Assembly: GCA_902557645.1 (NCBI GenBank)
Contig: CACEAP010000004.1
Coordinates: 11,803-75,802, forward strand
DNA length: 64,000 bases
Direction of reading: 5' to 3'
Source of the DNA: an uncultured SAR86 cluster bacterium
Lineage (GTDB): Bacteria > Pseudomonadota > Gammaproteobacteria > Magnimaribacterales > D2472
A program made the translations under genes and the position numbers. The notes under the pieces are model-generated. The model did no database searches. It was not told the DNA's origin and worked only from the letters and a program-made list of their open reading frames with translations. Positions within the stretch are counted from its first letter, which is position 1; each line of letters begins with the position of its first letter. This document shows, piece by piece, positions 1-64,000 of the stretch.

Positions 1-403
1 CTCTTGTGCTTGTATCAGCAATATAAGCAAATGATGCAGGGCGAGTTGCAGAACCAATGATTCCATTAATCAGTCTTCCCATAATTAACAAAGGGAATAA
101 ATAAATTACATCAAGAATATTACGTTCTACCAAAAATAAAGGGGTTATTAGAGCAACCATTGAAATTGCATAACCAACGAGACCTAATATAGCAATATTT
201 CTTCTACCATATTTATCACTAGCTCTTCCCCATCCTGCGCTTGTCATAGCCCATGCAACAGCAGATATTGCAAAAATTGTAGAAGTTTGTATCTCAGATA
301 AACCTAATTCTCTTGCTAAGGGTGGGACAAGTACAAAGACAAAGGATTGTCCTAAGCCTACAGTAAAAAGTCCAAATTTAAGCCAAAAGGCGCCTTTACT
401 CAT
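1..403 (-). CDS. MFS transporter (DHA-type), N-terminal part; runs off the window start
   Basis: Not in the ORF track. Minus-strand ATG at 401-403 gives MSKGAFWLKFGLFTVGLGQSFVFVLVPPLARELGLSEIQTSTIFAISAVAWAMTSAGWGRASDKYGRRNIAILG. It has the MFS motif-A-like GxxSDKYGRR and a hydrophobic TM pattern. Confidence 0.6.
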   Translation of the reverse strand, partial: MSKGAFWLKFGLFTVGLGQSFVFVLVPPLARELGLSEIQTSTIFAISAVAWAMTSAGWGRASDKYGRRNIAILGLVGYAISMVALITPLFLVERNILDVIYLFPLLIMGRLINGIIGSATRPASFAYIADTSTR

Positions 404-953
404 ATATAAGATTCCAAATAAAGACTTTATTATTTGTAACTATAATATATTCATAATATTCAAGATATGCATGACTCCATTCATTATCAAATGGTTTAGA
501 AGGTTTATTAAATTTTGGATTAAGCATATAAATCATCTTTGTATTTGATATTAATTCTGCTGCTCGGTGGATTAAAATATTTACTTTTCCGGTATCTATT
601 GGAGGTTGGAGCCAATGATCCTTATGCAATATATTTTTTATTGAACTGACAAAAAACTCAAGATCGATTGTATTAAATTTTTTATGGCTATTATCATCAA
701 GGTTATAAGGACCACTGTTGCCTTTTAGTAGAAAGGAATTATGATTTAGGTGAATAAAATTATATGCATTGGATGAACAAATATCTGAATATAATGATTT
801 CCAGCTTAATTTTATCTGAGGCTTTATATCCCAATTAATCTCTGTAAAAGTTGCATGATTACTCAATCTGACTTTAATAGATTGCGGTTTCTCAAGAGCA
901 GAACTTGAGATCTCAAGAGGAACAATTTTATTCAATCTTTGATATACCAACAA
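396..953 (-). CDS. hypothetical protein (no recognisable motif)
   Basis: 185-aa ORF wedged between trpS and the MFS gene, overlapping both (26 nt and 8 nt). No TM segments or motifs recognised. Confidence 0.5.
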   Translation of the reverse strand: MLVYQRLNKIVPLEISSSALEKPQSIKVRLSNHATFTEINWDIKPQIKLSWKSLYSDICSSNAYNFIHLNHNSFLLKGNSGPYNLDDNSHKKFNTIDLEFFVSSIKNILHKDHWLQPPIDTGKVNILIHRAAELISNTKMIYMLNPKFNKPSKPFDNEWSHAYLEYYEYIIVTNNKVFIWNLIYE

Positions 954-1920
954 TCTCTCTTAGCTCACCAAGCATTTCGCTTGCTAAAGGTCTTACTTTT
1001 GCTGCACCAGCGTCAAGAAGTTCATTTACTAAATTTTTATCTTCTTGAAGCTTGTTATATTTATCTCTTATAGGCATTAATTCTAGATTAATAAGATTAA
1101 ATAATTTATTTTTAGCATCTCCCCATGATATACCTTCTTTATAATCATTTTTAAACTGAGATTGTTGCTCTAATGAAGCAAATTGGGTATATAGATTAAA
1201 AACATTACATCCATTGGGATCTTTTGGATCACCCGGTTCAAGAGAATTAGTGACTATTTTAGCAATTGATTTTTTAAGGGTTTTTTCATCTGATAATAAT
1301 GGAATAATATTATTGTAGGATTTACTCATTTTTCGACCATCAAGTCCTGGTATAACCTTTTTATCTTCTTGAACTATAGCTTCGGGAATATTGAAAGTTT
1401 TTTTATATAAATGATTAAATCTTTGTGCTATATCTCGTGTCATTTCTAGGTGTTGTAATTGATCTGATCCTACTGGAACATGCGTAGAGTTAAAAATTAA
1501 AATATCTGATGCCATTAGTATTGGATAAGAAAATAATCCCATATTGATTCCCTTATCCTCATCTGATTTATTTTCAGCAATAGCTGCTTTATAAGCATGA
1601 GCTCTATTCATTAGTCCTTTTGCAGTTATGCAAGTAAGAATCCAACTTAATTCAGTTATCTCTTTAATATCTGATTGTTTGTAAAAATATGACTTATCTG
1701 TATCTAAGCCTGAAGAAAGCCAAGCTAATGCTACATCTTTAACTGAAGCCTTAATATCTATAGTGTTCTGAGTTTTAATAAGTGCATGATAATCAGCTAA
1801 AAAGAAAAAAGATTCAGAATTTTCTTCTGCTAATTCTAGACTAGGTTTAATTGCACCTAAATAATTTCCAACATGAGGAGTACCAGTTGTCGTAATTCCT
1901 GTTAGAATTCGTTTTTTCAT
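928..1920 (-). CDS. trpS: tryptophan--tRNA ligase
   Basis: Class I aaRS signatures: HIGH-like TPHVGNYLG near the N-terminus and KMSKS (GRKMSKSYNN). The 330-aa length is typical of TrpRS. Confidence 0.95.
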   Translation of the reverse strand: MKKRILTGITTTGTPHVGNYLGAIKPSLELAEENSESFFFLADYHALIKTQNTIDIKASVKDVALAWLSSGLDTDKSYFYKQSDIKEITELSWILTCITAKGLMNRAHAYKAAIAENKSDEDKGINMGLFSYPILMASDILIFNSTHVPVGSDQLQHLEMTRDIAQRFNHLYKKTFNIPEAIVQEDKKVIPGLDGRKMSKSYNNIIPLLSDEKTLKKSIAKIVTNSLEPGDPKDPNGCNVFNLYTQFASLEQQSQFKNDYKEGISWGDAKNKLFNLINLELMPIRDKYNKLQEDKNLVNELLDAGAAKVRPLASEMLGELREIVGISKIE

Positions 1921-1950
1921 TATTTAATTATAAACTTCATAAGGGTTAAT

Positions 1951-3387
1951 GTGGAAACTACTAAAGATTTATTTAATTTTTTAGATCAGGCTGAAAAGTA
2001 CTTCGAAGATGGGTCTATTAAAAAAGCTCAAAAGATTGTTAGAGATGTTAATAATCAAATTAAGAAAATAGATAAAATACCTAATAAGCTTCGGCATAAA
2101 TTTAACTCAGCTTTAGCTCAATCAAGATATTATGATGATGTTTCTTCTTTTGCAGCTAATCCAAAAAGAAATGAATTAATAGATGCTATTCAAGATCTAG
2201 TTAATAATCCATCTGAATCGCCAAAAAAACAAGCTAATATAATTCATGATATTCAAACTAAATGGCAACTACTAGACCTATCTAGCCGCCCTGCTGGTAG
2301 AGATCAATGGAAAAGTTTCAATGAATTAACCAATAAAGCATGGGAACCATGTAAAGAGTTTTTTGACGAGTTAAAAGAAAAAAAGATTCAAAATGCAGTT
2401 AAAAGAAAAAATCTTATACTCCAAATAGATAAATTTATTCAAGAAAATTCAAGTAATTGGCCTGATGCTAAATTTTTAATTAAATTTATGAATAATATTT
2501 TTAATCAATGGAAAAAATATGCTCCCGTTCTTGATAAAGATCTAAAAAAACTAAAAGATGCTTACTTTGAAGCAAAAAAACCAATTTCGAAGGAAATAGA
2601 CCGTCAAGAAAAAATTGTAATAAAAGCTAAAGAAGTATTAATCTCAAAGGTGGATCTTATTGATGATGAGGATAATGATATCTGCATTAAAAAATTTAAT
2701 GATTTAAAACAACAATGGAAGCAAACAGGATCTGCTGGAAGAAGGCATGATAATAAATTATGGGAAAAGTTTAATAAATCAGCAGATAGATTCTTTGCTG
2801 CTAAAAAAGAGGATATTGAAAAGGATTTAAAAGCTCTAGAGATATTAAATAATGATTTAGAAGCTGGCCTAAAAAACCCTATTGAACTTAGAGCCGCTAG
2901 TGAATCATTGGTGAACATTAATAAAACAAAAGAGCTTTTTACTTTTATAAAAAAAGTTGATAAACATCAAGAAAATTTAAATAAACAAGCTAATCTAGAA
3001 AAAGTTGTTTCATATAAAGATTTATACAATGTTTTCTTAGGGAAAAAATCATCTGAGCAAATTAATATCCCTAAAAGTATCATTGATGCATTAAATCTTG
3101 CAGATAAAAAAACTGACAAAGAAAAACTGCTTTATAACTGTGTTAAGTTAGAGTTGATTGCAGGAATAGATAGTTTAAAAAAAGATATTAATATAAGACA
3201 AACAGTTCAACTTGAAATGTTAGCCGATAAATTCAATAAAGGTGAGACTAATAAAAAAGCTATTACTGATAATTTATTAACAAACTTTTTTAAAAATTTA
3301 TCTCCTGCAGATGCTGGGACAAACGAAGCAAAGCTTTGGAATAGAATAAGCAAATCATTGGATGAGCTTAGTGATGATTTGTTTTAA
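1951..3387 (+). CDS. DUF349 repeat protein
   Basis: Repeated helical K/E-rich units with W..F......F motifs (QWKSFNELTNKAWEPCKEFF, KLWEKFNKSADRFF). GTG start preceded by AAGGG 5 nt upstream. Confidence 0.75.
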   Translation: METTKDLFNFLDQAEKYFEDGSIKKAQKIVRDVNNQIKKIDKIPNKLRHKFNSALAQSRYYDDVSSFAANPKRNELIDAIQDLVNNPSESPKKQANIIHDIQTKWQLLDLSSRPAGRDQWKSFNELTNKAWEPCKEFFDELKEKKIQNAVKRKNLILQIDKFIQENSSNWPDAKFLIKFMNNIFNQWKKYAPVLDKDLKKLKDAYFEAKKPISKEIDRQEKIVIKAKEVLISKVDLIDDEDNDICIKKFNDLKQQWKQTGSAGRRHDNKLWEKFNKSADRFFAAKKEDIEKDLKALEILNNDLEAGLKNPIELRAASESLVNINKTKELFTFIKKVDKHQENLNKQANLEKVVSYKDLYNVFLGKKSSEQINIPKSIIDALNLADKKTDKEKLLYNCVKLELIAGIDSLKKDINIRQTVQLEMLADKFNKGETNKKAITDNLLTNFFKNLSPADAGTNEAKLWNRISKSLDELSDDLF

Positions 3388-4732
3388 TAGTTAAAGACTG
3401 CATCCATTTTTCTGACATAAATATTTTGACATATAAAATTGCTTTTACTGAGTAATCTGCTATCAAAGTTCCAAAAATATATTCTATTGGTGCATTAAAA
3501 TATAAGAAGATTAAAGCTAAAAGAACTCTTATTGCTAGTAAGCATGTCAATGTAATAAAAAGAGGTGATTTTGTATCTCCTGCGCCTCTAAGAGCGCCTC
3601 CTAATGAAAACTCTATTGCCATCAAAGGCTGTAGTGAGCCCATTATCCATATAAATATTACTGTGAGCCTTATAACTTCTTGATCATTTATAAGAAAACC
3701 TACTATCTCATTAGCAAATAAAATTATAAATGCGCCAAATATAGTCATAAAACCTATTGATAATCTCATGCCACTCCATGCAGACCTTTTTGCTTGAGTG
3801 TTATCATCAGCTCCCATGTGTTGACCAACTAGACTTGCTCCAGCCATAGAAAACCCAAATCCTATTACAAAAGAAAATGCTAGTATTTGAATGCCAATGC
3901 CATATGCTGCATATGCAGTTGTGCCATATTGAGCAACTATTATCAAAAATGCATTTATACCTGTCTGAAAAATAGCTTGCTCTGCAGCTGCTGGAAGACC
4001 AACTTGAAAAATATTCTTTATCCTATCTAAATCTAATATAAATAGTGAGGAGTATTTAGCTTTGACAAGATTTAACCTCCAAACCATTAATGATAAAAGT
4101 GCGCCACATAAAAAAGATATTCCATTGCCAATAGCAGCCCCATAAACACCATAATTATCGAATCCAAAATATCCATTGGTAAGAATAATCATAGAAGCTA
4201 CTCCAATAATATTCATAATTACTGAAATAATTAATGGGGTTTTAACATCACCAATCGATCTAAAGCCAGTTGTTATTGAAAGCCCAATTGCAAGTAGAGG
4301 AAGGAAAGGAGCTAAATATTTAAGATAGATTATCGACATAGCTAATGCGTTGTCTTTAAGTCCTAAAAATCTTACAAAAGGTTCAGCATAAAGCCATAAC
4401 AATAGAGCAAAAATAATACTAAAACTTAGAGTTAGATGGATTGTTCTTGATAAGTATTTGCTGCTTTCTTCATATTGTTTTGCACCCCAATATCTTGCCA
4501 TGAGAGCAGTTGTTCCAGAAAGAATACCCATAAGTATTGCTTGAAGAATGAAGCTAATTCTCTGACCAGTTATAGTAGCAGCAACTGCATCTTCTCCAAG
4601 ACCGCCAACAACCTTAATCGCAATAATTGATGATGTAGCAAAAAGGAGATTGGTTATAATGGTTGGCCAAGCTAAACTCCAGACACCAGAAGACCCTTTT
4701 GGAATCTCCGATTCCTCATAAACTTTTTCCAT
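3368..4732 (-). CDS. MATE family efflux transporter
   Basis: 454 aa, about 12 TM segments. The N-terminal WSLAWPTIITNLL...GGLGEDAVAA pattern is typical of NorM/DinF-type MATE proteins. Confidence 0.9.
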   Translation of the reverse strand: MEKVYEESEIPKGSSGVWSLAWPTIITNLLFATSSIIAIKVVGGLGEDAVAATITGQRISFILQAILMGILSGTTALMARYWGAKQYEESSKYLSRTIHLTLSFSIIFALLLWLYAEPFVRFLGLKDNALAMSIIYLKYLAPFLPLLAIGLSITTGFRSIGDVKTPLIISVIMNIIGVASMIILTNGYFGFDNYGVYGAAIGNGISFLCGALLSLMVWRLNLVKAKYSSLFILDLDRIKNIFQVGLPAAAEQAIFQTGINAFLIIVAQYGTTAYAAYGIGIQILAFSFVIGFGFSMAGASLVGQHMGADDNTQAKRSAWSGMRLSIGFMTIFGAFIILFANEIVGFLINDQEVIRLTVIFIWIMGSLQPLMAIEFSLGGALRGAGDTKSPLFITLTCLLAIRVLLALIFLYFNAPIEYIFGTLIADYSVKAILYVKIFMSEKWMQSLTIKTNHH

Positions 4733-4980
4733 TATTTATTATTGCTAAAAGTTTTTAAGTAAAGAATGCCGTATATGAATGTATAGATGAAACCAAGCTT
4801 AGCATCTGGGCCATCTATTATTTTATTTTTATAGATAATACATTCAGCTATATGAACAACAACTAAAAAATAAAAAATTAGACTTACAACCCAGAACAAT
4901 AAACTATTGTTAAAGGGAGAAAAAATATTAATTAGGCCAAGAATCCAAGGTATTAGAATTAAATTATCTGTTAGTTTCAT
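4732..4980 (-). CDS. small membrane protein (tentatively DUF1145/YhhL-like)
   Basis: 82 aa, 2-3 TM segments. Its stop overlaps the MATE start (TAATG), implying translational coupling. Confidence 0.5.
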   Translation of the reverse strand: MKLTDNLILIPWILGLINIFSPFNNSLLFWVVSLIFYFLVVVHIAECIIYKNKIIDGPDAKLGFIYTFIYGILYLKTFSNNK

Positions 4981-5003
4981 TTAGATGATTTTATTTGAAA
5001 TAG

Positions 5004-6413
5004 TTATATATAGATATCTTTATTTTTTTTATTTAATTCAAATATTATTTCAGCATGTTTCTTTCTTGTAATTTTATACTTATAGACCAAAAATGCTGGT
5101 ATTAGAACTAAACAAGCAACAACAGGTCCTTGAATAATTAATAATGAGTAGATTTCACTATCAGTGCTATTTGAGCCTTTAAAACCAATTAACGAAAGAA
5201 CTAAGCCTGCTGTAAAACTGCCTAAACCTGTATTAACTTTACCCATAAAAGATATAGCTGCATATAAAATACCCTCTTGCCTTTTTCCACTTTCAAGCTC
5301 AACTTCATCACTAATATCTCCAAGCATAGAATCTCTAGTCATTATTCCAATAATGTTAAATGTCATGCCAACAATTAAAAAAGATGACAAAAAAGGTATT
5401 AAAGTCCATGAGCCTTTTTCAGGAGTCAGCCCAAGATTAAAAAAAGTAAAAGGCATGAAAGTAAAAAATGAAACAATACACAGACTTACGATAACAATAT
5501 ATTTTTTATCATATTGTTTAATTATTCTAGGTGTTATTAAAAAAGCAAAATAAGTACATAAAGCATAAACTGGAAGAAAAGCAGTTATTTGTACTGAGGA
5601 AAATTCCCAAAAAAATGTATTTACGTATAAAGTTAACGCATTACCAAGACCCCAAGCAATTGCTAATGTTAGATTTATAAAAAACAATCTTAAAAAAGAT
5701 CGATTAGATAACGCTATCTTTAATTCATTTAATATGTCCCTTAATTTAATTGAGCCTGTCCATTTAGATAATGATTTTCCAACTTGCAAAGTTGTTGATG
5801 ACGAAAATAGTATTGAAAAAATTATTATTACTGCTCCGGCAACAGCAAATGGTAAATATGCATCAGGATTCAGCATCCCTCTTTCATAATCTGAAGTAGA
5901 TCTAAGAAAAACAAAGTAACCTAAAAACGCATTAGTTAGCCCAGCCAACCAACCAAATAATTCTCTCCAAGACATTATTGACACTCTTTCTTCATAATCC
6001 TTGGATAATTCAGCTCCTAAACCTCTATGAGGAATATCAAATAATGTCATCCCTACCCTAGTTAGTATTGCAAATGAAACCATCCATAAAAATAAACCTG
6101 TTTGAGTAACATCCCAACTTGGATTTGGTAAAAATAATAAAATATAGCCAATGCTTATAGGCACAAAAGAAATAAACATATAAGGATGTCTTCTACCCCA
6201 TCTAGAATTAGTTCTATCAGATATTGTTCCCATCAATGGGTCGGTTATAGCATCTACACATAAAGCTATTAGAATTGCTAAACCAGCCAATGCAGGCTCA
6301 AGCCCTGCTATATTGGTATAAAAGAATAATAAAAAGAAAGTAAACATATCTGTTTTAACGCCATTAGCTGCTGCTCCAACTGCATAATTTCTTTTTATGG
6401 TGGTGGTTATCAT
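5004..6413 (-). CDS. GPH (glycoside-pentoside-hexuronide/MelB-type) cation symporter
   Basis: DPLMGTISDRTNSRWGRRHPYMF loop motif typical of the GPH family. 469 aa, about 12 TM. Paralog of 29317..30747. Confidence 0.85.
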   Translation of the reverse strand: MITTTIKRNYAVGAAANGVKTDMFTFFLLFFYTNIAGLEPALAGLAILIALCVDAITDPLMGTISDRTNSRWGRRHPYMFISFVPISIGYILLFLPNPSWDVTQTGLFLWMVSFAILTRVGMTLFDIPHRGLGAELSKDYEERVSIMSWRELFGWLAGLTNAFLGYFVFLRSTSDYERGMLNPDAYLPFAVAGAVIIIFSILFSSSTTLQVGKSLSKWTGSIKLRDILNELKIALSNRSFLRLFFINLTLAIAWGLGNALTLYVNTFFWEFSSVQITAFLPVYALCTYFAFLITPRIIKQYDKKYIVIVSLCIVSFFTFMPFTFFNLGLTPEKGSWTLIPFLSSFLIVGMTFNIIGIMTRDSMLGDISDEVELESGKRQEGILYAAISFMGKVNTGLGSFTAGLVLSLIGFKGSNSTDSEIYSLLIIQGPVVACLVLIPAFLVYKYKITRKKHAEIIFELNKKNKDIYI

Positions 6414-6415
6414 TA

Positions 6416-7384
6416 TTAAGAATTAGTATTTAAATGATCTAAAAGTTTTTGTTCAAATTGTTTAAAAATGGGTGGTTCGATCATATGTCTCATATCATCT
6501 ATTATTATTAATTCACTATTAGGAATAAGTTCATGCATTTTATATGCATTTCTAACTTTTAGTAATGGGTCTTCTTTGCCATGAATGATAAGCGTCGAAG
6601 ATTTAATTGCTTTAATTTTATTAAATCTATTTTTTGAAGCTAGTATTGCTAAAAGCTGTCTAGAAAAACCTGTGTCATCATCAGATCGCTTCATATTGTT
6701 CATAACAAAATCTTTAAACTCAGGTGTATTAAACTCATAACCTTCCATTCCTATTGCTGTAATAAGTCTAACCGTTCTTTCATATCTCTCCTCATAAGAT
6801 GCATCTTTTTTTAGTGATCTATCCATAATCAATTTTCTTACTTCTCTTGTCGGGCTATTAAGTGGACTCGGAGTTGCTGATGTCGAAGCTATTAAGGTAA
6901 ATGATTTAATCCTCTCAGGATAATTTGATGCAATTATTTGAGCAATCATACCACCCATTGACATACCTAATAAATGAGCTTTTTTAATATTCAACTTATC
7001 CAAAATTGAGATTCCGTCCATAGCCATATCATCTATAACGTATTCTGTATTAATAGGTAATCTAAATATGTACCTTAGATAATCAGAGGTGTAATTTGGT
7101 TGATTGTTGAACTTTGTTGAAAGTCCTACATCTCTATTATCATAGACGATAGGCCTAAAATTATTATCTTTAAGAAAATTAATTAAGTTTTCTGGCCAAA
7201 AGGTTAATTGACCTCCAAGCCCTTGAACTAAAAGTATTGGCTCAGCATTTTTTGGACCATAATCTCTATAGTAAATTTTAATTCCATCATTATCAGCATA
7301 ACCTTCTTCATAAGCATTAATTGGTGCATTAATACCAATAACTAAAATATAGAAAAAATATTTTATATTTTTAAATAAATGCAT
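6416..7384 (-). CDS. secreted alpha/beta hydrolase
   Basis: N-terminal signal-like segment, HG-type oxyanion region (LLVQGLGG), GxSxG nucleophile elbow GMSMGG, and a C-terminal D...H (IIDDMRHM). Confidence 0.85.
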   Translation of the reverse strand: MHLFKNIKYFFYILVIGINAPINAYEEGYADNDGIKIYYRDYGPKNAEPILLVQGLGGQLTFWPENLINFLKDNNFRPIVYDNRDVGLSTKFNNQPNYTSDYLRYIFRLPINTEYVIDDMAMDGISILDKLNIKKAHLLGMSMGGMIAQIIASNYPERIKSFTLIASTSATPSPLNSPTREVRKLIMDRSLKKDASYEERYERTVRLITAIGMEGYEFNTPEFKDFVMNNMKRSDDDTGFSRQLLAILASKNRFNKIKAIKSSTLIIHGKEDPLLKVRNAYKMHELIPNSELIIIDDMRHMIEPPIFKQFEQKLLDHLNTNS

Positions 7385-8465
7385 TAATTCGGTCCTTTAC
7401 ATTAGTCCTAAGTGAGCCCCAAAATAGTGAAATATCAAAATTATGAAGATCTCCAGAATTTATTAATTTTCTAATTTTCTCAACAAGCATACCTTTTGTT
7501 TCAAGCAGTCCATTATCCTGATTTATTCTGCAACTAAAATTCTGAGGGATTGAAGGAATAATTGATTTAATTGACCCGGAGTATTCTTTAGCTAAACGGT
7601 CAGTAAAATTATAATTCTTTGCTTTAGTAGTAATTGCTAAATTGTTTGAAAGTGCGTCACACCATAATGAACTAGAATTCCAGGATAAAGGATTAGTACC
7701 TATTATTTTTTGTCCCATATCTACTTTAACCCAACCATCTGGTAACCAAGCAATTGTCTTCTCTCTATTGCGCATATGTCCTTCTGTAACAGTTGCCCAT
7801 GAAACAACAGAATGAAGATCTTTTGGAGATTCTGATGCATTTAAGTGAGGAAATAATAAATTAAAATTATTTTCAGGTATTACATAACCAATCAAATAAG
7901 CACATACCAGTTGATTTTTTAAGAAAGAATTTTGAATTTTATTATGAATTAATCTTTGGCCATGAAGCGCACCTTGACTATGAGCAGCAATAATGAAAGG
8001 TTTGCCTTCATTAAAATTCTCTAAATAATAATCAAATGCTTCTTCAACATCGCTATAAGCTAAATCATGCGCATCGAATCCATTACTCCCCTCGTCAAAG
8101 TAAGAATAATAAGTTGCTTGTCTGTAATGTGGTGCATAAATATTACATAACTCATTAAAAGCACTTGCCTGACTAATAAGCATTAGCTCTGTTCTATCAT
8201 ATGAAGCTATGCTCTTATCAATTCTACAGTTCCAATATTTGCCAAAGAATCCAGTTGGATGAATGTAGAATACATCTACGTCTGCTTCATCAATAATTGA
8301 TTTAAAAGATTCATCAGGAACTTTATGTTGAAGACCTTTTATATGAGGAAGCGCTGCCCAATTATAAGTAACTGAATAATCTGGTTTTTCAGGATGTTCA
8401 GAATTACTAAATGCATGTTTTGGTTTTATGGGCGCAAGAAGCTTTATAATTTCTTCTTTTTGCAT
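7371..8465 (-). CDS. DUF3089-like alpha/beta hydrolase (putative lipase)
   Basis: AAHSQGA nucleophile-elbow variant (GHSQG type) in a 364-aa protein. Overlaps the downstream hydrolase by 14 nt. Confidence 0.6.
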   Translation of the reverse strand: MQKEEIIKLLAPIKPKHAFSNSEHPEKPDYSVTYNWAALPHIKGLQHKVPDESFKSIIDEADVDVFYIHPTGFFGKYWNCRIDKSIASYDRTELMLISQASAFNELCNIYAPHYRQATYYSYFDEGSNGFDAHDLAYSDVEEAFDYYLENFNEGKPFIIAAHSQGALHGQRLIHNKIQNSFLKNQLVCAYLIGYVIPENNFNLLFPHLNASESPKDLHSVVSWATVTEGHMRNREKTIAWLPDGWVKVDMGQKIIGTNPLSWNSSSLWCDALSNNLAITTKAKNYNFTDRLAKEYSGSIKSIIPSIPQNFSCRINQDNGLLETKGMLVEKIRKLINSGDLHNFDISLFWGSLRTNVKDRINAFI

Positions 8466-8473
8466 GGTAATAA

Positions 8474-9043
8474 TTAAGCGCTATAAATAGACTTCTTAGG
8501 AGCTTTAAAGACCTCTTCAACCATTGGAACAAAGAAATCTAAATCATAAGAATCATAATCTGGATCAAAACTATTTTGATCATACTTGGCACAAAATTCT
8601 GCGCACTTATTAAAATACTTATGATCTTTATATTTATCTCGCATATTCTTATCTAACCCAAGAAAATGGAAGAAATAATAACCTTGAAAAATACCATGAT
8701 GTTTTACAATCCAATGGTTTTCTTCAGAAACATATGGCTCAAGTATGGTGGCAGCAATATCTGCATGATTTGAGGGTCCTAATGTATCGCCAATATCATG
8801 AAGTAATGCGCATACTACATATTCAACATCTCGTCCGTCTTTATGTGCTCTTGTAGCAGTTTGTAAGCAATGAGTCAGTCTATCAACAGCGAATCCTCCT
8901 GTATCACCTTCTAGAAGCTTCATATGATCAATAAGTCGCTTTGAAAGTGAAAGAGTATGATCCTTACCCCATTCCCCGATAATTTTGTAATCATCAGCAG
9001 TGCCGTTAACCATTTCGGTAAATGATGCTTGTTCTTTATTCAT
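8474..9043 (-). CDS. HD-domain metalloprotein, COG4341/PhnZ-like
   Basis: H58...H82-D83 (LLHDIGD)...H93...H115/H116...D155/D160. About 190 aa, with an RLTHCLQTATRA segment reminiscent of PhnZ-type HD proteins. Confidence 0.75.
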   Translation of the reverse strand: MNKEQASFTEMVNGTADDYKIIGEWGKDHTLSLSKRLIDHMKLLEGDTGGFAVDRLTHCLQTATRAHKDGRDVEYVVCALLHDIGDTLGPSNHADIAATILEPYVSEENHWIVKHHGIFQGYYFFHFLGLDKNMRDKYKDHKYFNKCAEFCAKYDQNSFDPDYDSYDLDFFVPMVEEVFKAPKKSIYSA

Positions 9044-9079
9044 ATAAAAATTATATATTAAAAAAATATTCGATGTTAA

Positions 9080-9499
9080 TCATCTTGGGCGAATAAGTTT
9101 TATTGTTGAAGTTGCAGTAGCTATTAGTTTTTTATCTTGAATGAGCTCAGCAGATGAGAAAGCTATAGATTTTCCCATTTTTAAAATTTTTGAATTAACC
9201 TCAACTTTCTTTGGTCTACATGGAAGCAAATACTTAACATCAATATCCAAGGATAATGGGTTAACCTTAAATTCATATAAATTTAAAATATATTGAGCCA
9301 TAGAGGCATCTAACATTCCTGCAATAAAACCACCCTGAACAATCGTGCCATTAGAATGAGTAAGACTCATGGATGGATTAAAAATGCATGAGTATATTCC
9401 AGCTTTTTCATCAAAAGAAAAATCTTCAAATCCAAGAATATCTAAAAATTCTGGTTTATGCTTTTTAAAAATCTCCATTCTTTCTTTAAGATTCTTCAT
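9080..9499 (-). CDS. PaaI-family hotdog thioesterase
   Basis: 139 aa with the HSNGTIVQGGFIAGMLDASM core typical of PaaI/YdiI thioesterases. Confidence 0.8.
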   Translation of the reverse strand: MKNLKERMEIFKKHKPEFLDILGFEDFSFDEKAGIYSCIFNPSMSLTHSNGTIVQGGFIAGMLDASMAQYILNLYEFKVNPLSLDIDVKYLLPCRPKKVEVNSKILKMGKSIAFSSAELIQDKKLIATATSTIKLIRPR

Positions 9500-10091
9500 A
9501 TTTTAATAACCTCATTATAGCTATGCTTGTTTTAACGGTGATAGCTTTACTAGGTGAGTAAATAACTTGTTGTGTTATAGAATGTAAAACTAATTGCATT
9601 ATTTGGTCAATTAAAAAAGGGTCAAATTTAATGTTAAAAACGCCCTCTTTAATTCCTCGTTTAACATCAGTTGTCACCCTTCTCTTGTTAAGATTCCAAA
9701 CATCAGTTCCATAACTACCTCTTTGGGTTTGTAATATCACTACCGCCCATTTAGGCCTTAAAGCTAAATAATTTATATATTCAACATGGCCTGTTTTAAC
9801 TACCTCAACTGCATTAGGGGCCTCTGCTTTTTTCTGATTTAAAAATGTTGCTATAGGTCTTGAAATATTAAGTGCAGCCTGTGAGTATATGTCTTCTTTA
9901 TCTAAAAAATGATTATAAAAAGTGCCATTTGCAACCCCTGATATTTCACATATTTCTTTGACTGAAGACAGATGAAAACCCTTTTCATATATTAATTCAA
10001 TAGCGGCATCAATGAGTTTAAAGTATGTCCTTTCTCTTTTTGATGATTCAGAATGAAGATTAATAAAATATTTAGCAGTATCTATTGTCAT
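9486..10091 (-). CDS. TetR/AcrR family transcriptional regulator
   Basis: N-terminal HTH (LIDAAIELIYEKGFHLSSVKEICEISGVANGTFYNHF), 201 aa. First gene of the minus-strand hydrolase operon and divergent from 10178..11092. Confidence 0.85.
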   Translation of the reverse strand: MTIDTAKYFINLHSESSKRERTYFKLIDAAIELIYEKGFHLSSVKEICEISGVANGTFYNHFLDKEDIYSQAALNISRPIATFLNQKKAEAPNAVEVVKTGHVEYINYLALRPKWAVVILQTQRGSYGTDVWNLNKRRVTTDVKRGIKEGVFNIKFDPFLIDQIMQLVLHSITQQVIYSPSKAITVKTSIAIMRLLKYEES

Positions 10092-10177
10092 CTTGTTATT
10101 TTACTTTTCAAAATGAGATAAGTCTCAAAAAAATAATTTTATATCGATTAAATATAAATTGTAACTATACTGAACTA

Positions 10178-11092
10178 ATGACGAATAAATTTATTGGAAT
10201 ATTGTTATTTATATTCCTTTTTATACCAGCATGTTTATACATTACTCTTAATAAAGAAAATATAGACATTAATGAGTTTAGAGAAGCCTCTGGATATGAC
10301 TTAGTGGAATTAAGCGATGGTATAACTGCATATAAAGACATAGGTAATAAAAGTGATAAAACTATTGTTTTGATTCATGGAGCAACCTTTGGTTCTCTTG
10401 CTTATGAAGATTATCTTGATGTTTTTGTATCTAATAATTATCGGGTCATTATTTATGATCAATATGGTAGAGGTTATTCTGATAGATTAACTGGAGATAT
10501 AAGTATTGAATTAATGGAAAGACAACTCAGTGAGCTTATTGAGTATTGTGAAATTGATAATGTTATTTTATATGGGGTCTCCTTTGGTGCAGCAGTAGCT
10601 GCAAAATATGCAGCTAGCAATATAGATAAAATTGATTTTATTGGATATCAAGTTCCATTAATTAATTCAGCAGATGTTCCACTTCTATGGCTTGTTAAGG
10701 CGCCTTTATATGGAAATTTATTATCTAGAGCTTTATTGGTTCCAACTGCTATAAATAGAATTAGAGACTATGAAGATTTAATGAGCTCAAAATTATTTAC
10801 TCATTTCACTGAGCAATTTAAGGTAATAGGTACAGAAAAATTTTTTACTAAGTTTTTTTTAAGTAACGCTATGGGAAATAGGCTTGATGATCATAATCTA
10901 ATTGGAAGTAATAATATTCCAAGCTATTTTGCATATTCAGATGAAGATATTGAGATAAATGCTAAGGATGTAGAGATAGCAATTAAAAATTATAATAATC
11001 CAATTGTAAAAAAATATCCGGGTGGTCACTTTTTTTCATCAGGAATAGAAAAAAAAGTTGCTCAAGAATTTATAAATAATATTGAAATCTAA
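10178..11092 (+). CDS. membrane-anchored alpha/beta hydrolase
   Basis: The track ORF starts at a TTG (10085) that would overlap the tetR start. The first ATG (10178) gives MTNKFIGILLFIFLFIPA as a TM/signal segment. Motifs: HGATFG and GVSFGA. Confidence 0.8.
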   Translation: MTNKFIGILLFIFLFIPACLYITLNKENIDINEFREASGYDLVELSDGITAYKDIGNKSDKTIVLIHGATFGSLAYEDYLDVFVSNNYRVIIYDQYGRGYSDRLTGDISIELMERQLSELIEYCEIDNVILYGVSFGAAVAAKYAASNIDKIDFIGYQVPLINSADVPLLWLVKAPLYGNLLSRALLVPTAINRIRDYEDLMSSKLFTHFTEQFKVIGTEKFFTKFFLSNAMGNRLDDHNLIGSNNIPSYFAYSDEDIEINAKDVEIAIKNYNNPIVKKYPGGHFFSSGIEKKVAQEFINNIEI

Positions 11093-11096
11093 ATAA

Positions 11097-11780
11097 ATGA
11101 CTAAACAAAAAATTCTTTTAATTGGCGCAACTGGTTTTGCTGGTAATCATGTAATGCAAAAACTTAATAATGATTTTGAAGTAATTACTCTATCTAGAAA
11201 ATTACCAACCAACCTAAGCAATAATACAAAAAATATAATATTTGATTTTTATAATTTGGATAATCAAACTGAATTACCAAAATCAGATCATATTATTTTA
11301 TGTATTGGCACTCCTTTGAAACTATGGGAATTAATATATGTTAAAAATAAAGATATGCCTGCTTTTGTAAAAGTTGATAAAGAATATGTCATTACGTTTG
11401 CGCAAGCTGCCTATAATTCTGGTATTAAAAATATATCAATAATTTCTGCAATTGGTGCTGATTCTAACTCTAGCAATAGATATTTAAGAGTTAAAGGAGA
11501 GGTTGAAGATGCTATTGTAAAAATTGGTTTTGATAATATTAATATTTTTCGTCCATCGCACATATGTGGCCGTCTTAAATGGGAAAAACAAAATAGCTCA
11601 AATAGACTTGATATGTTTATCGGGGAATATGCCTCTTTAATAACAAAACCTCTTATGTTTGGTCCGCTTAGAGATTTTAAGGGTATAGATGTAGAAATAT
11701 TAGCCCAATCAATTGCAAATAATGTAAACAATAAAAATACTGGAATTCAGTATTTTACATATGATAATTTTATAAAGTAA
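11097..11780 (+). CDS. NAD(P)H-binding atypical SDR / epimerase-like protein
   Basis: N-terminal Rossmann motif LIGATGFAGNHV; 227 aa. Confidence 0.75.
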   Translation: MTKQKILLIGATGFAGNHVMQKLNNDFEVITLSRKLPTNLSNNTKNIIFDFYNLDNQTELPKSDHIILCIGTPLKLWELIYVKNKDMPAFVKVDKEYVITFAQAAYNSGIKNISIISAIGADSNSSNRYLRVKGEVEDAIVKIGFDNINIFRPSHICGRLKWEKQNSSNRLDMFIGEYASLITKPLMFGPLRDFKGIDVEILAQSIANNVNNKNTGIQYFTYDNFIK

Positions 11781-12473
11781 TTAATTCCAACGCGAATAAT
11801 CAGAAAGAGCATTCTTTATTTTTTCTACAACATCAGCCTGAGCAACATTTTTAGTTTTTTCATAAAATGGATGTCCTAAGGTTGCAAGGTCTTCAGCTTT
11901 TTCTATAACTCTATCCATAAAATTTTCAGGTGAAGCAAGTTCATCTATATAACCTGCCGCAACAGCTTCTTTCATACTTAATGGATCTCCATTTAAAACA
12001 GCTCTATAAAAATACCTTTTATTTACTCTAGACTTAACAATTTCCATAATTTGAGTTGGGATATCCATATTATTTCTAACCTCATTGGCTTGGCATATAT
12101 ATTCTCCATCAATTGCTATTCGATAATCTGCGCAGCAAGTAACAAATATTCCTAATGCCACTGAATGACCTGGAACAGCAGCAATAATTGGCCTGGGAAA
12201 TGAATACAATGTGAGCAAAGTCTCATAACCTAAGGTAACCATTTTAATAATCTCATCTACATCTCCAGATCCAAGTGTTTTTAAATCAAATCCACCTGAA
12301 AAAATACCTGGCCTACCAGCAATAACTAAAGATCCAGAATCTTTTGGAACCTGATCCAAACAATCATTTAAAGTTCGTAACATCTTGTATGAAAAAACAT
12401 TAGCTTTTCCGTCATCAAGGGTGATTATTGAAATATTGTTCTGCTTCTTAAAAGTTGCAATAGAATCAGCCAT
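11781..12473 (-). CDS. enoyl-CoA hydratase/isomerase (crotonase) family protein
   Basis: ITLDDGKANVFS...AGRPGIFSGGFDL oxyanion-hole region typical of crotonases. Confidence 0.85.
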   Translation of the reverse strand: MADSIATFKKQNNISIITLDDGKANVFSYKMLRTLNDCLDQVPKDSGSLVIAGRPGIFSGGFDLKTLGSGDVDEIIKMVTLGYETLLTLYSFPRPIIAAVPGHSVALGIFVTCCADYRIAIDGEYICQANEVRNNMDIPTQIMEIVKSRVNKRYFYRAVLNGDPLSMKEAVAAGYIDELASPENFMDRVIEKAEDLATLGHPFYEKTKNVAQADVVEKIKNALSDYSRWN

Positions 12474-12576
12474 AAGATTTTTTTATTAAATAATAATGTC
12501 AATTAATATAATACATTTAAAGGATCTTTTTCTATAGTAGACTATAAAAATTAAATACAAATATTAAATATAAAAT

Positions 12577-13185
12577 ATGAGTTACGAGGAATTCAGAGTA
12601 GTACTAGTAGTTTATATTTCAGCAGTATTGCCTATTTTTATTTACCTTAAAAATAAATCTAATTTGCCTTTTTGGGTGCCGACTATATATTTAAGTTCAT
12701 TCATTGTTTGCGCTATAGGATGGGAGCTATGGTTTACTTATGGGTGGATTGATGGTGATTCTGTATCGATAAGGCGTTCTGAAGCTTTAAATTATTGGCT
12801 ACCTATTCATATAAATTGGTTAATGAACTCATTAGCTGATGCTGGAACTATTACCCTTGGAGGTTTATGGTTGATGTGGCGCTTTACTGGAAAGAATTTA
12901 AATATATTTACATATTGGAATTGGAAAGCTTTTTCAATCTTTATGGTTTGGTGTATTGCACAAAATATTCTAGTTGAAATATTCCTTTATCATGATCAAT
13001 TATCAATAGGAAAAGATCTTTCATGGGCACCATTATCACCATTAGGCCCATACATTAACCCTTTATTATTAGAATTTAATAATAGAAGTTTGATGCTGCA
13101 GACTCAAATTCCTTGGATAATCCTTCCAGCTTTTATTTATAAGACAGTAATATATTTAAATAAAAAAGGGAGTCATGTGAAATGA
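12577..13185 (+). CDS. Trp-rich polytopic membrane protein, unknown function
   Basis: 202 aa with about 5 hydrophobic segments and many W residues. No recognised family. Confidence 0.55.
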   Translation: MSYEEFRVVLVVYISAVLPIFIYLKNKSNLPFWVPTIYLSSFIVCAIGWELWFTYGWIDGDSVSIRRSEALNYWLPIHINWLMNSLADAGTITLGGLWLMWRFTGKNLNIFTYWNWKAFSIFMVWCIAQNILVEIFLYHDQLSIGKDLSWAPLSPLGPYINPLLLEFNNRSLMLQTQIPWIILPAFIYKTVIYLNKKGSHVK

Positions 13186-13190
13186 CTCCC
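13162..13190 (-). terminator. rho-independent terminator of the lipoprotein gene, embedded in the 3' end of the convergent gene
   Basis: Perfect 9-bp stem GGGAGTCAT/ATGACTCCC (13168-13176 / 13182-13190) with a 5-nt loop. On the minus strand it is followed by a T6 run. Confidence 0.55.
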
Positions 13191-13270
13191 TGAACATTAA
13201 GCATTTTAGCGATTATGCTGATGGGTATGTTGGGAGAGAGTTATAAAACTTACCCATCACACTGAAATAC

Positions 13271-15151
13271 TTAATAATGAGATTTAGTTTTAAAACTAAT
13301 TTCTCCAGAAGTTGAACTTTGTCCATGGTAGCCTTGCCCAGCAGGCATATAGAAGGTAATCCCAGGATATTCTTTAAACTCATGTGCATGTTGACTATCT
13401 CCAGCATCAGCTGTTCTTAAGTAAACTTTATGGGTATAACCTGAAGCACCTTTATATGGACCTACAGAGATTGTGCCATTTACCTCTAAAGCTCCAGATG
13501 TTTGATTGATATCTAGCTTTGATTGATCAAATGTTGTTACTATCTCTATTCTTCCATTCGTATACATACCTGAATGCACACCACAATGAGGATATAGAAT
13601 TGATGGTGTGTCAGCTGATACTGTAAGAGTATTGTTTGACTGGCTCCATCCTTCGTTTGAACCAATATTGTTATTTCCAGCGGTATCATCTTGGGTAGTT
13701 GATATTTCAAATGGGTGTGCAGCAAAAACACTATTTGCAGTTGGCTCAAAAACTATAGTATCTCCAACTCTTGCATAAATTACTAACGCAGTTGAATCAG
13801 CATTAACTCCATCAATTGTGTAATATGCAGAACCACTATTTCCAACTGAATAGGATGTAGTTCTAAAATTTTCAACATCTGTAAGATTTGTTCTTGAGCT
13901 TTTATCTGATATCCACTGCAAAGTGTTAAAGATTATTTGATCAATTTCAGCACTATCAACCGTATCATCTAAAATCCCCTTAAGAAGAGGAGTAACATAA
14001 TCTCTTGCTGTCATCGAGAAATATGCCTGCTCATTATTAGAATCAACATAAACTTTTTGAAGAAATGATGAAAAACTTCCAGATAAGTTTTCTAGCTGGG
14101 TATTTGTAACTGTATAGTTTGGTAAATCGAGATTTATCAGTACGTCTCTAACTAAGGTTGTATCACCAAGGGATGTTTCAACTAAAGCATCTCGATTAAA
14201 AATAGCATCATTAATAGTAGAAACAGCTGTTAAATCTGTAACACCTGACTGACTTTGAAGAACACTAAGTGCCTCATACATCATTAGAAGTTGGGTATTT
14301 ACTAAAGCTGCTTTATTTAATGCCGCATCATTAACACTTAGATAAGGATCATCGAAACGAATCATGAAGTTTGAATCGACACCAAGCTTTTCCTTTAAAG
14401 ATTCATAAGAGAATCTATTATCCACATAAAGCAAAGTGCTCAATGGTGAAATAACAAGATTTTGCTCAGTTATAGGATCGATTAATCCCATTATAAATGA
14501 ATCTGCATCATCAGTAACAGGATTAAAACCATCTTCAGCTAATAATTTTATAGCGGTTGTAATATCGTCATCTATTTCTAATGAGAATGATCCATCTACG
14601 TTAGTTGTAGTTGAATAAGTTGCACCTTCACAAGTATCATCACCATCTGCATCAGTTACTGCCATGCAAACAGTTGCAGATTGGATATATCCATCTCTTA
14701 TCAAAACCCCATCAAAATTACTTGTTGTAACATCATCAGAAGTATCATTGGTAACTGTAACTGTAAAACTCTCAGTGTCTGAAGCAGAACCATCTGAAAC
14801 AGTAACTGCTAATTGATAATTGTTATCAGCATTCATATCACCTGGTATCTCAAAATCAGGTGCAGTAATAAAGGTAACAACGCCAGTTGAACTGATATTA
14901 AAAAGACTAGCATCATCTCCACCACTAATTGTATATGTAAGAGTATCTCCATCAGCATCAGAAGCTTGGACTGTAAAAGCAGCAGTTTGATTTTCTAAAA
15001 CGGAGAAAGAGGTAGTTGATCCATCTATAATAGGGGGATTATTAGGACTATAGCCGCCGCCATCTGAACTACCTCCACCGCCTCCGCCACCGCCTCCACA
15101 GGCTGTGATAAATAAAACTGTAATAATTGAAATTTTTAAATTTTTATACAT
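13271..15151 (-). CDS. surface/periplasmic lipoprotein: Gly-linker + cadherin-like domain + helical middle region + cupredoxin-like domain
   Basis: ATG at 15151 is preceded by GGGAG. Lipobox LFITAC followed by G9. Cadherin-like repeat (FSVLENQTAAFTVQASDADGDTLTYTISGGDDASLFNI...YQLAVTVSDGSASDTESFTVTVTN). C-terminal blue-copper pattern AAHPFE...YPHCGVHSGMYTNGRIEIV. Confidence 0.8.
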   Translation of the reverse strand: MYKNLKISIITVLFITACGGGGGGGGGSSDGGGYSPNNPPIIDGSTTSFSVLENQTAAFTVQASDADGDTLTYTISGGDDASLFNISSTGVVTFITAPDFEIPGDMNADNNYQLAVTVSDGSASDTESFTVTVTNDTSDDVTTSNFDGVLIRDGYIQSATVCMAVTDADGDDTCEGATYSTTTNVDGSFSLEIDDDITTAIKLLAEDGFNPVTDDADSFIMGLIDPITEQNLVISPLSTLLYVDNRFSYESLKEKLGVDSNFMIRFDDPYLSVNDAALNKAALVNTQLLMMYEALSVLQSQSGVTDLTAVSTINDAIFNRDALVETSLGDTTLVRDVLINLDLPNYTVTNTQLENLSGSFSSFLQKVYVDSNNEQAYFSMTARDYVTPLLKGILDDTVDSAEIDQIIFNTLQWISDKSSRTNLTDVENFRTTSYSVGNSGSAYYTIDGVNADSTALVIYARVGDTIVFEPTANSVFAAHPFEISTTQDDTAGNNNIGSNEGWSQSNNTLTVSADTPSILYPHCGVHSGMYTNGRIEIVTTFDQSKLDINQTSGALEVNGTISVGPYKGASGYTHKVYLRTADAGDSQHAHEFKEYPGITFYMPAGQGYHGQSSTSGEISFKTKSHY

Positions 15152-15327
15152 AACTATCTCCCAGAACAAAGTGTTCTATAAACTGGGCGTCTAAGATATG
15201 TAAAAAATAAAAATGTCTCTTTAAATTAAGATCTAAGCAAAGCAGTAATTTGTAGTGACAATTTAAATAATTAATATTTTTATGTCAAATAAAAATTATT
15301 TATTGTATTTAAAGCATTAATAAAGCT

Positions 15328-15356
15328 ATTAATATGTAGTTTTACTACATATTAAT
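15328..15356 (-). terminator. 12-bp perfect stem-loop spanning the stop codon of 15345..15929 (possible terminator)
   Basis: ATTAATATGTAG (15328-15339) / CTACATATTAAT (15345-15356) with loop TTTTA. The stem is AT-rich and the downstream U-tract on the minus strand is only patchy. Confidence 0.4.
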
Positions 15357-15929
15357 TCCCCAAATAGTATTTAAGCATTTATCTTCAGCTACAGTAATAG
15401 CAAAAGACCAATTCTCCTTGCTATAGTTTCTGTCCATCAAATCTAATATTTTATAAATATATACCATTCCATTAGCTCTATCCCATTCAAAAATGGCATC
15501 TAAATGATTAAGGTTAAGAGGTGTAATAGAATCTGGCCAACCAGGTATAACTTCAGACTCAATTAAAGATTTAATCTCTCTATCACTCCTAGACCAACGG
15601 AAAATGATCGGATTATCATTTTTAACATCATAACTTGATTGATATTCTATTAACTCATCTTCAACACATTGATCAAAATTACGAGTTTTAGAAACTTTAA
15701 TAAGCAAATCTCTATCAAGCTCATCTTGACTTTTTGCTAAATCACCCCAAAAAAATTCAGGATTATCTTTCACAATATTTTCTAATTTATCTGTTATTGG
15801 TTTTGTAATTCTTCCATCAGATATAACTCCAAGTATTACTATTAAAAAAATACTGTAAAGTACAATCATTACACATCCCTCGAGCACACTAGCTTCGCCC
15901 TCTTCTTTAGACTCAAAGTTATCATTCAT
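15345..15929 (-). CDS. N-terminally membrane-anchored hypothetical protein
   Basis: 194 aa with one TM segment (VMIVLYSIFLIVILGVI). No recognised motifs. Confidence 0.55.
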   Translation of the reverse strand: MNDNFESKEEGEASVLEGCVMIVLYSIFLIVILGVISDGRITKPITDKLENIVKDNPEFFWGDLAKSQDELDRDLLIKVSKTRNFDQCVEDELIEYQSSYDVKNDNPIIFRWSRSDREIKSLIESEVIPGWPDSITPLNLNHLDAIFEWDRANGMVYIYKILDLMDRNYSKENWSFAITVAEDKCLNTIWGINM

Positions 15930-15931
15930 AA

Positions 15932-16390
15932 TTAAAAAGACTTAAATAAAGTTTTAATATTGGATATTAATGATGGATTGCCTTGAAAACTTTTAATGCT
16001 TTCATCTGGCCTATTCCAATCATGAGATGAATCTGTAAAAAAATTAGAGTCAATTTTGAGCCAACTTGAATCATCTAAAGTCCCAGCCTTTATATAATAA
16101 ATATGAGGTATAGCTTTGGAGTAACTTAAAATACCAGAACCGCAGTTATCACAAAAACCACGACATACATATACTCCTGAAGATCCTTTAACATTATAAA
16201 ATTTGGGTGTTCCTATGACTTCTATATATTTCTTTGGTATAAATAAAATAGTAGCTTTACCAGAGCCAGTTGATCTCTGGCAATCTTTACAATGACAATG
16301 ATGAGCAGATATTAACTTTTTAGAATTAAAACTATAACTAATTTCTCCACATTGACACTGACCAGATTGATTCATTAATACAGTATACAT
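15932..16390 (-). CDS. GFA (glutathione-dependent formaldehyde-activating)/CENP-V family Zn protein
   Basis: Cys pattern CQCGEISY...CHCKDCQRSTGS...CDNCGS is typical of the GFA family. Confidence 0.85.
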   Translation of the reverse strand: MYTVLMNQSGQCQCGEISYSFNSKKLISAHHCHCKDCQRSTGSGKATILFIPKKYIEVIGTPKFYNVKGSSGVYVCRGFCDNCGSGILSYSKAIPHIYYIKAGTLDDSSWLKIDSNFFTDSSHDWNRPDESIKSFQGNPSLISNIKTLFKSF

Positions 16391-16393
16391 TTA

Positions 16394-17269
16394 TTAAAAT
16401 AATTCTAATAACATACACCTCAATGATCCGCCTCCAACATCTTCAATATTACTTATATCTGTATGAATTACATCGTAATAGTAATTTTTTAGATCATGAA
16501 GATTGCTACTTGAGAAATTTCTATATGCCCTTGAAGACATTAACAATATTTTATTATTATTTATATCTCTGACTTCAAGGCAATTTCCACAGTAATTCCT
16601 AACCTCATTTTCAGATAATCTAATAACTCTATGATGCTTTTGTAACAAGCTCTCTACATTACTATTTCTAATAAGATCTGATCCGATACAAGCCACCTCT
16701 GTACCAATAAACATTAATACATTAGTATGATAAACAGGTTGCTCATTAAGATATGAACTAAATACTTCTAAAGTATAGCCTCGTTCAAGCGACCATTGAT
16801 TACCTAATTCAACACATGATCGCTCCGATGAAGATAAATATGCCACCTTATTTACTCTATCTAAGACTAAAGAACCTGTACCCTCTAAAAATTTATTATT
16901 TTTTTCATAAATAGAATAGTCATTTTCCAGCTTATAAGTTTTTTGTAAGAAATCTATATTATCTTTTGACCTCTCTAACCTTCTATTAGGATTATGCATA
17001 CTAAAAAGATCATATGTATTATCAGCATAAGTAATAACCCAGTTATTTGGAAATATTCCATCTAAGCATCCTTTAGGACTATTTAATATTTCAAAATCTA
17101 TATTGTTTTGATATAGGGTTTGCTTTAATTTTAAGTGCTCATTAATTACTAATTTTAATAAGTTCTTTTGGGATTTATTTGTTTGAAAACAATTAGTTTT
17201 AGCTGAGTTTTGATCAAATCCAAATGATGATGGTTTTACTATGGCCAATTTATTGGTTGATTGAAACAA
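16394..17269 (-). CDS. amidinotransferase-superfamily hydrolase (arginine deiminase-related, CtlX-like)
   Basis: N-terminal IVKPSSFGFDQNSAKTNCFQ and a C-terminal catalytic-Cys motif GGGSLRCMLLELF, as in guanidino-group-modifying enzymes. Confidence 0.75.
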   Translation of the reverse strand: MFQSTNKLAIVKPSSFGFDQNSAKTNCFQTNKSQKNLLKLVINEHLKLKQTLYQNNIDFEILNSPKGCLDGIFPNNWVITYADNTYDLFSMHNPNRRLERSKDNIDFLQKTYKLENDYSIYEKNNKFLEGTGSLVLDRVNKVAYLSSSERSCVELGNQWSLERGYTLEVFSSYLNEQPVYHTNVLMFIGTEVACIGSDLIRNSNVESLLQKHHRVIRLSENEVRNYCGNCLEVRDINNNKILLMSSRAYRNFSSSNLHDLKNYYYDVIHTDISNIEDVGGGSLRCMLLELF

Positions 17270-17277
17270 TTTAGATA

Positions 17278-17418
17278 TTAGTTATTATCAAGACAGTCTG
17301 TAAGAACAGTTGCAACTTGAGTTTGAGCTTCTTCACATTCGGATTTAATAAGTGTGTTTGGACATCCTAATAACACAAGCGCAACGAGAATTACTGCAGC
17401 AAGAGCTCTAGATTTCAT
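17278..17418 (-). CDS. 46-aa putative lipoprotein
   Basis: An internal ATG of the track ORF gives MKSRALAAVILVALVLLGCPNT, a signal peptide plus lipobox LLGC. The ATG overlaps the stop of the upstream mini-ORF (TAATG). Confidence 0.45.
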   Translation of the reverse strand: MKSRALAAVILVALVLLGCPNTLIKSECEEAQTQVATVLTDCLDNN

Positions 17419-17837
17419 TAAAAAATAAACCAGTAAAGCATCAGAGGTAGAAGTATAAATACTAAACCCCAAGTATATATATTAAATTTTTTATCATTAG
17501 TTGTAATGATAAAAATAACCATCCCTAAAACGCTAATAATAAATGCGGCAATAACTATATTTAAATTCAATATCTATCCACCCAAATCTTTAAAATATTT
17601 ATAGACATAAACTGCAAAAGCTAAAAGTATTGAATAGCCTATAAGCTGACCATATTTTTTATAAAAATCTATCACCATTTAATCCTATCTTTCACAACTA
17701 AATAAAGTAGGACAATAAAAATTAAATTTCCAATTAAGTAAGTTGTATAGCTCATGAAATTATTTTATAACAAAAAACTAGAAGTAAAATACTTCTAACA
17801 GTAAGATTGTTAAAACAGCAAAAAGTGCTCCATACAT
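17418..17837 (-). other. train of four short hydrophobic ORFs (19, 27, 34 and 50 aa) with coupled stops/starts
   Basis: My own minus-strand translation. 17778..17837 gives MYGALFAVLTILLLEVFYF. 17672..17755 gives MSYTTYLIGNLIFIVLLYLVVKDRIKW. 17574..17678 gives MVIDFYKKYGQLIGYSILLAFAVYVYKYFKDLGG. 17418..17570 (TTG start) gives LNLNIVIAAFIISVLGMVIFIITTNDKKFNIYTWGLVFILLPLMLYWFIF. Confidence 0.35.
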
Positions 17838-17853
17838 AAAATTTTTCCACCAG

Positions 17854-18159
17854 TTACTCATACCCTCTCCTTTTTTTTATGAACCAATATCCTATTAATG
17901 CTATTAGTAATTCTAAAACTAGAAGACCCATATCACTATTAGCCAATTCACTACCAGTATATATAATTGCAAATCTCATTAAAGCAAAGCCGCTCATAAA
18001 AATCGTAATACTCCACAAGGCTAAAAGTGATAAAAAATTATTAAAGGCAGAAATAATCCAAAAGATCCCTATGACAATATACAAACCATAATGATCAAAA
18101 CCAGCTAAAGTAATTAGGCCAATAGCTATAAAAATTAAAAAAATTGATTCTATTCTCAT
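17854..18159 (-). CDS. small polytopic membrane protein
   Basis: 101 aa with 3-4 TM segments. Heads the train of mini-ORFs. Confidence 0.5.
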   Translation of the reverse strand: MRIESIFLIFIAIGLITLAGFDHYGLYIVIGIFWIISAFNNFLSLLALWSITIFMSGFALMRFAIIYTGSELANSDMGLLVLELLIALIGYWFIKKRRGYE

Positions 18160-18235
18160 TTACAAAATTATAGTCTAGTAGTCATGAAAAATAGACATCA
18201 AATTCAAATGCTTTAAAATAGCCAGTCTTAGCGTT

Positions 18236-18325
18236 GGAGAGATGGCAGAGCGGTTGAATGCACTAGTCTTGAAAACTAGCAAGGGGGCAACTCCTTCCAG
18301 GGTTCGAATCCCTGTCTCTCCGCCA
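18236..18325 (+). tRNA. tRNA-Ser (anticodon UGA), CCA encoded
   Basis: GGAGAGA acceptor pairs with TCTCTCC. Anticodon stem CTAGT/ACTAG with loop CTTGAAA (anticodon TGA). Long variable arm, T-arm CAGGGTTCGAATCCCTG, discriminator G plus CCA. Closely resembles E. coli serT. Confidence 0.9.
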
Positions 18326-18326
18326 G

Positions 18327-19274
18327 TTATTGTGAAACTTCTTCAACAAAATTATTAATAATGATATCTATCTCATTTTTATGGGTTGATAGCATATAGT
18401 GATCTGCACCTTTGATGATATGTAATTTTGAGTTTGGTATAAATTTATCTAAATATTCAGCCTGCTCAAGATCTACATTAATATCCTCATCGCCATGAAT
18501 AATAATTGTTGGAACTTTAATAGTAGATAAAGGAAGGTTAAGGTTAGAAAATTGCTCATAATCATTGTAAAAACCATCACGCCTTTTACTAAATGGCCAA
18601 ATAGTCCAGATAAGATCTTTTATTGACTGTATATTTTTAGGATCAGCAAGTAGTCTTACTTGATTATCTTTACTAGGAAGTAAAAACTCTGCTAAAGCTT
18701 CATCACCAAATATACTAAGCATTAAAAATGAGAACATGGTATCCCTATCTGAAAATTCTAAACCTGTTGCATCCTCTTCACTTAAATCTTCAGAAAAGCT
18801 TACTGCCTCTAAAGCAATTAAGCCTAATGTTTTATCGGGATATGCTGCAGCAAATTCAATTGCGCTCGGCCCTCCTCCGGAAACACCTACTACAATTACT
18901 TTATCAATATTCAAACCATCTAGTAATACTCTAAAAGCTGCTGCTTGTTCAAATGGTGTTGTTCCTACTGAAATTGGAGTTCTTAAGTACCCAGGTCTAG
19001 AGGGTGTTAAAACTTTATACCTATTTGTAGGCTCTATACTTTGATCATGGCCACCAGGGGTCCCATGCGTTAACAGAATAACTGGGCCTTTATCACCCCT
19101 TAATTTATATTCAATTGGGCCAAGTGATGATTCAAAAATTTTAGATTCATTATTAAGATTATTTAAAAAAATAACTTTAAAAATAAAAGGAAAAACAAAA
19201 TAAATTACAACTATAAAGATTAATAGAATGAGAAATATTTTTTTTATAATATTTATCCTGCTACCTCTTTCCAT
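18327..19274 (-). CDS. membrane-anchored alpha/beta hydrolase
   Basis: N-terminal TM (IFLILLIFIVVIYFVFPFIF), HGTPGG, nucleophile elbow GVSGGG, and C-terminal HGDED...ADH. Its stop lies 1 nt from the 3' end of tRNA-Ser (convergent). Confidence 0.85.
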   Translation of the reverse strand: MERGSRINIIKKIFLILLIFIVVIYFVFPFIFKVIFLNNLNNESKIFESSLGPIEYKLRGDKGPVILLTHGTPGGHDQSIEPTNRYKVLTPSRPGYLRTPISVGTTPFEQAAAFRVLLDGLNIDKVIVVGVSGGGPSAIEFAAAYPDKTLGLIALEAVSFSEDLSEEDATGLEFSDRDTMFSFLMLSIFGDEALAEFLLPSKDNQVRLLADPKNIQSIKDLIWTIWPFSKRRDGFYNDYEQFSNLNLPLSTIKVPTIIIHGDEDINVDLEQAEYLDKFIPNSKLHIIKGADHYMLSTHKNEIDIIINNFVEEVSQ

Positions 19275-20341
19275 ATAAATAATTTAGTTGATATTAATGT
19301 ACCAATAATAACCCATATTCCTATTCCAAAAATATCTGAATATACTTGAAATATCGTTAAGCCATCGCTAGCAATTGCTCTCATAGCATCTGCAACTAAT
19401 GTTAAAGGTAATAGTTGTGCTAAAGGTTGTATAAATTCAGGTAAGGTTTCTAATGGGAAAAATACACCAGACATTACCAATTGTGGATATATAAATATAC
19501 TTGCTAATATGCCAACGGTTTCCTGGGTTTTGGCAAGACTACCAATAGAAAAGCCTAATGTTAAAAACATTAGTACGCCAAGTATAATCACAAGATACAA
19601 ATGTAAAATATTGCCAGTTATATTTGCATCTAATAAAAGGTAAGCGAATCCAAAAATAGCTGTAAGTTGTCCCAGCACAATCACCATTCTTGCAATAACT
19701 ATAGCGCTAACGAAATCTATAGGCTTGATTGGGGTTACAAATAAGCGCTTTAAAATACCTCTTCTTCTAAATTCAACTACATTAAATCCACTTCCTGCAA
19801 TACTTAAATTCATCAGCATAAAAGCCATAATTCCAGGCAGCAAAAAATCCAAGTATCCCTGTGATCTAGATTTAACATCCTCAATTGATAAATCAAACAT
19901 TGCTTGTTCTTGAGTTATCTCTCTTTCAATACTTAATAAAGTTTGGTTCAAGACTGGTTGTATAGTTTGAATGAATTGTATTTGTGACTTATCAACTAAT
20001 AATTTTATAGTGTTAGTCTTATTAGATGAATTCATGGTATTAGGTATGACCAAAATCATCATAATATCCCCATTGATAAGCTTTTCTTTAAGAGCTTCTT
20101 CATTACCCTCAATAACATTAAATAAATTATTACTTGAGAGTTTATTAGAAAAACTTGCAGATAAATCAGAGGATGATTTATCAACCAAGCCAATATCGAT
20201 TGGATCAACCTCACCATCATTGAGACCAACTATACCTAAAATAACAATAGGCAATAAAAGACTAAAAATAATATATTGCCGATTCCTTAAAAAAATTTGG
20301 ATAAAAACTTTTGTTAAATATGCTCTTGGGCTTGTAAACAT
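19253..20341 (-). CDS. ABC-2 type transporter permease
   Basis: 362 aa with an N-terminal TM, a large extracytoplasmic loop and five C-terminal TM segments. Directly follows the ATPase gene with a 1-nt gap. Confidence 0.85.
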   Translation of the reverse strand: MFTSPRAYLTKVFIQIFLRNRQYIIFSLLLPIVILGIVGLNDGEVDPIDIGLVDKSSSDLSASFSNKLSSNNLFNVIEGNEEALKEKLINGDIMMILVIPNTMNSSNKTNTIKLLVDKSQIQFIQTIQPVLNQTLLSIEREITQEQAMFDLSIEDVKSRSQGYLDFLLPGIMAFMLMNLSIAGSGFNVVEFRRRGILKRLFVTPIKPIDFVSAIVIARMVIVLGQLTAIFGFAYLLLDANITGNILHLYLVIILGVLMFLTLGFSIGSLAKTQETVGILASIFIYPQLVMSGVFFPLETLPEFIQPLAQLLPLTLVADAMRAIASDGLTIFQVYSDIFGIGIWVIIGTLISTKLFIWKEVAG

Positions 20342-20342
20342 T

Positions 20343-21104
20343 TTAATCTCTTAATCCGTGACCAGTTAAAGCAATAAAAACATCTTCCATATTACCCTGC
20401 ACTACTTCTTTTACTTTTTCTGGAGCATGTTTAAGAATTAAATTTTTTGGGGTATCTTCTGCAATTACTTTTCCATAATCCATAATCGCAATCCTATGAC
20501 ATAAGTATTCAGCTTCCTCCATATTATGGGTCGTTAAAACAATAGTGGTTCCAGCTTTATTTAGATCCGATATTAAATCCCATAGACTACGCTTTGCTTG
20601 TGGGTCTAATCCAGTAGTAGGTTCATCCAAAAAAAGGACTAAGGGATCATTTACTAACGCACATGCAATTGAAAATCTTTGTTTTTGGCCGCCAGACAAT
20701 TCATTTGCATTTGCCAATGCTTTATCTGCTAAATTAACCTTTTTTAAAAGACTTATAGGATCATTCTTTTTGTTATAGAGTGCGCTAAAAAGATTTAATA
20801 ATTCAGCTAGATTCATATTATCAAAGAATTCATTTGCTTGAAGTTGAACTCCTATAATTTCTTTGACCTTATATGGATTTCCTTTTACATCAATTTTGTT
20901 GATAAAAGCCGATCCTTTATCAATATCTTTTAGACCTTCTAACATTTCAAGCGTGGTAGTTTTTCCAGCTCCATTAGGACCAAGGATGCCATATATTTCT
21001 CCTGATCTTATTGATAGAGAAATATCATCAACAGCATTAAATGTTTTTGATTTATCTTTTGGATCCTCATAACTTTTTACGAGATTTGAGGCATTGATTA
21101 TCAT
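20343..21104 (-). CDS. ABC transporter ATP-binding protein
   Basis: Walker A GPNGAGKTT, signature LSGGQKQR, Walker B LFLDEPTTGLD, H-loop TTHNM. Confidence 0.95.
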   Translation of the reverse strand: MIINASNLVKSYEDPKDKSKTFNAVDDISLSIRSGEIYGILGPNGAGKTTTLEMLEGLKDIDKGSAFINKIDVKGNPYKVKEIIGVQLQANEFFDNMNLAELLNLFSALYNKKNDPISLLKKVNLADKALANANELSGGQKQRFSIACALVNDPLVLFLDEPTTGLDPQAKRSLWDLISDLNKAGTTIVLTTHNMEEAEYLCHRIAIMDYGKVIAEDTPKNLILKHAPEKVKEVVQGNMEDVFIALTGHGLRD

Positions 21105-21223
21105 TAATTAATAATTTTTTAATTTAAAGCAAAAAAAATAACAATAACGCAAATTGTTAATACTAGTAGTAAGTTATTATCAAAAAATTTAATTAAGTTT
21201 TTAAGTGTAGGCATCTATATTAT

Positions 21224-22546
21224 TTAGTTACTAATTCCTGAATATAACAATGCTCTTAATTCTTCTCTTAAAGGATATTTATTTGAAGGCATGTATTGTG
21301 TCATTAAAACTGCTGTGATGTTCTTTTCCTGATCAATCCAAAAAGTTGTACTAGCTGCACCACCCCAAAAAAATTCACCATCTGAACCATAAACGCCAGC
21401 TTGACCAGCATCCTCAACAACTCCAACAGTAAGACCAAATCCAAGTCCTGAGACACCAAAAGAAACTGCTTCAGATCTATCTAAGTCAAGATGATTTCTA
21501 GACATTAATTCTACTGATGCTTCACTTAGAATTCTTACGCCATTAAGTTCACCATTATTTAAAAGCATTTCAGAAAATAAACTATAGTCATCAATAGAAG
21601 AAACTAATCCAGAGCCACCATCATACAAACTACTTGAATCTTTTAAGTACGGAGATTTATTAAAAGGGTCAATAGATCTTAAGCTTTTTGAAAATTCTAC
21701 GTCTGCATAATTTGCACCAATTTGACCTACTGGCTCCCCATCTCTTCTATACATGCCTGAGGTGTATAAGGTTGTAAAAGAAGCCTTTTCAGAAGGTTTC
21801 ACAGAAAAACCCGTACTATTCATATTTAAAGGTTTAAATATATTTTTTTCTAAATAATCTGCAAATGACATACCGGTAATAACTTCAACAACACAACCTA
21901 AAACATCCATATTGATACCATATGACCATTTTTCACCTGGATTATGAAGTAAAGGTGCTGATGCTGCTAAAGCTGCAAATTGACAGGTATCACCAGGGAA
22001 TTTTGAAATCTCTGAATCAAGAGCGCCAAAAAAATATGGACGTATATTAAATTTCCTGTACATCTGATGCACTGGTCCCTCACCTGCCCAGCTATAAGTT
22101 AATCCACTTGTATGAGTTAATAAGTCTCTAATAGTTACTTCACGCTTTGGTTTAACAACATAATCATCAAAATCTAAATTAAGAACTTTAGTTTGTTTAA
22201 ATGCAGGAATATATTCTGAGACCTTATCATTTAATCGTAATTTACCAGTTTCAATTAATTGCATAATAGCAACACCTGTAACTGGTTTAGTCATAGAATA
22301 AATTCTATATATAGTATTTTTATCTGCAGGTTTTTTAGAAGCCACATCAGCATAACCGTATACATGTCTAAAGATTTCATTATTATCTTGTTTAACTAAA
22401 ATAGATACATTCGGTATCTTTCCTTCATCAACATAAGAATTAAAATGATCAACTATTCTTTGTTGATCATTATCATCAAGTGATAAAGCTGATAATGATG
22501 TTGAAATTAAAAATGTACCTAGCACTAAAACCTGTATAACTCGCAT
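21224..22546 (-). CDS. secreted serine hydrolase, beta-lactamase/esterase (class C-like) family
   Basis: Signal peptide, an SxxK motif (YSMTKP), and LLTHTSGL typical of the family. Confidence 0.85.
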   Translation of the reverse strand: MRVIQVLVLGTFLISTSLSALSLDDNDQQRIVDHFNSYVDEGKIPNVSILVKQDNNEIFRHVYGYADVASKKPADKNTIYRIYSMTKPVTGVAIMQLIETGKLRLNDKVSEYIPAFKQTKVLNLDFDDYVVKPKREVTIRDLLTHTSGLTYSWAGEGPVHQMYRKFNIRPYFFGALDSEISKFPGDTCQFAALAASAPLLHNPGEKWSYGINMDVLGCVVEVITGMSFADYLEKNIFKPLNMNSTGFSVKPSEKASFTTLYTSGMYRRDGEPVGQIGANYADVEFSKSLRSIDPFNKSPYLKDSSSLYDGGSGLVSSIDDYSLFSEMLLNNGELNGVRILSEASVELMSRNHLDLDRSEAVSFGVSGLGFGLTVGVVEDAGQAGVYGSDGEFFWGGAASTTFWIDQEKNITAVLMTQYMPSNKYPLREELRALLYSGISN

Positions 22547-22633
22547 CTTTTCCTCTCTTTATTTTTGTTTATTGTTAATTGTAAGATAAAGCTTCTAAAA
22601 ATTTTAGTTATTTAACTAAAAAGAACAAAAAAG

Positions 22634-24595
22634 CTAATGTTTTAAATTCTTTGCAAGATCACCTAAGTATGGTTCGAAATTCTTCCAGTAATCTAACCCT
22701 TCTTTATAAATTGGCTGCCTTACCTGTTCTGCGCTTGGAGTTTTAACTGCTCTTTTTGATTTATAGAACTCAATGCAGTTTTGTTCAAAAGGTAATTCAC
22801 AATAATCTAGTATTCTTCTAACTTGATTATCAAGATCAGCAACTAAATCTTCATATTGAACTGATAATATTTTATTTGGCAACACTTTATTCCAATGATC
22901 CATTAATTCAACATAATCATTATAGTAAGAAGCTAAATCTTCAAGACCATAAGTAAATTCCTGACCTTCAGCAAATAATTGCTTGTAACATGAAAAACAA
23001 CCAGCCATTGAGTTCCTTCTTATATCAATAATTTTTGCATTTGGCAGTATTAAATGTATTAAGCCAATATGCCTAAAATTGTTTGGCATCTTATCTATAA
23101 AATAGGGTTTATCAGTTCTAAAAACCTCAGAATCATTTATATAATTCTCTCCAATTACTTTTAATTGCGGCTCAGATAAACTTAAAAGAATATCTGGATA
23201 TCTTGACTCTTCATCTTGAGCTTTTCTAAGGTTAAGCTTGTGCGCTATTGCTAAAATATTAGGAAGTTCATGTGTACCCTCAACCATAGAATGAGACGCT
23301 AAGATTTGCTCTGTTAAAGTTGATCCAGCACGTGGAAGTCCTAAAATAAAGATTGGATCTTTTGCATCACAACCCCAGTCTTTTTTTATAGAAAATAAAT
23401 CTTCGGTACAAACACTTATTTGATTTTTACATTCTTCTGAAAAATTTTTATTACTATAGGAAGAATTTGATTTTTGATACTCATTACCAGATTTATAAAA
23501 ATTAAATGACTCCTTGTATTTACCCATATCCTCATATGCTTTGCCTAAAGAAAAATACATAAAGACCTTTTCTTCATCTGGAACAAATTCGTCATTAACC
23601 ATCTCTTGTAAAGATTTAATTTGCTTTTCATCAAATTTATATGTTTTAAGATTAGCAAGACTCCAGTATGCGTCACCAAAATATTTATCCATGCTAAAAG
23701 CGCTGGTGTAAGACTCTATAGATTTTTCTATTTGGCCATCAGTTTTATATAAATGACCCATGGTTAACATAACATCAGTATTTCTAGGCTCTATTTCAAG
23801 AACTGTCTCAAATAAATTAATAGATTCATCATATATATCTGCTCTAAATAAAGTTGTAGCATAAAGCTTCATAGCGACAAGCTCTTCTGGATTAGTTTCA
23901 TAAAGCTCTTTGGCTGTTTTTAGTGCAAGTCCGTACTTTTGCCTTCTTAATAAAGTTGTAATGTAGTCATGCTTGACCTTGATATTATTAGGGTCAAAAA
24001 CTAAACAACTTTCTAGTAGAAATTCTGCATCTTCAAAAATATATAACTCTAGGGCAATTTTTGCTAATAAGCGCATTGCTTCAACATCATGAGGTTTGCG
24101 TTGTAAATAATCTCTACAGATATGATCTGCTTTAGCTAATTTTCCCTCATTGGTATAACTTAAAACAGTTTTAAGTTCAGGTGGAAGATTTTTTAGGTAA
24201 TAGATATTTTCATCACACATATCTAAAAGCTTTTCATTGCCATCAGCTAACTTAATAATGGATAGCCATGAAGCATGTAATGAGTCATTTAATCTAACAG
24301 CTCTTAAAAATGCTCTCAGAGCTTTCTTTTCATCTTTTTTAATAGAATAAATATAACCAAGCTCTTGATAAGCTCTAGCATAATTTGGAAAGAATTTAAT
24401 AAGCTCGTTTAAGGCTAGATGAGCATTAGTATTATCTTTTAAGTATCTATAACAAACGGCTTTAAAATAATAAAAATCTCTTTTGCTTACTTGTACATCT
24501 TTTTTATCAAGCGCATGAAGAGCTTCTTTGAATTGCCCACCTGCTACAAGATTTTGTATTTCGGTAGTAGTTACTGTTGAAATATTTTCCGACAA
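22634..24595 (-). CDS. TPR-repeat sulfotransferase family protein (copy A)
   Basis: About 400 aa of TPR-like repeats, then a sulfotransferase domain. The domain has the 5'-PSB-like GLPRAGSTLTEQIL, a 3'-PB-like IDIRRNSMAGCFSCYKQ, and C-terminal KTPSAEQVRQPIYKEGLDYWKNF. TTG start with AAGGA upstream. No signal peptide. Confidence 0.85.
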   Translation of the reverse strand: MSENISTVTTTEIQNLVAGGQFKEALHALDKKDVQVSKRDFYYFKAVCYRYLKDNTNAHLALNELIKFFPNYARAYQELGYIYSIKKDEKKALRAFLRAVRLNDSLHASWLSIIKLADGNEKLLDMCDENIYYLKNLPPELKTVLSYTNEGKLAKADHICRDYLQRKPHDVEAMRLLAKIALELYIFEDAEFLLESCLVFDPNNIKVKHDYITTLLRRQKYGLALKTAKELYETNPEELVAMKLYATTLFRADIYDESINLFETVLEIEPRNTDVMLTMGHLYKTDGQIEKSIESYTSAFSMDKYFGDAYWSLANLKTYKFDEKQIKSLQEMVNDEFVPDEEKVFMYFSLGKAYEDMGKYKESFNFYKSGNEYQKSNSSYSNKNFSEECKNQISVCTEDLFSIKKDWGCDAKDPIFILGLPRAGSTLTEQILASHSMVEGTHELPNILAIAHKLNLRKAQDEESRYPDILLSLSEPQLKVIGENYINDSEVFRTDKPYFIDKMPNNFRHIGLIHLILPNAKIIDIRRNSMAGCFSCYKQLFAEGQEFTYGLEDLASYYNDYVELMDHWNKVLPNKILSVQYEDLVADLDNQVRRILDYCELPFEQNCIEFYKSKRAVKTPSAEQVRQPIYKEGLDYWKNFEPYLGDLAKNLKH

Positions 24596-24627
24596 AGTTT
24601 AATCCTTTTATTATCAATTGATAATAT

Positions 24628-24656
24628 AAAAAAAAGGGTGCTAATGCACCCTTTTT
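24628..24656 (-). terminator. rho-independent terminator after TBDR 24670..27117
   Basis: Stem GGGTGC/GCACCC with loop TAAT, flanked by A8 and T5. This gives a T8 run after the hairpin on the minus strand. Confidence 0.65.
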
Positions 24657-24669
24657 AAATTTTAGTCTA

Positions 24670-27117
24670 TTAGAATTTTAATGAGACTCTTAAGCCCATA
24701 TTTCTAGGACGATTGGTTGATATTCTTGGAATATCATCCTGATCATTGAAATATAATTGAGCTCTTTCATCAGTTAGGTTTCTAATAAAGAATTCCCAAT
24801 CTGCTCCGTTCATCTCAAATCCATAAGCAAAATCAACAATTCGATATGCATCTTGTTCATATCGCTTGTCAGCTTCTAATGAGCTGTATGACTCGCCTGC
24901 ACTTTTAATTGCAAACTGCGCATATGCTGGATTACCCATAAATTCAGAATCACGTCTTGCTCTAACATTCCACTGTAAGTCAGGCGCTAATGGTAATGCG
25001 CTTCCTACAGGAGCAATTTCAACGATCTGAGCTTTAAGTCTAGTAACTTCAGTATCATTTGAAGAAAGAGCTGCTTGCACAGTCCATTTTTCATTTTCAG
25101 GATACCAAAGAATATCAGCCTCTATACCACTCACATCAGCATCAGCTGCATTCTCGATAAAGGTTAGGATAGACACGTTAACAGGATCAAATCTTGATAC
25201 CTGAATATCAGTCCACTCAACGTTATACCATGTAGCATTAAGTCTTAATGATCCATCCATTAACATTGTCTTAAGACCTATTTCAGTATTAACAGTATCG
25301 TCAGATCCATATGTTAAAGGTGGAGACTGGAAGTCAGGGTTAGCAGGTGCTAGTAAACCACCTCTATTCCATCCACCAGGTCTAAAGCCTTCAGATCGTG
25401 TAAAGTACCATAAAGTATCATCATCTGGCTTATAGCTAGCTGTGAATTTAGTAACAGTATCACTCTGATTAAGAAGATCAGTTCCATGAACTCCAGCATC
25501 ATAATCTCTTCCATTAGATACATTTGATCCTCTATAACCAAATTTAGATTGGCCTCTAAAGTCAATATCCATATCATACTTTCGCATTCCAACCATGAAA
25601 TCTAGTTTGTCAGTAACTGGGAAAGTAACTTCACCAAAGAATGAAGTTTGTTCTTCAGTTCTAAGGATGTCGTTATAGAACCTCGTAGTAATTGGTCTAC
25701 ATGAAGGATCTCGAGCCCAAGCTCCTGGAATAGGACAGTTAACTTGATATGGAGCATATGAATCTCCACCCTCAGGTGAAGCAGCACCATTATAGTTATA
25801 CTCGTTAATAGTTTTTAGAATACTTTCATCGATGAAGACACCAGCAGTGTATGAGAAAGGAAGCTCACTCATTTCATTTGAAGCAATTCTAAATTCATGT
25901 GTAGTTCTCTCATTCTGATCATCTAGAACAACTAACACATCAGCATTACCACAAGCACTATATGAAGGTGATGTGGCTGAAGCATAATTACAGATGTAAT
26001 AAGGCAACCAGTTACCAACATTTCCATATCCACTGTAGTCAACAAGTTGATTTACCTGTCTATCTAGATATGAACCTGTATATAGAACATCTAAAGTTCC
26101 CATTCTTCCTTCTAAAGTCATAGAAGTTTGGGTGAAAGCATCCTCTAATGTATCAGGCTGGAATCTTTTAACCTCAAGATCTCCAACTGCTGGATCATAA
26201 TCAAATACACCATCAGCATTAATTTCTTGATCAATATGAGTAATAAGAAGATCCCAATTATCATTTAAAGTCATTGCAGATGACAATCTGAAACCTTGAT
26301 ATGAAGAGTCATTAAAATCATCTTCAACCAAAGATGCATTATCAATTTCTGTATAAGTTGTGTCTGGTCCAGGATATGAAGGACTCATTGGTGACAATGA
26401 AAGTGTTCCAGGAACATTATCAATATAACCACCTAAATCAGATCTATAGAATACACCTCTAACAGCCCAAACATCATCAATCATTGGAATATTCACAAAA
26501 GCATCAAAGGAATTCGATGCTGATCCTTCAGATGTTCCAAAAATGCTAGCATTAATACCAGCCTCTGATTCGTTATATTTTGGCTTATTAGTTATAAGTC
26601 TTACTGTGCCAGCTTGAGAACTTGCTCCGTAAAGTGTTCCTTGTGGTCCAGGCAGTACTTCGATACGCTCCATATCTGCAACGTAAATATCTAAGTTTCT
26701 TCCTGGAACGGTGACTGGCTGTTCATCTAAATATAAAGCTACGTTAGGAGTGGATCCCTGAGCAGCAGATAAGAATACATTAACTGGATCTACAGCCATG
26801 CCTCTTATATATATTGTTGATTGACCAGGTCCTCGACCACCATTTGTAACATTTGGTAAATATTCAATATATTCATCAAAGTTAGAGACATTCATCTCAT
26901 CAAGATCATCTCCGGTCAGCGCAGTAACAGTAACTGGAACATCAGAAGCATTTTCTTCCTTCTTTTGTGCAGAAACCACGATTTCTTCAATAACACGCTC
27001 TTGAGAAAAACCTGTCTGCGGCATTACTGCTGCAACTGTTCCAAGTACCCCTAAAGCTACGTTAGTTTTCATATTTGAAATATACTCTTTCGAATATAAG
27101 TCGGTTATATTTTTCAT
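24670..27117 (-). CDS. TonB-dependent receptor (copy A of the module)
   Basis: TonB-box/plug region EEIVVSAQKKEE, IEVLPGPQGTLYGASSQAGTVRLITNKP, YLDEQPV, and a C-terminal beta-barrel ending ...GLRVSLKF (terminal Phe). Strong SD AAGGGAG lies before the ATG at 27117. Confidence 0.9.
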   Translation of the reverse strand: MKNITDLYSKEYISNMKTNVALGVLGTVAAVMPQTGFSQERVIEEIVVSAQKKEENASDVPVTVTALTGDDLDEMNVSNFDEYIEYLPNVTNGGRGPGQSTIYIRGMAVDPVNVFLSAAQGSTPNVALYLDEQPVTVPGRNLDIYVADMERIEVLPGPQGTLYGASSQAGTVRLITNKPKYNESEAGINASIFGTSEGSASNSFDAFVNIPMIDDVWAVRGVFYRSDLGGYIDNVPGTLSLSPMSPSYPGPDTTYTEIDNASLVEDDFNDSSYQGFRLSSAMTLNDNWDLLITHIDQEINADGVFDYDPAVGDLEVKRFQPDTLEDAFTQTSMTLEGRMGTLDVLYTGSYLDRQVNQLVDYSGYGNVGNWLPYYICNYASATSPSYSACGNADVLVVLDDQNERTTHEFRIASNEMSELPFSYTAGVFIDESILKTINEYNYNGAASPEGGDSYAPYQVNCPIPGAWARDPSCRPITTRFYNDILRTEEQTSFFGEVTFPVTDKLDFMVGMRKYDMDIDFRGQSKFGYRGSNVSNGRDYDAGVHGTDLLNQSDTVTKFTASYKPDDDTLWYFTRSEGFRPGGWNRGGLLAPANPDFQSPPLTYGSDDTVNTEIGLKTMLMDGSLRLNATWYNVEWTDIQVSRFDPVNVSILTFIENAADADVSGIEADILWYPENEKWTVQAALSSNDTEVTRLKAQIVEIAPVGSALPLAPDLQWNVRARRDSEFMGNPAYAQFAIKSAGESYSSLEADKRYEQDAYRIVDFAYGFEMNGADWEFFIRNLTDERAQLYFNDQDDIPRISTNRPRNMGLRVSLKF

Positions 27118-27168
27118 ATCAGCTCCCTTTAGGAAATTACTAATTTGTAAATAAGATCGACTTTTTAA

Positions 27169-27188
27169 ATCTAGGTTTAAACCTAGAT
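27169..27188. repeat. perfect 20-bp palindrome ATCTAGGTTTAAACCTAGAT in the TBDR/BCCT divergent intergenic region (candidate operator or leader hairpin)
   Basis: Read directly: 10+10 nt with no spacer and no mismatch, 52 nt upstream of the TBDR start codon. Confidence 0.5.
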
Positions 27189-27380
27189 ACCCCCCTGGGA
27201 AGTTTAGCTTGTTTATAGACTAGCAATTTCATTAAATTAGTCTTGAAACGACTATAACATTCAATAAAATTAATTCAAGTTTTTACATATAATCAATAAA
27301 TGTAAAAAATGCATATTTTTTTCATAATTTTCACTAAATTAGTTATAGTGAATGCACTCTTTTATTAAATAGATAACAAA

Positions 27381-28895
27381 ATGCAAAATATTAGCAAATC
27401 TAGGTTTTTATTATCCGTTTCACTTATTCTTTTAATTACAGGAATGGTTTCTGCAAATTCCGATGTTTCAGAAGCTTTATTTCTGCAATTACAAGCTTTT
27501 TTATCTAATTATTTTGGATGGATGATTATAATCCTTGCAAATGGTTTTTTAATATTTTCAATCTATCTTTTATTTACAAAATATAAAAATATTAGACTTG
27601 GTGGTGCTGATGCCAAGCCCTCATATACATATATAAACTGGATTGCTATGCTTTTTAGCGCTGGTTTAGGTATTGGATTACTTTTTTATGGAGTAGCTGA
27701 GCCAGTTATGCATATGAATTCATATCCAGGAATGATTGATGGAGATAATTCATATAATGCAGGCAAAGCAATTAATTTAGCAAATCTGCATTGGGGCCTT
27801 CATGGGTGGGCTATCTATTCATCATTAGGTTTGTGTTTTGCATTTGCTTCTTATAATAAAAAGTTACCTTTTAGAGTTAGCTCACTGCTTGGTGAAAAAG
27901 TTTCAACTAATAAGCCTCTAGCTATTTTGATTGATGTTATTGCAATACTTACAACTGTTTTTGGTATAACAACATCATTAGGTCTTGGCGCTATGCAAAT
28001 AAGTGCAGGCATGTCTCATATTTTTGGAATAGAAGAATCCTTCACTAATTACGTTTATATAATAATAGTTATAACTCTTTTAGGCTTAACTAGTGTTTCA
28101 TTAGGATTAAATGCTGGAATTAAAAAACTCTCACAGATTAATATGATTATTGCAAGTGGATTGCTTTTTTTAGTATTCGCATTAGGCCCTACTGTATTTA
28201 TTCTTAATGCTTTAGTTCAAAATTTTGGAGCTTATTTAAATTCATTAATTCAATCAGCAACATGGACAGAAGCATATGATTCAACAGCATGGCAAGATGG
28301 TTGGACCTTATTTTATTTTACCTGGTGGTTTGCCTGGGCTCCATTTGTATCTTTGTTTATTGCAAGAATATCTTATGGAAGAACAATCAAAGAATTTATA
28401 ATAGGTGTTTTGTTTGTGCCTTCTTTAATAGTGTTTTTATGGATGGGAGTTTTTGGCAATGCTGCGATTTATCAAGTTATAAATAATACCAGCGAAATTA
28501 GTCAAATTGTTGCAAATAATATGAATGTTGCGCTATTTACTTTATATGATGTTTATCCCTTAGCTCAACCATTATCAATTGTTTCATTAATATTAATAGT
28601 TACCTTTTTTGTAACATCATCAGACTCAGGTGCATTGGTAGCATCAATGCTATCTTCTAAAGAGCAGACTGACATCAACGATGATTCACCAATTCTATCA
28701 AGGGTAACTTGGGCAATATTATTGGGTATAGTAGCAGCTGTGTTACTTTATGCAGGTGGGCTGACTGCACTTCAAACTTCAGTGGTGATTACAGGTGTTC
28801 CTTTTGCAATTATTGTAGGATTTGCTTGCTTGAATTTATTAAGAGGATTGAAAGAATTAGATGATGCGCCACCAAGACATATAAACTCCGATTAG
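27381..28895 (+). CDS. BCCT family transporter (copy A)
   Basis: BCCT signature WTLFYFTWWFAWAPFVSLFIARISYGRTIKEF; 504 aa, 12 TM pattern. Confidence 0.9.
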   Translation: MQNISKSRFLLSVSLILLITGMVSANSDVSEALFLQLQAFLSNYFGWMIIILANGFLIFSIYLLFTKYKNIRLGGADAKPSYTYINWIAMLFSAGLGIGLLFYGVAEPVMHMNSYPGMIDGDNSYNAGKAINLANLHWGLHGWAIYSSLGLCFAFASYNKKLPFRVSSLLGEKVSTNKPLAILIDVIAILTTVFGITTSLGLGAMQISAGMSHIFGIEESFTNYVYIIIVITLLGLTSVSLGLNAGIKKLSQINMIIASGLLFLVFALGPTVFILNALVQNFGAYLNSLIQSATWTEAYDSTAWQDGWTLFYFTWWFAWAPFVSLFIARISYGRTIKEFIIGVLFVPSLIVFLWMGVFGNAAIYQVINNTSEISQIVANNMNVALFTLYDVYPLAQPLSIVSLILIVTFFVTSSDSGALVASMLSSKEQTDINDDSPILSRVTWAILLGIVAAVLLYAGGLTALQTSVVITGVPFAIIVGFACLNLLRGLKELDDAPPRHINSD

Positions 28896-29042
28896 ATCGA
28901 TCCAAGTAACTAAAAATAAAAATAATAACCATACAGTTTTAGTGTCGTAATTCTTAAAAAGCTTTTTTAAGATAAAGTGAATTATGCCAACAGAAATTGC
29001 TAGTATCCCAAAACTTATAAATATAGCTTTTATAAATTCCAT
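28857..29042 (-). CDS. 61-aa two-TM hypothetical protein
   Basis: Track ORF with two hydrophobic helices. Overlaps the 3' end of the convergent BCCT gene by 39 nt. Confidence 0.35.
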   Translation of the reverse strand: MEFIKAIFISFGILAISVGIIHFILKKLFKNYDTKTVWLLFLFLVTWIDLIGVYMSWWRII

Positions 29043-29045
29043 TAT

Positions 29046-29198
29046 TTAACTCTCATCATCAATACTTTCATCGATAACTTCTAGCTCTTCTTTTGTCATA
29101 TCTTCCTCAAACACCAAAGTATCCTTTTTGGAAAATCTTTTAACAAGAAAATAAGAAAAAATAACTAAAACTAGAATTCCAATAATTTGTACTAACAT
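29046..29198 (-). CDS. 50-aa single-TM protein with acidic tail
   Basis: My own translation: MLVQIIGILVLVIFSYFLVKRFSKKDTLVFEEDMTKEELEVIDESIDDES. Lies 3 nt upstream of 28857..29042. Confidence 0.3.
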   Translation of the reverse strand: MLVQIIGILVLVIFSYFLVKRFSKKDTLVFEEDMTKEELEVIDESIDDES

Positions 29199-29316
29199 AA
29201 ATTTATATAAAATTTGATTTATTTAATAATAACTAATTTTTTATTAAACAATAATCATTTTTGCAAAAAAAATAAGGTTTTTATATTAATAGACTTAATT
29301 CTAAGTATGTCGCATC

Positions 29317-30747
29317 ATGTCAATAAGTATGACCAAGATAAGACTATCAACAAAATTTGCTTATGGTGTAGGTGCTATTGGGGAATCTAGTGTTATATGG
29401 CTTTTTAGCACCCTAGCGTTTTTCTATTACAACCAAGTAATAGGTTTATCTGGAACTCTTGCAGGATTAGCAGTGTTGATAGCTACAATCTTTGATGCTA
29501 TTTCAGATCCATTGGTAGGATCAATCTCTGATAATTATAAATCAAGATTAGGTAGGAGACATCCTTTTATGTTCGCTGCGCCTCTACCAGCAATGATATG
29601 TATTTATTTTATTTTTACACCCCCTTCAGGCCTTGATCAAATAGCAATATTTGCTTGGTTTGCAATATTTACTATTCTGCTTAGATTAAGTATTACTTTA
29701 TACACAATACCTCATTTAGCTTTGGGTGCAGAGCTTTCAGACGACTATATCGAAAGATCAAACATCATGAGCTTTAACAATGTTTTTGCATATACAGGGG
29801 TAATTATTATGCATGTGTATGTATGGTTTTTGATCTTTCCTAATATAGATGGATATGAAATGGGTCAACTTTCAAAAGATGCCTATCCTCCTATAGTATT
29901 TTTTAGCTGTATATTAATTGGTACTGCTATGACGGCCTCAGCATTCTTTACAAAAGACCAAATCCCCAACCTCAAACAAGCAGATGCAAGAAATGAAAAT
30001 AATCTTGCCTTAAGATTTTTTAAAGATATATTTGCAGTATTAAAAAATCCTAATTACCTATACCTGTTACTAGGAATTTTTTTCTTATCAATATTAATCG
30101 GTACCCATGAAACTTTGGGTCTTTATATGTATACCTTTTATTGGAAATTAAGCCCCATTCAAACTGGTTGGTTGATCATGAATAATGTATTTGGGTATGC
30201 GATAGGTTTTATTATTACCAGTAAATTACATAAAAAATTTGATAAGCCAATAATTATTGTTTTATCTGCAATTCTGTTAAGTTTATTCTGGTCATTAGCT
30301 GTAATATTAAGTTTGTTTGGATTAGCCCCTGCGCCTGCTTCGTGGGATTTAGTAATTTTTATAATAATATTAGGCTCTGTCGCTGCAGCTGGTGGATCTA
30401 TTTTGCATATAAGTGTGATGTCAGCATTAGCTGATGTTTGTGATGAACATGAGTTGCTTACAGGATACCGACAAGAAGGAATCTTTTATTCAGCAAGATC
30501 ATTCTTTGCAAAAACCTCAGCTGGAGTAGGTCATGTCATAGCAGGTGTAGCGCTTGATATTATTAATTTTCCAAGAGGAGATATAAATGCAGAGGTTACA
30601 GAATCCATGCTTTTTAATTTAGGATTGCTTGATGGTCCTTTTGCAATGATATGGGGTTTAATTGCTGCAGTTTTTTATTCAGGATATAAAATTAATAACA
30701 AATATCATGCAGAAATTAGACAAAAACTTAATAAAAAAAATATATAA
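29317..30747 (+). CDS. GPH (MelB-type) cation symporter
   Basis: DPLVGSISDNYKSRLGRRHPFMF motif; 476 aa, about 12 TM. Paralog of 5004..6413. The start could instead be the ATG at 29329. Confidence 0.85.
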   Translation: MSISMTKIRLSTKFAYGVGAIGESSVIWLFSTLAFFYYNQVIGLSGTLAGLAVLIATIFDAISDPLVGSISDNYKSRLGRRHPFMFAAPLPAMICIYFIFTPPSGLDQIAIFAWFAIFTILLRLSITLYTIPHLALGAELSDDYIERSNIMSFNNVFAYTGVIIMHVYVWFLIFPNIDGYEMGQLSKDAYPPIVFFSCILIGTAMTASAFFTKDQIPNLKQADARNENNLALRFFKDIFAVLKNPNYLYLLLGIFFLSILIGTHETLGLYMYTFYWKLSPIQTGWLIMNNVFGYAIGFIITSKLHKKFDKPIIIVLSAILLSLFWSLAVILSLFGLAPAPASWDLVIFIIILGSVAAAGGSILHISVMSALADVCDEHELLTGYRQEGIFYSARSFFAKTSAGVGHVIAGVALDIINFPRGDINAEVTESMLFNLGLLDGPFAMIWGLIAAVFYSGYKINNKYHAEIRQKLNKKNI

Positions 30748-30759
30748 TTAATATAAAAA

Positions 30760-31314
30760 ATGGATGCTATTAAAAATATTACTGAAAGGAATTCTGCAAG
30801 AGAATTAATCGAGCCTCATCCATCTAAAGATGAGATGCAAATAGTTTTTAAAGCTGCTTTAAGAGCCCCAGATCATGCGTGGCTAAGACCTTCAAAATTT
30901 ATTCAAGTTAGTGGAGATAAAAGAAAAAAACTATCTGATATTTTCTTAAAAACTGCTCGTGAATTAAATGACGAATTAACAGAACTGCAAATAGAGAAAT
31001 ATCATAACGCCCCATTTCGAGCCCCAATGATAATTATTTTAACTTCCAGTCCAAAGGAACACCCTAAAGTTCCAGCAATTGAACAAATTATCTCAACAGG
31101 ATGTGCTGGTCAGAATATTCTTCTAAGCTTAAATGCATTGGGTTATGGCGCGATCTGGAGAACAGGGACCTTTGCATTTAATAAACAAATATCCAAAAAT
31201 CTTGGGTTAGAAGATGGTTCAGAGGTAATAGGTTATATTTATACTGGTACTATGACTGGATCAAATAAAAAAATTCCTAATTTGAATATTGATGAATATG
31301 TTAATGTTTGGTAA
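30760..31314 (+). CDS. nitroreductase family protein (YdjA-like)
   Basis: 184 aa with RNSARELIEPHPSKDEM...AALRAPDH near the N-terminus and a GYGAIWRTG region typical of small NAD(P)H nitroreductases. Confidence 0.85.
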   Translation: MDAIKNITERNSARELIEPHPSKDEMQIVFKAALRAPDHAWLRPSKFIQVSGDKRKKLSDIFLKTARELNDELTELQIEKYHNAPFRAPMIIILTSSPKEHPKVPAIEQIISTGCAGQNILLSLNALGYGAIWRTGTFAFNKQISKNLGLEDGSEVIGYIYTGTMTGSNKKIPNLNIDEYVNVW

Positions 31315-31374
31315 AAACAAATATTAATTAAATGTTATATTTATTTATATAATTTAAATAAATAAAGGTCCTGA

Positions 31375-32574
31375 ATGAAAATTTTTTCTATAGCGTTTTT
31401 GGTTGTAGCTCTAATAGCTGCTTTTGTATACGGTCCTGGAGCTATGAGGGTTTATAGAATTATGCATTTATATGATGAAGATAAGATTGCAAATAACTTT
31501 ATTAATATGAATAAGTTATTTACAACATCAGAACCAATTCAGCCTTCTTCTAAAGCAAAACCATTACCTAAATCAGATAAACCTTTTTCTCTTCCAAGTA
31601 CTTTTTATTTTGAAGATAAAGATCAAGATCTAAATGCAGCATTGAAACATTTTAAAACTGATGGACTTTTAATCATTAAAGAAGGTGAAATTGTTTATGA
31701 AGAATATTTCAATGGTAATAGTCAAACAACAAGACATATATCATGGTCAGTTGCTAAATCATTTCTATCATCGCTTGTTGGTATTGCAGTTAATGATGGA
31801 TTGATCGATGATATTAATGATCCTATTACAAAGTATTTACCTGATTTTAAAAATACTGGATATGACGGGGTTACGATTAAAAATATTTTACAAATGTCTT
31901 CTGGGGTTTTATTTAATGAAGATTATGCTGACCCAAATTCAGATATAAATAAATTTGGAGTAGCTATTGCAAGAGGAACATCATTTCGAGACTTTGCTAA
32001 AACTTTAACAAAAGATAAAGAACAAGGAACATATAATCATTATGTAAGTATAGATTCGCAAATGTTAGGCCTCTTACTTGATAAGGTGACAGATATGCCG
32101 CTGAGAGAATATTTACAAATGCATATTTGGGAAAAAATTGGAATGGAAGATGAGGCCTATTATTTAGCTGATAATGAAGATGTAGATTTGGCATTAGGTG
32201 GTTTAAATGCAACTCTAAGAGATTATGCAAAATTTGGATTATTATATTTAAATAAAGGTAAATGGGATAACGAACAAGTTGTCCCTGAAGCTTGGGTTGA
32301 TGCTTCTCATACTATGGATCTTCCTCATCTTCAGCCAGCTGCTGGTGATGATTTATCCTCAAGTGATTGGGGATATGGATATCAATGGTGGGTTCCAGGG
32401 TTTCCAAATACTGATTACACTGCTTCTGGAGTTTACAATCAATATATATATGTGGATCCTGTTACTGAAACAGTTATAGCAAAAATATCATCAAATCATA
32501 GGTTTACATCAGAAAAAGAATATTCAAAAGCTGCTCATGTTGCTATGTTTAGAGCAATTGCTCAAACTCAATAG
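31375..32574 (+). CDS. membrane-anchored/secreted serine hydrolase, beta-lactamase family
   Basis: N-terminal hydrophobic anchor, SxxK motif (SWSVAKS), and YGYQWW near the C-terminus. Confidence 0.85.
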   Translation: MKIFSIAFLVVALIAAFVYGPGAMRVYRIMHLYDEDKIANNFINMNKLFTTSEPIQPSSKAKPLPKSDKPFSLPSTFYFEDKDQDLNAALKHFKTDGLLIIKEGEIVYEEYFNGNSQTTRHISWSVAKSFLSSLVGIAVNDGLIDDINDPITKYLPDFKNTGYDGVTIKNILQMSSGVLFNEDYADPNSDINKFGVAIARGTSFRDFAKTLTKDKEQGTYNHYVSIDSQMLGLLLDKVTDMPLREYLQMHIWEKIGMEDEAYYLADNEDVDLALGGLNATLRDYAKFGLLYLNKGKWDNEQVVPEAWVDASHTMDLPHLQPAAGDDLSSSDWGYGYQWWVPGFPNTDYTASGVYNQYIYVDPVTETVIAKISSNHRFTSEKEYSKAAHVAMFRAIAQTQ

Positions 32575-32582
32575 GTGTAAAT

Positions 32583-33359
32583 ATGAGCAATTTAAGTAAA
32601 AATCCTGTCGCTATTATAACTGGCGGAAGTAGAGGAATTGGAGCTGCAACTGCCCTATTGCTTGCATCAAAAGGTTGGAATATTGCAATTACTTGTTCTA
32701 GTACTTTGGAAGATGCAAATTGTATTATCAAAAAATGTGAAAAAGTTAACAATATAGAGGGTATAGCAATCCAAGCAGATGTCTCAATTGATGAAGAGTG
32801 TCAAAAAACAATCCAAGAAACTGTAAAAAAATGGGGCCGAATTGATGCATTGATTAATAATGCTGGTACCAGTAAATTTGCTTGGGATCATTCTGATTTA
32901 GAACAGCTTGATGTAGATGATTTTTTAAGAATATATTCGGTTAATCTTGTTGGACCTTATCAAATGGTAAAACATGCTAAGCCTTATTTATTAAAAAGTT
33001 CAAATCCTAGCATTACTAATATTTCTTCAATAGCAGGAATTAAGGGAATAGGAAGTTCTGTAGCTTATGCAGCATCAAAAGGTGCTTTAAACACAATGAC
33101 TATTTCGATGGCAAGAAACTTAGGACCAATAAGAGTTAATGCTGTTTGTCCTGGTTTTGTGGAAGGGGAATGGTTGAAAGCAGGCTTGGGTGATGAAATG
33201 TTTAACGCAGCAAAAGAAAATCTTGAATTAAAAGTACCATTAAAAGCAGTAGCTAATCCAGATAGTGTTGCCCAATCAGTGTTTTCATTTGTTGAAATTA
33301 ATAAAATTGTTACTGGTCAGCTCTTAATAGTTGATGGTGGTCACCATCTCGAGCTTTAA
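32583..33359 (+). CDS. SDR family oxidoreductase
   Basis: TGGSRGIGAA cofactor motif, NNAG, and catalytic YAASKGAL. Confidence 0.9.
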   Translation: MSNLSKNPVAIITGGSRGIGAATALLLASKGWNIAITCSSTLEDANCIIKKCEKVNNIEGIAIQADVSIDEECQKTIQETVKKWGRIDALINNAGTSKFAWDHSDLEQLDVDDFLRIYSVNLVGPYQMVKHAKPYLLKSSNPSITNISSIAGIKGIGSSVAYAASKGALNTMTISMARNLGPIRVNAVCPGFVEGEWLKAGLGDEMFNAAKENLELKVPLKAVANPDSVAQSVFSFVEINKIVTGQLLIVDGGHHLEL

Positions 33360-33402
33360 ATAAGTATTGAAAGATATTTTAAAATTATGTTAATTTAAAT
33401 AA

Positions 33403-34785
33403 ATGAGATATAGAAATTTTATATTTACTTTTGCGCTTAGTTTTTCATTTATAACAATAGGAGCGCCATTTGATTCAACTTATGCTCCTCAAAATTCACC
33501 AATAATATTTTTAAAAAATGCGAATATTTATGATGGTGAAGGTAATGAATTGCTTGGATATGATTTATTAGTAAAAAACGGTCAAATTCAAGCTATTGGA
33601 AAAAATCTTTTATTAAATGAGACAGGTAAAGTTCTTTCATATGATCTAACTAATCAATGGGTTACTCCTGGAATAATTGATATTCATTCTCATATGGGTG
33701 TTTATTCTGCACCAGGTGTTAAGACAAGCTCTGATGGTAATGAATCAACAAGCCCTGTAACTGCAGATGTATGGGCAGAGCATTCTGTATGGACTCAAGA
33801 TCCTCAGTTTTCCTTAGCACTTCAGGGTGGTGTTACAACTTTTCATGTTCTTCCTGGATCTGCAAATCTAATAGGAGGAAGAGGCACAACTTTTAAAAAT
33901 ATACAAAGCAATACTATTCAAGGTATGAAATTTCCTAAAGCGCCTCATTCATTAAAAATGGCCTGTGGTGAAAATCCAAAAAGAGTCTATGGTAGTAGAA
34001 AAAGAGCTCCATCAACTAGAATGGGTAATGCTGCTGGCTATAGAAAAGCATGGATTGATGCAGCTGAATATAGAGATGAATTAAATTCTTATGTAAGTAA
34101 ATCCGCTTCTGCTAAAGAAATAGTTAACCCCCCTACCCGTGATCTTGAGATGGATACACTTGCAGGTGTCTTAAATGGCGAAATCCTAGTACATAATCAC
34201 TGCTATAGAGCTGAAGAAATGGTAGTAATGATAGATATTGCAAATGAATTTGGATACAAAATTACAGCTTTTCATCATGCTGTCGAAGCATACAAAATTG
34301 CTGATTTATTAGCAGATAATAATATTTGTGGTGCTTTATGGGCTGATTGGTGGGGATTTAAACATGAAGCTTACGATATGGTTCAAGAGAATATTGCAAT
34401 TGTTGATCAAGCAAGAGGTGGCAAAGGTTGCGCTATTGTTCATTCAGATGATGCAATTGGAATTCAGCATCTTAATCAAGAAGCAGCAAAAGCACTTGCA
34501 GCTGGGAATCGAGCAGGATTTGATATAAGTAAAGCTAGAGCAATGAAATGGATTACTTTAAATCCAGCTCAGGCTGCTGGCATTGAAGATGTAACAGGGT
34601 CATTGGTCAAAGGTAAAGATGCTGATATTGTAATATGGAATATGGATCCATTTAGCGTCTATGCTAAAGCTCAAAAAGTTTTTATTGATGGTAATTTAAT
34701 GTTTGATAGAGACAACCTATTAACCAAACCAGTGTCTGATTTCGATCTTGGGATTATTCAGCCTAATTTGAGTAGAACAGAATGA
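33403..34785 (+). CDS. periplasmic amidohydrolase-superfamily enzyme
   Basis: Signal peptide, HxH metal motif (GIIDIHSHMG), late AIVHSDD, and a GSLVKGKDADIVIWN tail typical of this superfamily. Confidence 0.85.
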   Translation: MRYRNFIFTFALSFSFITIGAPFDSTYAPQNSPIIFLKNANIYDGEGNELLGYDLLVKNGQIQAIGKNLLLNETGKVLSYDLTNQWVTPGIIDIHSHMGVYSAPGVKTSSDGNESTSPVTADVWAEHSVWTQDPQFSLALQGGVTTFHVLPGSANLIGGRGTTFKNIQSNTIQGMKFPKAPHSLKMACGENPKRVYGSRKRAPSTRMGNAAGYRKAWIDAAEYRDELNSYVSKSASAKEIVNPPTRDLEMDTLAGVLNGEILVHNHCYRAEEMVVMIDIANEFGYKITAFHHAVEAYKIADLLADNNICGALWADWWGFKHEAYDMVQENIAIVDQARGGKGCAIVHSDDAIGIQHLNQEAAKALAAGNRAGFDISKARAMKWITLNPAQAAGIEDVTGSLVKGKDADIVIWNMDPFSVYAKAQKVFIDGNLMFDRDNLLTKPVSDFDLGIIQPNLSRTE

Positions 34786-36002
34786 ATAAAATACATTTAA
34801 TTACTGTTTTTATTTTTTCTTTAAGTTTTACTCTAAATGCAGATATCTTAATTAAAAACGGAAATATATACTCTGGCGATTCTGCACCTTTTATTGGTGA
34901 TATTTATATCAAAGATGGGAAAATTCATTCTATTGGTTCATTAAATATAAAGGCATCTAAAGAAATAGATGCTCAAGGTAAAATAGTTACCCCAGGCTTT
35001 ATTGCTCCTATGACATTAATTGGAATTGTTGAAATTAACTCTTTGGATGTTACTAGAGATGATGAGTCCGATTATTTAAATATGGGCTTTAGTATTTTCA
35101 GAGCGTACAACCCTAACTCAACTTTAATCCCCTGGAATCGTGCTAACGGTATTACTTCGGCTATATCTATTCCGCAACAAACCTCAATGCCGCTTGCTGG
35201 TATGGGTTCATATTTTATCTTAGATGGAAATATGAATATATCTGGTTCTAAAGATATGATGATGCTAGGTAGAATTGGTGCATCATCAGGATCGCGGAGT
35301 GAGGATCTGGATCTTTTAGAAAATCTTATCAGTTTAGGCAAACTTGCAAAGAATAGACCCTACGAAAAAGTAATTGAATCTCCAATAGCAGTATTTTTTG
35401 AACTTTTAATCCAAGATATTGAGGCTTTAGATAAAGTAGCAAATGAAGGCCTGCCTCTAGTAATTAAAACTAATCGTGCTTCTGATATTAAGCATCTAAT
35501 AGATATTAAAAATAAATATAAGTTAAATATGATTTTAGCAGGCGTTGAGGATGCACCAATTGTGATTGATGAACTTGCTGCTTCTGAAATACCTGTGATT
35601 ATTAATCCTATGGATAATATTCCAGATTCTTTTGATGAGTTATCAAGCTCATTGGAATTGTCAGCTATATTAAGTAATGCAGGTATAACTGTCTTATTTG
35701 ATACTTCTAGATCGCATAATTATCACCTTATTAGACAAGGAGCAGGCAATGCTGTTGCTTATGGTATGGATTATTTAGATGCTATAGCAGGATTAAGTGC
35801 TAATGTAGCGAATGTATTTGACCTTAAAGATAGAGGCTCAATTACTAAAGGTTATTATGCTGACATTGCTATATGGGAATCTGATCCGCTTGAGCCTGCC
35901 TCTATCCCCTCTTATGTCTTTATTAATGGTATTGAAAGTGACTTAACGACTCGATCATCTCGCCTAAAAGATAGATATATTAAAAAATTAGACAAAAAAT
36001 AA
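34782..36002 (+). CDS. amidohydrolase-like paralog lacking the HxH motif
   Basis: Signal peptide. The start overlaps the upstream stop (ATGA). It keeps the family tail GSITKGYYADIAIWES, but the position of HxH reads TPGFIAPMTLIG. Confidence 0.75.
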   Translation: MNKIHLITVFIFSLSFTLNADILIKNGNIYSGDSAPFIGDIYIKDGKIHSIGSLNIKASKEIDAQGKIVTPGFIAPMTLIGIVEINSLDVTRDDESDYLNMGFSIFRAYNPNSTLIPWNRANGITSAISIPQQTSMPLAGMGSYFILDGNMNISGSKDMMMLGRIGASSGSRSEDLDLLENLISLGKLAKNRPYEKVIESPIAVFFELLIQDIEALDKVANEGLPLVIKTNRASDIKHLIDIKNKYKLNMILAGVEDAPIVIDELAASEIPVIINPMDNIPDSFDELSSSLELSAILSNAGITVLFDTSRSHNYHLIRQGAGNAVAYGMDYLDAIAGLSANVANVFDLKDRGSITKGYYADIAIWESDPLEPASIPSYVFINGIESDLTTRSSRLKDRYIKKLDKK

Positions 36003-36158
36003 GTTATTTTTTAAAATTTTTTGTTGAAAACCTTATCATCAAAGGATTTATGCATATTTAATAAACGTAAAAAATTAGTTAAAAAAATAGCATTAAGTAA
36101 TATATCCATATATTATATACATCAGATACAACTAATTATTCATTTTTAGGGGATACTT

Positions 36159-38960
36159 ATGAAAATTTTGTCGAAACTTTTATTAAGCTTTGTTATAAGC
36201 TTTACAACGTTTGGTTCTTTCAATATTTCTGCACAAGAAGTAGAAGAAGTTGTTGTTACAGCAACAAGAAGGGAAGAATCAATTCAAGATGTTGCTATTT
36301 CTATTCAGGCTTTTAGTGCTGATAATTTAGCTGCTGCACAAATTACAGAAAGTGCTGACCTTGCTGATTACATGCCTGGATTTAGTTATGCGCATGGAAT
36401 TGGATCAGGTTCTGCAACTGGCGTTCGAGGAGTTGCTGGTGCAGCTATCGGTGCTGGAACCACAGCTTCTGTTCAAATGGCAATTAATGGCCATGGTTTA
36501 AATGCAAGTGCATTTGGTGAAATAGGCTTTCTTGATGTTGAACGTGTTGAGGTCTTAGCTGGTCCTCAAGGAACTTTATTTGGTCGTAATGCTGTTGCTG
36601 GTCTAGTTAATCTAGTTAGCGCAAGACCAACTGAAGAAATGGGTGGTTATGCTAATTTTGAAATGGGTAACTATGGTTCAGAAAGAATTAGTACTGCTGT
36701 AAATATTCCTTTCGGAGACAATGTAAGAACAAGACTTGCTTATTCATCATTTATGAAAGATGGTTGGATTAAAAACGTTGGTACTGGTAATGACCTTGAT
36801 GGTCGAGACGCTTATGGTGTTCGTTTATCAGTTGATGTTGATCTTCCTAACGAAGCTTTACTAAGATTTAATTCAGCGCAATACTCATCAGATGATAATA
36901 GATTAAATGTTGCTGGTACGTATTGTGCTAGAGATTCTTTTTATGGATGTTTGCCATGGGAAAAAGGTAATCTTAATGAGCCTTATCATGTTGCCGGAAC
37001 TGTGGGTGGTCTAATAGACGTGCTAACTTTCTTATCCCCAAGTGTTAATGCTGATCCTTACGCAAATACTGTTTACACAACAAGTATTGATACAGTTAAC
37101 AAAAATAGAGATCCGCACAGAACTCAAGTTATTGAGAATTCACAAATTCAATACATTAAAGATCTTGATAATCTTACTTTAACTGCAAAATACTCATACT
37201 CTACTAGAGATTATGATCATAGAGATGATAATGATCATTCAAACTCAACTGAGCCTTTTGCAACTGCTTTAGGTATTGTTCCTGGATGGGATGTTCAGTT
37301 TGAATGTTTCCCTTCTACTACTGTTACCTCAACAGAAGCAGTTGAGTGTTCACAAGCAGACGAAGTAACAAGACAAGCAGAATTTACTGTGGTTTCTGAC
37401 TATGATGGTCCTCATAATTTCTCTGCTGCTGTATATCAATGGCAGTCTGATTTTGATAATGACTATCATGTACAAACATCTAGTTATCAAATGCTTAGAG
37501 ATTTTGAACTACATCCTTATATGGCTAGCCTTTTTGGTGGAGCACTTAATGATTTAGGTGGTGCTGCGGCATGGACTGTATTTGGTGGTGTTTTTGCGGC
37601 AGTTGCTCCTTCTTTACTTGGAGGTGTAATTGATTTACCAACAGCTCTTGCCCAAATTACAGGTGGTACTTTGGCAACATGTGGTACCTTGGGAGGATTA
37701 TGTGAAAGAAGTCTTCCTAATAAAATGGGTGGATTAATAACTGACCAAAATGGTATAACAAAATCTACTGCCTTCATGGGTGAATATTATTATCAAATGA
37801 ATGAAGATACTAAATTTACTTTTGGTCTTAGATATAATGATGATACATATGAAAGTACTATATTTAGTTCTTTATCAGATATCTCTAATACAAACTACGT
37901 ATATACAGGACCTGATTATTCAAGAACAAATCCTGGAACTTCAAGAGAGCAAACAGAGAACAGTGCTTTAACATATAAGCTTGCAGTTCAGCATAACCTT
38001 TCAGATGACAGTATGGTGTATGCATCTTATGCAACTGGTTTAAAAGCTGGTGGTACATCACCTAATGAATTCTCTATTCAGGTGCCTTATGCAGAAGAAG
38101 AATCCGCATCACTTGAAATTGGTACAAGAAATATTCTTATGGATGGTAGGTTATTATTAAATGCTACATTATTTGAAATGGATGTTACTAACGGGCAATT
38201 AGGTCTTATTTATAATGCTGGAGCTGTTAACAAAACCTTTGACTATGTAAATACAGGTCTTGAAGGACAGATGAAGTTCTTTGCTACAGATAATACTGAG
38301 ATTGAATTTAACTGGTTAGCTTTAGATTCAGAAATGGGTGAAGCGCTTCAAGATGATCCTCTTAACCCTAACCAAGCAACTACTATCCTTGGAAAAGGAA
38401 GTGGAACTGCTGGTTTAACAGCACTTTTACAAGCTATTGGAATGGATGCAGCTACAGCTGCTGGAACTGCTGCTGCTGTTGGCGCACAGTTACCAAATGC
38501 GGGTCTTACTAACTGGGCATTAACTGATGCTGGAATCCTTGGATCTTATCAAGGAGCATTAATAACTATTCCTGGTTTAGCTGAGATTGTTGGTGTTCAA
38601 TTAGCAGGCAACAGATATCCTGGAACTACAGAATTAGATTACAACCTTTCAATAACTCAGAGATTCCCACGTGATGGTGGAGCTACTGACTTAAGATTGT
38701 CTTATATTCATAAAGGACAAAGAGAAGGAAGTATATTTAATATTGATAAATTCTCAGTTCCAGAAGCTAAATATTTTGATATGACTGTAATCTATACGCC
38801 AAGCTCTGAAGAGTGGTATGTAGGTGGTTTTGTTAAGAATATTGGTGACAAAAGATATAACATCGGTACAGAGCAATCAAGTACACTTCAAGGTGGTATG
38901 TCTCAAGTAACTTATGCTCAACCTAGAACATATGGTTTAACATTTGGAATGAATTTCTAA
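36159..38960 (+). CDS. TonB-dependent receptor with Gly/Ala-rich loop insertions
   Basis: Signal peptide, EEVVVTATRRE TonB-box/plug region, VEVLAGPQGTLFGRNAVAGLVNLVS, C-terminal ...YGLTFGMNF. SD AGGGGA upstream. Confidence 0.9.
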   Translation: MKILSKLLLSFVISFTTFGSFNISAQEVEEVVVTATRREESIQDVAISIQAFSADNLAAAQITESADLADYMPGFSYAHGIGSGSATGVRGVAGAAIGAGTTASVQMAINGHGLNASAFGEIGFLDVERVEVLAGPQGTLFGRNAVAGLVNLVSARPTEEMGGYANFEMGNYGSERISTAVNIPFGDNVRTRLAYSSFMKDGWIKNVGTGNDLDGRDAYGVRLSVDVDLPNEALLRFNSAQYSSDDNRLNVAGTYCARDSFYGCLPWEKGNLNEPYHVAGTVGGLIDVLTFLSPSVNADPYANTVYTTSIDTVNKNRDPHRTQVIENSQIQYIKDLDNLTLTAKYSYSTRDYDHRDDNDHSNSTEPFATALGIVPGWDVQFECFPSTTVTSTEAVECSQADEVTRQAEFTVVSDYDGPHNFSAAVYQWQSDFDNDYHVQTSSYQMLRDFELHPYMASLFGGALNDLGGAAAWTVFGGVFAAVAPSLLGGVIDLPTALAQITGGTLATCGTLGGLCERSLPNKMGGLITDQNGITKSTAFMGEYYYQMNEDTKFTFGLRYNDDTYESTIFSSLSDISNTNYVYTGPDYSRTNPGTSREQTENSALTYKLAVQHNLSDDSMVYASYATGLKAGGTSPNEFSIQVPYAEEESASLEIGTRNILMDGRLLLNATLFEMDVTNGQLGLIYNAGAVNKTFDYVNTGLEGQMKFFATDNTEIEFNWLALDSEMGEALQDDPLNPNQATTILGKGSGTAGLTALLQAIGMDAATAAGTAAAVGAQLPNAGLTNWALTDAGILGSYQGALITIPGLAEIVGVQLAGNRYPGTTELDYNLSITQRFPRDGGATDLRLSYIHKGQREGSIFNIDKFSVPEAKYFDMTVIYTPSSEEWYVGGFVKNIGDKRYNIGTEQSSTLQGGMSQVTYAQPRTYGLTFGMNF

Positions 38961-38978
38961 TTTGTTAAGTTAAAATTT

Positions 38979-39008
38979 AAAAAGCCCAGTTTAACTGGGC
39001 TTTTTTTT
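38979..39008. terminator. bidirectional rho-independent terminator between convergent genes
   Basis: A5 + stem AGCCCAG(T)/(A)CTGGGCT + T8. Confidence 0.7.
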
Positions 39009-39015
39009 ATCTAAA

Positions 39016-39705
39016 CTATATATTTATTGAATCAAAGGGTTCTTCTATTACACCAGTATTTTTAAAAGAGACTATATAAGAATTCTTTTTATTTCCAAAA
39101 TTAACAGATTTTATTGGCTTACCATCAATTAAATGTAAGGCAGCATGGCCTTCGATCCCTATACATTCTGTTAGATTATTTTGAACTAGTTGATCTTTTA
39201 CATATGGCCTTCTGCTAGGCTCTTCGTCATAATGCGGGCAACATATACCATCAACAAAACCTAAACAATTTAAAATAGCTAAATTATCTGCCCATGAGTC
39301 TGTTATACCTTTATCAAACCAACAAATTGCACCAGCACTGACACCGCACATTATCACCCCTTGATCATATGCCTCCTTAAGAAGCAAGTCTAAACCCCAT
39401 TCCTTCCATACTGCTAGCATACTCTTAGTATTTCCACCGCCTACAAATATGATATCTTGTTTTCTAATATGATCTTTTAAATTGATTGTTCTTTTAAAAA
39501 AGTCTATGTGAGTTGGATTACAATTAAGTTTAGTGAAAACGTCATAAAAATTAACTTTATAAGCATCATTATCTCCTGTTGCTGTTGGAATAAAGCATAC
39601 ATTAGGATTCTTATTATTTTGTTGCTTAATAATATATTCCTCTATTTTTCTATCTGAAGGGTTTCTTCCAAAACCCCCTCCGCCAATTGCAATAATTTGT
39701 TTCAT
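39016..39705 (-). CDS. peptidase S51 / type-1 glutamine-amidotransferase-like protein (peptidase E family)
   Basis: IIAIGGGGF, FIPTATGD, IIFVGGGNTKSML, and nucleophile region CGVSAGAICWF. Confidence 0.8.
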   Translation of the reverse strand: MKQIIAIGGGGFGRNPSDRKIEEYIIKQQNNKNPNVCFIPTATGDNDAYKVNFYDVFTKLNCNPTHIDFFKRTINLKDHIRKQDIIFVGGGNTKSMLAVWKEWGLDLLLKEAYDQGVIMCGVSAGAICWFDKGITDSWADNLAILNCLGFVDGICCPHYDEEPSRRPYVKDQLVQNNLTECIGIEGHAALHLIDGKPIKSVNFGNKKNSYIVSFKNTGVIEEPFDSINI

Positions 39706-40377
39706 CTAAACATTCCGATTAAATTGAATTATTTTTTGTTTCCACTTATTTGTAAAAAAATCAAATTCATGGCCTTTAATTGTAAATTCCTTGAATATTA
39801 AATCTCTATCAATCATTAAAATTACAACTTGTTTAATATTTGTACTAAACATTACATTATGTGCATTTGCATAAGCGCAACCCTGAAGAAAATAATCCTC
39901 TATCCATTCACGGCGTTTAATTCGTTTTGCAGTTTTAAAATCAATAATTGATGGCACACCTTTTACTAAACCAACACAATCAGCCGTGCCGGCATACAAA
40001 CCATCAAGTATAAGACCAACCTCAAGACCCCAAGCTTCGTCTATAGAATTAAGTCCATCTGTTATGAATTTGTTAGTAATACTTTTTGCTATAAGGTCTG
40101 TTCTTTTTTCTGAAAAATTATCCCATTCATTGCCATTTAGATATTCTTCAATAGCCTCATGAACTGCTGACCCAATATCAGTGCTTTCCTTAACCACCCT
40201 CTCAGCTTCTTTTTCTCCAACCCGCTTTTTCCAATCTTCGATTCCTTTTTTAGAAGAAGTACCTGATAATATTGTAGTAACGCTAGGAACTGGGGTCCCA
40301 GTAGAATCTATATAATGACGACCTCTATCGAGATCAACTCTCTCCAAGGTTGGATATTGATATTTATTAGAAATCAT
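39706..40377 (-). CDS. RecB-like PD-(D/E)XK nuclease family protein
   Basis: N-terminal HY.....G...PSVTTIL. Nuclease core GTADCVG-x13-IIDFKTAKR (D...D-x-K) followed by a QxxxY motif (FLQGCAY). No Fe-S Cys cluster. Confidence 0.7.
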   Translation of the reverse strand: MISNKYQYPTLERVDLDRGRHYIDSTGTPVPSVTTILSGTSSKKGIEDWKKRVGEKEAERVVKESTDIGSAVHEAIEEYLNGNEWDNFSEKRTDLIAKSITNKFITDGLNSIDEAWGLEVGLILDGLYAGTADCVGLVKGVPSIIDFKTAKRIKRREWIEDYFLQGCAYANAHNVMFSTNIKQVVILMIDRDLIFKEFTIKGHEFDFFTNKWKQKIIQFNRNV

Positions 40378-42347
40378 TTTTCAATATGCTCATCAAATAA
40401 TTTTTCCAGGGGTAAAAGATCATTTTCAAAATTTTTCCAATAATCTAGACCAGATTTATATATGGGTTGTCTAACTTGCTCTGCACTTGGTGTCTTAACA
40501 GGTCTTTTAGATTTATAAAATTCAAAACACTCTTTTTCAAAAGGAAGATTGCAATATTGAAGCAGTTTTATTATTTCATTTTCAGTATCTGAGACCATAT
40601 TTGCATACTTTACTGTGTAAATTTGATTTGGATAAATACTATGCCAATGATCCATAATATTTATATAGTCATTGTAAAATAATCCTAAGTCCTCTAGATC
40701 GTATGTAAAAAGCTGTCCTTTTGCAAAAAACTGTTTAAAACAGCTAAAACAAGTATCCATAGCTCCTCTGCGTGTATCTATAATCTTGGCATTAGGTAAT
40801 ATAGTTTTTATAAATCCAATATGCATAAAATTATTAGGCATTTTATCTATAAAGAATGGCGCATCGCCCCTACTCCATCTAGTTTGATCAATATATTTAT
40901 TACCCAGCTCTGATATTTGCATTTCTGATAATTTCTTTAAGAAACTAGGATATGCCTCTTTGTTTTTTCCTATTGCTTCAACTTCTCTTGATAGATTCAT
41001 AATGTTAGGCAGTTCTTGAGTTCCATCTACCATCGAATGAGATGAAATAATTTGATCAATTAAGGTTGATCCAGACCTTGGTAATCCCAAAATAAAAATT
41101 GGATCTGGATCATTACACTTTGATTTTTTTATCTTCTTAACTACATCTTTGTTAAAAAACTCAATACTTTTATTTACTCTGTCTGAATTTTCTTGAGATG
41201 AATATTTAATTAATTTTCTTTTAATCCAATTGCCTTCACTGTACATTTTAAAAGATTGCTTAAAATCTTTTTTTACCTCAAAGGCTTTACCCAATGCAAA
41301 TAGTAGCTGAACCTTTTCATTTTCAGAAATATCATTTGATAAAGTTTTTTGCATCTCTTCAATCTGCTTTGATGAAAATTCATATGTTTTTAAGTTAGCT
41401 AAACTCCAATAAGCTTCGCCAGAATTAGGATTATATTTAACAGCATTTATATATGACTCAACTGACTTTTCATTATTTCCAATAGTATTGTATGCATGTC
41501 CTAAACTTAAATAGGCCCTTGGACTATCTGGCTGGAGTGATACACATCTTGAGTATGCGACTATGGCTTCTTTATAACGAGCCATCATAATTAAAATAGT
41601 TCCATAATCGGCCCAAACGCTTGCATTTTTTGGATCTAATGCAAGTATATTATCCATAGATTTTTGTGCTTTATCTAATTGGCCAGACAATCTGTAAACA
41701 AGAGATATATTGCGCCATAAGAGACTATAAGACGGTGCTAGTTTAATGGCTTTTATTAGAAGCTGTTCTGCAATTTTATACTTACCCCCTTTGGTAGCTA
41801 AAATTCCTAATAACCTTAAAGCATCGACGTTTTCTGGATCTTCTTTTAATATATTTGTATAAACTTCTTCTGCTAACTTTACCCTTCCAGCTTTTGCATG
41901 TCTTATTCCTTTATATAAATTTGAATAGGTGGTATTTCTTTCTAGAAATTCTTGAATAACATCATCAGCCTCTTCTTCTTTATCCAGTTCTACCAAAATA
42001 TTACTCAATTGTCGTAAAAGAGAAATATCAGGTTTAACATTTAATAGGTCTTTAAATTTTTTACAGGCTTCATATTTTTTATTTTGAAATAAAAGAATTT
42101 GAATTTCTTTCTCCAAGAGTTCGGTACTCTTTGGATTAATACTCAGTCCTTTTTGAATATAAATAAGAGCTTCAGATGGATCATTTTGCTTTATTGAAAT
42201 ATCAATAATTAAAACAATAGAATTTAGCTCATTTGGAAAAATCTTTAATATCTCTAATAATTGAGCTTTAGCTAGAGATAACTTATTATCATTAATTAAA
42301 TCAATTGCATTTTCGTAGGCATTTTTAGGAGAATCTAAATCTTTCAT
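40374..42347 (-). CDS. TPR-repeat sulfotransferase family protein (copy B)
   Basis: TPR repeats, then GLPRSGSTLIDQII, IDTRRGAMDTCFSCFKQ and KTPSAEQVRQPIYKSGLDYWKNF. Its stop overlaps the nuclease start (ATGA). Confidence 0.85.
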   Translation of the reverse strand: MKDLDSPKNAYENAIDLINDNKLSLAKAQLLEILKIFPNELNSIVLIIDISIKQNDPSEALIYIQKGLSINPKSTELLEKEIQILLFQNKKYEACKKFKDLLNVKPDISLLRQLSNILVELDKEEEADDVIQEFLERNTTYSNLYKGIRHAKAGRVKLAEEVYTNILKEDPENVDALRLLGILATKGGKYKIAEQLLIKAIKLAPSYSLLWRNISLVYRLSGQLDKAQKSMDNILALDPKNASVWADYGTILIMMARYKEAIVAYSRCVSLQPDSPRAYLSLGHAYNTIGNNEKSVESYINAVKYNPNSGEAYWSLANLKTYEFSSKQIEEMQKTLSNDISENEKVQLLFALGKAFEVKKDFKQSFKMYSEGNWIKRKLIKYSSQENSDRVNKSIEFFNKDVVKKIKKSKCNDPDPIFILGLPRSGSTLIDQIISSHSMVDGTQELPNIMNLSREVEAIGKNKEAYPSFLKKLSEMQISELGNKYIDQTRWSRGDAPFFIDKMPNNFMHIGFIKTILPNAKIIDTRRGAMDTCFSCFKQFFAKGQLFTYDLEDLGLFYNDYINIMDHWHSIYPNQIYTVKYANMVSDTENEIIKLLQYCNLPFEKECFEFYKSKRPVKTPSAEQVRQPIYKSGLDYWKNFENDLLPLEKLFDEHIEK

Positions 42348-42425
42348 ATAATTAAGAATATTAATGACCTTGCGAAGGATTGGAATAAGTCGCTAATATT
42401 TATTCCTATTTTACTATCATTTGCA

Positions 42426-43838
42426 ATGTGTGTGTATGCGATTAGCGATCCAGCAACAACTGCATCACAATTATCTAATATATATAGCATTGTTGCTTTA
42501 AAGTTTGAGACTGTTTTTCAATATGGTGCTTTGGTAATTTTACTATTTTTATTATTACTAGCATTTAGTAAAGCTGGATCTAAAAAAGTTAGTATTGCTA
42601 GCTCTCCTAAATATTCATTCTTCTCTTGGTCATCAATGTTATTTGCCTCAGGTATGGGAGCTACTATTTTATATTGGTCACCGATTGAATGGTCCGCATA
42701 CTACAATGACCCCCCTTTTAATCTTGAGGTCGGATCAATTGAAGCAGTTAGAACTATAAATGCATATACCTCTTTTCACTGGGGATTTAGTGGCTGGGCA
42801 ATATATGCTTTACCAGCTGTAGCCTTTGCAATATCAATTACAAAAAACCCCACATCTTCATTAACCTTTGGATCGCTTTTAGTAAGTGATAATTTGCCTT
42901 TTAGTTATTTTTTTAAAACTATACTTGATATTTTTTTTATATTTGGAATTCTTGCTGGCGCTGGCGTTGGACTTGGTCTTTCATTTCCACTAATTGCTGA
43001 AATTGTTGCTACATTTCTAGGAATATCTTCTTCATTGGCCCTAGAGTTAATAATTCTTTTGATCTGCTTGTTCATAATTACCACTAGTGCATATTTAGGC
43101 ATAACTAAAGGCATAAAAAGACTAAGTAATATTAATATTGGGCTTTTAGGTCTCTTATTAATTTTTGTTCTTGTCGCAGGCCCAACAACATTTATTCTAT
43201 TTAATAGTCTTGATGTCTTATTGGTATACGGTACTAAATTCATACAAATGAGTACTTATGTTGGTGATAAGTTTGTACAGGACTGGACAGTGTTTTATTG
43301 GGCGTGGTGGCTGGCACTCGCACCTTATCTTGGTGTATTTTTTGTAAATATCTCAAATGGGAGAACTCTAAAAGAGTTGATTCTTGGAACAATTCTTATT
43401 GGTGGTTTTGGTTCGGTAATACATTTTTTAATACTAGGTAATTATTCTCTTCACTTATTTGAAAACAGTATTTTAAATGTCCCAGACCTATATGCATCAG
43501 AGAAGCCTACAAAGGTAATTGTAGATGTAATACTTACTCTCCCAATGAGTTACTTAATTTTATTTTTATATGGATTAATATCTATCATTTTCTTATGTAC
43601 TACCTATGATTCGTGTGCTTTCATCCTCTCACGTACTGCTATGAGAAGATCAGATATTTCACCCTCTAAAATTCTAAGAATAATATTTTCTATATTATTG
43701 GTTATTCAGCCTGCAATTCTTATGTATCTTGGAGGTGTTAATACTGTAAAATGGATGCTTGTAATTAGTGCTATTCCACTAATTTTTATTAACGTTTTAT
43801 TAATTGGTTATATTATTAAAAATGTACAAAAAATCTAA
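42426..43838 (+). CDS. BCCT family transporter (copy B); true start possibly upstream of the first ATG
   Basis: BCCT signature WTVFYWAWWLALAPYLGVFFVNISNGRTLKEL. The open frame continues upstream to 42339 and encodes a TM1-like segment without a canonical start codon. Confidence 0.8.
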   Translation: MCVYAISDPATTASQLSNIYSIVALKFETVFQYGALVILLFLLLLAFSKAGSKKVSIASSPKYSFFSWSSMLFASGMGATILYWSPIEWSAYYNDPPFNLEVGSIEAVRTINAYTSFHWGFSGWAIYALPAVAFAISITKNPTSSLTFGSLLVSDNLPFSYFFKTILDIFFIFGILAGAGVGLGLSFPLIAEIVATFLGISSSLALELIILLICLFIITTSAYLGITKGIKRLSNINIGLLGLLLIFVLVAGPTTFILFNSLDVLLVYGTKFIQMSTYVGDKFVQDWTVFYWAWWLALAPYLGVFFVNISNGRTLKELILGTILIGGFGSVIHFLILGNYSLHLFENSILNVPDLYASEKPTKVIVDVILTLPMSYLILFLYGLISIIFLCTTYDSCAFILSRTAMRRSDISPSKILRIIFSILLVIQPAILMYLGGVNTVKWMLVISAIPLIFINVLLIGYIIKNVQKI

Positions 43839-44700
43839 TAACTCTAATTATTATTTACATAATTTTTCTTCTTTAGACTATTCGAAAGATTCATTATTAT
43901 TTATACCTGGTGCGGGAATGGATCATAGAATTGTAAAAGACATAAAACTTGATTCGAATAAGTTTAATAACACTCTAGCAATTGATACTCCTCATCATGG
44001 ATACTCAACTGGACCAAAACTTACATCAATTGAGGAATATGCAGAAGGAATTGAGGAAGTTCTTAAAGAGATTGATATAAGTAAATTTCATCTATGTGGG
44101 CATAGTATGGGTGGATTAATAGCTTTAAGAATAGCTTTTAATAAGAAATTAAAGTTTAAATCTATCAATATACTTAATGCCTCTTGTCCAATGTTTGTTG
44201 GTTCAGCTTTATTAGATGATTCTAGAAAAAATTTAGACTCTGCAATGAATATGCTTACAACATACGGAGTAAGTAAAGCACCAAAAGCGAAAGCTAGTGG
44301 CCCAATGTTTGGAACTATGGGTTCCGGATTTTATCAAAAAAAGTCTGATTTAATTAATACTCCATACGGAAGTAAAAAAATTGTTGATAAGTTAGATGAT
44401 GAGGTTGATTTGTATGCTTTAAAGAAACTTTTTAATCAAATAACAAAAGACATCTTAAATAATGATCTAAATGCCTGTAAAAACTTTGTTATTCCTGATT
44501 CTGAGATTAATGAATATAAAGACACAATAAATTTTATCTTAGGTGAAAAAGACAACTTAACTCCAGTAAAGTATGCACAAAAATTTTGTGAGAATTTAAA
44601 AAGTTCACAAATTGTAATTATTGAAGAATTGGGCCATTTCACTTTCTATGAAGACCCTACCAAGCTCTCAAGCGAGCTTGGTAAGTTATTGTCTAGTTAG
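43822..44700 (+). CDS. alpha/beta hydrolase
   Basis: GHSMGG nucleophile elbow and a C-terminal ELGHF histidine region. The track start at 43804 is TTG; the first ATG is 43822. Either start overlaps the BCCT 3' end. Confidence 0.75.
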   Translation: MYKKSNNSNYYLHNFSSLDYSKDSLLFIPGAGMDHRIVKDIKLDSNKFNNTLAIDTPHHGYSTGPKLTSIEEYAEGIEEVLKEIDISKFHLCGHSMGGLIALRIAFNKKLKFKSINILNASCPMFVGSALLDDSRKNLDSAMNMLTTYGVSKAPKAKASGPMFGTMGSGFYQKKSDLINTPYGSKKIVDKLDDEVDLYALKKLFNQITKDILNNDLNACKNFVIPDSEINEYKDTINFILGEKDNLTPVKYAQKFCENLKSSQIVIIEELGHFTFYEDPTKLSSELGKLLSS

Positions 44701-44703
44701 ATA

Positions 44704-47097
44704 TTAGAATCTATATCTTAGTCTAAGCCCTATAGTTCTAGGCTTACTTCCTGTTCTTCTAACATCGCCAAAGTCATCATATATACCAAGAGTAGGATCA
44801 GCATCATGAACATTTTCAAGGTAGACCTCTAGAGAAGCATTTTGAAGAAATCCTAGCACATCATCAACATCAGAACTTCCTTTGCTAGAAGGATTAACTC
44901 CAAACCTAAGATTTGCTAATGAGTATGATGCATTCGTATCTGTATTAGCAGATGACTGATAACTTTCTCCAGTATAAGAATGATCATAACTAACATATGC
45001 ATCTCTATTTCTAATAACAAAGTCTTTATTCATTGACATTACGAATTGCTCAGTTGGCACATAGGCTAATTGATTACCTTTTGGTGTTGACAGCTGTCCT
45101 TGAAGATCATATATATCTTCTTTAAATTCTGGATCAGTTAAAGCTAGCATTAATGAGGCACTAAAGCTATCTGAGATATTAAAATAACTCTCAAGCTCTA
45201 ATCCTGATATTGTTGCTTGTCCAACATTTTGAACAAATGCCACTGTTAGTAAATCATATATGTAACTAGTAGATTGGAAATCATCCCAGTTCATAGTGTG
45301 AAGATTACCATTTAGGACAATTTTTCCATCAGCTAAGGTAGATTTAAATCCTGCTTCAAAATTAGTCAAGGTATCTGAATCATATGTTGCAGGTACTATT
45401 CCTGATTCACGCGCCTGTCTGTTTAATCTGTTTGTTCCACTTGGTCTAAAGCCTTCAGAGTAGGTAGCGTAAAGCAATACATCATCATTTAACTTATGCG
45501 CTATATTTATTTTGGGTGAAACATCAGAGAAATCTTTTGTATACTTCTCAGTTCTTCCAGCTGCCCAAGATAAAATTGGGTGATCTTGATAGTATCCCAT
45601 GTATCCATCTTTAGCATCAAAATTAGCTTCATTTTTATATGCGCGCATACCAACAGTTAGGTCTGTTTTATCACTAAGCGGCCAAGTAGCTTCACCAAAA
45701 ATAGCTTTTTGGCTATCTTCTCTTACATTATCTTGTTTCCACCATCTGCCAGGCACTGAAGTAAGAATATTTGAAATAGCAGGCATATTGTAAGTAGTGG
45801 AATATGCTAATTCTTGATCTTCAATAAAGACACCTAAAATCCATCTAAATCCTGAATCATTTGTTGATTGCATTCTAAATTCAGTACTTTGTCTATCATA
45901 CTGATCATTTTCAACATAGAACATACGTGCATCAGTGGAAGCATAATAATCATAGTCATATGCGTATGCAGAGTATGAATCATAGTAGTTTGTATAAACA
46001 TAATTAGTATAGTCATACGTATAATCTATTTCACGATCAAATATTGATGTGTTAAATGTAAATTCGACATCATCTGATAAATTACCATTAATAGTTAAAG
46101 ATGTTTGAGTGAACTCATCGTCAAAGGTTTCATCAGCAAATCTAGAATTTTTTCTAGCTCCCTCTGCTACATCTGTTTCCCATGATCCGTTTGAAAAAGA
46201 TTCATGACTTAAAAAAGATAGATCTATAGTTGTTCCACTATCCATATCATGGCCTAAACGAACTCTATGACCAGATTTATCTATCCAGTTGTAGTCATCC
46301 TCGACATAGCTACTATTATCAATCGTAGCACCAGTGTAGTAGAAACTTACAGTCGAAGGAACATTATCGATCCAACCGCCATTACTAATGTCATAGGCAC
46401 TAATTCTTAAAGCAGTATTTGTTCCAAGTGGTATATTAACGAAAGTTTCAAGCGACTCATCGGTAGAACCATCATGAATATCACCACGCTCTATATCAAA
46501 ACCTGCTTCAAAGCCAGATGGATCAGGTTTATTTGTAATAATCCTCACTGTTCCAGATTGAGATGAGGATCCGTATAGAGTTCCTTGAGGTCCTTTTAGA
46601 ATCTCAACTCTATTTATGTCATAAATATGAGGATCTGGATTTCCACCAATAGTTGATACAGGCTGCTCATCTATATAATAAGCAGTAGAAGCTTGAGCTC
46701 CTGCTCTATTGCCAAAACCGCCATCAGAGACACCTCTAATATAGAAATATGAATTTCCTGTTCCGCTTGAATCCAATGTAATAGATGGGGATAAAGCAGC
46801 AATGTCATCAAAATCAGTAATATTTTTAGCTTCTAATTCCTCTGCACTAATTGCCTGAACAGCCATAGGAAGATCTTGAATATTAGTAGCTCTTTTTGAA
46901 GCTGTAACTATTATTTCCTCAACGCTTGAGTCAGCCTCCTCGGCATTAAGAGTATTTGTCTGGGAAAAACCAAGACCTATAGATAAAGCACCTAAATATG
47001 ACATTGCATATTTATTGTCTTTAAAGATATCTCTTAAAAGTAAAGTTAACGGATCTGCTTTCTTTTCAAACAGAGGTTTAAGTAAAAAATTGTTCAT
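44704..47097 (-). CDS. TonB-dependent receptor (copy B of the module)
   Basis: EEIIVTASKR, VEILKGPQGTLYGSSSQSGTVRIITNKP, YIDEQPV, C-terminal ...GLRLRYRF. SD AGGGGGA lies 4 nt before the ATG at 47097. Confidence 0.9.
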   Translation of the reverse strand: MNNFLLKPLFEKKADPLTLLLRDIFKDNKYAMSYLGALSIGLGFSQTNTLNAEEADSSVEEIIVTASKRATNIQDLPMAVQAISAEELEAKNITDFDDIAALSPSITLDSSGTGNSYFYIRGVSDGGFGNRAGAQASTAYYIDEQPVSTIGGNPDPHIYDINRVEILKGPQGTLYGSSSQSGTVRIITNKPDPSGFEAGFDIERGDIHDGSTDESLETFVNIPLGTNTALRISAYDISNGGWIDNVPSTVSFYYTGATIDNSSYVEDDYNWIDKSGHRVRLGHDMDSGTTIDLSFLSHESFSNGSWETDVAEGARKNSRFADETFDDEFTQTSLTINGNLSDDVEFTFNTSIFDREIDYTYDYTNYVYTNYYDSYSAYAYDYDYYASTDARMFYVENDQYDRQSTEFRMQSTNDSGFRWILGVFIEDQELAYSTTYNMPAISNILTSVPGRWWKQDNVREDSQKAIFGEATWPLSDKTDLTVGMRAYKNEANFDAKDGYMGYYQDHPILSWAAGRTEKYTKDFSDVSPKINIAHKLNDDVLLYATYSEGFRPSGTNRLNRQARESGIVPATYDSDTLTNFEAGFKSTLADGKIVLNGNLHTMNWDDFQSTSYIYDLLTVAFVQNVGQATISGLELESYFNISDSFSASLMLALTDPEFKEDIYDLQGQLSTPKGNQLAYVPTEQFVMSMNKDFVIRNRDAYVSYDHSYTGESYQSSANTDTNASYSLANLRFGVNPSSKGSSDVDDVLGFLQNASLEVYLENVHDADPTLGIYDDFGDVRRTGSKPRTIGLRLRYRF

Positions 47098-47215
47098 GCT
47101 ATCCCCCTAGCAAGGCTAAATTTTAATAATTTTAAGTTTAATTTCTAAACTTATGCTTAATGTTAGCATACGAAATGCTAATTTAAAGGGATTTATGGTT
47201 TTTTTTAAACTGAAA

Positions 47216-48244
47216 TTACTGATCAAATAGTCTATTTAAAAGATATTTTGAACCTTCTATCTTATCAATTTCTCTGCATTCATTATAGATAATTTCCGAT
47301 TGAATATTAGCTCTGCAGTAACCCTCATTTGATGTGATTCCGGGCCATGCGTGACCAGCTTCTGAATTAATAATTGCAGTTATAGTTACGTCATTATCAC
47401 AATTATAGTAAATAGTCTCTGAAGACCTAAAAGGTGAAGTTATTTTAGAGCTTTTAATATTTTTACAATTAAATTTTGAAGACCAAGAAGATGTGGTATT
47501 TTTAATAGGCTCATAATAATAACCACCTGAAGATTTAATTGATATTGGTGGAACTGATTTATCAAGTAAACCCCCATAAATTATAAGATTTATAGGTGAT
47601 TCAGGTACGCAGCTTAGTTTATGTGGCTGCATACCAACCACATTGATAACTCCATCAAAAATATCAGAGTATTTGCAACCGATTAATTGAGCCATCATGC
47701 CGCCATTACTAAGGCCCATAACATAACTTTTATCAACCGAGAACTCTTCATAAATTTTTAGGGTTATAGTTTTTATAAAATCTAAATCATTAACACAGCT
47801 TGTCCAATAACAAGAGTTTTGATTACTGCAACTTGGAAATGGAAGAGCGCTTTGTGAGTTATCTTCACATATTTTTACTTCTTTATTATTCTTAATTAAT
47901 GGTCCCAGATGATTCCATGAACTTGAATATACTGTTTGGGTTATTTTGGAACCATCTTGTGTTTGCATTTCATAGCTTGGATAAAAATACTTGCCCTGTG
48001 GATATACAACAATCAACCCTTGTTCTTCAGCATAACGATTAAAGCCACCAGTTGTTTCTTTTTCAAATCCAGATGCAGATCCTGAGAATCCATGCAGTCC
48101 TATAACTAATTTATAAGATTCTTTTTTAACAGTAGGTAAAAAGAGAAGATATGAACGCTCTTCACCAGCATGATTAACATTAACTCTTTCCATGCTATTT
48201 ATCACTGGAGCAAAGATTAATAATACATAGAAAAAAAATTTCAT
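47216..48244 (-). CDS. secreted PHB-depolymerase-family esterase (LpqC/feruloyl-esterase-like)
   Basis: Signal peptide, GLHGFSGSASGF, nucleophile GLSNGGMMA, and several Cys pairs. Confidence 0.75.
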   Translation of the reverse strand: MKFFFYVLLIFAPVINSMERVNVNHAGEERSYLLFLPTVKKESYKLVIGLHGFSGSASGFEKETTGGFNRYAEEQGLIVVYPQGKYFYPSYEMQTQDGSKITQTVYSSSWNHLGPLIKNNKEVKICEDNSQSALPFPSCSNQNSCYWTSCVNDLDFIKTITLKIYEEFSVDKSYVMGLSNGGMMAQLIGCKYSDIFDGVINVVGMQPHKLSCVPESPINLIIYGGLLDKSVPPISIKSSGGYYYEPIKNTTSSWSSKFNCKNIKSSKITSPFRSSETIYYNCDNDVTITAIINSEAGHAWPGITSNEGYCRANIQSEIIYNECREIDKIEGSKYLLNRLFDQ

Positions 48245-49152
48245 GAGTTCAAAAATTTTTCAATACTTTTAAAAACATGTTCATTATTAGTTTCATTTAA
48301 AATTTCATGTCGCAGCTCTGGCAATAATTCTAGTTGAATTGATTTATTATATTTACTTAAAAATACTTTAAGTGCATGGACGCCCTTTCCATTCTCGCCA
48401 ACAGGATCTTCAGAACCTGCTATGAGTAATATTGGTAAATTAATATCAACTTCTAACATTTGCTCGTGAGAAAAAGCTTTTATTACTCCACCAGCTAAGT
48501 CTTCATACATTTGGTTGGTAGGAACAAATCCACATAAGGGATCATTTATATAAGCGTCAACACTTTTATGATTATTTGATAACCAATCATGGGTTGTTCT
48601 ATTAGGTTTGAACTGAGCATTAAATTTTTTTGTAGTTAAAAAATCTGAGAAATAGCTTGGGCTTTGTGGGCCTTGAAAAAATTTAAGAATTTTTATTATA
48701 AATTTTTGAAGCTTTAGCTGTACTACAGATAATTTAGAAGACGCAGACAAAATTACTTTAGCAGGGCTAATATTTCTTTGAAGAAGGGAAAGGGTTAACC
48801 AAGTTCCCATGCTATGCGCTAAAATATAATGAGGTAATTCTTGATATGTTTTTTGAATTTCTTTAAAAGCAGTTTCCATATTATCTATAACTAGATTCCA
48901 TCCATTATCTTTAGCAAAAAAACCAGGCAGTGCTCCAGATTTAATCCAATCACCATGTCCTATATGATCTATTCCTACAACATGGTATCCAATTGAATTA
49001 AAGTATTCAGAGGTTTCTTTGTATCTTCCAAAATGTTCCGCAAGTCCATGATATATATGAATAACACCGATTGAACCATTAGGAGAATGAGATTCTGATA
49101 TAAAGATCTTTAAAGAATCACTATTTGAAGTTTCAGCTGTAATAAATTTCAT
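48241..49152 (-). CDS. alpha/beta hydrolase, lysophospholipase/monoacylglycerol-lipase-like
   Basis: IYHGLAEHFGRY, nucleophile AHSMG, late GSEDPV and RHE. Its stop overlaps the next gene's start by 4 nt. Confidence 0.8.
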   Translation of the reverse strand: MKFITAETSNSDSLKIFISESHSPNGSIGVIHIYHGLAEHFGRYKETSEYFNSIGYHVVGIDHIGHGDWIKSGALPGFFAKDNGWNLVIDNMETAFKEIQKTYQELPHYILAHSMGTWLTLSLLQRNISPAKVILSASSKLSVVQLKLQKFIIKILKFFQGPQSPSYFSDFLTTKKFNAQFKPNRTTHDWLSNNHKSVDAYINDPLCGFVPTNQMYEDLAGGVIKAFSHEQMLEVDINLPILLIAGSEDPVGENGKGVHALKVFLSKYNKSIQLELLPELRHEILNETNNEHVFKSIEKFLNS

Positions 49153-49188
49153 AAACGTATAAAATATTATGACTTAATTATAAATTTT

Positions 49189-50304
49189 ATGGAAAATATT
49201 TATATTGCCGGAACAGGCTACTGGAAAGCAGACGAAATTGTTACAAATGATGAAATTGTGGCATCTTTTAATAATTATGTTGAAAGGTTTAATGCCGATA
49301 ACATAGATCAAATTAATTCTGGAACTATAGAAGCATTAGGCCCCTCTTCAACAGAATTTATTGAAAAAGCCTCTGGTATTAAAACTAGATATTTAATAGA
49401 TAAAAAGAATTGTTTGGATATTGATGTAATGCGTCCAGTCTTAAGACAAGAGAATTCTGAAAATCTTTCAATCTTAGCAGAAATGAGTATTCATGCTGCA
49501 CAAGAAGCAATCACACAGGCTGAAATTAATGTAAGAGATATAGATGCAGTTATTCTAGGTACCTCTCATTCTGCCAGAAACTATCCATCTGTTGCTATGG
49601 AGGTTATGGAGAATCTTGGAATAGAAGGCTATGGGTATGACATGCTTGTAGGTTGCTCCTCAACAACATTTGCTATAAGTAATGCCTACAGTGATATTGC
49701 ATCAGGTCTTGCTGAAACAGTTCTAGTAATAAATCCAGAACTTACATCACCTCATAATGATTTTACACTCAGAGATAGTCATTTTATATTTGGAGATGCA
49801 TGTGTTGCATCAATAATTCAAAAAAACTCCACCTCTAGACATCGAGCTAAAATTATTGATAGAAAATTAGTTACACAATTTTCAAATAATATTAGAAGTG
49901 ATTTTAGTTATTTAAACAGAGTTGAAGAAAATCCAAGAGATGAAAAAGATCTGTATTTCAAACAAAATGGTAAAAGTGTCTTCAAAGAAGTATGCCCAAT
50001 GGTAGCAAGTTTGATTACAGATCAAATTGATCATAATGGACTTGAAGTTGTTGATATTTCACAGTTTTGGCTTCATCAAGCAAATTCAAATATGTGCAGG
50101 TTTATTATTACAAAAATTCTCGGCACTAATGATTATGATCCAAAAATGTGTCCAATGATATTAAGTGAGTTTGGTAATGTTGCCTCAGCTGGTTCTATGC
50201 TTTCTTATCATCTCAATAATCATTTAGAAAAAGGCGATAAAGGTATCATATGTTCGTTTGGAGCAGGATATTCAATTTGTTCAATTATAATTGAAAAAGA
50301 ATAA
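49189..50304 (+). CDS. beta-ketoacyl-ACP synthase III (FabH-like, long form)
   Basis: Catalytic triad contexts GCSSTTFA (Cys), WLHQANSNM (His) and FGNVASAGS (Asn). Confidence 0.85.
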   Translation: MENIYIAGTGYWKADEIVTNDEIVASFNNYVERFNADNIDQINSGTIEALGPSSTEFIEKASGIKTRYLIDKKNCLDIDVMRPVLRQENSENLSILAEMSIHAAQEAITQAEINVRDIDAVILGTSHSARNYPSVAMEVMENLGIEGYGYDMLVGCSSTTFAISNAYSDIASGLAETVLVINPELTSPHNDFTLRDSHFIFGDACVASIIQKNSTSRHRAKIIDRKLVTQFSNNIRSDFSYLNRVEENPRDEKDLYFKQNGKSVFKEVCPMVASLITDQIDHNGLEVVDISQFWLHQANSNMCRFIITKILGTNDYDPKMCPMILSEFGNVASAGSMLSYHLNNHLEKGDKGIICSFGAGYSICSIIIEKE

Positions 50305-50348
50305 ATAACATTTTAAACACTAAACAAAAAAAATATTTATAATAACCC

Positions 50349-50492
50349 CATGGCTGAATATGACGCACTTATAGTTTTCTTACTTGCTGCTGTTTTAATG
50401 ATTTTTTATATTAATATTGAAGCTAGGCCGAAAGGCTCAAACTTTATTAGCAGTGTAAAAGAAACAATATCTAGATTTTTCAGATCAAGATA
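50349..50492 (+). CDS. 47-aa single-TM mini-ORF (speculative)
   Basis: My own translation: MAEYDALIVFLLAAVLMIFYINIEARPKGSNFISSVKETISRFFRSR. Fills the otherwise empty gap after the KAS III gene. Confidence 0.25.
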
Positions 50493-50494
50493 AC

Positions 50495-51745
50495 TTAGAT
50501 TAAACAACCAACAACTAAACCTGTCATGCATGATGCAAGGGTGGCTCCTATCAGAGCCTTAAGTGAGACATCAATTAGGTCACTTTTACGCTCTGGTGCC
50601 ATCGCTCCCATTCCTGAAATAAGTATTCCTACAGAAGATAGGTTTGCAAATCCACATAAGGCATAAAATGTAATTAATTTAGATTTATCTGATAAAACCC
50701 CATCTTCAAGATTAGCTAAAGCAGGGTAAGCTATAAACTCATTAAGAGCTGTTTTAATCCCTAATAATTCTCCAGAAATAACAGCTTCATCCCAAGGAAT
50801 ACCCATCAACCAGGCGATAGGCGCAAAAATATAACCTAAAATGATTTGTATTGAGAGATCAATTCCAAGTTGAATACCAACAAGGCCTAAAAAGGCGTTA
50901 ACAATATAAACCAAAGCAATTACAGCAATTAGAATAGTTCCAACACTTACAGCTATATTAGCTCCATCAGATGTACCTCTCGTAATAGCATCCATTGTGC
51001 TTTTATATACTTTGGGAGTCTTTTCTCCATCAAAATCGGTAATTGAGTTTGAAGGAATCATTATATTTGCATACATTATCGCTGCTGGTACAGATAAAAC
51101 TGATGCTGTAATGAAATGCTGTATTAAGTTTTCATCAGCAAATGTTAATTCAAGAATACTTATTAATGCCACCATGACTGACCCAGCAACAGTTGCCATA
51201 CCTGCTGTCATTAATATTAATAATTCTTTATTAGATAACTTGCTTAAAAAAGGCCTGATTAACAGCGGTGCTTCTACTTGGCCAATAAATATATTTGCTG
51301 CAGCTCCCAAACCAACTGGGCCACCAATATTAAAGACTTTTTGGCAGGCTTTAGATATTAGATTTACTATAAATGGCAATATACCCCAATACCAAAGAAT
51401 TGCTGATATACATGACATAACAATAATGTATGGCAAAACACCAAATGCAAAAGTTTCTAATAAAGATCTATATGCTGATCCATCATCTGATGGTGGAAAG
51501 CCAAAAACAAAATTAGCTCCTTCTTGTGTAGCTTGTTGGAGAATAAATACTCCATTACCTAGAATCTCAAAGAAATCTATAACTAACGGGATTTTCAATA
51601 AAATAAGTGCTAAAACAATCTGAGATACGATCCCATAGAATATATATTTATAGTTAATATCTCTAATGCTATTAGAAAACGGTATAGCTAAGGCAATTAA
51701 TCCAACAAAACCTATAAATACTTGTATCACATTTAACGCATTCAT
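50495..51745 (-). CDS. nupC: NupC/CNT family concentrative nucleoside transporter
   Basis: 416 aa. The C-terminal FALCGFANLSSVGILISGMGAMAPERKSDL region and overall TM layout are typical of the CNT family. Confidence 0.9.
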   Translation of the reverse strand: MNALNVIQVFIGFVGLIALAIPFSNSIRDINYKYIFYGIVSQIVLALILLKIPLVIDFFEILGNGVFILQQATQEGANFVFGFPPSDDGSAYRSLLETFAFGVLPYIIVMSCISAILWYWGILPFIVNLISKACQKVFNIGGPVGLGAAANIFIGQVEAPLLIRPFLSKLSNKELLILMTAGMATVAGSVMVALISILELTFADENLIQHFITASVLSVPAAIMYANIMIPSNSITDFDGEKTPKVYKSTMDAITRGTSDGANIAVSVGTILIAVIALVYIVNAFLGLVGIQLGIDLSIQIILGYIFAPIAWLMGIPWDEAVISGELLGIKTALNEFIAYPALANLEDGVLSDKSKLITFYALCGFANLSSVGILISGMGAMAPERKSDLIDVSLKALIGATLASCMTGLVVGCLI

Positions 51746-51749
51746 TTTT

Positions 51750-52655
51750 TTAGTATAACTTAATAGCTTTAAGTCTTTCAGTTAAGAAATCATCTGCTAA
51801 GACTCCCTCATCAGTCTCATCAAAAATAGATTTAAGAATAATGTCTGGAGAAGGATGTAGAAAAAATGGCATGCTATATCGTGATTTTGATTGTGATTCG
51901 GGATAGCTTATTACTCTGTGGGTTGTACTGAGCAATAGTCCATCAGTAACTAATTGCATCATGTCGCCAATATTACAAACTATAGCGTTAGATGAAGCTT
52001 TAATAGGAACCCATGTGCCCTTCTTGGATTTAACCTCAAGTCCAGACTCTTCCGCTCCCACAAGCAATGTTATTAAATTAATGTCTTCATGAGCCCTTGC
52101 TCTTAAATTATTAGAGTTATTAGTTACTGGCGGATAGTGAATTAACCTGAGTAATGAGTTTCCTTTAGCTGCCCATGAATCAAAGAAATTAGAATCTTTG
52201 TTAAGCATTACTGCAATAATCTTTAAAACATCCATACCTAATTCATTTATGGCAATAAAAAGGTTGTTAAAATGATTGTTAAAATCTTGTATTTCTTTAA
52301 CTTCTATATTCTTATGAATTCTGGAATCATATGATGAATCAATATTTGGTCCATGATGCCAAAATTCTTTTTGATCTGGAGTTATTTCACCAAGTGCAGT
52401 TTCTTTGCCATAAGGTGTATATCCTCTGGCGCCAGCATTTTCAGGATATGCGTAGTTATTTTTGATACCTACGTCTAAATTAAAAAATTCTTGAGACAGT
52501 TTATAGCTATCTTTAAGAAGATCAGGATCTAAACCATGATCAGTGATGCTAAAAAATCCATACTCGGTTAGCGCTCCTTTGAGTTTATTTAAAGCATCTT
52601 TATTACCATCTTTAATATCAATATAGGATAATTCTGGAATTACTTCTTTAGACAT
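51750..52655 (-). CDS. 2-oxoglutarate/Fe(II)-dependent oxygenase (isopenicillin-N-synthase-like family)
   Basis: HxD...H facial triad contexts RAHEDINLITLL and LSTTHRV, followed by RYSMPFF. Confidence 0.85.
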   Translation of the reverse strand: MSKEVIPELSYIDIKDGNKDALNKLKGALTEYGFFSITDHGLDPDLLKDSYKLSQEFFNLDVGIKNNYAYPENAGARGYTPYGKETALGEITPDQKEFWHHGPNIDSSYDSRIHKNIEVKEIQDFNNHFNNLFIAINELGMDVLKIIAVMLNKDSNFFDSWAAKGNSLLRLIHYPPVTNNSNNLRARAHEDINLITLLVGAEESGLEVKSKKGTWVPIKASSNAIVCNIGDMMQLVTDGLLLSTTHRVISYPESQSKSRYSMPFFLHPSPDIILKSIFDETDEGVLADDFLTERLKAIKLY

Positions 52656-52669
52656 ATTTAGATTTTAAC

Positions 52670-52698
52670 AAAAAAAAGGGCAGTAAACTGCCCTTTTT
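52670..52698 (-). terminator. rho-independent terminator after TBDR 52715..55756
   Basis: A8 + GGGCAG-TAAA-CTGCCC + T5. This gives a T8 run after the hairpin on the minus strand. Confidence 0.65.
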
Positions 52699-52714
52699 AA
52701 TCAAGTAAATAAAA

Positions 52715-55700
52715 TTAGAACTTATACGCAAATCCTAATTGCATTCTATATCTAGAACTATAAGTATCAGTGCTAGGTCCTCTATCATCTACACCAGTGA
52801 TGATAATTTGACCAGATGAATTAAATCCATCTGATTCAAGTAACCCTCTGCCACCATATCTATAGTATTTTTGATGCCCTTTATCTTCATCAATTAAGTT
52901 CATTAGATTAAGTACATCTAAATATACAAAAAGCTTATGTCCATCTATAAAAGTCGGAACTTCTTGAGCAATTCTTAAATCAAGCTGCTTAGTCCAAGGG
53001 AGTGTATGATGATTTCTTGGCATAACTCTTCCAGCCCAGCTATTTAAACCAGCTTTAGTTATTGCTGCCAATACCTCACTTTGAGTAACACCGTCATAAA
53101 CAACATTAGGATCATTAGCAATTGGAACATACATTAATGTACTCCCATCATCCATTCCATTATCAAAACCATCAAGAATGTAGCTAAATGGAGATCCAGA
53201 ATATGCTTTATAGAAAAGTGATACTTTTGTAGGCGCACCGTCAAAAATACTCATTGTCTTATCAAGACCCATCACTAATCTATGCTCATTTGACCAATCA
53301 GTTGGTGCAACAGGAACATTTTTAATATCGGCATTCTTCATGTAACGTAGGTTCGATGATGCTTGTGACGAAGTTGCAGACCATCCGCTTGAAGCTTTCA
53401 TATTGGTATAGCTCATAAAGACATTGGTACCATTATCAAACTCTTTATCAAATCCAAAAGTCATTGATTCTGAGCTAGTTCCTTCAGCATTTGTTATAAC
53501 AGTATGGCCATAGCCATTGTATGAAACTATGCCAGTAGGTGAAGCCTGATCAACGGTATGTGATGCATCATAGAAACCAATACCTTCTTTGGCATCATCT
53601 CTATTATATGCAAGCCTTAAGTTATAACCCTTTGAAGTTACAAGATCCAGCTCAATGGAGGTTTTCCAGGTTGAAGGAGTTTCATAATTAGGATCTATAC
53701 CTTCAGCACCACCTGGTGAGACTGATCCTGGAGGAATTAGTTCAAAAAGATTAACATCTCCATAAAAACATGTTGGATCTCCAGCAACTGGACATGGTGA
53801 GTAATATCTTGCTCCATAAGTTGATACACCAGTATTTGAGAATGGACTTGCGAGCCATACATTTGGAACTCTACCAGCAAATAAACCTATACCACCTCTA
53901 AGTTCAGCAGAAACAACTCTATTTGAATCAGAGAACATTAAATCTGTAGCATCAAGATTAAATCCAACTCTAGGTTGAAGTATTCTTGATTTTGCAGGTG
54001 TTGCATTTGAAAATCCTAATGTTTCAGATGCGCTTGCGTTGTATGCAGGACCATTATCCATAGCAAATGTATCTAATCTAACACCAGCCAAAACAGTTAA
54101 TATATCCGAGACATACATTTTATCTTGAATATAAAGAGTTTTAAAAGTTCCAGAGAAAGCAGCAGCGGCATCATAAGGATTACCTGTTGCTGACTGATTA
54201 AATCTAAAGAAGCTTGGAATACCTGCTTCAAAGTTATCTACACCTTCAAAAGTATACTTACCATCTTCTCTTGAGATAAATAGATTACTAACAAACTTAT
54301 CAATTGTATCGTAGCCCATAGTAATCTCATGATCACCAATAGTTAATACACCTTTAATATTTATAATTTCATCGGTTGCAGAGGTTTCGTTAGCACTTCT
54401 ATATTTGTCTCCACCTAAGTAAATTCTTTCACTTGAGCCGGATCCAAAAGCCCCAGTAGAATCAGTAATTCTAATTTCTACCTCTGGGAAATCTTCTCCA
54501 CCAAGAGCATCCTGGTCATTGGTATATTCAACGTCGGAATATTTAACTTGGACATAAAAGTTATCTGTTAAATCTCCGTACCATGAATATGTACTTTTTT
54601 CATTTGTTGTTGGATAGTTGTAATAATGCGAACTAAATCGTATATCACGGTTATAAGGTCTAACTGAGTTATCTTCCGAATAACTATAAACATATTCCAA
54701 TCTATTTCTATCGTTAACTACGTAATCAATTTTTGCTAATTTTTTCTCAGCCATTTCTGGTGGAGGTGAGAAATTTGGTGAACCTGGATCATAGTTATAT
54801 AAGGTCTTAGTAATATCAGTAATTCTGTCTATAAGAGCTTGATCAGCTATTCTATATACGACCTCTTCTGAAGGTGTTAAAGATTCAAATTCTTCATATG
54901 CTACGAAGAAAAATAGTTCATCCTGTATTATCGGACCACCTAAGACAAAGCCAGTAGTTTCATCTTCAAATTGACTTGGTTTACTTCCATTCAAATCACC
55001 AACATTGTTTTCATCAGTAGAATAGTAATAACCCATTCCTTTAAATTCATTCGTTCCTGATTTAGTAACAGCATTAATGCTGGCACCAGTGAAGTTACCT
55101 TTAGATACATCGTATGGGCTAATATCAACAGATATTTGCTCAAGAGTTTCGATACTAATTGGGTTTCTTACAGAAGGAAAACCATTAGCATTTAGACCCA
55201 AGGGATCATTTTGAGCAACACCATCAACAGTGAAGTTGTTATATCTATTGTTTGTTCCTGATACGGAAATGGTTGCATTTCTTGCTTCACCATCAACAAT
55301 AATTCTAGAATCTCTTTTTACATATTCTGAAATAGATCTCTCGATACTTGGAGTTCCTTCAATATCAGCTGCGGATACAGCTAAACCAGATCCAAATTGT
55401 GTAAATGAAGTTTTAGAACCTGTTACCACAACTTCATCCATCGAAGTTGATAAATTGACATTAATATTTGATGTCTGTGACACGTTCAAATATACGTCAT
55501 TTAAAGTTTCAGAACCATATCCGGCCTTAGAAACTTTTATAACATAAGGACCACCTGGACGAAGGTTAGATACAGCAAAAGTTCCATCTGCACTAGCAAC
55601 AACAGTTTTCGAAGAACCAGTTGGAGTGTGAACAATCTGAATTGTTGCTTCAGAAACATTTACATCACCACGAACAGATGATGTAGTCTCATTAGCTGCA

Positions 55701-55756
55701 AATACAGAGCCACTAACAAAAAATACGGTTAATAAAGATAAATACCACTTATTCAT
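52715..55756 (-). CDS. TonB-dependent receptor with N-terminal carboxypeptidase-regulatory-like domain (Oar-like)
   Basis: Signal peptide, then SSVRGDV...TGSSKTVVASADGTFAVSNLRPGGPYVIKVSKAGYG (CarboxypepD_reg-like), then plug and a large barrel ending ...LGFAYKF. 1013 aa. Confidence 0.9.
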   Translation of the reverse strand: MNKWYLSLLTVFFVSGSVFAANETTSSVRGDVNVSEATIQIVHTPTGSSKTVVASADGTFAVSNLRPGGPYVIKVSKAGYGSETLNDVYLNVSQTSNINVNLSTSMDEVVVTGSKTSFTQFGSGLAVSAADIEGTPSIERSISEYVKRDSRIIVDGEARNATISVSGTNNRYNNFTVDGVAQNDPLGLNANGFPSVRNPISIETLEQISVDISPYDVSKGNFTGASINAVTKSGTNEFKGMGYYYSTDENNVGDLNGSKPSQFEDETTGFVLGGPIIQDELFFFVAYEEFESLTPSEEVVYRIADQALIDRITDITKTLYNYDPGSPNFSPPPEMAEKKLAKIDYVVNDRNRLEYVYSYSEDNSVRPYNRDIRFSSHYYNYPTTNEKSTYSWYGDLTDNFYVQVKYSDVEYTNDQDALGGEDFPEVEIRITDSTGAFGSGSSERIYLGGDKYRSANETSATDEIINIKGVLTIGDHEITMGYDTIDKFVSNLFISREDGKYTFEGVDNFEAGIPSFFRFNQSATGNPYDAAAAFSGTFKTLYIQDKMYVSDILTVLAGVRLDTFAMDNGPAYNASASETLGFSNATPAKSRILQPRVGFNLDATDLMFSDSNRVVSAELRGGIGLFAGRVPNVWLASPFSNTGVSTYGARYYSPCPVAGDPTCFYGDVNLFELIPPGSVSPGGAEGIDPNYETPSTWKTSIELDLVTSKGYNLRLAYNRDDAKEGIGFYDASHTVDQASPTGIVSYNGYGHTVITNAEGTSSESMTFGFDKEFDNGTNVFMSYTNMKASSGWSATSSQASSNLRYMKNADIKNVPVAPTDWSNEHRLVMGLDKTMSIFDGAPTKVSLFYKAYSGSPFSYILDGFDNGMDDGSTLMYVPIANDPNVVYDGVTQSEVLAAITKAGLNSWAGRVMPRNHHTLPWTKQLDLRIAQEVPTFIDGHKLFVYLDVLNLMNLIDEDKGHQKYYRYGGRGLLESDGFNSSGQIIITGVDDRGPSTDTYSSRYRMQLGFAYKF

Positions 55757-55887
55757 AACAATCCCTCTATTTAAATAAGATTAAAGATACATTTATAATA
55801 TACCTTTTTATACAGCTATGAAAGGAAAAAAAAGATCAATATTGTGAATTTTATGAAAAGTTTTAAAACTTAATTGAAACTTTAATA

Positions 55888-57135
55888 TTAGGATATTTTA
55901 ATATGGCTTTTACCCATATATTGAACCAGGGCTTCTGGAATCTTTATAGAGTTATCCCCATCAAAATTATTTTCAATGACTGCAATCAAGGCTCTTCCTG
56001 CAGCTAATGCAGATCCATTAATTGTGTGTGCAAAGACTTTGTTTTTACCATCTTTAACTCTTATCTTGCCTCTTCTTGCTTGAAAGTCTAAAAAATTTGA
56101 ACATGATGAAATTTCTCTGTATTTATTCTGACTTGGCATCCAAACCTCAATATCATAGGTTTTTGCGGAACTAAAACCTAAATCTCCAGTACAAAGTTCG
56201 ATAACTTGATATGGTAAGTCTAAAACCTGTAAAACCTCCTCAGCATTTGCAAGCAATTCATTAAGAGCTTCAAAAGAGTTATCAGGATGAACAATCTGGA
56301 CCAATTCTACTTTTTCAAATTGATGTTGTCTTATCAAGCCTTTAGTGTCCTTTCCATAACTGCCAGCTTCAGATCTAAAACATGGAGTATGAGAAGTTAG
56401 TTTTATAGGTAGTGATGAAGAATCAATAATAGTATCCCTATATAGGTTTGTTAATGGAACTTCTGCAGTAGGAATAAGATACATATCATTAGTTAGCTTA
56501 AAAAGGTCTTCTTCAAATTTAGGTAATTGACCAGTCGATTGCAAAGAATCTGCGTTAGCTATATAAGGCACATAATGTTCTTGATAACCATTTTTGGTAG
56601 CTAAATCTAACATTAAATGAATTAATGCTCTTTGCATTTTAGCAATATCATTCTTAAGCACAGAAAAACGCGAACCTGCTAATTTAACAGCTAATTCAGA
56701 ATCAATATCAGAAGTAATTTCAATATGGTCTTTTGAATTGGTAGTATTTACTTTACCAACTTGCCTTATGACAACATTATTTGATTCATCTTTACCAATA
56801 GGCGCATCTTTGTGGGCTATATTAGGAATATCTAAAAGAAAATCTTCAAGCTCTTTTTGAATATCTTTTAAAGCCTCCTCTCCAGCCTTTAGCCCATTAT
56901 TCATTTTTTCTATGTTTGCTTTAAGTTCTTCAGTTGATAAGTCTTGTTTTTTTAGACTGGCAAATTCGTTAGATAGTTTCTTTCTTTCTGATTGAACAAA
57001 CTCAACATCAACTTGAAGCCTTTTCCTTTCTGCATCAATCTTTGTAAATTTTTCAAGATCTAATTCATAGCCTCTATTAGAAAGAGCTGCCTGAATTTCT
57101 TTTGACGATTCTCTGATTAATTTTATATCTAACAT
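55888..57135 (-). CDS. serS: serine--tRNA ligase
   Basis: N-terminal coiled-coil arm. Class II motif 2 FRSEAGSYGKDTKGLIRQHQFEKVE and motif 3 GSALAAGRALIAVIEN. Confidence 0.95.
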   Translation of the reverse strand: MLDIKLIRESSKEIQAALSNRGYELDLEKFTKIDAERKRLQVDVEFVQSERKKLSNEFASLKKQDLSTEELKANIEKMNNGLKAGEEALKDIQKELEDFLLDIPNIAHKDAPIGKDESNNVVIRQVGKVNTTNSKDHIEITSDIDSELAVKLAGSRFSVLKNDIAKMQRALIHLMLDLATKNGYQEHYVPYIANADSLQSTGQLPKFEEDLFKLTNDMYLIPTAEVPLTNLYRDTIIDSSSLPIKLTSHTPCFRSEAGSYGKDTKGLIRQHQFEKVELVQIVHPDNSFEALNELLANAEEVLQVLDLPYQVIELCTGDLGFSSAKTYDIEVWMPSQNKYREISSCSNFLDFQARRGKIRVKDGKNKVFAHTINGSALAAGRALIAVIENNFDGDNSIKIPEALVQYMGKSHIKIS

Positions 57136-57136
57136 A

Positions 57137-57499
57137 CTATTTTAAAGTTCCTATACTTAAACCAATATAAGTAGCTAATATTGTAAAACCTATTGTCATT
57201 AATATATATAGAGTTGCTTCACCAAAATTATAATTATTAATCAATTCCATTGTTTGAGTAGAAAAAGCCGACATTGTTGTAAAGGATCCTAAAAATCCAA
57301 CAACAAAGAAAAGCTGAACATCAGATTTAATATCTGCATATAAGCCAAAAGCTAAGCCAACTAATAAGCAACCTAGAATATTGACAGTTAAAGTTCCTAA
57401 GTAACTACTTGTAAAAATATACTTAGATGCAAGTTCAGTTATGCTGTACCTTGCAATAGCACCCAAAGCGCCACCTAATCCAACTAATATAATATTCAT
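57137..57499 (-). CDS. crcB: fluoride channel CrcB/FluC
   Basis: 120 aa, 4 TM, with GGALGAIARY and GFLGSFTTMSAF motifs. Confidence 0.9.
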   Translation of the reverse strand: MNIILVGLGGALGAIARYSITELASKYIFTSSYLGTLTVNILGCLLVGLAFGLYADIKSDVQLFFVVGFLGSFTTMSAFSTQTMELINNYNFGEATLYILMTIGFTILATYIGLSIGTLK

Positions 57500-57502
57500 T
57501 AA

Positions 57503-58015
57503 TTATGTCTCTATTTTTAGAAAAATTAGATTTTCAATGTCGAGATTATCATTATATTTTAAATAGTATATTTTATTATCTTTGAATTTAACTTCGATAG
57601 CACCATAACCACTTTCTGTAACTGGAGTAACAAATATAGAATTATCAATGTAATTAATTGTGTAATTAGGATTATTCATATCTAAACCATTCAAGAAAAT
57701 ATTCATCATTATATTGCTTGAAAAATCTTCTCTTGAAATTATGGATTGTTGATCGAGCTCAATATCTGTAATTATGATCTCATTTTTAGTAAGTTCGTAT
57801 TTTTCTTTAAATGGTGTATCTACAAATACAATTGTTTTATCTTTATTTCGAATAATCCTTCCTTCACTTTTATCAATAGAGTTTGTATATGGATTAATAG
57901 ATGATTGAATGAAACTAATATTAGGATTGTTTAATGATGTATTAAACATATCTGTTAAGTCTTCGCTATAAACATTCAAACTCAGACTAATAAAAATTAT
58001 AAAAAATAATTTCAT
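57503..58015 (-). CDS. lolA: outer-membrane lipoprotein carrier LolA-like protein
   Basis: Signal peptide and about 170 aa of beta-rich sequence. Its position directly after ftsK matches the enterobacterial ftsK-lolA order. The sequence match itself is only loosely recognisable. Confidence 0.6.
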   Translation of the reverse strand: MKLFFIIFISLSLNVYSEDLTDMFNTSLNNPNISFIQSSINPYTNSIDKSEGRIIRNKDKTIVFVDTPFKEKYELTKNEIIITDIELDQQSIISREDFSSNIMMNIFLNGLDMNNPNYTINYIDNSIFVTPVTESGYGAIEVKFKDNKIYYLKYNDNLDIENLIFLKIET

Positions 58016-60307
58016 TTATGTTCTTTTAGGTACTATAACTTCTCTTGAACCATTAGAACTCATTTCAGTAACTATTCCAGCTTGCTCCATTGTCTCAATA
58101 AGTCTTGCTGCTCTGTTATAGCCTATTCTTAATTTTCTTTGTACAGCTGAAATAGACGCTCTTCTTGAATCAATAACAAAATTAACAGCTTCGTCATATA
58201 ACTCATCTGCATCTTCATCATTAGATGATTCATTGGACCATCCAGGAATGGGCCCTGTATCTTGAACATCTGATACGATATTGTCTATATAGTCAGGCAC
58301 TGATCTCTTTTTCCAATCATCAACCACTCTGTGTACTTCATCATCACCCACAAAAGCTCCATGAACTCTAACAGGAACGCTAATACCAGGAGGAAGATAA
58401 AGCATATCGCCATAACCTAATAACTGTTCGGCACCACCTTGATCAAGAATGGTTCTTGAATCAATTTTTGATGAAACTTGGAATCCTATCCTGGTAGGTA
58501 TATTAGCTTTTATTAATCCTGTTATAACATCAACAGAAGGTCTTTGAGTAGCTAAAATTAAATGAATGCCTGCTGCTCTTGCTTTTTGAGCAATTCTTGC
58601 AATCAAGTGTTCTACTTTTTTTCCAACCAGCATCATCATGTCAGCAAATTCATCAACAACCACAACTATAGATGGCAATTTCTCTAAAAAAACTTCCTCG
58701 TCTTCAACAAGTGGGTCTGGAATTTGTTGGCCATTTGAGGATGCTTCTTCAATTTTCTTATTAAATCCTTGAAGGTTTCTAACACCCATAATAGACATTA
58801 ATTTATACCTTCGATCCATTTCAGCAACACACCACCGCAGACCATTAGAAGCATCTGTCATGTCTGTAATTACAGGAGTCAATAAATGCGGAATTCCATC
58901 ATAAACAGAAAGTTCTAACATCTTTGGATCAATAAGAATTAAACGTACGTCCTCAGGATCAGATTTAAATAGTAAACTTAGCAACATAGCATTTACACCA
59001 ACTGATTTACCTGAGCCTGTAGTTCCAGCGACTAATAAGTGTGGCATCTTAGCTAAATCTACAACAACAGACTTTCCTGCAATGTCATGACCTAATGCCA
59101 AAGATAAGCTAGATGTAGAAGTTTTAAAAGCATTTGAAGATAAGATCTCTGTTAAACGAACCATCTTTCTATTAGTGTTGGGTATCTCAATACCAACAAC
59201 TGATTTACCCTCAATAACCTCAACAACTCTTACGCTACTTACAGCTAATGATCTTGCAATATCTTGAGCAATATTTGTAACTTTGCTTGCTTTTGTTCCA
59301 GGCGCTAACTCTATCTCAAATCTAGTAACTACTGGGCCAGGCAAAACAGAGACAACATCTGCAGTTACTCCAAACTCAGCAAGTTTTAATTCTAATAGAC
59401 TTGCTAAAGAGTTAAGATCTTCTTTAGATAAAGATGATCCATCATCTAAAGCTCTATCTAATAACGCTGTGCTTGGCATTCTAGTTTTCTCTTCATCCTC
59501 TTCAGTTTTTGTTGCTGATTTGGGTTTAGGTACAGGCTGAATCTCAGGTTTTGTTTTTTCTGGCTCAGGATTTTTTTGAACTTCTGAACTAGCTACTTTT
59601 ATTTCAGCTGGTTTCTTTTGAGATATTAAATCTGCTTCCGCTCTTTTTTTTGCATTTATTTCAGACTTAATCTTTTGTTTTTCTTGGTATTTCTTAATAT
59701 TGTTCTTAATGGTGTTAAATAAACTTATTAAGAATTCTTTAAGCTTCTTAAGAACTATTATTACAAAGGACCCTGTCTTATCTATTAAATTAGTCCAGGT
59801 AAAATTAAAGGCTAATGAAAATGCAGGTATGAGAAAAAGTATTATAAAAATTAATGAACCTAATTGACCAAAAATTCCTGAAAGAAAAATAAATACTGTA
59901 TTACCAATATAGCCACCTGCAGATAATTCAGGGTATGCATCTCCATCAAGATAAAACTCAAAAAGTGAGCATGCGCATAATATAGTTATTAAAGATCCAA
60001 AAAAACGGAAAAAAGATTTAGCTCTTGAAGAATATTTTGCTGGAACAAATATAGCTTCAATAGAAACACTAACTAAAAGCGCTAAAACAATATAAGCTCC
60101 TATACCAAACAATACAAAAAGTACATCAGAGATCCATGCACCAAAGGGGCCACCTAGATTTTCAATATCATTTGAGGATGAAAATGAAGAAAAACCAGGA
60201 TCAGATGAGTTATATGAGATAAGAGTTATAAAAATATATAAACAAAGACCTAACAGCGTAAATCCAAGAAAACTCTTTAGAATGCTTTTAGTATATGGAG
60301 AATTCAT
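58016..60307 (-). CDS. ftsK: DNA translocase FtsK
   Basis: N-terminal TM domain and a P/K/E-rich linker. Walker [10 protein letters not shown], Walker [12 protein letters not shown], and a gamma-domain winged helix ([29 protein letters not shown]). Confidence 0.95.
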
Positions 60308-60378
60308 TGTTTAATTAATATTAATGTATGATTAATTATATTGGATTTAATCACAATTTGTGGATATTTGAATTATAA

Positions 60379-61320
<942 letters not shown>

Positions 61321-61333
61321 GTTAATATTTATC

Positions 61334-61468
61334 TTATTGTCCAGCTACCCAAAACAGGGCTGCAACTACACAAACCACAATAATAATTAACGAAACTCTA
61401 GCATCTGATTTGCTATCCTCGTTTGCCTCAACATCATCATAAAAAGTATCTATATCATCTCTATTCAT
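61334..61468 (-). CDS. 44-aa tail-anchored mini-ORF (speculative)
   Basis: My own translation: MNRDDIDTFYDDVEANEDSKSDARVSLIIIVVCVVAALFWVAGQ. Lies 3 nt downstream of the acuI-like stop. Confidence 0.25.
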   Translation of the reverse strand: MNRDDIDTFYDDVEANEDSKSDARVSLIIIVVCVVAALFWVAGQ

Positions 61469-61471
61469 ATC

Positions 61472-62461
61472 CTATTCTCCATGTTTGATAACAACTCTGC
61501 CTACTTGTTCACCATTTAAAATTTTCTTTATTTCTTGATCGACTGCATCTAATTTAATATCTCTTGTAGAATTTTCAAGATCAACTTTCCATTCATTCGA
61601 TAAAAGCTCCCAAATAGATTGTTTAAATTCAATTGGTGATTCAGCTGAATCTATACCTATTAAAGATACTCCACGAAGAATAAATGGAAATACGGATGTA
61701 TTTAGTTGCATGCCTGCTACATTTCCACATGCAGAGATTGAAGACTTCGGAGAAACCTTAGAAATAATCTTTGCAAGAATATCACCACCAACCGTATCTA
61801 CTGCGCCGCCATATAAAGCCTTGTCTAATGGCCTTACTGGGTCTTGCATAAAGTCATCTCTATTTACTATAGAATCTGCACCTATAGTTTTAAGAAATAT
61901 GTCTTCATTATTTTTTCCAGTTAAGGCATGCACTTCATAGCCAAGTTTACTTAATATATTCACAGCAACAGAACCAACTCCACCAGTAGCGCCAGATACT
62001 AGAATAGGTTTTTTTTCATCAATGCCATTATCAATTATCTTTCTGACTGATGCAGCTGCAGTAAGGCCAGCTGTTCCATAATTCATAGATTCTTTCAAAG
62101 ACATATTTTTAGGTAATTTAACTACCCAGTTTGCTGGAACATGGACAATTTCACCAAATCCTCCAAAAACACTCATACCCATACTATAACCAGTAACAAT
62201 AACCTCATCACCAACATTAAAATTGGGAGATTTTGATTCTAATATCTTGCCAGCAGCATCAATACCTGGAACAAAAGGATACTCTCTTGTTACTCCATAT
62301 TTTGGTCCAGACGCTGATAAAGCATCTTTATAATTTAATGAGGAAAATTCGACATTTATGAGCACATGTTGATCTTGCACTATCGGAATATCAATAAATT
62401 TTATTGATCCAATATAAGAATCTCCGTCTTCTTGAATTAGGTAACCTTTATAAGCACTCAT
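61472..62461 (-). CDS. acuI: YhdH/YhfP-family MDR oxidoreductase (acryloyl-CoA reductase AcuI-like)
   Basis: N-terminal YKGYLIQEDGD...VEFSSLNYKDALS...PFVPGIDAAG and the cofactor motif SGATGGVGS typical of the YhdH family. Confidence 0.8.
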   Translation of the reverse strand: MSAYKGYLIQEDGDSYIGSIKFIDIPIVQDQHVLINVEFSSLNYKDALSASGPKYGVTREYPFVPGIDAAGKILESKSPNFNVGDEVIVTGYSMGMSVFGGFGEIVHVPANWVVKLPKNMSLKESMNYGTAGLTAAASVRKIIDNGIDEKKPILVSGATGGVGSVAVNILSKLGYEVHALTGKNNEDIFLKTIGADSIVNRDDFMQDPVRPLDKALYGGAVDTVGGDILAKIISKVSPKSSISACGNVAGMQLNTSVFPFILRGVSLIGIDSAESPIEFKQSIWELLSNEWKVDLENSTRDIKLDAVDQEIKKILNGEQVGRVVIKHGE

Positions 62462-63228
62462 CTAGGTGTCATTCTCATACCTGAATCAATTCTAATAGTT
62501 TCACCATTTAAGTATGTATTTGTAACAATATGTGCAGCTAAATCACCATATTCTTCTGGTGCACCAAATCTATGAGGAAACTGAGTAGATTCTAATAAAG
62601 GATCTCTTACTTTATCTGGCGCTAGTTGCATTAAAGGTGTATCAAATATCCCAGGTGCAATTGTACAAACTCTTATACCATGTCTTGCTAAGTCTCTAGC
62701 TGCAGTTAATGTCAAACCAATAACTCCTGCCTTAGAAGCGCTATATGCTGATTGCCCTATTTGCCCTTCATAACCTGCTACTGAAGCGGTATTAATTAAT
62801 ACACCCTTTTCACCTTTTGCGTCAGGCTCATTTTTATCCATTAATTCTGCTGCTAAACGCATAACATTAAAAGTACCTACTAAATTTAAATCAATAATAA
62901 ATTTAAAATGATCTAATGGATGCGGAGCCTCTTTGCCTAATATTCTTCCTCCATAACCAGTGCCTGCACAATTAACTGCAACGTGTAAAGCTCCAAATTT
63001 TTCTTTAATGCCTGCTATTGCATCCATGACTGGCTGCTCTTCCATTACATTGGTTAAAAAATATTGAACTTTGTCTTCACCTAAAGCTGCTTGAACTTCT
63101 TTAGCATTGTCTTCATTTAAATCTAAAATAGCCACCTTAGCTCCTTCAGCAACAAATTTTTCAACTGTAGCTCTGCCTAATCCAGAGGCGCCGCCTGTAA
63201 CTAAAGCAACTTTATCTTTTAATTCCAT
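62458..63228 (-). CDS. SDR 3-hydroxyacyl-CoA dehydrogenase (type-2/HSD17B10-like)
   Basis: VTGGASGLGRAT, NCAG, and catalytic YSASKAGVIGLT. Its stop overlaps the acuI-like start by 4 nt. Confidence 0.85.
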   Translation of the reverse strand: MELKDKVALVTGGASGLGRATVEKFVAEGAKVAILDLNEDNAKEVQAALGEDKVQYFLTNVMEEQPVMDAIAGIKEKFGALHVAVNCAGTGYGGRILGKEAPHPLDHFKFIIDLNLVGTFNVMRLAAELMDKNEPDAKGEKGVLINTASVAGYEGQIGQSAYSASKAGVIGLTLTAARDLARHGIRVCTIAPGIFDTPLMQLAPDKVRDPLLESTQFPHRFGAPEEYGDLAAHIVTNTYLNGETIRIDSGMRMTPR

Positions 63229-63360
63229 ATTAACTCCTTAAAAACTTTTCAATGAATTATAACGATTCACAACTAGAAGAACAGGCTTTAGTCAAAAACC
63301 TTTTGGCATAAAAATTGCTATACAACTAGTAGAACTTAAATATTTATTAAAGGAGATAAA

Positions 63361-63978
63361 ATGAATAAATTATTAACTATCATTCTTACTAGCTTTATTG
63401 CATTACCAAGTTTAGCTGGTGTGAGTGCGAATGTGAGTTTCGCTACAGATTATATCTGGAGAGGAATGACACAAACTGGTGGAGATCCAGCAATCAGTGG
63501 CGGTTTTGACTACGCTAATGATGGCGGTTTCTATGCAGGTATCTGGGGTTCAAATGTTGGATTTTCTGAAGACGATAATGGTTTAGGTGCCGGTAGTGAA
63601 TTAGATTTCTACTTTGGCTACGGCTTTGAAACTGAAGCAGGTCTAGGCATAGATATTAGCTATGTTGATTTCATGTATCCAGGTGCTACTAGTCTTGATT
63701 TCCAAGAAATTGGTGTTGCTTTAAGTTATGGTGATTTTGGTGTTGGTTATTATTCTGGACAAGATGGAGCTCCAGATTATATGGATTTATCATATAGTAT
63801 GGGTGATTTCTCTGTTTCTTATGGTGATTATGATACCTATGGAACAAATTATGCACTTGGCTATGGTTTTGGCTGTGGTGAATATGATTGTGCTTTAACC
63901 TATTCAGATTTTAGCTCTGATTCTGTTGATTTAATGGATGAAGATGCTCTAGTCTTTTCGGTATCAGCTAGTTTTTAA
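63361..63978 (+). CDS. TorF/Gcw_chp-family small outer-membrane beta-barrel protein
   Basis: Signal peptide, then NVSFATDYIWRGMTQTGGDPAISGGFDY...GFYAGIWGSNV, characteristic of this family. SD AAGGAG upstream. Confidence 0.75.
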   Translation: MNKLLTIILTSFIALPSLAGVSANVSFATDYIWRGMTQTGGDPAISGGFDYANDGGFYAGIWGSNVGFSEDDNGLGAGSELDFYFGYGFETEAGLGIDISYVDFMYPGATSLDFQEIGVALSYGDFGVGYYSGQDGAPDYMDLSYSMGDFSVSYGDYDTYGTNYALGYGFGCGEYDCALTYSDFSSDSVDLMDEDALVFSVSASF

Positions 63979-64000
63979 TTATAGATATTAATTCCCCTTA

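Follow-up and report, generated by a model that had tools for sequence, protein, structure and literature searches.

Our data show that the conserved unit in this stretch of SAR86 DNA is a pair of genes, a TonB-dependent receptor (TBDR) and a TPR-sulfotransferase (ST), and not a triad of these two with a BCCT carrier. Hundreds of other bacteria keep the same pairing of receptor and enzyme. The most likely reading, which we hold tentatively and rate a little short of even, is that the enzyme is a cytoplasmic sulfotransferase of proteins, acting on its partner surface protein before the latter is exported. Sulfation of a receptor protein by its partner enzyme, rather than of a nutrient, would be a so far undescribed activity.

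The window (the whole analysed stretch of 64 kb, ~32% G+C) belongs to SAR86 and holds two sets, A and B, of ST, TBDR and BCCT genes. Coordinates and strands of the six ORFs assigned to these sets in a preliminary description are all correct, and Pfam matches uphold the family labels in both. Extra esterase genes are part of either set:

18327-21104, following the serine hydrolase of the next line: ABC ATPase, ABC-2 permease and membrane-anchored alpha/beta hydrolase
21224..22546, minus strand: beta-lactamase-fold serine hydrolase/esterase with signal peptide (PF00144, E 6e-65; weak AcmB-like match)
22634..24595, minus strand: ST-A, TPR-sulfotransferase, 653 aa (PF13469, E 2e-46, plus TPR families)
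24670..27117, minus strand: TBDR-A, TonB-dependent receptor, 815 aa (Plug domain, E 3e-17)
27381..28895, plus strand: BCCT-A, betaine/choline-type inner-membrane carrier, 504 aa (PF02028, E 2e-161, full-length)
39016..40377, minus strand: 223-aa protein and Peptidase_S51 (dipeptidase E-like), downstream in the ST-B operon
40374..42347, minus strand: ST-B, second TPR-sulfotransferase, 657 aa (PF13469, Sulfotransfer_3, E 4e-43)
42426..43838, plus strand: BCCT-B, 470 aa (PF02028, E 6e-105, full-length; best weak match CaiT-like)
43804..44700, plus strand: cytoplasmic alpha/beta hydrolase overlapping BCCT-B
44704..47097, minus strand: TBDR-B, TonB-dependent receptor, 797 aa (Plug, E 6e-18, plus the Pfam barrel domain, which was detected here and not in TBDR-A)
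47216..49152, minus strand: Hydrolase_4 protein (lysophospholipase-like, no signal peptide) and PHB-depolymerase-family esterase (signal peptide)

BCCT-A is divergent from TBDR-A, and in copy B the two-gene operon of BCCT-B and the alpha/beta hydrolase (42426..44700, on the opposite strand, with 78 bp between it and the ST-B start) separates TBDR-B from ST-B. The window holds at least four TBDR-type genes, so adjacency to a TBDR alone is cheap here; with two MFS_2, CNT, MatE and ABC besides, it is dense in transporters. Identity between the sets is 31% for the receptors (full length), 31% over 414 aa for the carriers and 43% over 505 aa for the STs, or 36% in a trimmed full-length alignment. 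The three peptides quoted earlier as shared by ST-A and ST-B appear verbatim in their pairwise alignment. An old duplication in which all three partners stayed linked is not borne out: ST-A is nearer to homologues from soil bacteria (44-46%) than to ST-B (36%), so the sets did not arise by simple block duplication with retained linkage.

Among 160 ST-related loci of Proteobacteria (L001-L160), the ST stands in most cases beside a same-strand TBDR, in either order. Of the 114 ST genes in L001-L080, 82 directly follow a receptor gene on their own strand (median spacer 71 bp), and a further 17 come after a first ST in TBDR>ST>ST arrays; in L081-L160 a same-strand receptor gene comes after 53 of 86 ST genes and before 10. 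Beyond these two, no gene family recurs widely among TBDR-ST loci. Pairs were found beside a phn C-P lyase operon, with MTTB/SoxB/GMC/ALDH genes, with alpha-glucosidase and LacI, and with BCCT and esterases, and such different neighbours suggest that the enzyme serves the receptor and not one substrate. A BCCT neighbour is limited to SAR86 (both paralogous sets) and one Alteromonadales-like lineage, being present in only 2 of ~135 non-SAR86 loci, so the triad originally put forward as the unit shrinks in this survey to its TBDR and TPR-ST. The accompanying view, that the neighbourhood is functional rather than due to chance, fared better: BCCT<>TBDR>ST is kept in every sampled SAR86 clade, down to 58% ST identity, and the copy B arrangement is kept in its orthologues. 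Moreover, in L080 and L157, from a marine lineage unrelated to SAR86, BCCT accompanies an orthologous TBDR-ST pair (69% identity between the TBDRs) in two different arrangements, that of L157 being TBDR>BCCT>L-serine dehydratase>ST.

In ST-A, ~12 TPR-like helix pairs are followed by a conserved linker, WSLANLKTYKF, which leads into a PAPS sulfotransferase domain of TPST-like type (residues ~411-653). Its best PDB sequence matches are TPST1 (E 5e-8), TPST2 (6e-5) and the CurM ST (7e-5), and in the alignment with TPST and CurM the 5'-PSB, Lys, 3'-PB and C-terminal S-x-x-QV-x-xP motifs line up. By sequence comparison all PAPS-binding and catalytic motifs of the domain are intact, including the PAPS-binding residues on which the unit had been made to depend, and all persist in SAR86 orthologues with as little as 58% identity, as well as in three or more paralogues of each genome. 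Top Foldseek matches of the ST-A AF2 model (pLDDT 83.8) are the OGT TPR domain and SPINDLY. We count the TPST-like closest relatives and the OGT/SPINDLY-like TPR in favor of a protein acceptor. Across 168 homologues the catalytic domain is uniform (93 of 243 columns at least 90% conserved) and the TPR part variable (21 of 300), a pattern that would fit an enzyme whose acceptor chemistry stays constant while its recognition surface varies. Since neither ST-A nor ST-B has a signal peptide, the cytoplasmic location given to the ST is reasonable; a crude call was positive in 3 of 166 homologues.

Human TPST1 and TPST2 and bacterial RaxST are protein-tyrosine sulfotransferases that share the Sulfotransfer_3-type domain with ST-A. 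The human enzymes lack TPRs and sit in the Golgi as type II membrane proteins, whereas the ST here is predicted to be cytoplasmic. RaxST has one domain only, and its gene is found together with raxX and a peptidase-ABC exporter. The ST differs from TPST and RaxST in its fused ~400-aa N-terminal TPR array and in having a TBDR as partner gene, and tyrosine is for it only a candidate acceptor. For RaxST of Xanthomonas oryzae, sulfation of an outer-membrane protein, Omp1X, has been reported (PMC4892823). The protein-modifying enzymes OGT and SPINDLY, like FlmG, have an N-terminal TPR superhelix and a C-terminal transferase, as in ST; however, their catalytic domain is a GT-B glycosyltransferase and that of ST a P-loop sulfotransferase, whose donor would be PAPS. 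Caulobacter FlmG, with its N-terminal TPR domain, takes part in the cytoplasmic O-glycosylation of all six flagellins (PMC7591256). The RaxST/Omp1X and FlmG precedents both count for protein sulfation.

In the Aah/AIDA-I, TibC/TibA and HMW1C/HMW1 systems an autotransporter or adhesin is glycosylated in the cytoplasm before Sec export, and the modifier is encoded beside its substrate. These systems add sugars, and their likeness to the ST pairs lies in the side-by-side genes, in either order, and would extend to the proposed modification ahead of export. Distant ST homologues adjoin autotransporters in five genera, namely Enterobacter (locus also with GT8), Thalassospira, Pacificitalea, Azospirillum and Ralstonia (cluster autotransporter > ST > unknown > APS kinase). 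Others adjoin a porin in Cereibacter, a flagellin in Paroceanicella and, in Comamonas and Sulfitobacter, type I secretion adhesin operons. A TBDR-ST operon of Asticcacaulis includes an Asp/Asn beta-hydroxylase, of a peptide-modifying enzyme family. Location beside exported surface proteins we count for modification of the partner protein, and against it that these contexts come from homologues in annotated replicons with only 23-35% identity in the ST region. The autotransporter passengers concerned are rich in Gly/Ser/Thr/Asn and not in Tyr or acidic residues, so the acceptor residue may be other than tyrosine. The literature searched held no report of sulfation of an autotransporter or a TBDR.

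In the receptors, attention falls on extracellular loop 4, and in set A also on the spacer behind the receptor gene:

25942..26040, minus strand: TBDR-A loop 4, residues 360-392, signature DY[ST]xY...YYxC...(variable)...C
45943..46032, minus strand: TBDR-B loop 4 equivalent, EIDYTYDYTNYVYTNYYDSYSAYAYDYDYY, 13 Tyr and 6 Asp in 30 residues, no Cys
24631..24656, no strand assigned: terminator-like hairpin AAAAAGGGTGC-4 nt-GCACCCTTTTT (consensus scan and inverted-repeat search)

TBDR-A belongs to a subfamily encoded beside TPR-sulfotransferases. Its AF2 model has 22 barrel strands, with short turns alternating with long loops, and places loop 4 between strands 342-360 and 393-413. All 71 ST-linked TBDRs in the first locus set carry the loop signature, set against only four non-partner TBDRs as negative controls; in 91% of 127 ST-linked TBDRs no other 30-aa window is as dense in Tyr as this segment. 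Tyr density is extreme in TBDR-B, whose loop 4 is conserved in orthologues at 87-99% identity, and comparable loops rich in Tyr and Asp are seen in TBDRs whose genes lie downstream of those for ST-B-like enzymes. Loop 4 of TBDR-A is a candidate sulfation or ligand-binding site, and the Tyr-dense loop of partner receptors counts for receptor sulfation. Against this reading we count the surroundings of the tyrosines in the main class, where nearby Cys and basic residues are atypical of TPST sites; the tyrosines could instead be purely structural or ligand-binding. The hairpin, inside the 74-bp spacer between TBDR-A and ST-A, is possibly an attenuator that would put receptor expression above enzyme expression; it and the non-adjacency in copy B also count against protein sulfation.

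If the partner receptor is indeed the acceptor, each set would be a SAR86 nutrient-uptake locus around a two-gene module of a TBDR and its dedicated cytoplasmic TPR-sulfotransferase. The TPR array would bind the newly made surface protein and the catalytic domain would O-sulfate it in the cytoplasm, ahead of Sec export, most likely on tyrosines of loop 4, giving a strongly anionic, ligand-capturing receptor loop. In SAR86 the module would be joined with periplasmic and cytoplasmic esterases (two carry signal peptides) and a BCCT carrier. The receptor might import an ester-linked quaternary-ammonium substrate, e.g. a betaine lipid or choline ester, the esterases would free the head group and BCCT would move it through the inner membrane, in line with the proposal of Dupont et al. 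2012. BCCT would then act downstream of the receptor, as its lineage-specific partner, and would not be a partner of the sulfotransferase. The loci of that study come from the same organism group and show the same TBDR, esterase-family and BCCT combination, interpreted there, as a proposal, as serving fatty-acid removal and uptake of the betaine-lipid head group (PMC3358033); we count this match for the uptake role. The earlier remark that no described pathway could be named for a BCCT with a TBDR and an ST needs revision: the TBDR/esterase/BCCT pairing has been described, whereas the ST is never discussed in that paper (0 occurrences of sulfotransferase; PMC3358033).

It is rather unlikely, though not to be dismissed lightly, that the triad is no unit at all, with TBDR-ST as a module of its own and BCCT a synteny neighbour for general betaine/DMSP uptake. 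Its frequency outside SAR86 would by our estimate be close to chance for a genome with a few BCCT genes and 20-kb windows, the region is rich in transporters, BCCT genes lie on the strand opposite TBDR and ST, and a possible DMSP role was suggested for SAR86 betaine transporters by Dupont et al. (PMC3358033). However, each of two ST lineages that parted long ago (36% identity) has a BCCT as its immediate neighbour, the two carriers being of different subfamilies; SAR86 clades keep both arrangements, and BCCT-B is co-transcribed with a hydrolase while wedged between TBDR-B and ST-B; the different placement of BCCT beside the orthologous TBDRs of L080 and L157 suggests that the association outlasts rearrangement. 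We regard as unlikely the original proposal that a choline-like hydroxylated onium compound, imported via receptor and BCCT, is O-sulfated by ST for retention, osmoprotection or detoxification. BCCT adjacency in both SAR86 sets, its conservation across clades and its return in L080 and L157 speak for it, as do the intact PAPS motifs and some soil pairs near an MTTB-family methyltransferase, a choline-dehydrogenase-like GMC, a betaine-aldehyde-dehydrogenase-like ALDH and sarcosine oxidase beta (above NCBIfam cut-off). It is disfavoured because neighbours vary (most pairs lack BCCT or another conserved inner-membrane transporter, and phosphonate and alpha-glucoside genes also accompany them), because the catalytic domain is uniform whereas small-molecule sulfotransferases are usually variable in acceptor loops, because the ~400-aa OGT-like TPR array and TPST-like affinity suggest a protein acceptor, and because homologues are paired with autotransporters, porin, type I secretion adhesins and flagellin. 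Spending PAPS on conjugation would also be unusual in a catabolic locus, the more so in a streamlined genome that reportedly lacks sulfate activation.

Sulfation of a secreted peptide or metallophore, re-imported via the partner TBDR in the manner of RaxST/RaxX or MbnS/MbnT, seems improbable to us. RaxST is a precedent for peptide sulfation in bacteria, and methanobactin operons reportedly hold the sulfotransferase MbnS and the TonB-dependent importer MbnT in one gene cluster, a PAPS-type enzyme with a transporter as in the TBDR-ST pair. MbnS, however, modifies a ribosomal peptide made by mbnABC, whereas beside the pair there are no precursor or maturation genes, nor conserved peptidase-ABC exporter or biosynthetic genes; spacers of only ~71 bp and the catabolic, variable surroundings likewise speak against it. 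Least probable of all, and barely credible, is an SAR86 ST that for want of PAPS no longer transfers sulfate and acts only as TPR chaperone or regulator for the receptor. It would agree with the reported absence of sulfate uptake and assimilation from SAR86 genomes (PMC3358033; PMC11582366) and with the lack of an APS kinase in the window and all 160 loci, but the strong conservation of every PAPS and catalytic motif would be unexpected in a dead enzyme. These same two absences leave a PAPS-dependent ST in SAR86 short of an evident PAPS source, which we count against protein sulfation.

BCCT-A scores over the cut-off for TIGR00842 (438 bits) and under that of the betaine equivalog NF047988 (476, cut-off 650), and its orthologues occupy the same position in 16 SAR86 loci. 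Orthologues of ST-B (78-95% identity in L081-L084, 49% in L015) all have a divergent BCCT, and the BCCT-B/hydrolase operon lies between TBDR and ST in L081-L086. The serine hydrolase, directly downstream of ST-A, and the ABC and alpha/beta hydrolase genes keep their order only in the closest SAR86 relatives, L001-L005. The hydrolase genes at 47216..49152 lie upstream of TBDR-B on the same strand. The 223-aa protein, with no family match, overlaps the ST-B stop with its start; the order ST-B, 223-aa protein, Peptidase_S51 recurs in L082 and L087, and Peptidase_S51 also follows a third TBDR-ST pair of other SAR86 clades.

The six genes named in the preliminary description are all present as it described them. 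They form two sets, copy A and copy B, each with a TPR-sulfotransferase (ST), a TonB-dependent receptor (TBDR) and a betaine-type carrier (BCCT):

22634–24595 (−), ST-A, TPR + Sulfotransfer_3
24670–27117 (−), TBDR-A, TonB-dependent receptor
27381–28895 (+), BCCT-A, full-length BCCT carrier
40374–42347 (−), ST-B, TPR + Sulfotransfer_3
42426–43838 (+), BCCT-B, full-length BCCT carrier
44704–47097 (−), TBDR-B, TonB-dependent receptor

The peptides quoted there as common to both sulfotransferases are found in the ST alignment, and the paralogues are indeed old, with identities of 43% over 505 aa for ST-A/ST-B and of 31% for both TBDR-A/B and BCCT-A/B. A recent block duplication of the triad is ruled out: ST-A is 44–46% identical to soil homologues and 36% to ST-B, and BCCT-A is 38–41% identical to the carriers of two loci outside SAR86 (L080 and L157) versus 31% to BCCT-B. 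The window is low in G+C (about 0.30–0.35), and the closest related locus, from a SAR86 single-cell assembly, shows 89% protein identity. Between TBDR-A and ST-A lies a symmetric hairpin (24631–24656) flanked by A5 and T5 and terminator-like on both strands, which may act as an attenuator between the two genes. The region between the divergent TBDR-A and BCCT-A genes holds a perfect 20-nt palindrome, ATCTAGGTTTAAACCTAGAT (27169–27188), which occurs once in the window; as a shared operator of the divergent promoter it is ruled out, being carried by none of 160 related loci, close SAR86 relatives included. A search for riboswitches and other known RNAs returned tRNA-Ser only.

Our data show that the conserved unit is smaller than the triad. 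The ST-A scan, limited to one genome per species, gave 80 loci, 40–46% identical over full length outside SAR86; 19 belong to SAR86 and the rest to Sphingomonadales, Steroidobacteraceae, Rhodanobacter/Dyella, Woeseiaceae, Planctobacterium and others. Neighbours were counted from family searches and our own gene calling, with ORFs filtered by codon-position G+C. A TBDR stands immediately upstream on the same strand in 82 of 114 ST genes, with a median spacer of 71 bp, and 17 more follow another ST in TBDR>ST>ST arrays; the remainder face a divergent TBDR (3), have another neighbour (7) or lie at contig ends (5). Of the loci from the ST-B scan of metagenomes, seven carry close orthologues and 73 more distant relatives (35–42% identity), and the order there is mostly reversed, with the TBDR after the ST on the same strand in 53/86 ST genes. 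Since TBDRs make up an estimated 1–2% of genes even in TBDR-rich genomes, such adjacency is far beyond chance. All-against-all clustering of neighbours from the 160 loci yielded no third gene that is universally conserved or even broadly shared, whether inner-membrane transporter, regulator or PAPS synthesis, and the conserved unit is therefore the TBDR/TPR-ST pair, kept in either order.

In other SAR86 clades a third unit, TBDR > shorter ST (about 530 aa) > Peptidase_S51, lies just upstream of the copy A set (first 4 kb of SAR86 loci L006, L008–L013, L016 and L034), so SAR86 genomes hold at least three TBDR-ST pairs. Peptidase_S51 (dipeptidase E/cyanophycinase family) is found repeatedly downstream of SAR86 pairs, as at 39016–39705 (−) in the window and 3112–3810 in L006, and in Planctobacterium one lies some 6 kb away from the TBDR-ST genes (L080, 17681–19069). 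A 223-aa protein (39706–40377, −) is translationally coupled to ST-B through an ATGA overlap and also follows ST-B in two related loci (L082, L087). It has no Pfam or NCBIfam match; by eye, a PD-(D/E)xK-nuclease-like motif can be recognised (GTAD...IIDFKTAK).

The preliminary description took TBDR, BCCT and ST together as a unit, an interpretation that our results bear out in part. The triad is kept across SAR86 clades, but beyond them a BCCT accompanies the pair in just 2 of ~135 loci, which is roughly chance level. Within SAR86 the carrier adjoins the pair in 16 loci orthologous to copy A (BCCT< TBDR> ST>) and in the copy B orthologues L081–L086 and L015 (TBDR> hydrolase< BCCT< ST>), and both associations are stable across clades. 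The two outside cases, L080 (Planctobacterium: MarR< BCCT< TBDR> ST>) and L157 (TBDR> BCCT> L-serine dehydratase> ST>), represent one lineage with two arrangements, as their receptors are 69% identical. Because ST-A is nearer to soil homologues than to ST-B, and BCCT-A and BCCT-B fall in different BCCT subgroups, the two SAR86 associations look independent or very old, and the case for the carrier is stronger within SAR86 than outside. A function of the BCCT genes apart from the pair would agree with the counts outside SAR86 and be compatible with our explanation of the pair; given how stably they adjoin it within SAR86, we consider this rather unlikely.

Matches of both carriers to PF02028 span almost the whole model, and against the TIGR00842 cut-off of 407.55 BCCT-A scores above (438) and BCCT-B below (320). 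No substrate-specific equivalog was matched by BCCT-A (betaine model 476 versus cut-off 650, BetT 404 versus 695) or by BCCT-B (CaiT 265 versus 541). Near the pair, some soil loci have genes for an MTTB-family methyltransferase, sarcosine oxidase beta, a choline-dehydrogenase-like GMC protein and an ALDH, which hints at methylated-amine substrates. We treat this as a lead and not a result, because other loci carry a phn C-P lyase operon or alpha-glucosidase/LacI genes near the pair and the enolase-superfamily neighbour resembles a sugar-acid dehydratase. In Rhodanobacter/Dyella (L041, L043, L048, L051, L058, L066, L071 and others) the pair shares its strand with the phn operon (GntR, PhnJ, ABC ATPases, PhnM-like amidohydrolase) and comes directly after it, which suggests a phosphonate receptor in this family.

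The ST domain is closest among solved structures, by sequence, to human TPST1 (E 5e-8), a protein-tyrosine sulfotransferase, followed by TPST2 and plant TPST (about 6e-5) and then by CurM and olefin-synthase sulfotransferases. Its 5'-phosphosulfate-binding loop reads GLPRAGSTL in ST-A and GLPRSGSTL in ST-B versus GVPRSGTTL in TPST1/2 (TPST pattern GxPRSGTTL), and in the 3'-phosphate-binding Arg/Ser motif (IRRNSMAGCFS) IIDIRRNSMAGCFS matches LLMVRDGRASVHS in the alignment. The active-site Lys is present as the K of FIDKMPNNF opposite that of CNKDPF, and the Glu after the P-loop, conserved family-wide, lies in VEGTHE opposite CGEETR; the roles of the Arg/Ser, Lys and Glu residues are presumably those of their TPST2 counterparts, from which we assigned them. 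The C-terminal TPST motif (R-S-T-D-Q-V-x-K-P-V ... W) is present as well, with TPSAEQVRQPIYKEGLDYW opposite RSTDQVIKPVNLEALSKW of TPST2 and the segment TPSAEQVRQPIY...W matching RSTDQVIKPV...W; residues 614–632, which cover it, are of low confidence in the ST-A AF2 model. PAPS-binding residues, the sulfate-donor contacts whose loss the preliminary description had considered, are thus kept: the 5' loop, Lys, 3' motif and C-terminal motif are each conserved at at least 90% in 168 homologues.

Neither ST-A nor ST-B has a signal peptide. The ST-A model (pLDDT 83.8, pTM 0.78) consists of about twelve helix pairs followed by an alpha/beta domain, and in structure it most resembles the TPR domain of O-GlcNAc transferase and SPINDLY. 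The TPR domain lay behind all 50 top matches of the whole-model fold search, so sulfotransferase folds could not be ranked, and affinity was judged instead by the sequence-level TPST comparison. Conservation is uneven: 93/243 columns of the catalytic domain reach at least 90%, versus 21/300 in the first 300 residues. The family is large, as a linker + ST domain query with a limit of E ≤ 1e-30 matched 10,997 cluster representatives (50% identity). It includes tandem fusions, giant proteins of 1,000–2,800 aa with two to seven linker + sulfotransferase modules (P0241, P0243, P0283 and others).

Both receptors have the plug domain (PF07715, E 3e-17 for TBDR-A and 6e-18 for TBDR-B) and end in Phe; the Pfam barrel model matches TBDR-B only, and PDB sequence matches are confined to the plug. 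In the TBDR-A AF2 model 22 long strands are joined by alternating short and long connections, with a barrel pLDDT of 70–89 and a poor plug. For a named substrate class (siderophore, B12, haem and others), no NCBIfam match came near its cut-off, the best being TIGR01783 (105 versus 223.5). All 71 full-length ST-linked receptors of the first locus set carry the motif DY[ST]xY...(Y/F)YxC...(5–45 variable residues)...C, which in the TBDR-A model falls in the long connection between strands 7 and 8, that is, extracellular loop 4; one cognate TBDR reads EIDYTYDYTNYVYTNYYDSYSAYAYDYDYY there. At the same place TBDR-B has a Cys-free, Tyr/Asp-rich version, as do the receptors whose genes follow those of ST-B-like enzymes; in TBDR-B it reads DYTYDYTNYVYTNYYDSYSAYAYDYDYY and is conserved in orthologues. 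In 91% of 127 ST-linked receptors, no other stretch of 30 residues is as dense in Tyr as the loop-4 segment. The motif is absent from the few receptors serving as controls (two in the window, L032 and L096).

Further homologues, on annotated plasmids and chromids (23–45% identity in the ST region; 18 distinct contexts inspected), extend the association beyond receptors. TBDR>ST recurs in Novosphingobium, Pseudoalteromonas (twice) and Asticcacaulis, and in Komagataeibacter a TBDR lies upstream of the ST with smaller genes in between. The Asticcacaulis plasmid (L164, 1997–8071) has TBDR > sulfotransferase family 2 protein > Asp/Asn beta-hydroxylase-domain protein > TPR-ST beside phnX, and a peptide hydroxylase inside a receptor-sulfotransferase operon suggests hydroxylation followed by sulfation. 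Autotransporters adjoin the ST in Enterobacter sp. 638 (ST>GT8>autotransporter), Thalassospira, Pacificitalea and Azospirillum. On a Ralstonia solanacearum megaplasmid (L170, CP023017.1, 931–8639) one strand encodes an autotransporter (943 aa), a TPR-ST (705 aa), a 372-aa protein with no Pfam match and an APS kinase with an N-terminal extension; this order is our own annotation, most of these genes being missing from the CP023017.1 gene table, and it looks like a self-contained autotransporter sulfation unit in a plant pathogen. A porin adjoins the ST in Cereibacter and flagellin in Paroceanicella. In Comamonas endophytica (L171, plasmid 1–10990) the TPR-ST is part of a type I secretion operon, with a giant cadherin-domain adhesin on one side and TolC/ABC/HlyD on the other, and on a Sulfitobacter plasmid (L176) a related sulfotransferase is beside a T1SS and a calcium-binding protein. 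No obvious surface-protein partner was seen in the three contexts from Hirschia, Roseibium and Methylovirgula. What the contexts have in common is a protein of the surface or a secreted one, irrespective of how it is exported. In the autotransporters beside distant homologues the passenger domains are not rich in Tyr or acidic residues, and the acceptor may therefore be another.

We favour a cytoplasmic sulfotransferase acting on a surface protein encoded next to it before export, because a constant catalytic domain is combined with a variable TPR array and a TPST-like active site, because the partner is a specific surface protein regardless of pathway, and because one cluster includes an APS kinase. 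The TPR array would recognise the client, and the ST would sulfate it in the cytoplasm, with the Tyr-rich loop 4 as the candidate site in receptors. Aah, TibC and HMW1C, which act on autotransporters and adhesins, are precedents. So are the reported sulfation of Omp1X by RaxST (PMC4892823) and the TPR-glycosyltransferase FlmG, which acts on flagellins in the cytoplasm (PMC7591256). RaxST/RaxX- and methanobactin-type systems have a precursor-peptide gene with dedicated exporter or maturation genes adjacent, whereas no such genes were found among annotated window neighbours or conserved neighbour clusters of the 160 loci (ORFs of at least 90 aa). The preliminary description instead proposed, as a hypothesis, that the ST sulfates a small molecule such as a choline-like import; the BCCT genes kept beside the pair in SAR86 belong to that picture, the TPST-like active site and the surface-protein partners to ours, and we consider small-molecule sulfation improbable.

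In its broadest form, our reading is that TPR-STs may constitute a large bacterial system (about 11,000 clusters at 50% identity) sulfating surface proteins in the cytoplasm before export, with the client encoded beside each enzyme: mostly a TBDR, also autotransporters, porins, type I secretion adhesins and flagellin. Sulfotyrosines on loop 4 of a receptor subfamily in SAR86 and many soil and marine Proteobacteria would then form an anionic trap for cationic or quaternary-ammonium substrates. We offer this whole as a tentative proposal that is less likely to be right than wrong. The trap, if real, would account as well for the BCCT and methylamine-catabolism genes that recur as neighbours. To our knowledge, bacterial protein sulfation has so far been documented essentially for one Xanthomonas enzyme; if the receptor is sulfated, the modification would be widespread on bacterial surface proteins and would bear on how ligands are captured, on recognition by phages and colicins, and on adhesion. 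These loci would be read differently if an entire receptor subfamily had its own dedicated enzyme, and even a conservative reading leaves a strongly conserved TBDR/TPR-ST gene pair that has thousands of members and awaits a function. In the literature searched, no paper tied TPR-sulfotransferases to either autotransporters or TonB-dependent receptors. Iyer et al. 2010 report TBDRs in other neighbourhoods (SapC, tryptophan halogenase, JmjC) and sulfotransferases accompanied by beta-hydroxylases, the TBDR/TPR-ST pair being absent; both the pairing and the family-wide association with exported proteins thus appear undescribed there.

For SAR86, part of the interpretation in the preliminary description has a published counterpart. 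Lipid-degrading enzymes occur in many SAR86 TBDR regions (Dupont et al. 2012, PMC3358033), and both sets fit the locus description of that study, with TBDR, esterase-family genes and BCCT in one neighbourhood. In copy A these enzymes are a secreted hydrolase of beta-lactamase fold and an alpha/beta hydrolase anchored in the membrane. In copy B, Hydrolase_4 and a secreted PHB-depolymerase-family esterase are encoded upstream of TBDR-B, and a cytoplasmic alpha/beta hydrolase is co-transcribed with BCCT-B. The TBDR, BCCT and esterase combination is therefore a known proposal with a predicted substrate, in which the receptor would import an ester-linked quaternary-ammonium compound, esterases would release the head group and the BCCT would take it up. 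It is the pairing of TBDR with TPR-ST that is apparently new; neither PMC3358033 nor the 2024 isolate-anchored study (PMC11582366) mentions a sulfotransferase.

It is more difficult to account for the sulfate donor. SAR86 is reported to be without sulfate uptake or incorporation (PMC3358033, PMC11582366), the 64-kb window holds no PAPS-synthesis gene, and the supplementary tables of Freel et al. have no cysC/cysN/cysD or sulfotransferase entries. PAPS availability in SAR86 is doubtful, and several conserved PAPS-type enzymes in a lineage reported without sulfate activation sharpen a testable paradox.

Otherwise the window has the usual gene content of SAR86: many hydrolases, MFS_2, CNT and MatE transporters, and serS, ftsK and trpS-type genes. 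Two further TBDR-type genes are present:

36159–38960 (+), 933-aa TBDR
52715–55756 (−), 1013-aa outer-membrane protein, CarboxypepD_reg + OMP_b-brl_4 barrel (Oar-like TonB-dependent type)

The former closes a separate locus (30760–38960, +) of nitroreductase, beta-lactamase-fold hydrolase, SDR and two secreted amidohydrolases, and is without the loop-4 signature and without a sulfotransferase; the latter neighbours a 2OG-Fe(II) oxygenase and a CNT nucleoside transporter. At 13271–15169 (−) lies a 632-aa ORF with a TTG start and no Pfam or NCBIfam match. A further methylated-nitrogen-compound enzyme of the region is encoded at 16394–17269 (−), beside a GFA-family protein: it strongly matches eukaryotic-type dimethylarginine dimethylaminohydrolase (PF19420, E 4e-67).

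Follow-up and report, generated by a model that had tools for sequence, protein, structure and literature searches.

A gene on the minus strand of a SAR86 genome (39706..40377 of the 64,000-nt stretch of DNA analyzed here, termed the window) probably encodes a domesticated phage exonuclease that is related to human MGME1 and serves chromosome maintenance, and the TPR-sulfotransferase (ST1) and S51 peptidase genes that are joined to it are, on the same reading, its neighbors in a compact genome rather than its partners in a functional system. This reading draws on gene structure, family membership, residue conservation, a fold match and variable synteny. Few bacterial groups are as abundant in the surface ocean as SAR86; MGME1 is a human disease gene, and SAR86 has a conserved, expressed and apparently phage-derived relative of it. 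A housekeeping role for the nuclease as a flap/ssDNA exonuclease, if it has one, would give bacteria a counterpart to the phage-derived replication machinery of mitochondria (POLG, Twinkle, POLRMT and MGME1), and the protein would provide a tractable, small and soluble-looking homolog for studies of the mechanism of this family.

Organization and Transcription of the Locus

The window has a GC content of 32% and is part of the streamlined chromosome of SAR86, a group of marine Gammaproteobacteria. An earlier reading of the sequence alone (the sequence-only reading) had described three consecutive and tightly joined minus-strand ORFs, and their boundaries were confirmed. The ST1 gene (40374..42347, 657 aa) lies upstream of the nuclease gene (223 aa, a stand-alone domain), where the stop codon of the former and the start codon of the latter form an ATGA overlap at 40374-40377. 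The TAG stop codon of the nuclease gene (39706-39708) abuts the ATG (39703-39705) of the third gene (39016..39705, 229 aa), which encodes a Peptidase_S51 or PepE-like protein with a type 1 glutamine-amidotransferase fold. The domain calls made for the three proteins (TPR-sulfotransferase, PD-(D/E)XK signature and S51) were borne out by Pfam and by motif reading. The tight packing is no more than the background of this genome, as in the window the gap is 4 nt or less in 19 of the 36 adjacent same-strand ORF pairs and 11 of these 36 pairs overlap or abut, with a median gap of 4 nt. The ATGA overlap and the TAG-ATG abutment are the result of genome compaction and probably reflect co-transcription too. 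Such stop/start junctions, here as in other streamlined marine genomes, are background and no evidence for a system or for a common function of the three genes.

Co-transcription of the three genes is probable, because there is hardly any intergenic space in this genome. The ST1-nuclease-S51 transcript likely has its 3′ end at a bidirectional intrinsic-terminator-like hairpin (38979..39005), which is located between the S51 gene and the TonB-dependent receptor gene convergent with it; the hairpin has a 12-bp stem that includes five GC pairs and is flanked by T runs on each side. No terminator-like site was found between the three genes. At the other end, a 78-bp divergent intergenic region (42348..42425, with flanks read from the ORF map) separates ST1 from the plus-strand gene of a BCCT family transporter (BCCT1, 42426..43838; Pfam BCCT, E 5.6e-105), and this is likely the promoter region of the three-gene transcript. 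In a promoter scan, matches occurred no more often than in shuffled sequence, and the minus-strand match at 42436-42408 is at chance level. All three genes are covered by metatranscriptome contigs, of which one crosses the ST1/nuclease junction and none the nuclease/S51 junction; these contigs are short assemblies of low depth and possibly contain DNA. No obvious Shine-Dalgarno sequence precedes the start codon of the nuclease or S51 gene.

These signals make it moderately probable that co-regulation is all that unites the three genes in an operon. Unrelated functions would then share a promoter because intergenic regulatory DNA was lost as the genome was streamlined, and the nuclease gene would need read-through or translational coupling from the gene upstream. 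Such an arrangement agrees with the terminator-like hairpin after the S51 gene and none within the unit, the 78-bp divergent region upstream, the RNA contig that crosses the ST1/nuclease junction, the two start codons that lack an obvious Shine-Dalgarno sequence, and the position of the nuclease gene at −11 to +5 nt from the upstream same-strand gene, whichever gene that is. The RNA evidence is thin, however, and in B-type SAR86 genomes the nuclease gene is divergent from BCCT and must therefore have its own promoter there. Co-regulation is also compatible with the domesticated-exonuclease reading and is not truly exclusive of it.

Family, Fold and Active Site of the Nuclease

Searches of Pfam and NCBIfam gave no match for the nuclease, and its identity comes only from PHROGs, PDB searches and structure prediction. 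It matches the PHROG family phrog_298, annotated "exonuclease," with an E value of 2.1e-55, residues 4–217 aligning with positions 39–259 of the 293 in the profile. The PD-(D/E)XK signature noted previously is present (D133, D146-x-K148 and Q165xxxY169), and the predicted active-site residues H73, E119, D133, D146, K148, Q165 and Y169 align in the same order with H180, E223, D238, D251, K253, Q271 and Y275 of human MGME1. The two proteins thus have a common order of catalytic motifs, namely H (V), E (I), D (II), D-x-K (III) and Q-x3-Y (IV), and in MGME1 these residues were shown by mutagenesis to be needed for activity (PMC3597694; PMC6237815). All seven are invariant in 168–169 of 169 family members, and the catalytic residues are conserved in the orthologs.

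Human MGME1 was the sole significant match in a PDB sequence search with the nuclease (E 2e-5). In a Foldseek search of the PDB with an AF2 model (pLDDT 81.4, pTM 0.76), the top nine matches were all human MGME1, with TM scores of 0.66–0.79 and E values down to 3.8e-9. The model suggests that the nuclease shares the MGME1 fold, which consists of a RecB-like core preceded by long helices that form an arch in MGME1. Like the nuclease, human MGME1/Ddk1 (PDB 5ZYT-5ZYW, 8XA9) consists of a stand-alone PD-(D/E)XK domain and is similar in size; it contains all seven of the active-site and DNA-contact residues as well as the N-terminal (I/V)PSVT motif, and it is the best match among solved structures in both sequence and fold. 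In contrast to MGME1, the SAR86 protein is encoded by a bacterial chromosomal gene and lacks a mitochondrial presequence, and the two are 21–23% identical. At this identity and an E value of 2e-5, and with phage proteins as its nearest relatives, the nuclease was rejected as an MGME1 ortholog, and by sequence comparison it belongs to the wider MGME1 family. Ddk1-like proteins proper were described as exclusive to the Opisthokonta, and MGME1 itself was proposed to be derived from phage exonucleases (Szczesny et al., 2013; PMC3597694). A literature search turned up nothing specific on MGME1-like genes of bacteria or SAR86, and in the literature searched there was no apparent biochemically characterized phage member of phrog_298. 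In NCBI the gene carries the incorrect label "preprotein translocase subunit TatA."

By analogy with MGME1, the nuclease is predicted to be a metal-dependent ssDNA/flap exonuclease. MGME1 degrades ssDNA in both directions and has a "structural pin" (W152/F173), features that the nuclease may or may not share. The nuclease would thread free ssDNA ends or flaps under the helical arch and cut them by two-metal catalysis involving H73, E119, D133, D146 and K148, and the phosphate backbone would be held by Q165 and Y169. Its role would then be in replication and repair, by removing flaps, processing ends and clearing linear ssDNA. Both the activity and this housekeeping role are suggested by homology to MGME1 at the low identity given above.

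The sequence-only reading had recommended comparison of the nuclease with the Cas4, RecB and lambda exonuclease folds, and of this the RecB-like PD-(D/E)XK assignment stands, but the closest solved structure is that of MGME1. The Cas4, RecB and AddA domains, RecE and lambda exonuclease have the PD-(D/E)XK fold and the RecB-type motif order and act on DNA ends, and the nuclease could in principle be one of these types, acting with a partner in CRISPR adaptation or together with a helicase or annealase. The common fold is in agreement with this, as are weaker PHROG matches to phrog_1706 ("CRISPR/Cas system associated," 6e-7) and to the exonuclease phrog_69, and lower-ranked Foldseek matches to ACE1/Cas4, RecE and AddA. 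These structures rank well below MGME1, however (TM 0.4–0.5 versus 0.7; E 1e-5 or worse versus 4e-9), the nuclease has no fused helicase, and no CRISPR, cas, helicase or annealase gene occurs within 10 kb on either side. Cas4 in particular does not fit, as the nuclease contains only two cysteines (C134 and C167) and not the four that coordinate an Fe-S cluster, and cas genes are absent from the same ±10 kb. A nuclease of this partner-dependent type is therefore very unlikely.

Conservation in SAR86 and Phage Origin

A genome scan using peptide patterns from this one protein found the nuclease at a single locus in each of 53 genomes, and these counts cover the genomes found in this way. About 40 of the genomes are SAR86 species representatives, in which the protein is 56–90% identical. 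The SAR86 orthologs are 56–96% identical. Within its neighborhood the nuclease shows the highest conservation (63–71% identity), compared to 60–67% for the S51 protein, ∼49% for ST1, ∼45% for BCCT and ∼39% for the hydrolase, and the exact protein was found in 160 data blocks of ocean metagenomes. At locus L037 there are frameshifts in every gene; L037 was considered as a pseudogene case and rejected, since frameshifts that hit all genes look like long-read or assembly indel errors.

The proposal that this is a mostly phage-encoded type of nuclease holds. The family comprises 3791 clusters at 50% identity, the nuclease matches 992 phage records, in which the proteins of cultured phages are 37–41% identical, and relatives are found on at least 598 IMG/VR contigs, those of marine viral contigs being 49–54% identical. 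Members of phrog_298 are encoded by the jumbo phages Atu_ph07, PA5oct, CBB and GAP32, by T4-like cyanophages and by marine IMG/VR contigs, and these phage exonucleases match the SAR86 protein over its full length, with the same length and motifs. The phage copies occur in a conserved module of a virion protein, two small ORFs, the nuclease, a tail-fiber-like protein, a 148-aa ORF and NrdA, whereas the SAR86 nuclease gene is located among host metabolic genes and is vertically inherited. In a neighbor-joining tree (without support values), the SAR86 proteins form a single clade, whose sister group consists of 18 marine viral contigs (at the 49–54% identity above). A domesticated phage gene, one of the options raised previously, is the best reading, and we infer that transfer was from phage to SAR86. 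The family is carried mainly by large marine and enterobacterial phages, and an ancestor of SAR86 probably took the gene from a marine phage and fixed it, giving rise to a conserved, single-locus chromosomal nuclease gene.

That the family is overwhelmingly phage-borne could also mean that the gene was left behind by a decayed prophage or belongs to a selfish mobile element, and is kept by chance and without a host function. This is barely credible given that the ORF is intact over its full length, that all catalytic residues are invariant, that the gene is the most conserved one locally across species whose adjacent proteins differ by 50–60%, that it holds the same chromosomal position in about 40 species, and that it is transcribed in the sea according to metatranscriptome contigs. 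There are also no signs at the locus of a recent prophage or island, and this possibility was ruled out: no phage genes occur within 10 kb on either side, the GC content is flat across the locus, and neither an att site nor a tRNA gene is present at the site, the only tRNA gene being 20 kb away.

A second group of low-GC marine Gammaproteobacteria has the nuclease gene in the order rlmE-ftsH-NUC-folP-glmM-tpiA-secG, a cluster that is not present in the window, and in the same neighbor-joining tree these proteins branch away from the SAR86 clade. We tentatively suggest, with rather less than even confidence, that streamlined marine Gammaproteobacteria have, on at least two independent occasions, made a phage MGME1-like exonuclease into a core nuclease of chromosome maintenance, in SAR86 beside metabolic genes and in the second lineage inside the ftsH-folP housekeeping cluster. 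If true, both lineages would have followed the same course as opisthokont mitochondria, which also recruited this family, and the enzyme may stand in for canonical ssDNA exonucleases that were lost in streamlining.

Gene Neighborhood Across Genomes

A search for the three-gene cassette in other genomes did not recover it as a conserved unit, since it is the nuclease that stays and its neighbors that vary. In about 40 SAR86 genomes the upstream neighbor is ST1, Hydrolase_4 or a divergent BCCT, and the downstream neighbor is S51, an S-methylmethionine:homocysteine methyltransferase or a carboxylesterase. ST1 is absent from C-type and B-type genomes, and at some loci the methyltransferase or carboxylesterase is inserted and S51 is 5.5 kb away. 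Neither a sulfotransferase nor an S51 gene was ever found beside the nuclease outside SAR86, in the ftsH-folP lineage or in the phage contexts examined. The nuclease is thus essentially a lineage-conserved gene, found once per genome, with variable neighbors, the very pattern expected if the trio is not a unit. The ST1/nuclease stop-start overlap is kept in all A-type genomes (about 20 SAR86 species), ST1, nuclease and S51 are within one 12-kb neighborhood in most SAR86 species, and some regulatory coupling among the three may exist.

The sequence-only reading had likened the trio to an anti-phage defense or DNA-modification system, with the TPR protein as sensor, the nuclease as effector and the S51 protein in a processing role. 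Defense systems with a TPR, nuclease and protease layout do exist, and the tight stop/start coupling, its conservation at the ST1/nuclease junction and the single neighborhood in most SAR86 genomes fit such a system. However, the packing is the genome norm, the unit is broken in many SAR86 genomes, the nuclease never has these partners elsewhere, and its conservation and vertical inheritance are unlike the patchy occurrence of defense genes. In a PADLOC-DB v2 scan of the three proteins there was no match for the nuclease or S51 protein, and ST1 had two TPR-level matches (E 2e-3 to 4e-3), none of which is meaningful. No defense island surrounds the trio, as the nearby genes are all metabolic or transport genes, and a paralog of ST1 sits with BCCT and TonB receptor genes and no nuclease. 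A single functional system is extremely unlikely and is largely refuted by synteny.

The S51 Protein and the Sulfotransferase Modules

The S51 protein (Pfam PF03575, E 2.5e-49) has PDB matches to Lmo0363 (1e-8) and PepE (6e-6), with which its GVSAG nucleophile elbow (S123) and PHY histidine (H158) align, and this Ser elbow and His are also those of PepE-like enzymes. Its scores are far below the NCBIfam equivalog cut-offs (43 versus 156 bits for PepE and 36 versus 127 bits for cyanophycinase), hence it is neither PepE nor cyanophycinase. It is probably an independent PepE-like peptidase or amidohydrolase.

ST1 contains the Pfam domain Sulfotransfer_3 (PF13469, E 3.8e-43) over residues 416–604, together with matches to many TPR families, and has the motifs PRSGST at 423 and RRGAMDTCFS (RRxxxDxxxS) at 526, which we take to be PAPS-binding-like 5′-PSB and 3′-PB motifs. 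Its paralog ST2 (22634..24595, minus strand; Sulfotransfer_3, E 2e-46) is 43% identical over 505 aa, and both belong to the Sulfotransfer_3 TPR family, in which a TPR array is combined with a PAPS-type domain having 5′-PSB-like and 3′-PB-like motifs. ST2 is 15 kb from the trio in a module that lacks a nuclease, where it adjoins a TonB-dependent receptor gene (24670-27117) and is accompanied by a divergent second BCCT gene (BCCT2, 27381-28895). This arrangement shows that the sulfotransferase belongs with BCCT/TonB uptake modules and not with the nuclease. The adjacency of BCCT1 to ST1 or to the nuclease gene is conserved in SAR86 loci, and BCCT1 is part of a conserved BCCT-hydrolase-TonB receptor neighborhood, and the TPR-sulfotransferase is probably tied functionally to the adjacent BCCT and TonB-receptor uptake modules. 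The duplicated BCCT/TonB-receptor/TPR-sulfotransferase modules may merit more attention than the trio, as they could point to uptake-linked sulfation in SAR86.

The three-gene locus

The sequence-only reading described three tightly packed minus-strand ORFs, which are present as described. ST1, a 657-aa TPR protein with a Sulfotransfer_3 domain (40374-42347; Pfam E 3.8e-43), overlaps the start of a 223-aa nuclease (39706-40377) in an ATGA at 40374-40377, and the TAG stop of the nuclease is followed without a gap, at 39703-39708, by the ATG of S51, a 229-aa Peptidase_S51 protein (39016-39705; Pfam E 2.5e-49). A bidirectional terminator-like hairpin lies 3′ of S51 (38979-39005, both strands), no terminator-like site was seen within the trio, and 78 bp separate ST1 from the divergent transporter gene BCCT1. 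This packing is not special: of the 36 neighboring ORF pairs that share a strand in the window, 19 have gaps of at most 4 nt and 11 overlap or abut, with a median gap of 4 nt over all 36 pairs. Overlapping stops and starts are the norm in this SAR86 genome (window 32% GC, ∼93% coding, many TonB-dependent receptors). Near-identical contigs from marine metatranscriptome assemblies cover ST1, the nuclease and S51 at low depth, where one (40323-40580) crosses the ST1/nuclease junction and none crosses the nuclease/S51 junction, and they are compatible with co-transcription, as weak evidence.

Identity and active site of the nuclease

Pfam and NCBIfam profile searches gave no match to the nuclease. 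It matches phrog_298 (‘exonuclease’) over its full length (PHROGs, E 2.1e-55), and human MGME1 is its sole significant sequence match in the PDB (E 2e-5). The nine best Foldseek matches to its AlphaFold2 model (pLDDT 81, pTM 0.76) are likewise all human MGME1 (TM 0.66–0.79, E down to 4e-9), with Cas4-like ACE1, RecE and AddA scoring far below. The RecB-like fold type proposed from the sequence holds, and among solved structures the closest is MGME1 and not Cas4-like ACE1, RecE or AddA. Residues H73, E119, D133, D146, K148, Q165 and Y169 align with MGME1 H180, E223, D238, D251, K253, Q271 and Y275, all required for activity according to mutagenesis (PMC3597694, PMC6237815). All seven active-site residues of the human enzyme are thus common to the SAR86 nuclease, and they are invariant in 168–169 of 169 aligned family members, so that the catalytic D/D/K residues, on whose conservation in orthologs the earlier proposal depended, are retained. 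Cas4 is an Fe-S-type enzyme, whereas the SAR86 nuclease has two cysteines only, which rules out a Cas4-type Fe-S nuclease. From the PHROGs, PDB and Foldseek matches, the conserved residues and the cysteine count, the protein is assigned as a stand-alone PD-(D/E)XK exonuclease of the already known MGME1/phage family, and it is very probably active as such. By homology, its predicted targets are free ssDNA ends or flaps, to which it would bind and which it would cut by MGME1-like two-metal catalysis, and its role in the cell may be flap or end trimming, or the removal of linear ssDNA, in replication and repair. The NCBI name of SAR86 orthologs, ‘preprotein translocase subunit TatA’ (search matches P0004, P0010, P0029, P0056, P0062 and P0071), is wrong and a propagated misannotation; JGI names orthologs ‘genome maintenance exonuclease 1’.

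Kinship with phage exonucleases

The family comprises 3791 clusters at 50% identity (E 1e-3 or better) and is mostly viral. Homologs occur in 992 GenBank phage records, every one below 60% identity to the window nuclease and led by Synechococcus/cyanophages, Salmonella and Vibrio phages and jumbo phages, and in at least 598 IMG/VR contigs; the ‘genome’ matches L039–L042 are phage-like contigs binned into MAGs. The SAR86 nucleases form a tight clade (56–96% identity to the window nuclease), which a neighbor-joining tree recovers as monophyletic, with 18 marine viral contigs (49–54% identity) as its sister group. In marine viral contigs the homologs lie in a conserved module, where a virion structural protein (400–435 aa) and two small ORFs (∼112 and ∼105 aa) come before the nuclease, and a tail-fibre-like protein beginning ...(R/M)IQ(N/H/Q)RRG..., a ∼148-aa ORF and NrdA come after it (sizes from viral contigs L057, L064, L068, L096 and L132, and from L039 and L040), whereas the SAR86 copy lies among metabolic and transport genes. 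The ribonucleotide reductase large subunit is present in two of the five listed viral contigs (L064, L132) and in L040, and most ORFs of the module have no PHROG match. Ddk1/MGME1 has been grouped with archaeal and phage exonucleases and a phage origin proposed (Szczesny et al. 2013, PMC3597694). No published description of a chromosomal bacterial MGME1-like clade was found in the literature searched. The earlier suggestion of a domesticated phage nuclease gains support from the phrog_298 match, the mostly viral family and the viral sister group.

Gene neighborhoods and proposed role

A scan of species-representative genomes recovered 53 nuclease loci, one per genome, onto which the window neighbors were mapped, giving four arrangements in SAR86. 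About 20 species have the order of the window (A: TonB receptor, hydrolase, BCCT1, ST1, nuclease, S51), while A′ (loci L002, L010, L016 and L024) adds an S-methylmethionine:homocysteine methyltransferase gene between nuclease and S51, an insertion also found without ST1 upstream (L008, L013 and L017). In B (11 genomes) BCCT1 is divergent from the nuclease, followed by carboxylesterase, TonB receptor, TPR-sulfotransferase and S51, and in C (four genomes) the order is FabH-like, Hydrolase_4, nuclease and S51, and the sulfotransferase, BCCT and receptor block is missing. Locus L037 (FRAM18_bin311) was not callable owing to errors; its hydrolase, ST1, nuclease and S51 are each split over two or three frames, and with every gene affected this looks like long-read indel error, not pseudogenisation.

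The nuclease is always packed against the preceding gene, whichever that is (−4 to −11 nt after ST1, +4 to +5 nt after Hydrolase_4), and it is the most conserved gene of the neighborhood, with 63–71% identity across SAR86 loci, compared with 60–67% for S51, ∼49% for ST1, ∼45% for BCCT and ∼39% for the hydrolase. In a second group, marine gammaproteobacterial MAGs of 32–34% GC, homologs with 36–47% identity (L043–L047, L051 and L052; ∼6000–6700 in each) lie between ftsH and folP in rlmE-ftsH-NUC-folP-glmM-tpiA-secG, which apart from the nuclease is a classical gene cluster; this branch lies away from the SAR86 clade. Hence the trio is not constant, and the nuclease is essentially a lineage-conserved single-copy gene with variable neighbors, the pattern named beforehand as speaking against a functional cassette. 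Its fixation, its strong conservation and its site beside ftsH-folP in the second lineage argue for a housekeeping role, in which it may stand in for canonical exonucleases that were lost. A tentative reading, to which slightly less than even weight is given, is that a phage MGME1-like exonuclease was domesticated repeatedly in streamlined marine bacteria, in parallel to mitochondria.

The sequence-only reading had also, as a speculation, likened the layout of the trio to anti-phage systems. PADLOC models do not match the nuclease or S51 and give two marginal TPR-level matches to ST1, and the genes within 10 kb on either side (FabH-like, hydrolase, TonB receptor, BCCT, amidohydrolase, SDR, beta-lactamase-fold, nitroreductase, MFS) are not of a defence type. 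Elsewhere in the window, too, the genes are of housekeeping and transport types, among them FtsK, SerRS, a thioredoxin-reductase-like protein, a nucleoside transporter and MATE, and no GC anomaly, tRNA or att site was seen at the locus. A defence or DNA-modification system is not supported, given the lack of a usable PADLOC match, the metabolic and transport surroundings and the variable neighbors.

Sulfotransferases, S51 and adjoining genes

ST2 (22634-24595), a second TPR-sulfotransferase, shares 43% identity with ST1 across 505 aa and adjoins a TonB-dependent receptor (24670-27117) and the divergent BCCT2 transporter gene (27381-28895), which makes an uptake module, and not the nuclease, the partner that recurs with the sulfotransferase. 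The duplicated BCCT/TonB receptor/TPR-sulfotransferase module (22634-28895 and the ST1 locus) suggests uptake-linked sulfation in SAR86. The ST2/BCCT2 module lies just past S51 in most SAR86 species, most others having only ∼1.2 kb between S51 and BCCT2; the window lineage has ∼10 kb of extra genes there (29317-38960; MFS, nitroreductase, beta-lactamase-fold, SDR, two amidohydrolases and a 933-aa TonB receptor), which looks like a lineage-specific insertion. The Ser and His residues of PepE-like enzymes occur in S51, yet its scores against the PepE and cyanophycinase equivalogs fall far short of the cut-offs.

The gene inserted between nuclease and S51 encodes 295–297 aa (L002, 6725-7612; also L008, L010, L013, L016, L017 and L024) and is named S-methylmethionine-dependent homocysteine methyltransferase by JGI; its presence beside BCCT transporters may mean that methyl donors (SMM, betaine or DMSP) are imported. 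Pfam gave no match at E 1e-5 or better to two sizeable window ORFs, at 13271-15169 (632 aa) and 47216-48244 (342 aa), and the 342-aa gene is kept beside Hydrolase_4 in exact-match contigs.

Follow-up and report, generated by a model that had tools for sequence, protein, structure and literature searches.

A proposed SAR86 uptake locus combining a TPR-sulfotransferase, a TonB-dependent receptor, a BCCT transporter and hydrolases

What is a sulfotransferase (ST) doing beside a TonB-dependent receptor (TBDR), a BCCT transporter and a hydrolase, and is the imported compound its substrate? SAR86 bacteria are among the most abundant in the surface ocean, and TBDRs are thought to define their carbon niche. 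In a 64,000-nucleotide stretch of a SAR86 contig (CACEAP010000004.1, hereafter the window), an earlier note had described two sets of such genes, copies A and B, the latter rearranged and with an added hydrolase. We propose a SAR86 uptake locus with a TBDR and ST core and lineage-specific BCCT and hydrolase add-ons, in which the ST would be an accessory of the receptor, a reading that we see as about evenly balanced between right and wrong. It draws on the genes present and their synteny, on phylogenies, on similarities of fold and motifs and on expression, and from these we infer the substrate class, the order of the steps and the acceptor of the ST.

Gene content of the two copies

The four open reading frames of copy B were recovered where the earlier note had placed them, and the ST, TBDR and BCCT genes of copy A were confirmed at 22634..28895 (ORF check and Pfam; Table 1). 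In copy B, only the BCCT and hydrolase cassette intervenes between ST_B and TBDR_B. The HYD_B ATG at 43822 indeed overlaps the 3' end of BCCT_B, by 17 nt, and public gene calls agree on this start, while TBDR_B is convergent with HYD_B and lies 3 nt from its stop. ST_B is the opening gene of an overlapping operon, ST-UNK223-Peptidase_S51, and both downstream genes are kept in SAR86 B-type loci. On the other side, the secreted PHA/PHB-depolymerase-family esterase has a conserved position beside TBDR_B in SAR86 and its gene is overlapped by the Hydrolase_4 gene. Synteny in sister genomes was confirmed, as ~20 kb are colinear across SAR86 lineages; since this neighbourhood is colinear as a whole, conservation within SAR86 alone is no proof of a four-gene unit.

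Table 1. Features of copies A and B and their flanking genes (positions in the window)
Feature	Position	Strand	Basis and remarks
Predicted periplasmic beta-lactamase-family (S12) serine hydrolase	21224..22546	-	Pfam; signal peptide; SMTK motif
ST_A, paralogous TPR-sulfotransferase	22634..24595	-	Pfam
TBDR_A, partner receptor	24670..27117	-	Pfam; 74 bp upstream of ST_A, same strand
BCCT_A, TmaT/BetT-branch transporter	27381..28895	+	BCCT E 1.6e-161; divergent from TBDR_A
Peptidase_S51	39016..39705	-	Co-oriented, downstream of ST_B
UNK223	39706..40377	-	4-nt overlap with ST_B; weak PD-(D/E)XK similarity
ST_B, cytoplasmic TPR-sulfotransferase, 657 aa	40374..42347	-	TPR repeats and PF13469 Sulfotransfer_3, E 3.8e-43
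BCCT_B, DddT/CaiT-branch transporter, 470 aa	42426..43838	+	PF02028 BCCT E 5.6e-105; divergent from ST_B
HYD_B, predicted cytoplasmic alpha/beta-fold serine hydrolase, 292 aa	43822..44700	+	Pfam; GHSMGG
TBDR_B, 797 aa	44704..47097	-	Plug and TonB-dependent barrel (Pfam); ST-partner subfamily
Secreted PHA/PHB-depolymerase-family esterase	47216..48244	-	NCBIfam NF050058 4.7e-29; N-terminal signal peptide; synteny
Hydrolase_4 alpha/beta hydrolase, lysophospholipase/monoglyceride-lipase-like	48241..49152	-	PF12146 1.3e-38; synteny

The two copies share 43% identity in the ST (17% in the TPR part, 57% in the ST part), 31% in the BCCT and 31% in the TBDR over full length. In the family phylogenies, monophyly of A and B received bootstraps of 0.225 (ST), 0 (TBDR) and 0 (BCCT), and the BCCTs fall into different subfamilies. 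On the contrary, the ST, TBDR and BCCT of copy A gave congruent trees, grouping with a module of high-GC gammaproteobacteria (bootstraps 0.73, 0.975, 1.0). On these trees the copies are not sister duplicates, and a module duplication, one of the possibilities raised before, found no support. The hydrolase had been regarded as an addition in copy B; HYD_B is present as described, but copy A is also adjoined by a serine hydrolase of the S12 type, encoded directly downstream of ST_A.

The sulfotransferase and receptor pair across Proteobacteria

We compared the window with 80 loci from other Proteobacteria, scanning the neighbours in 87 loci; 75 of the loci, with 74 STs, are non-SAR86. The ST and its partner TBDR were adjacent in 68 of the 69 testable non-SAR86 cases, with a TBDR at 500 bp or less from 53 of the 74 STs and at 2.5 kb or less from 15 more, and five of the six STs without a nearby TBDR sit at contig ends. 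Partner TBDRs (~800 aa) form one homologous cluster and align full length across Alpha- and Gammaproteobacteria. TBDR_B itself has the features of a TonB-dependent receptor, namely a signal peptide followed by a TonB box (EEIIVTA), a plug (5.9e-18) and a barrel (6.5e-26; both Pfam) and an aromatic C-terminus (RYRF); its similarity to the Glaciecola and Caulobacter partner TBDRs extends over the full length, whereas with TBDR_933 of the same window it is only at the level of the plug. Some genomes have more than one pair (L014, L068, L061 and the window, where both copies consist of a TPR-ST near a TBDR of the partner subfamily).

No universal third gene was found beside the pair in the 87 loci. 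The third genes vary, with a BCCT in 6-7 of the 75 non-SAR86 loci, an MFS transporter in others and neither in most; the commonest is nevertheless the BCCT (18 of 87 loci, in at least 4 arrangements), while at least 60 pairs have no BCCT inside 10 kb. The conserved unit is the pair of a TPR-ST and one TBDR subfamily, the BCCT being an optional third gene. The functional linkage suggested from the two copies extends in this way beyond one genome, as ST-TBDR adjacency is near universal in Proteobacteria and the BCCT recurs in several unrelated lineages, in at least four gene orders beside the pair; the trees of the three copy A genes are congruent.

These numbers bear on the possibility that the ST and TBDR are one unit and the BCCT and hydrolase another, for example an importer of an osmolyte or DMSP-like compound with its esterase, merely adjacent in a streamlined genome. 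Such a separation would fit the colinearity across SAR86 lineages, the many pairs elsewhere without a BCCT and the distance of 2-5 kb between BCCT and pair in some non-SAR86 loci (L031, L072), as well as the suggestion that SAR86 glycine-betaine transporters may take up DMSP (Dupont et al. 2012, ISME J; PMC3358033). BCCTs are rare, yet both SAR86 copies have one alongside, and so do ~7 of the 75 non-SAR86 loci near the pair, where chance would give ~1 in 75 (a rough figure that assumes ~3 BCCT genes per 4000 genes and was not computed from data). Moreover, the arrangements are independent and involve different BCCT subfamilies, the A-type genes have a common history with those of high-GC gammaproteobacteria, and the divergent ST_B and BCCT_B have an intergenic region of 0-78 bp between them. 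We consider adjacency without shared function quite unlikely.

Full-text literature searching found no description of a TPR-ST paired with a dedicated TBDR, and the function of the pair appears undescribed so far. A related case is the prediction of bacterial hydroxylation-then-sulfation systems, some with TonB-type receptors (Iyer, Abhiman, de Souza and Aravind 2010; PMC2938197). As far as the 'sulfotransferase' and 'TonB' passages of that paper go, its systems resemble the ST-TBDR loci in having sulfotransferase, hydroxylase and TonB-receptor neighbourhoods, but are centred on JmjC/2OG dioxygenases, halogenases, SapC and collagen-like or tail-collar substrates, and the pairing is not described there. 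The pairing makes a broader point than the SAR86 locus, as it is almost invariant in the sampled Alpha- and Gammaproteobacteria and the ST family is huge (10,808 clusters of TPR-STs at 50% identity, E <= 1e-30).

The sulfotransferase and its probable acceptor

In ST_B, ~10 TPRs (aa 7-317) are joined through a helical linker to a TPST-like, PAPS-type ST domain (aa ~410-657), and no signal peptide was recognised on reading its sequence. Its AF2 model had a pLDDT of 80, the model of the ST domain one of 68. The ST domain carries the two elements expected of PAPS-dependent P-loop STs, a 5'-PSB loop (P423-R424-S425-G426-S427-T428) and a 3'-PB-like R-x7-S motif (R527...S535). Across 81 homologues, conservation reaches at least 95% at R527 and at all loop positions except S425, as it does in the PRSGST and DKMPNNF motifs with the same exception, and S535 is invariant in SAR86 alignments.

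The domain does not have its best similarity to cytosolic small-molecule STs of the SULT type, the type to which plant choline sulfotransferase belongs. PF13469 scored far better than PF00685 (2.5e-11) in Pfam, and in a fold search with the pLDDT-68 model the best 10 matches were all TPSTs (E 7.5e-8 to 4e-6, TMq 0.52-0.57), against ~1e-3 or worse for cytosolic SULT structures. TPST1/2 and tick TPST have in common with ST_B the PF13469 domain, and their catalytic Arg (PSB loop) and Lys align with it (DKMP to NKDP), while the position of their Glu base is taken by Gly442 in ST_B, next to the conserved Asp/Glu441 and Glu445. They differ in being Golgi type II membrane proteins without TPRs, and sequence identity is only ~17%.

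The TPR region has its best match, in sequence and in fold, in the TPRs of OGT/SPINDLY, in which, too, a long TPR superhelix makes up the N-terminal part and a group-transfer catalytic domain the C-terminal one. The analogy is one of design, as the catalytic part is a GT-B glycosyltransferase in those enzymes and a P-loop sulfotransferase in ST_B, the two not being homologous. In OGT, protein substrates are selected by the TPRs. Pairs of ST homologues have a mean identity of 0.31 over the TPR part and of 0.56 over the ST domain. A cytoplasmic enzyme with an OGT-like TPR array, a catalytic domain closest to TPSTs and a TPR part that varies far more than the catalytic one speaks for a protein or peptide acceptor rather than a choline-like alcohol.

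Against a protein acceptor counts the fact that CurM-type STs are nearly as close as TPSTs, and their substrates are acyl-ACPs, not protein side chains. An activating ST as in CurM or olefin synthase (OLS) would sulfate a hydroxyl of the import or of an acyl intermediate, with sulfate leaving on elimination or decarboxylation during catabolism. The nearest PDB sequences to the ST domain are indeed the CurM ST (1.4e-5, the best) and TPST1, and several ST-TBDR neighbourhoods include enoyl-CoA hydratases, acyl-CoA dehydrogenases or a KASIII-like gene. By fold, however, TPSTs come ahead of the CurM and OLS STs (11th and 15th), no carrier-protein or thioesterase partner is present at the locus, and the TPR array would be left without a role. 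The supply of PAPS would also be a problem, as SAR86 reportedly can neither take up sulfate nor reduce it for assimilation (PMC3358033). An activating ST is in our view very unlikely.

Considering that pairing with the receptor is widespread and that the ST appears to be of the protein type, a role in the service of the receptor is more likely than sulfation of an imported nutrient. ST_B would stand outside the small-molecule path, most likely as a protein or peptide O-sulfotransferase acting on the receptor precursor or on a receptor-associated protein. A precedent may be RaxST, a cytoplasmic bacterial Tyr sulfotransferase with a PF13469 domain like ST_B, whose reported acceptors are RaxX and the outer-membrane protein Omp1X (PMC4892823). 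RaxST lacks TPRs, and its partners, a precursor peptide and a peptidase-transporter, were not found at the ST_B locus; likewise, no recurring gene for a precursor peptide or a peptidase-containing ABC exporter of the RaxX-RaxST-RaxAB type appeared in the 87 loci. Inspection of the partner TBDRs revealed no recognisable sulfation motif, the alignment showing only generic plug and barrel motifs, and no conserved acidic-Tyr motif; a stretch of TBDR_B rich in Tyr and Asp (aa ~355-390) is not shared by the others. To our knowledge it would also be unusual for a cytoplasmic enzyme to modify a Sec-exported barrel protein, and the reported sulfate deficit of SAR86 weighs on the receptor-accessory model as well. 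The strict form, in which each TPR-ST is an OGT-like protein O-sulfotransferase dedicated to one TBDR and sulfates its precursor or an associated protein, is a possibility that we hold tentatively and with considerable doubt. If true, it would represent a widespread and so far unrecognised post-translational modification system for outer-membrane transport. Modification of the receptor or of a partner protein would add a new layer of control to that transport, and RaxST would then no longer be the single bacterial system of tyrosine/protein sulfation, but the first of two.

The one-to-one operon pairing (ST to TBDR on the same strand in 42 of 68 pairs) might also mean that the ST sulfates a common metabolite or peptide, which is secreted as a ligand (a metallophore or 'bait') and re-imported by the partner TBDR. 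An Asp/Asn beta-hydroxylase-like gene, which in 14 loci adjoins the pair or is inserted into it, would fit the hydroxylate-then-sulfate logic that Iyer et al. proposed for other neighbourhoods (PMC2938197), and the TBDRs score best, although weakly, against siderophore-receptor models (NCBIfam). Genes for an exporter, a precursor peptide or other biosynthetic steps are not conserved next to the pair, and the 50-80 bp between ST and TBDR contain no ORF and leave no room for a peptide gene, making a secreted ligand highly improbable.

Transporters, esterases and the imported compound

Would the ST instead act on what is imported? A choline- or carnitine-like alcohol, brought in by TBDR and BCCT and freed by the hydrolase, could be O-sulfated in the cytoplasm, for example into an osmolyte or storage form like choline-O-sulfate. 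Besides the frequency of the BCCT as third gene in its several arrangements, its presence with both SAR86 STs and the congruent A-type trees, the neighbours in other taxa point in this direction. Many ST-TBDR loci lie in methylated-amine catabolic islands with a GbcA-like Rieske oxygenase, a GcvT-like enzyme, amine oxidases and a BetI-type TetR repressor, a context that would fit a small-molecule role as well; one common small acceptor group could also explain the highly conserved catalytic domain. On the contrary, the ST domain is TPST/CurM-like and unlike the cytosolic small-molecule SULTs, it is hard to see what a ~400-aa OGT-like TPR array would do for a 100-Da acceptor, and the pairing with the TBDR holds whatever the inner-membrane transporter, including the pairs without BCCT. 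PAPS would be costly to spend on a nutrient, all the more given the reported sulfate deficit, and BCCT_A and BCCT_B are of different specificity branches. That the imported compound is sulfated, as the earlier note had assumed, was not borne out, and we regard it as unlikely; were it true, it would reveal an unknown sulfation step in methylated-amine metabolism.

Both transporters are full-length members of PF02028, with the TM8 motif WTVFYWAWW in BCCT_B. The best PDB match of BCCT_A was the trimethylamine transporter TmaT (2e-125), ahead of BetT-type proteins (8e-94) and BetP (1e-80), and its scores are under the NCBIfam equivalog cut-offs for betaine and choline transporters. BCCT_B is nearest to DddT (3e-84, 287 bits), then CaiT (4e-56, 194 bits) and BetP (3e-36). 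By these matches BCCT_A is TmaT-like and BCCT_B DddT/CaiT-like, in separate BCCT branches. The Trp/Tyr aromatic box for onium compounds (quaternary-ammonium or sulfonium groups) is kept in BCCT_B (W119, W287, F290, Y291, W294 and W295, aligned to DddT W140, W313, F316, Y317, W320 and W321). In DddT of Psychrobacter sp. D2, DMSP is bound by Trp140, Trp320, Trp321 and Tyr324 (sulfonium) and by Ser204, Gly101 and Ala99 (carboxylate), and DddT-like metagenomic homologues did not transport DMSP (PMC13270143). Ser204 corresponds to Gly182 of BCCT_B, Tyr324 to Leu298, Ala99 to Gly and position 101 to Thr, and position 112 differs as well. Neither dddD nor dddX lies beside BCCT_B, and no DMSP lyase gene was found among the annotated window ORFs of at least 150 aa. 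A DddT-type DMSP importer was rejected on the replacement of Tyr324 and Ser204 and the missing dddD/dddX linkage.

HYD_B has the serine-hydrolase elements, with GHSMGG and an Asp (GEKDNLTP) and a His (ELGHFTF) that align with its closest PDB entry, the carboxylesterase Est-2 (5frd, 9e-14); NCBIfam gave only generic matches. Its homologues listed (at least 120) are all marine-metagenome or gammaproteobacterial MAG proteins, 47-100% identical, and among the 87 loci scanned it occurs in SAR86 only. Esterases are kept at the locus in SAR86 lineages with an ST only 48-57% identical, and an esterase next to a BCCT arises independently in Glaciecola, where the operon reads ST-TBDR-SDR-ADH-esterase-BCCT with a COesterase directly upstream of the BCCT. 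For SAR86 TonB loci with esterases and BCCT, use of betaine-lipid head groups was proposed, fatty acids being removed before the polar head groups enter the cytoplasm (Dupont et al. 2012; PMC3358033). Those loci share with copy B the organism group, the TBDR, several esterase-family proteins and the BCCT; the word sulfotransferase (0 occurrences) and the ST-TBDR pairing are absent from that paper, whose proposal came without experimental test. Of the earlier idea that an imported ester is later deacylated, uptake of an ester at the copy B locus is plausible and matches this proposal and the Glaciecola COesterase, while the sulfation attached to it is the part that found no support.

Returning to the receptor-accessory reading, a scarce onium-bearing ester, for instance a betaine-lipid deacylation product or an acyl-choline or acyl-carnitine-type compound, would cross the outer membrane through TBDR_B and possibly be trimmed by periplasmic esterases. 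The onium head group would then enter the cytoplasm through BCCT_B, and the coupled HYD_B would cleave the remaining ester. Metatranscriptome contigs span parts of ST_B, BCCT_B, HYD_B and TBDR_B, and by far the deepest coverage is that of TBDR_B (depth 75-200). The locus brings a receptor with very high expression together with esterases and transporters for onium compounds, and this link makes the idea of betaine-lipid or choline-ester uptake concrete enough to test.

The reading frame of BCCT_B is open for 26 codons further upstream, to an ATA at 42348, and the additional codons encode the first transmembrane helix, which is conserved. Relatives have an ATG at this position, immediately next to the ST start, and the true start of BCCT_B may be this ATA.

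The sulfotransferase and receptor pair outside SAR86

We looked for the TPR-sulfotransferase (ST) of copies A and B in other bacteria by scanning one genome per species with the ST motifs DKMPNNF and [ED]AYWSLAN. At least 588 loci were confirmed, and eighty were kept from Xanthomonadales/Lysobacterales, Steroidobacteraceae, Woeseiaceae, Halieaceae, Porticoccaceae, Alteromonadaceae, Caulobacter, Brevundimonas, Kordiimonas and Emcibacter; their ORFs were searched with the window proteins and an HMM of TonB-dependent receptors (TBDR). Results showed that a TBDR lies within 500 bp of 53 of the 74 STs of non-SAR86 loci; for another 15 the distance is up to 2.5 kb and a single small gene intervenes. 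No TBDR was found for 6 of the 74, five of which are within 1.6 kb of a contig end. ST followed by TBDR on one strand is the commonest arrangement (42 cases), and several genomes carry two or three pairs. The partner TBDRs form a single homologous cluster. The alignments of TBDR_A and TBDR_B to the Glaciecola and Caulobacter partners extend through the whole protein (312-428 bits), and those to the other TBDR of the window through the plug only (76-98 bits). Since the TBDR is almost always found beside the ST outside SAR86, the ST+TBDR pair is the conserved unit. The functional linkage proposed in the earlier note is supported, very strongly for ST and TBDR and moderately for the BCCT transporter.

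The pair appears undescribed so far and is the part that deserves follow-up. No description of it was found in literature searches on sulfotransferases with TonB-dependent and TPR/tetratricopeptide proteins, nor anything relevant on SAR86 and sulfotransferases. Dupont et al. do not mention a sulfotransferase (PMC3358033), and the relevant passages of Iyer et al. 2010 present neighbourhoods of dioxygenase and sulfotransferase, in part with a TonB receptor, and do not describe the TPR-ST/TBDR pair (PMC2938197).

Architecture and fold of the sulfotransferase

According to its sequence, ST_B has no signal peptide. Its full-length AlphaFold model (mean pLDDT 80) comprises some ten TPRs (aa 7-317), followed by linker helices and an ST domain of alpha/beta type, and the best matches of the TPR part, by sequence and by fold, are the superhelices of OGT and SPINDLY. 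As the full-length fold search returned only TPR proteins, the ST domain (aa 395-657) was modelled alone (pLDDT 68, pTM 0.70). Tyrosylprotein sulfotransferases (TPSTs) then occupied ranks 1-10 and 12-14 (TMq 0.52-0.57 with this model of pLDDT 68), headed by tick TPST (7.5e-8) and followed by TPST1 and TPST2, with CurM ST at rank 11 and OLS ST at rank 15; mycobacterial Stf enzymes, heparan-sulfate 3-OSTs and cytosolic SULTs came at about 1e-4 to 1e-3. In sequence comparisons with the PDB, CurM ST (1.4e-5) and TPST1 (2.4e-3) were the nearest entries. The motifs conserved in the family are the PSB loop PRSGST, R-x7-S and DKMPNNF, the Lys of which aligns with the Lys of TPST NKDP.

Across Proteobacteria, the ST domain has a mean pairwise identity of 0.56 and the TPR region one of 0.31; between ST_A and ST_B the values are 0.57 and 0.17, respectively. 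This combination of a conserved catalytic module and a divergent recognition module is the one known from OGT-type protein modifiers. Among 50%-identity cluster representatives, 10,808 are related to the linker+ST domain at E <= 1e-30, and most of the 150 matches listed are 650-680 aa long with the layout of ST_B. Giant relatives of 1,000-2,800 aa with 2-6 copies of the linker+ST domain are also among the matches listed (P0241, P0244, P0294 and others).

The protein-modifier architecture, the TPST-like fold and motifs, and the fact that the ST-TBDR pairing is invariant while everything downstream varies suggest that the TPR-ST may act as an accessory of the receptor family. The idea of the earlier note that the imported compound is sulfated is not supported; sulfation of an imported alcohol seems to us fairly unlikely. 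A weak point of the accessory reading is that no acceptor or conserved site was found: a conserved sulfation motif was sought in the partner TBDRs, where only generic plug and barrel motifs are conserved, and in their alignment the Tyr/Asp-rich stretch of TBDR_B is lineage-specific, so that no particular sulfation site is supported. Another is that CurM-type STs are nearly as close as TPSTs; we nonetheless consider a CurM-like activating sulfation improbable, given the TPST-dominated fold ranking. Two further weak points are that a small-molecule acceptor would also suit the amine-catabolic neighbourhoods described below, and that literature searches yielded no information on the PAPS supply of SAR86. 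Production of a sulfated secreted ligand by the ST seems to us about as improbable as the CurM-like case. RaxST is reported to sulfate both Omp1X and RaxX (PMC4892823).

Anatomy and ancestry of copies A and B

The four genes that the earlier note had placed in copy B were borne out by the ORF list and Pfam.

Genes of copies A and B (window coordinates)
Gene	Position	Strand	Remarks
ST_A	22634..24595	-	
TBDR_A	24670..27117	-	
BCCT_A	27381..28895	+	
ST_B (TPR + Sulfotransfer_3)	40374..42347	-	657 aa; ORF list, Pfam
BCCT_B (BCCT transporter)	42426..43838	+	470 aa; ORF list, Pfam
HYD_B (alpha/beta hydrolase)	43822..44700	+	ATG 17 nt inside the BCCT_B 3' end
TBDR_B (plug + barrel)	44704..47097	-	Convergent; ORF list, Pfam

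In more distant SAR86 relatives the BCCT_B orthologue has about 496 aa and starts with an ATG immediately adjoining the start codon of the divergent ST (CAT|ATG). At that ancestral position the window has ATA (42348) and locus L008 has ATT. The 26 codons upstream of ATG 42426 stay open (42348..42425) and encode 'DWNKSLIFIPILLSF', which matches the conserved first transmembrane helix of the relatives; the other two frames are closed. The arrangement suggests non-canonical initiation with a zero-length divergent intergenic region to the ST start, and BCCT_B would be either such a case or an N-terminally shortened transporter. On its other side, ST_B overlaps by 4 nt a 223-aa gene (UNK223; sub-threshold PD-(D/E)XK nuclease similarity, E 0.06-0.08), which abuts a Peptidase_S51 gene of the dipeptidase E/cyanophycinase family (both genes within 39016..40377), and this trio is kept in SAR86 B-type loci. 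Upstream of TBDR_B are a secreted PHA-depolymerase-family esterase and a Hydrolase_4 enzyme (47216..49152).

The ST_B protein and its neighbourhood are also present on GCA_902554835.1 contig CACDQD010000009 and on several marine metagenome contigs; SAR86B is the nearest named genome to the window (G+C about 32%). The order of copy B is kept in SAR86 lineages whose ST is only 48-57% identical, one lineage (L011) being without the hydrolase. The conserved SAR86 order runs 2OG-oxygenase, nucleoside transporter, KASIII-like, Hydrolase_4, esterase, TBDR, hydrolase, BCCT, ST, UNK223, S51 and large TBDR; as this is colinearity of the whole neighbourhood, it is by itself little evidence for a four-gene unit. 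That two units merely lie next to each other is a reading we find unlikely. In SAR86 AG-917-O19 (L010) only about 2.5 kb separates copies B and A, which have the mirrored orientation seen in the window.

ST_A and ST_B are 43% identical (over 505 aa); the two BCCTs share 31%, as do the two TBDRs (full length). Neighbour-joining trees (200 bootstraps) of the three families grouped ST_A, TBDR_A and BCCT_A each with the genes of L063 and L082 (bootstrap 0.73, 0.975 and 1.0), loci that are not from SAR86 considering their G+C of 56-58%. The SAR86 B clade had a bootstrap of 1.0 in all three trees and no supported sister, and monophyly of SAR86 A and B reached 0.225 (ST), 0 (TBDR) and 0 (BCCT). The two transporters also belong to different BCCT branches: BCCT_A has its best match in the trimethylamine transporter TmaT (2e-125), ahead of BetT-type, BetP and DddT (PMC11708041), and BCCT_B in DddT (3e-84), ahead of CaiT, TmaT and BetP. 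A recent module duplication, one origin considered in the earlier note, is thereby refuted; the A-type triple is rather an old unit common to other gammaproteobacteria and B a separate, old assembly, which strengthens the case for selection of a BCCT next to the pair. A sister relationship of the B-type genes to the Glaciecola, Colwellia or L062 modules was rejected (bootstrap at most 0.07 in all three trees).

Partner genes and a putative uptake route

No universal third gene accompanies ST and TBDR among the scanned loci. The most frequent is the BCCT, found in all SAR86 loci and in L017 (Glaciecola sp. 33A), L031, L061, L062, L063, L072 and L082, and its position relative to the pair takes at least four forms: BCCT< TBDR> ST> (window copy A, L010, L082), TBDR> ST> BCCT> (L063), ST> TBDR> SDR> ADH> [COesterase>] BCCT> (Glaciecola, Colwellia, L062) and TBDR> HYD< BCCT< ST> (SAR86 copy B). 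An Asp/Asn beta-hydroxylase-like protein of about 190 aa (e.g. L013:12016-12591) lies between or beside ST and TBDR in 14 non-SAR86 loci, as does, also in 14 such loci, the 311-aa protein U311 ('SVVRGSEKGQSHGGVY...', e.g. L029:11983-12921), which has no Pfam or NCBIfam match. No NCBIfam equivalog was found for ST, TBDR, hydrolase, U311 or the beta-hydroxylase-like protein.

In Halieaceae/Luminiphilus, Porticoccaceae and related MAGs (L029, L024, L039, L080, L083, L064), ST-U311-TBDR is part of an island that also comprises a GbcA-like Rieske oxygenase, a GcvT/TMAO-demethylase-like aminomethyltransferase, two CrtI-like flavin amine oxidases, a BetI-type TetR, an MFS transporter, MTHFR-like, DAO and glutamine-synthetase-like genes and an amidohydrolase. 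This island looks like an uncharacterised methylated-amine catabolic cluster, and at least one amine marker is present in 26 of the 75 non-SAR86 loci.

The aromatic onium box is retained in BCCT_B, with W119, W287, F290, Y291, W294 and W295 corresponding to W140, W313, F316, Y317, W320 and W321 of DddT, but Gly replaces the carboxylate-binding Ser204 and Leu replaces Tyr324; this was judged by eye from an alignment, using the residues that PMC13270143 gives. The same paper reports that DMSP was not transported by DddT-like homologues from metagenomes and that BCCT substrates are not readable from sequence. Taken together, these points make a quaternary-ammonium or sulfonium (onium) compound the likely substrate, and DMSP would be a doubtful one. 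HYD_B has GHSMGG and, by sequence, no signal peptide, and its relatives are only generic esterases. Among the 120 matches listed, all at least 47% identical and from marine metagenomes or gammaproteobacterial MAGs, none is outside SAR86-like sequences, and among the scanned loci HYD_B occurs only in SAR86.

The reading with the best support, which we consider an even call, is that copy B serves the uptake of an ester-type nutrient bearing an onium group and is centred on the TBDR, with the TPR-ST as an accessory of the receptor family outside the small-molecule pathway. The TBDR would carry the nutrient across the outer membrane, esterases would process it, the BCCT would carry it across the inner membrane and the translationally coupled cytoplasmic hydrolase would complete the processing. 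An imported ester, as in the earlier note, is a plausible substrate, one already anticipated in 2012 (PMC3358033).

A hydrolase is present in copy A as well: directly downstream of ST_A lies a periplasmic serine hydrolase of the beta-lactamase family, with a signal peptide. The same strand also carries an ABC ATPase, an ABC-2 permease and an alpha/beta hydrolase there (18327..22546 for all four genes), so that hydrolases and a possible exporter accompany this copy. Genes for DDAH (dimethylarginine dimethylaminohydrolase) and GFA (glutathione-dependent formaldehyde-activating), about 5 kb from copy A (15932..17269), hint further at methylated-amine metabolism in the region.

Each of the four copy B genes is partly covered by contigs from marine metatranscriptomes, which indicates expression; word depths were 75-200 (TBDR), 20-50 (hydrolase), 5-15 (ST) and 2-6 (BCCT), contig depth being a poor measure of expression, open to DNA carry-over and too coarse for operon boundaries. 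In four marine metatranscriptomes, the depth of TBDR_B contigs was 10-40 times that of neighbouring genes.

In L017:9899-20837, L061 and L062, an apparent operon contains ST, TBDR, SDR, quinone-oxidoreductase-type ADH, (COesterase) and BCCT, followed by a gene of the arylmalonate-decarboxylase/Asp-Glu-racemase superfamily. L017 has a LysR regulator upstream of the operon, and the same ORF cluster is upstream in L061. The window SDR (62458..63228) and Zn-ADH (61472..62461) were rejected as orthologues of the SDR and ADH in the Glaciecola and Colwellia operons, being only 24-33% identical. The approximately 9.6 kb between copies A and B (29317..38960) hold an MFS_2 transporter, a nitroreductase, a beta-lactamase-family protein, an SDR, two amidohydrolases and the 933-aa TBDR, and in Steroidobacter loci (L021, L042) the ST is likewise immediately preceded by paired amidohydrolases. 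Finally, the window contains six alpha/beta-fold hydrolases in its 64 kb (6416..7384, 10085..11092, 18327..19274, 43822..44700, 47216..49152), along with two beta-lactamase-family hydrolases and two MFS_2 transporters, an unusual hydrolase richness consistent with the lipid/ester specialisation described for SAR86.
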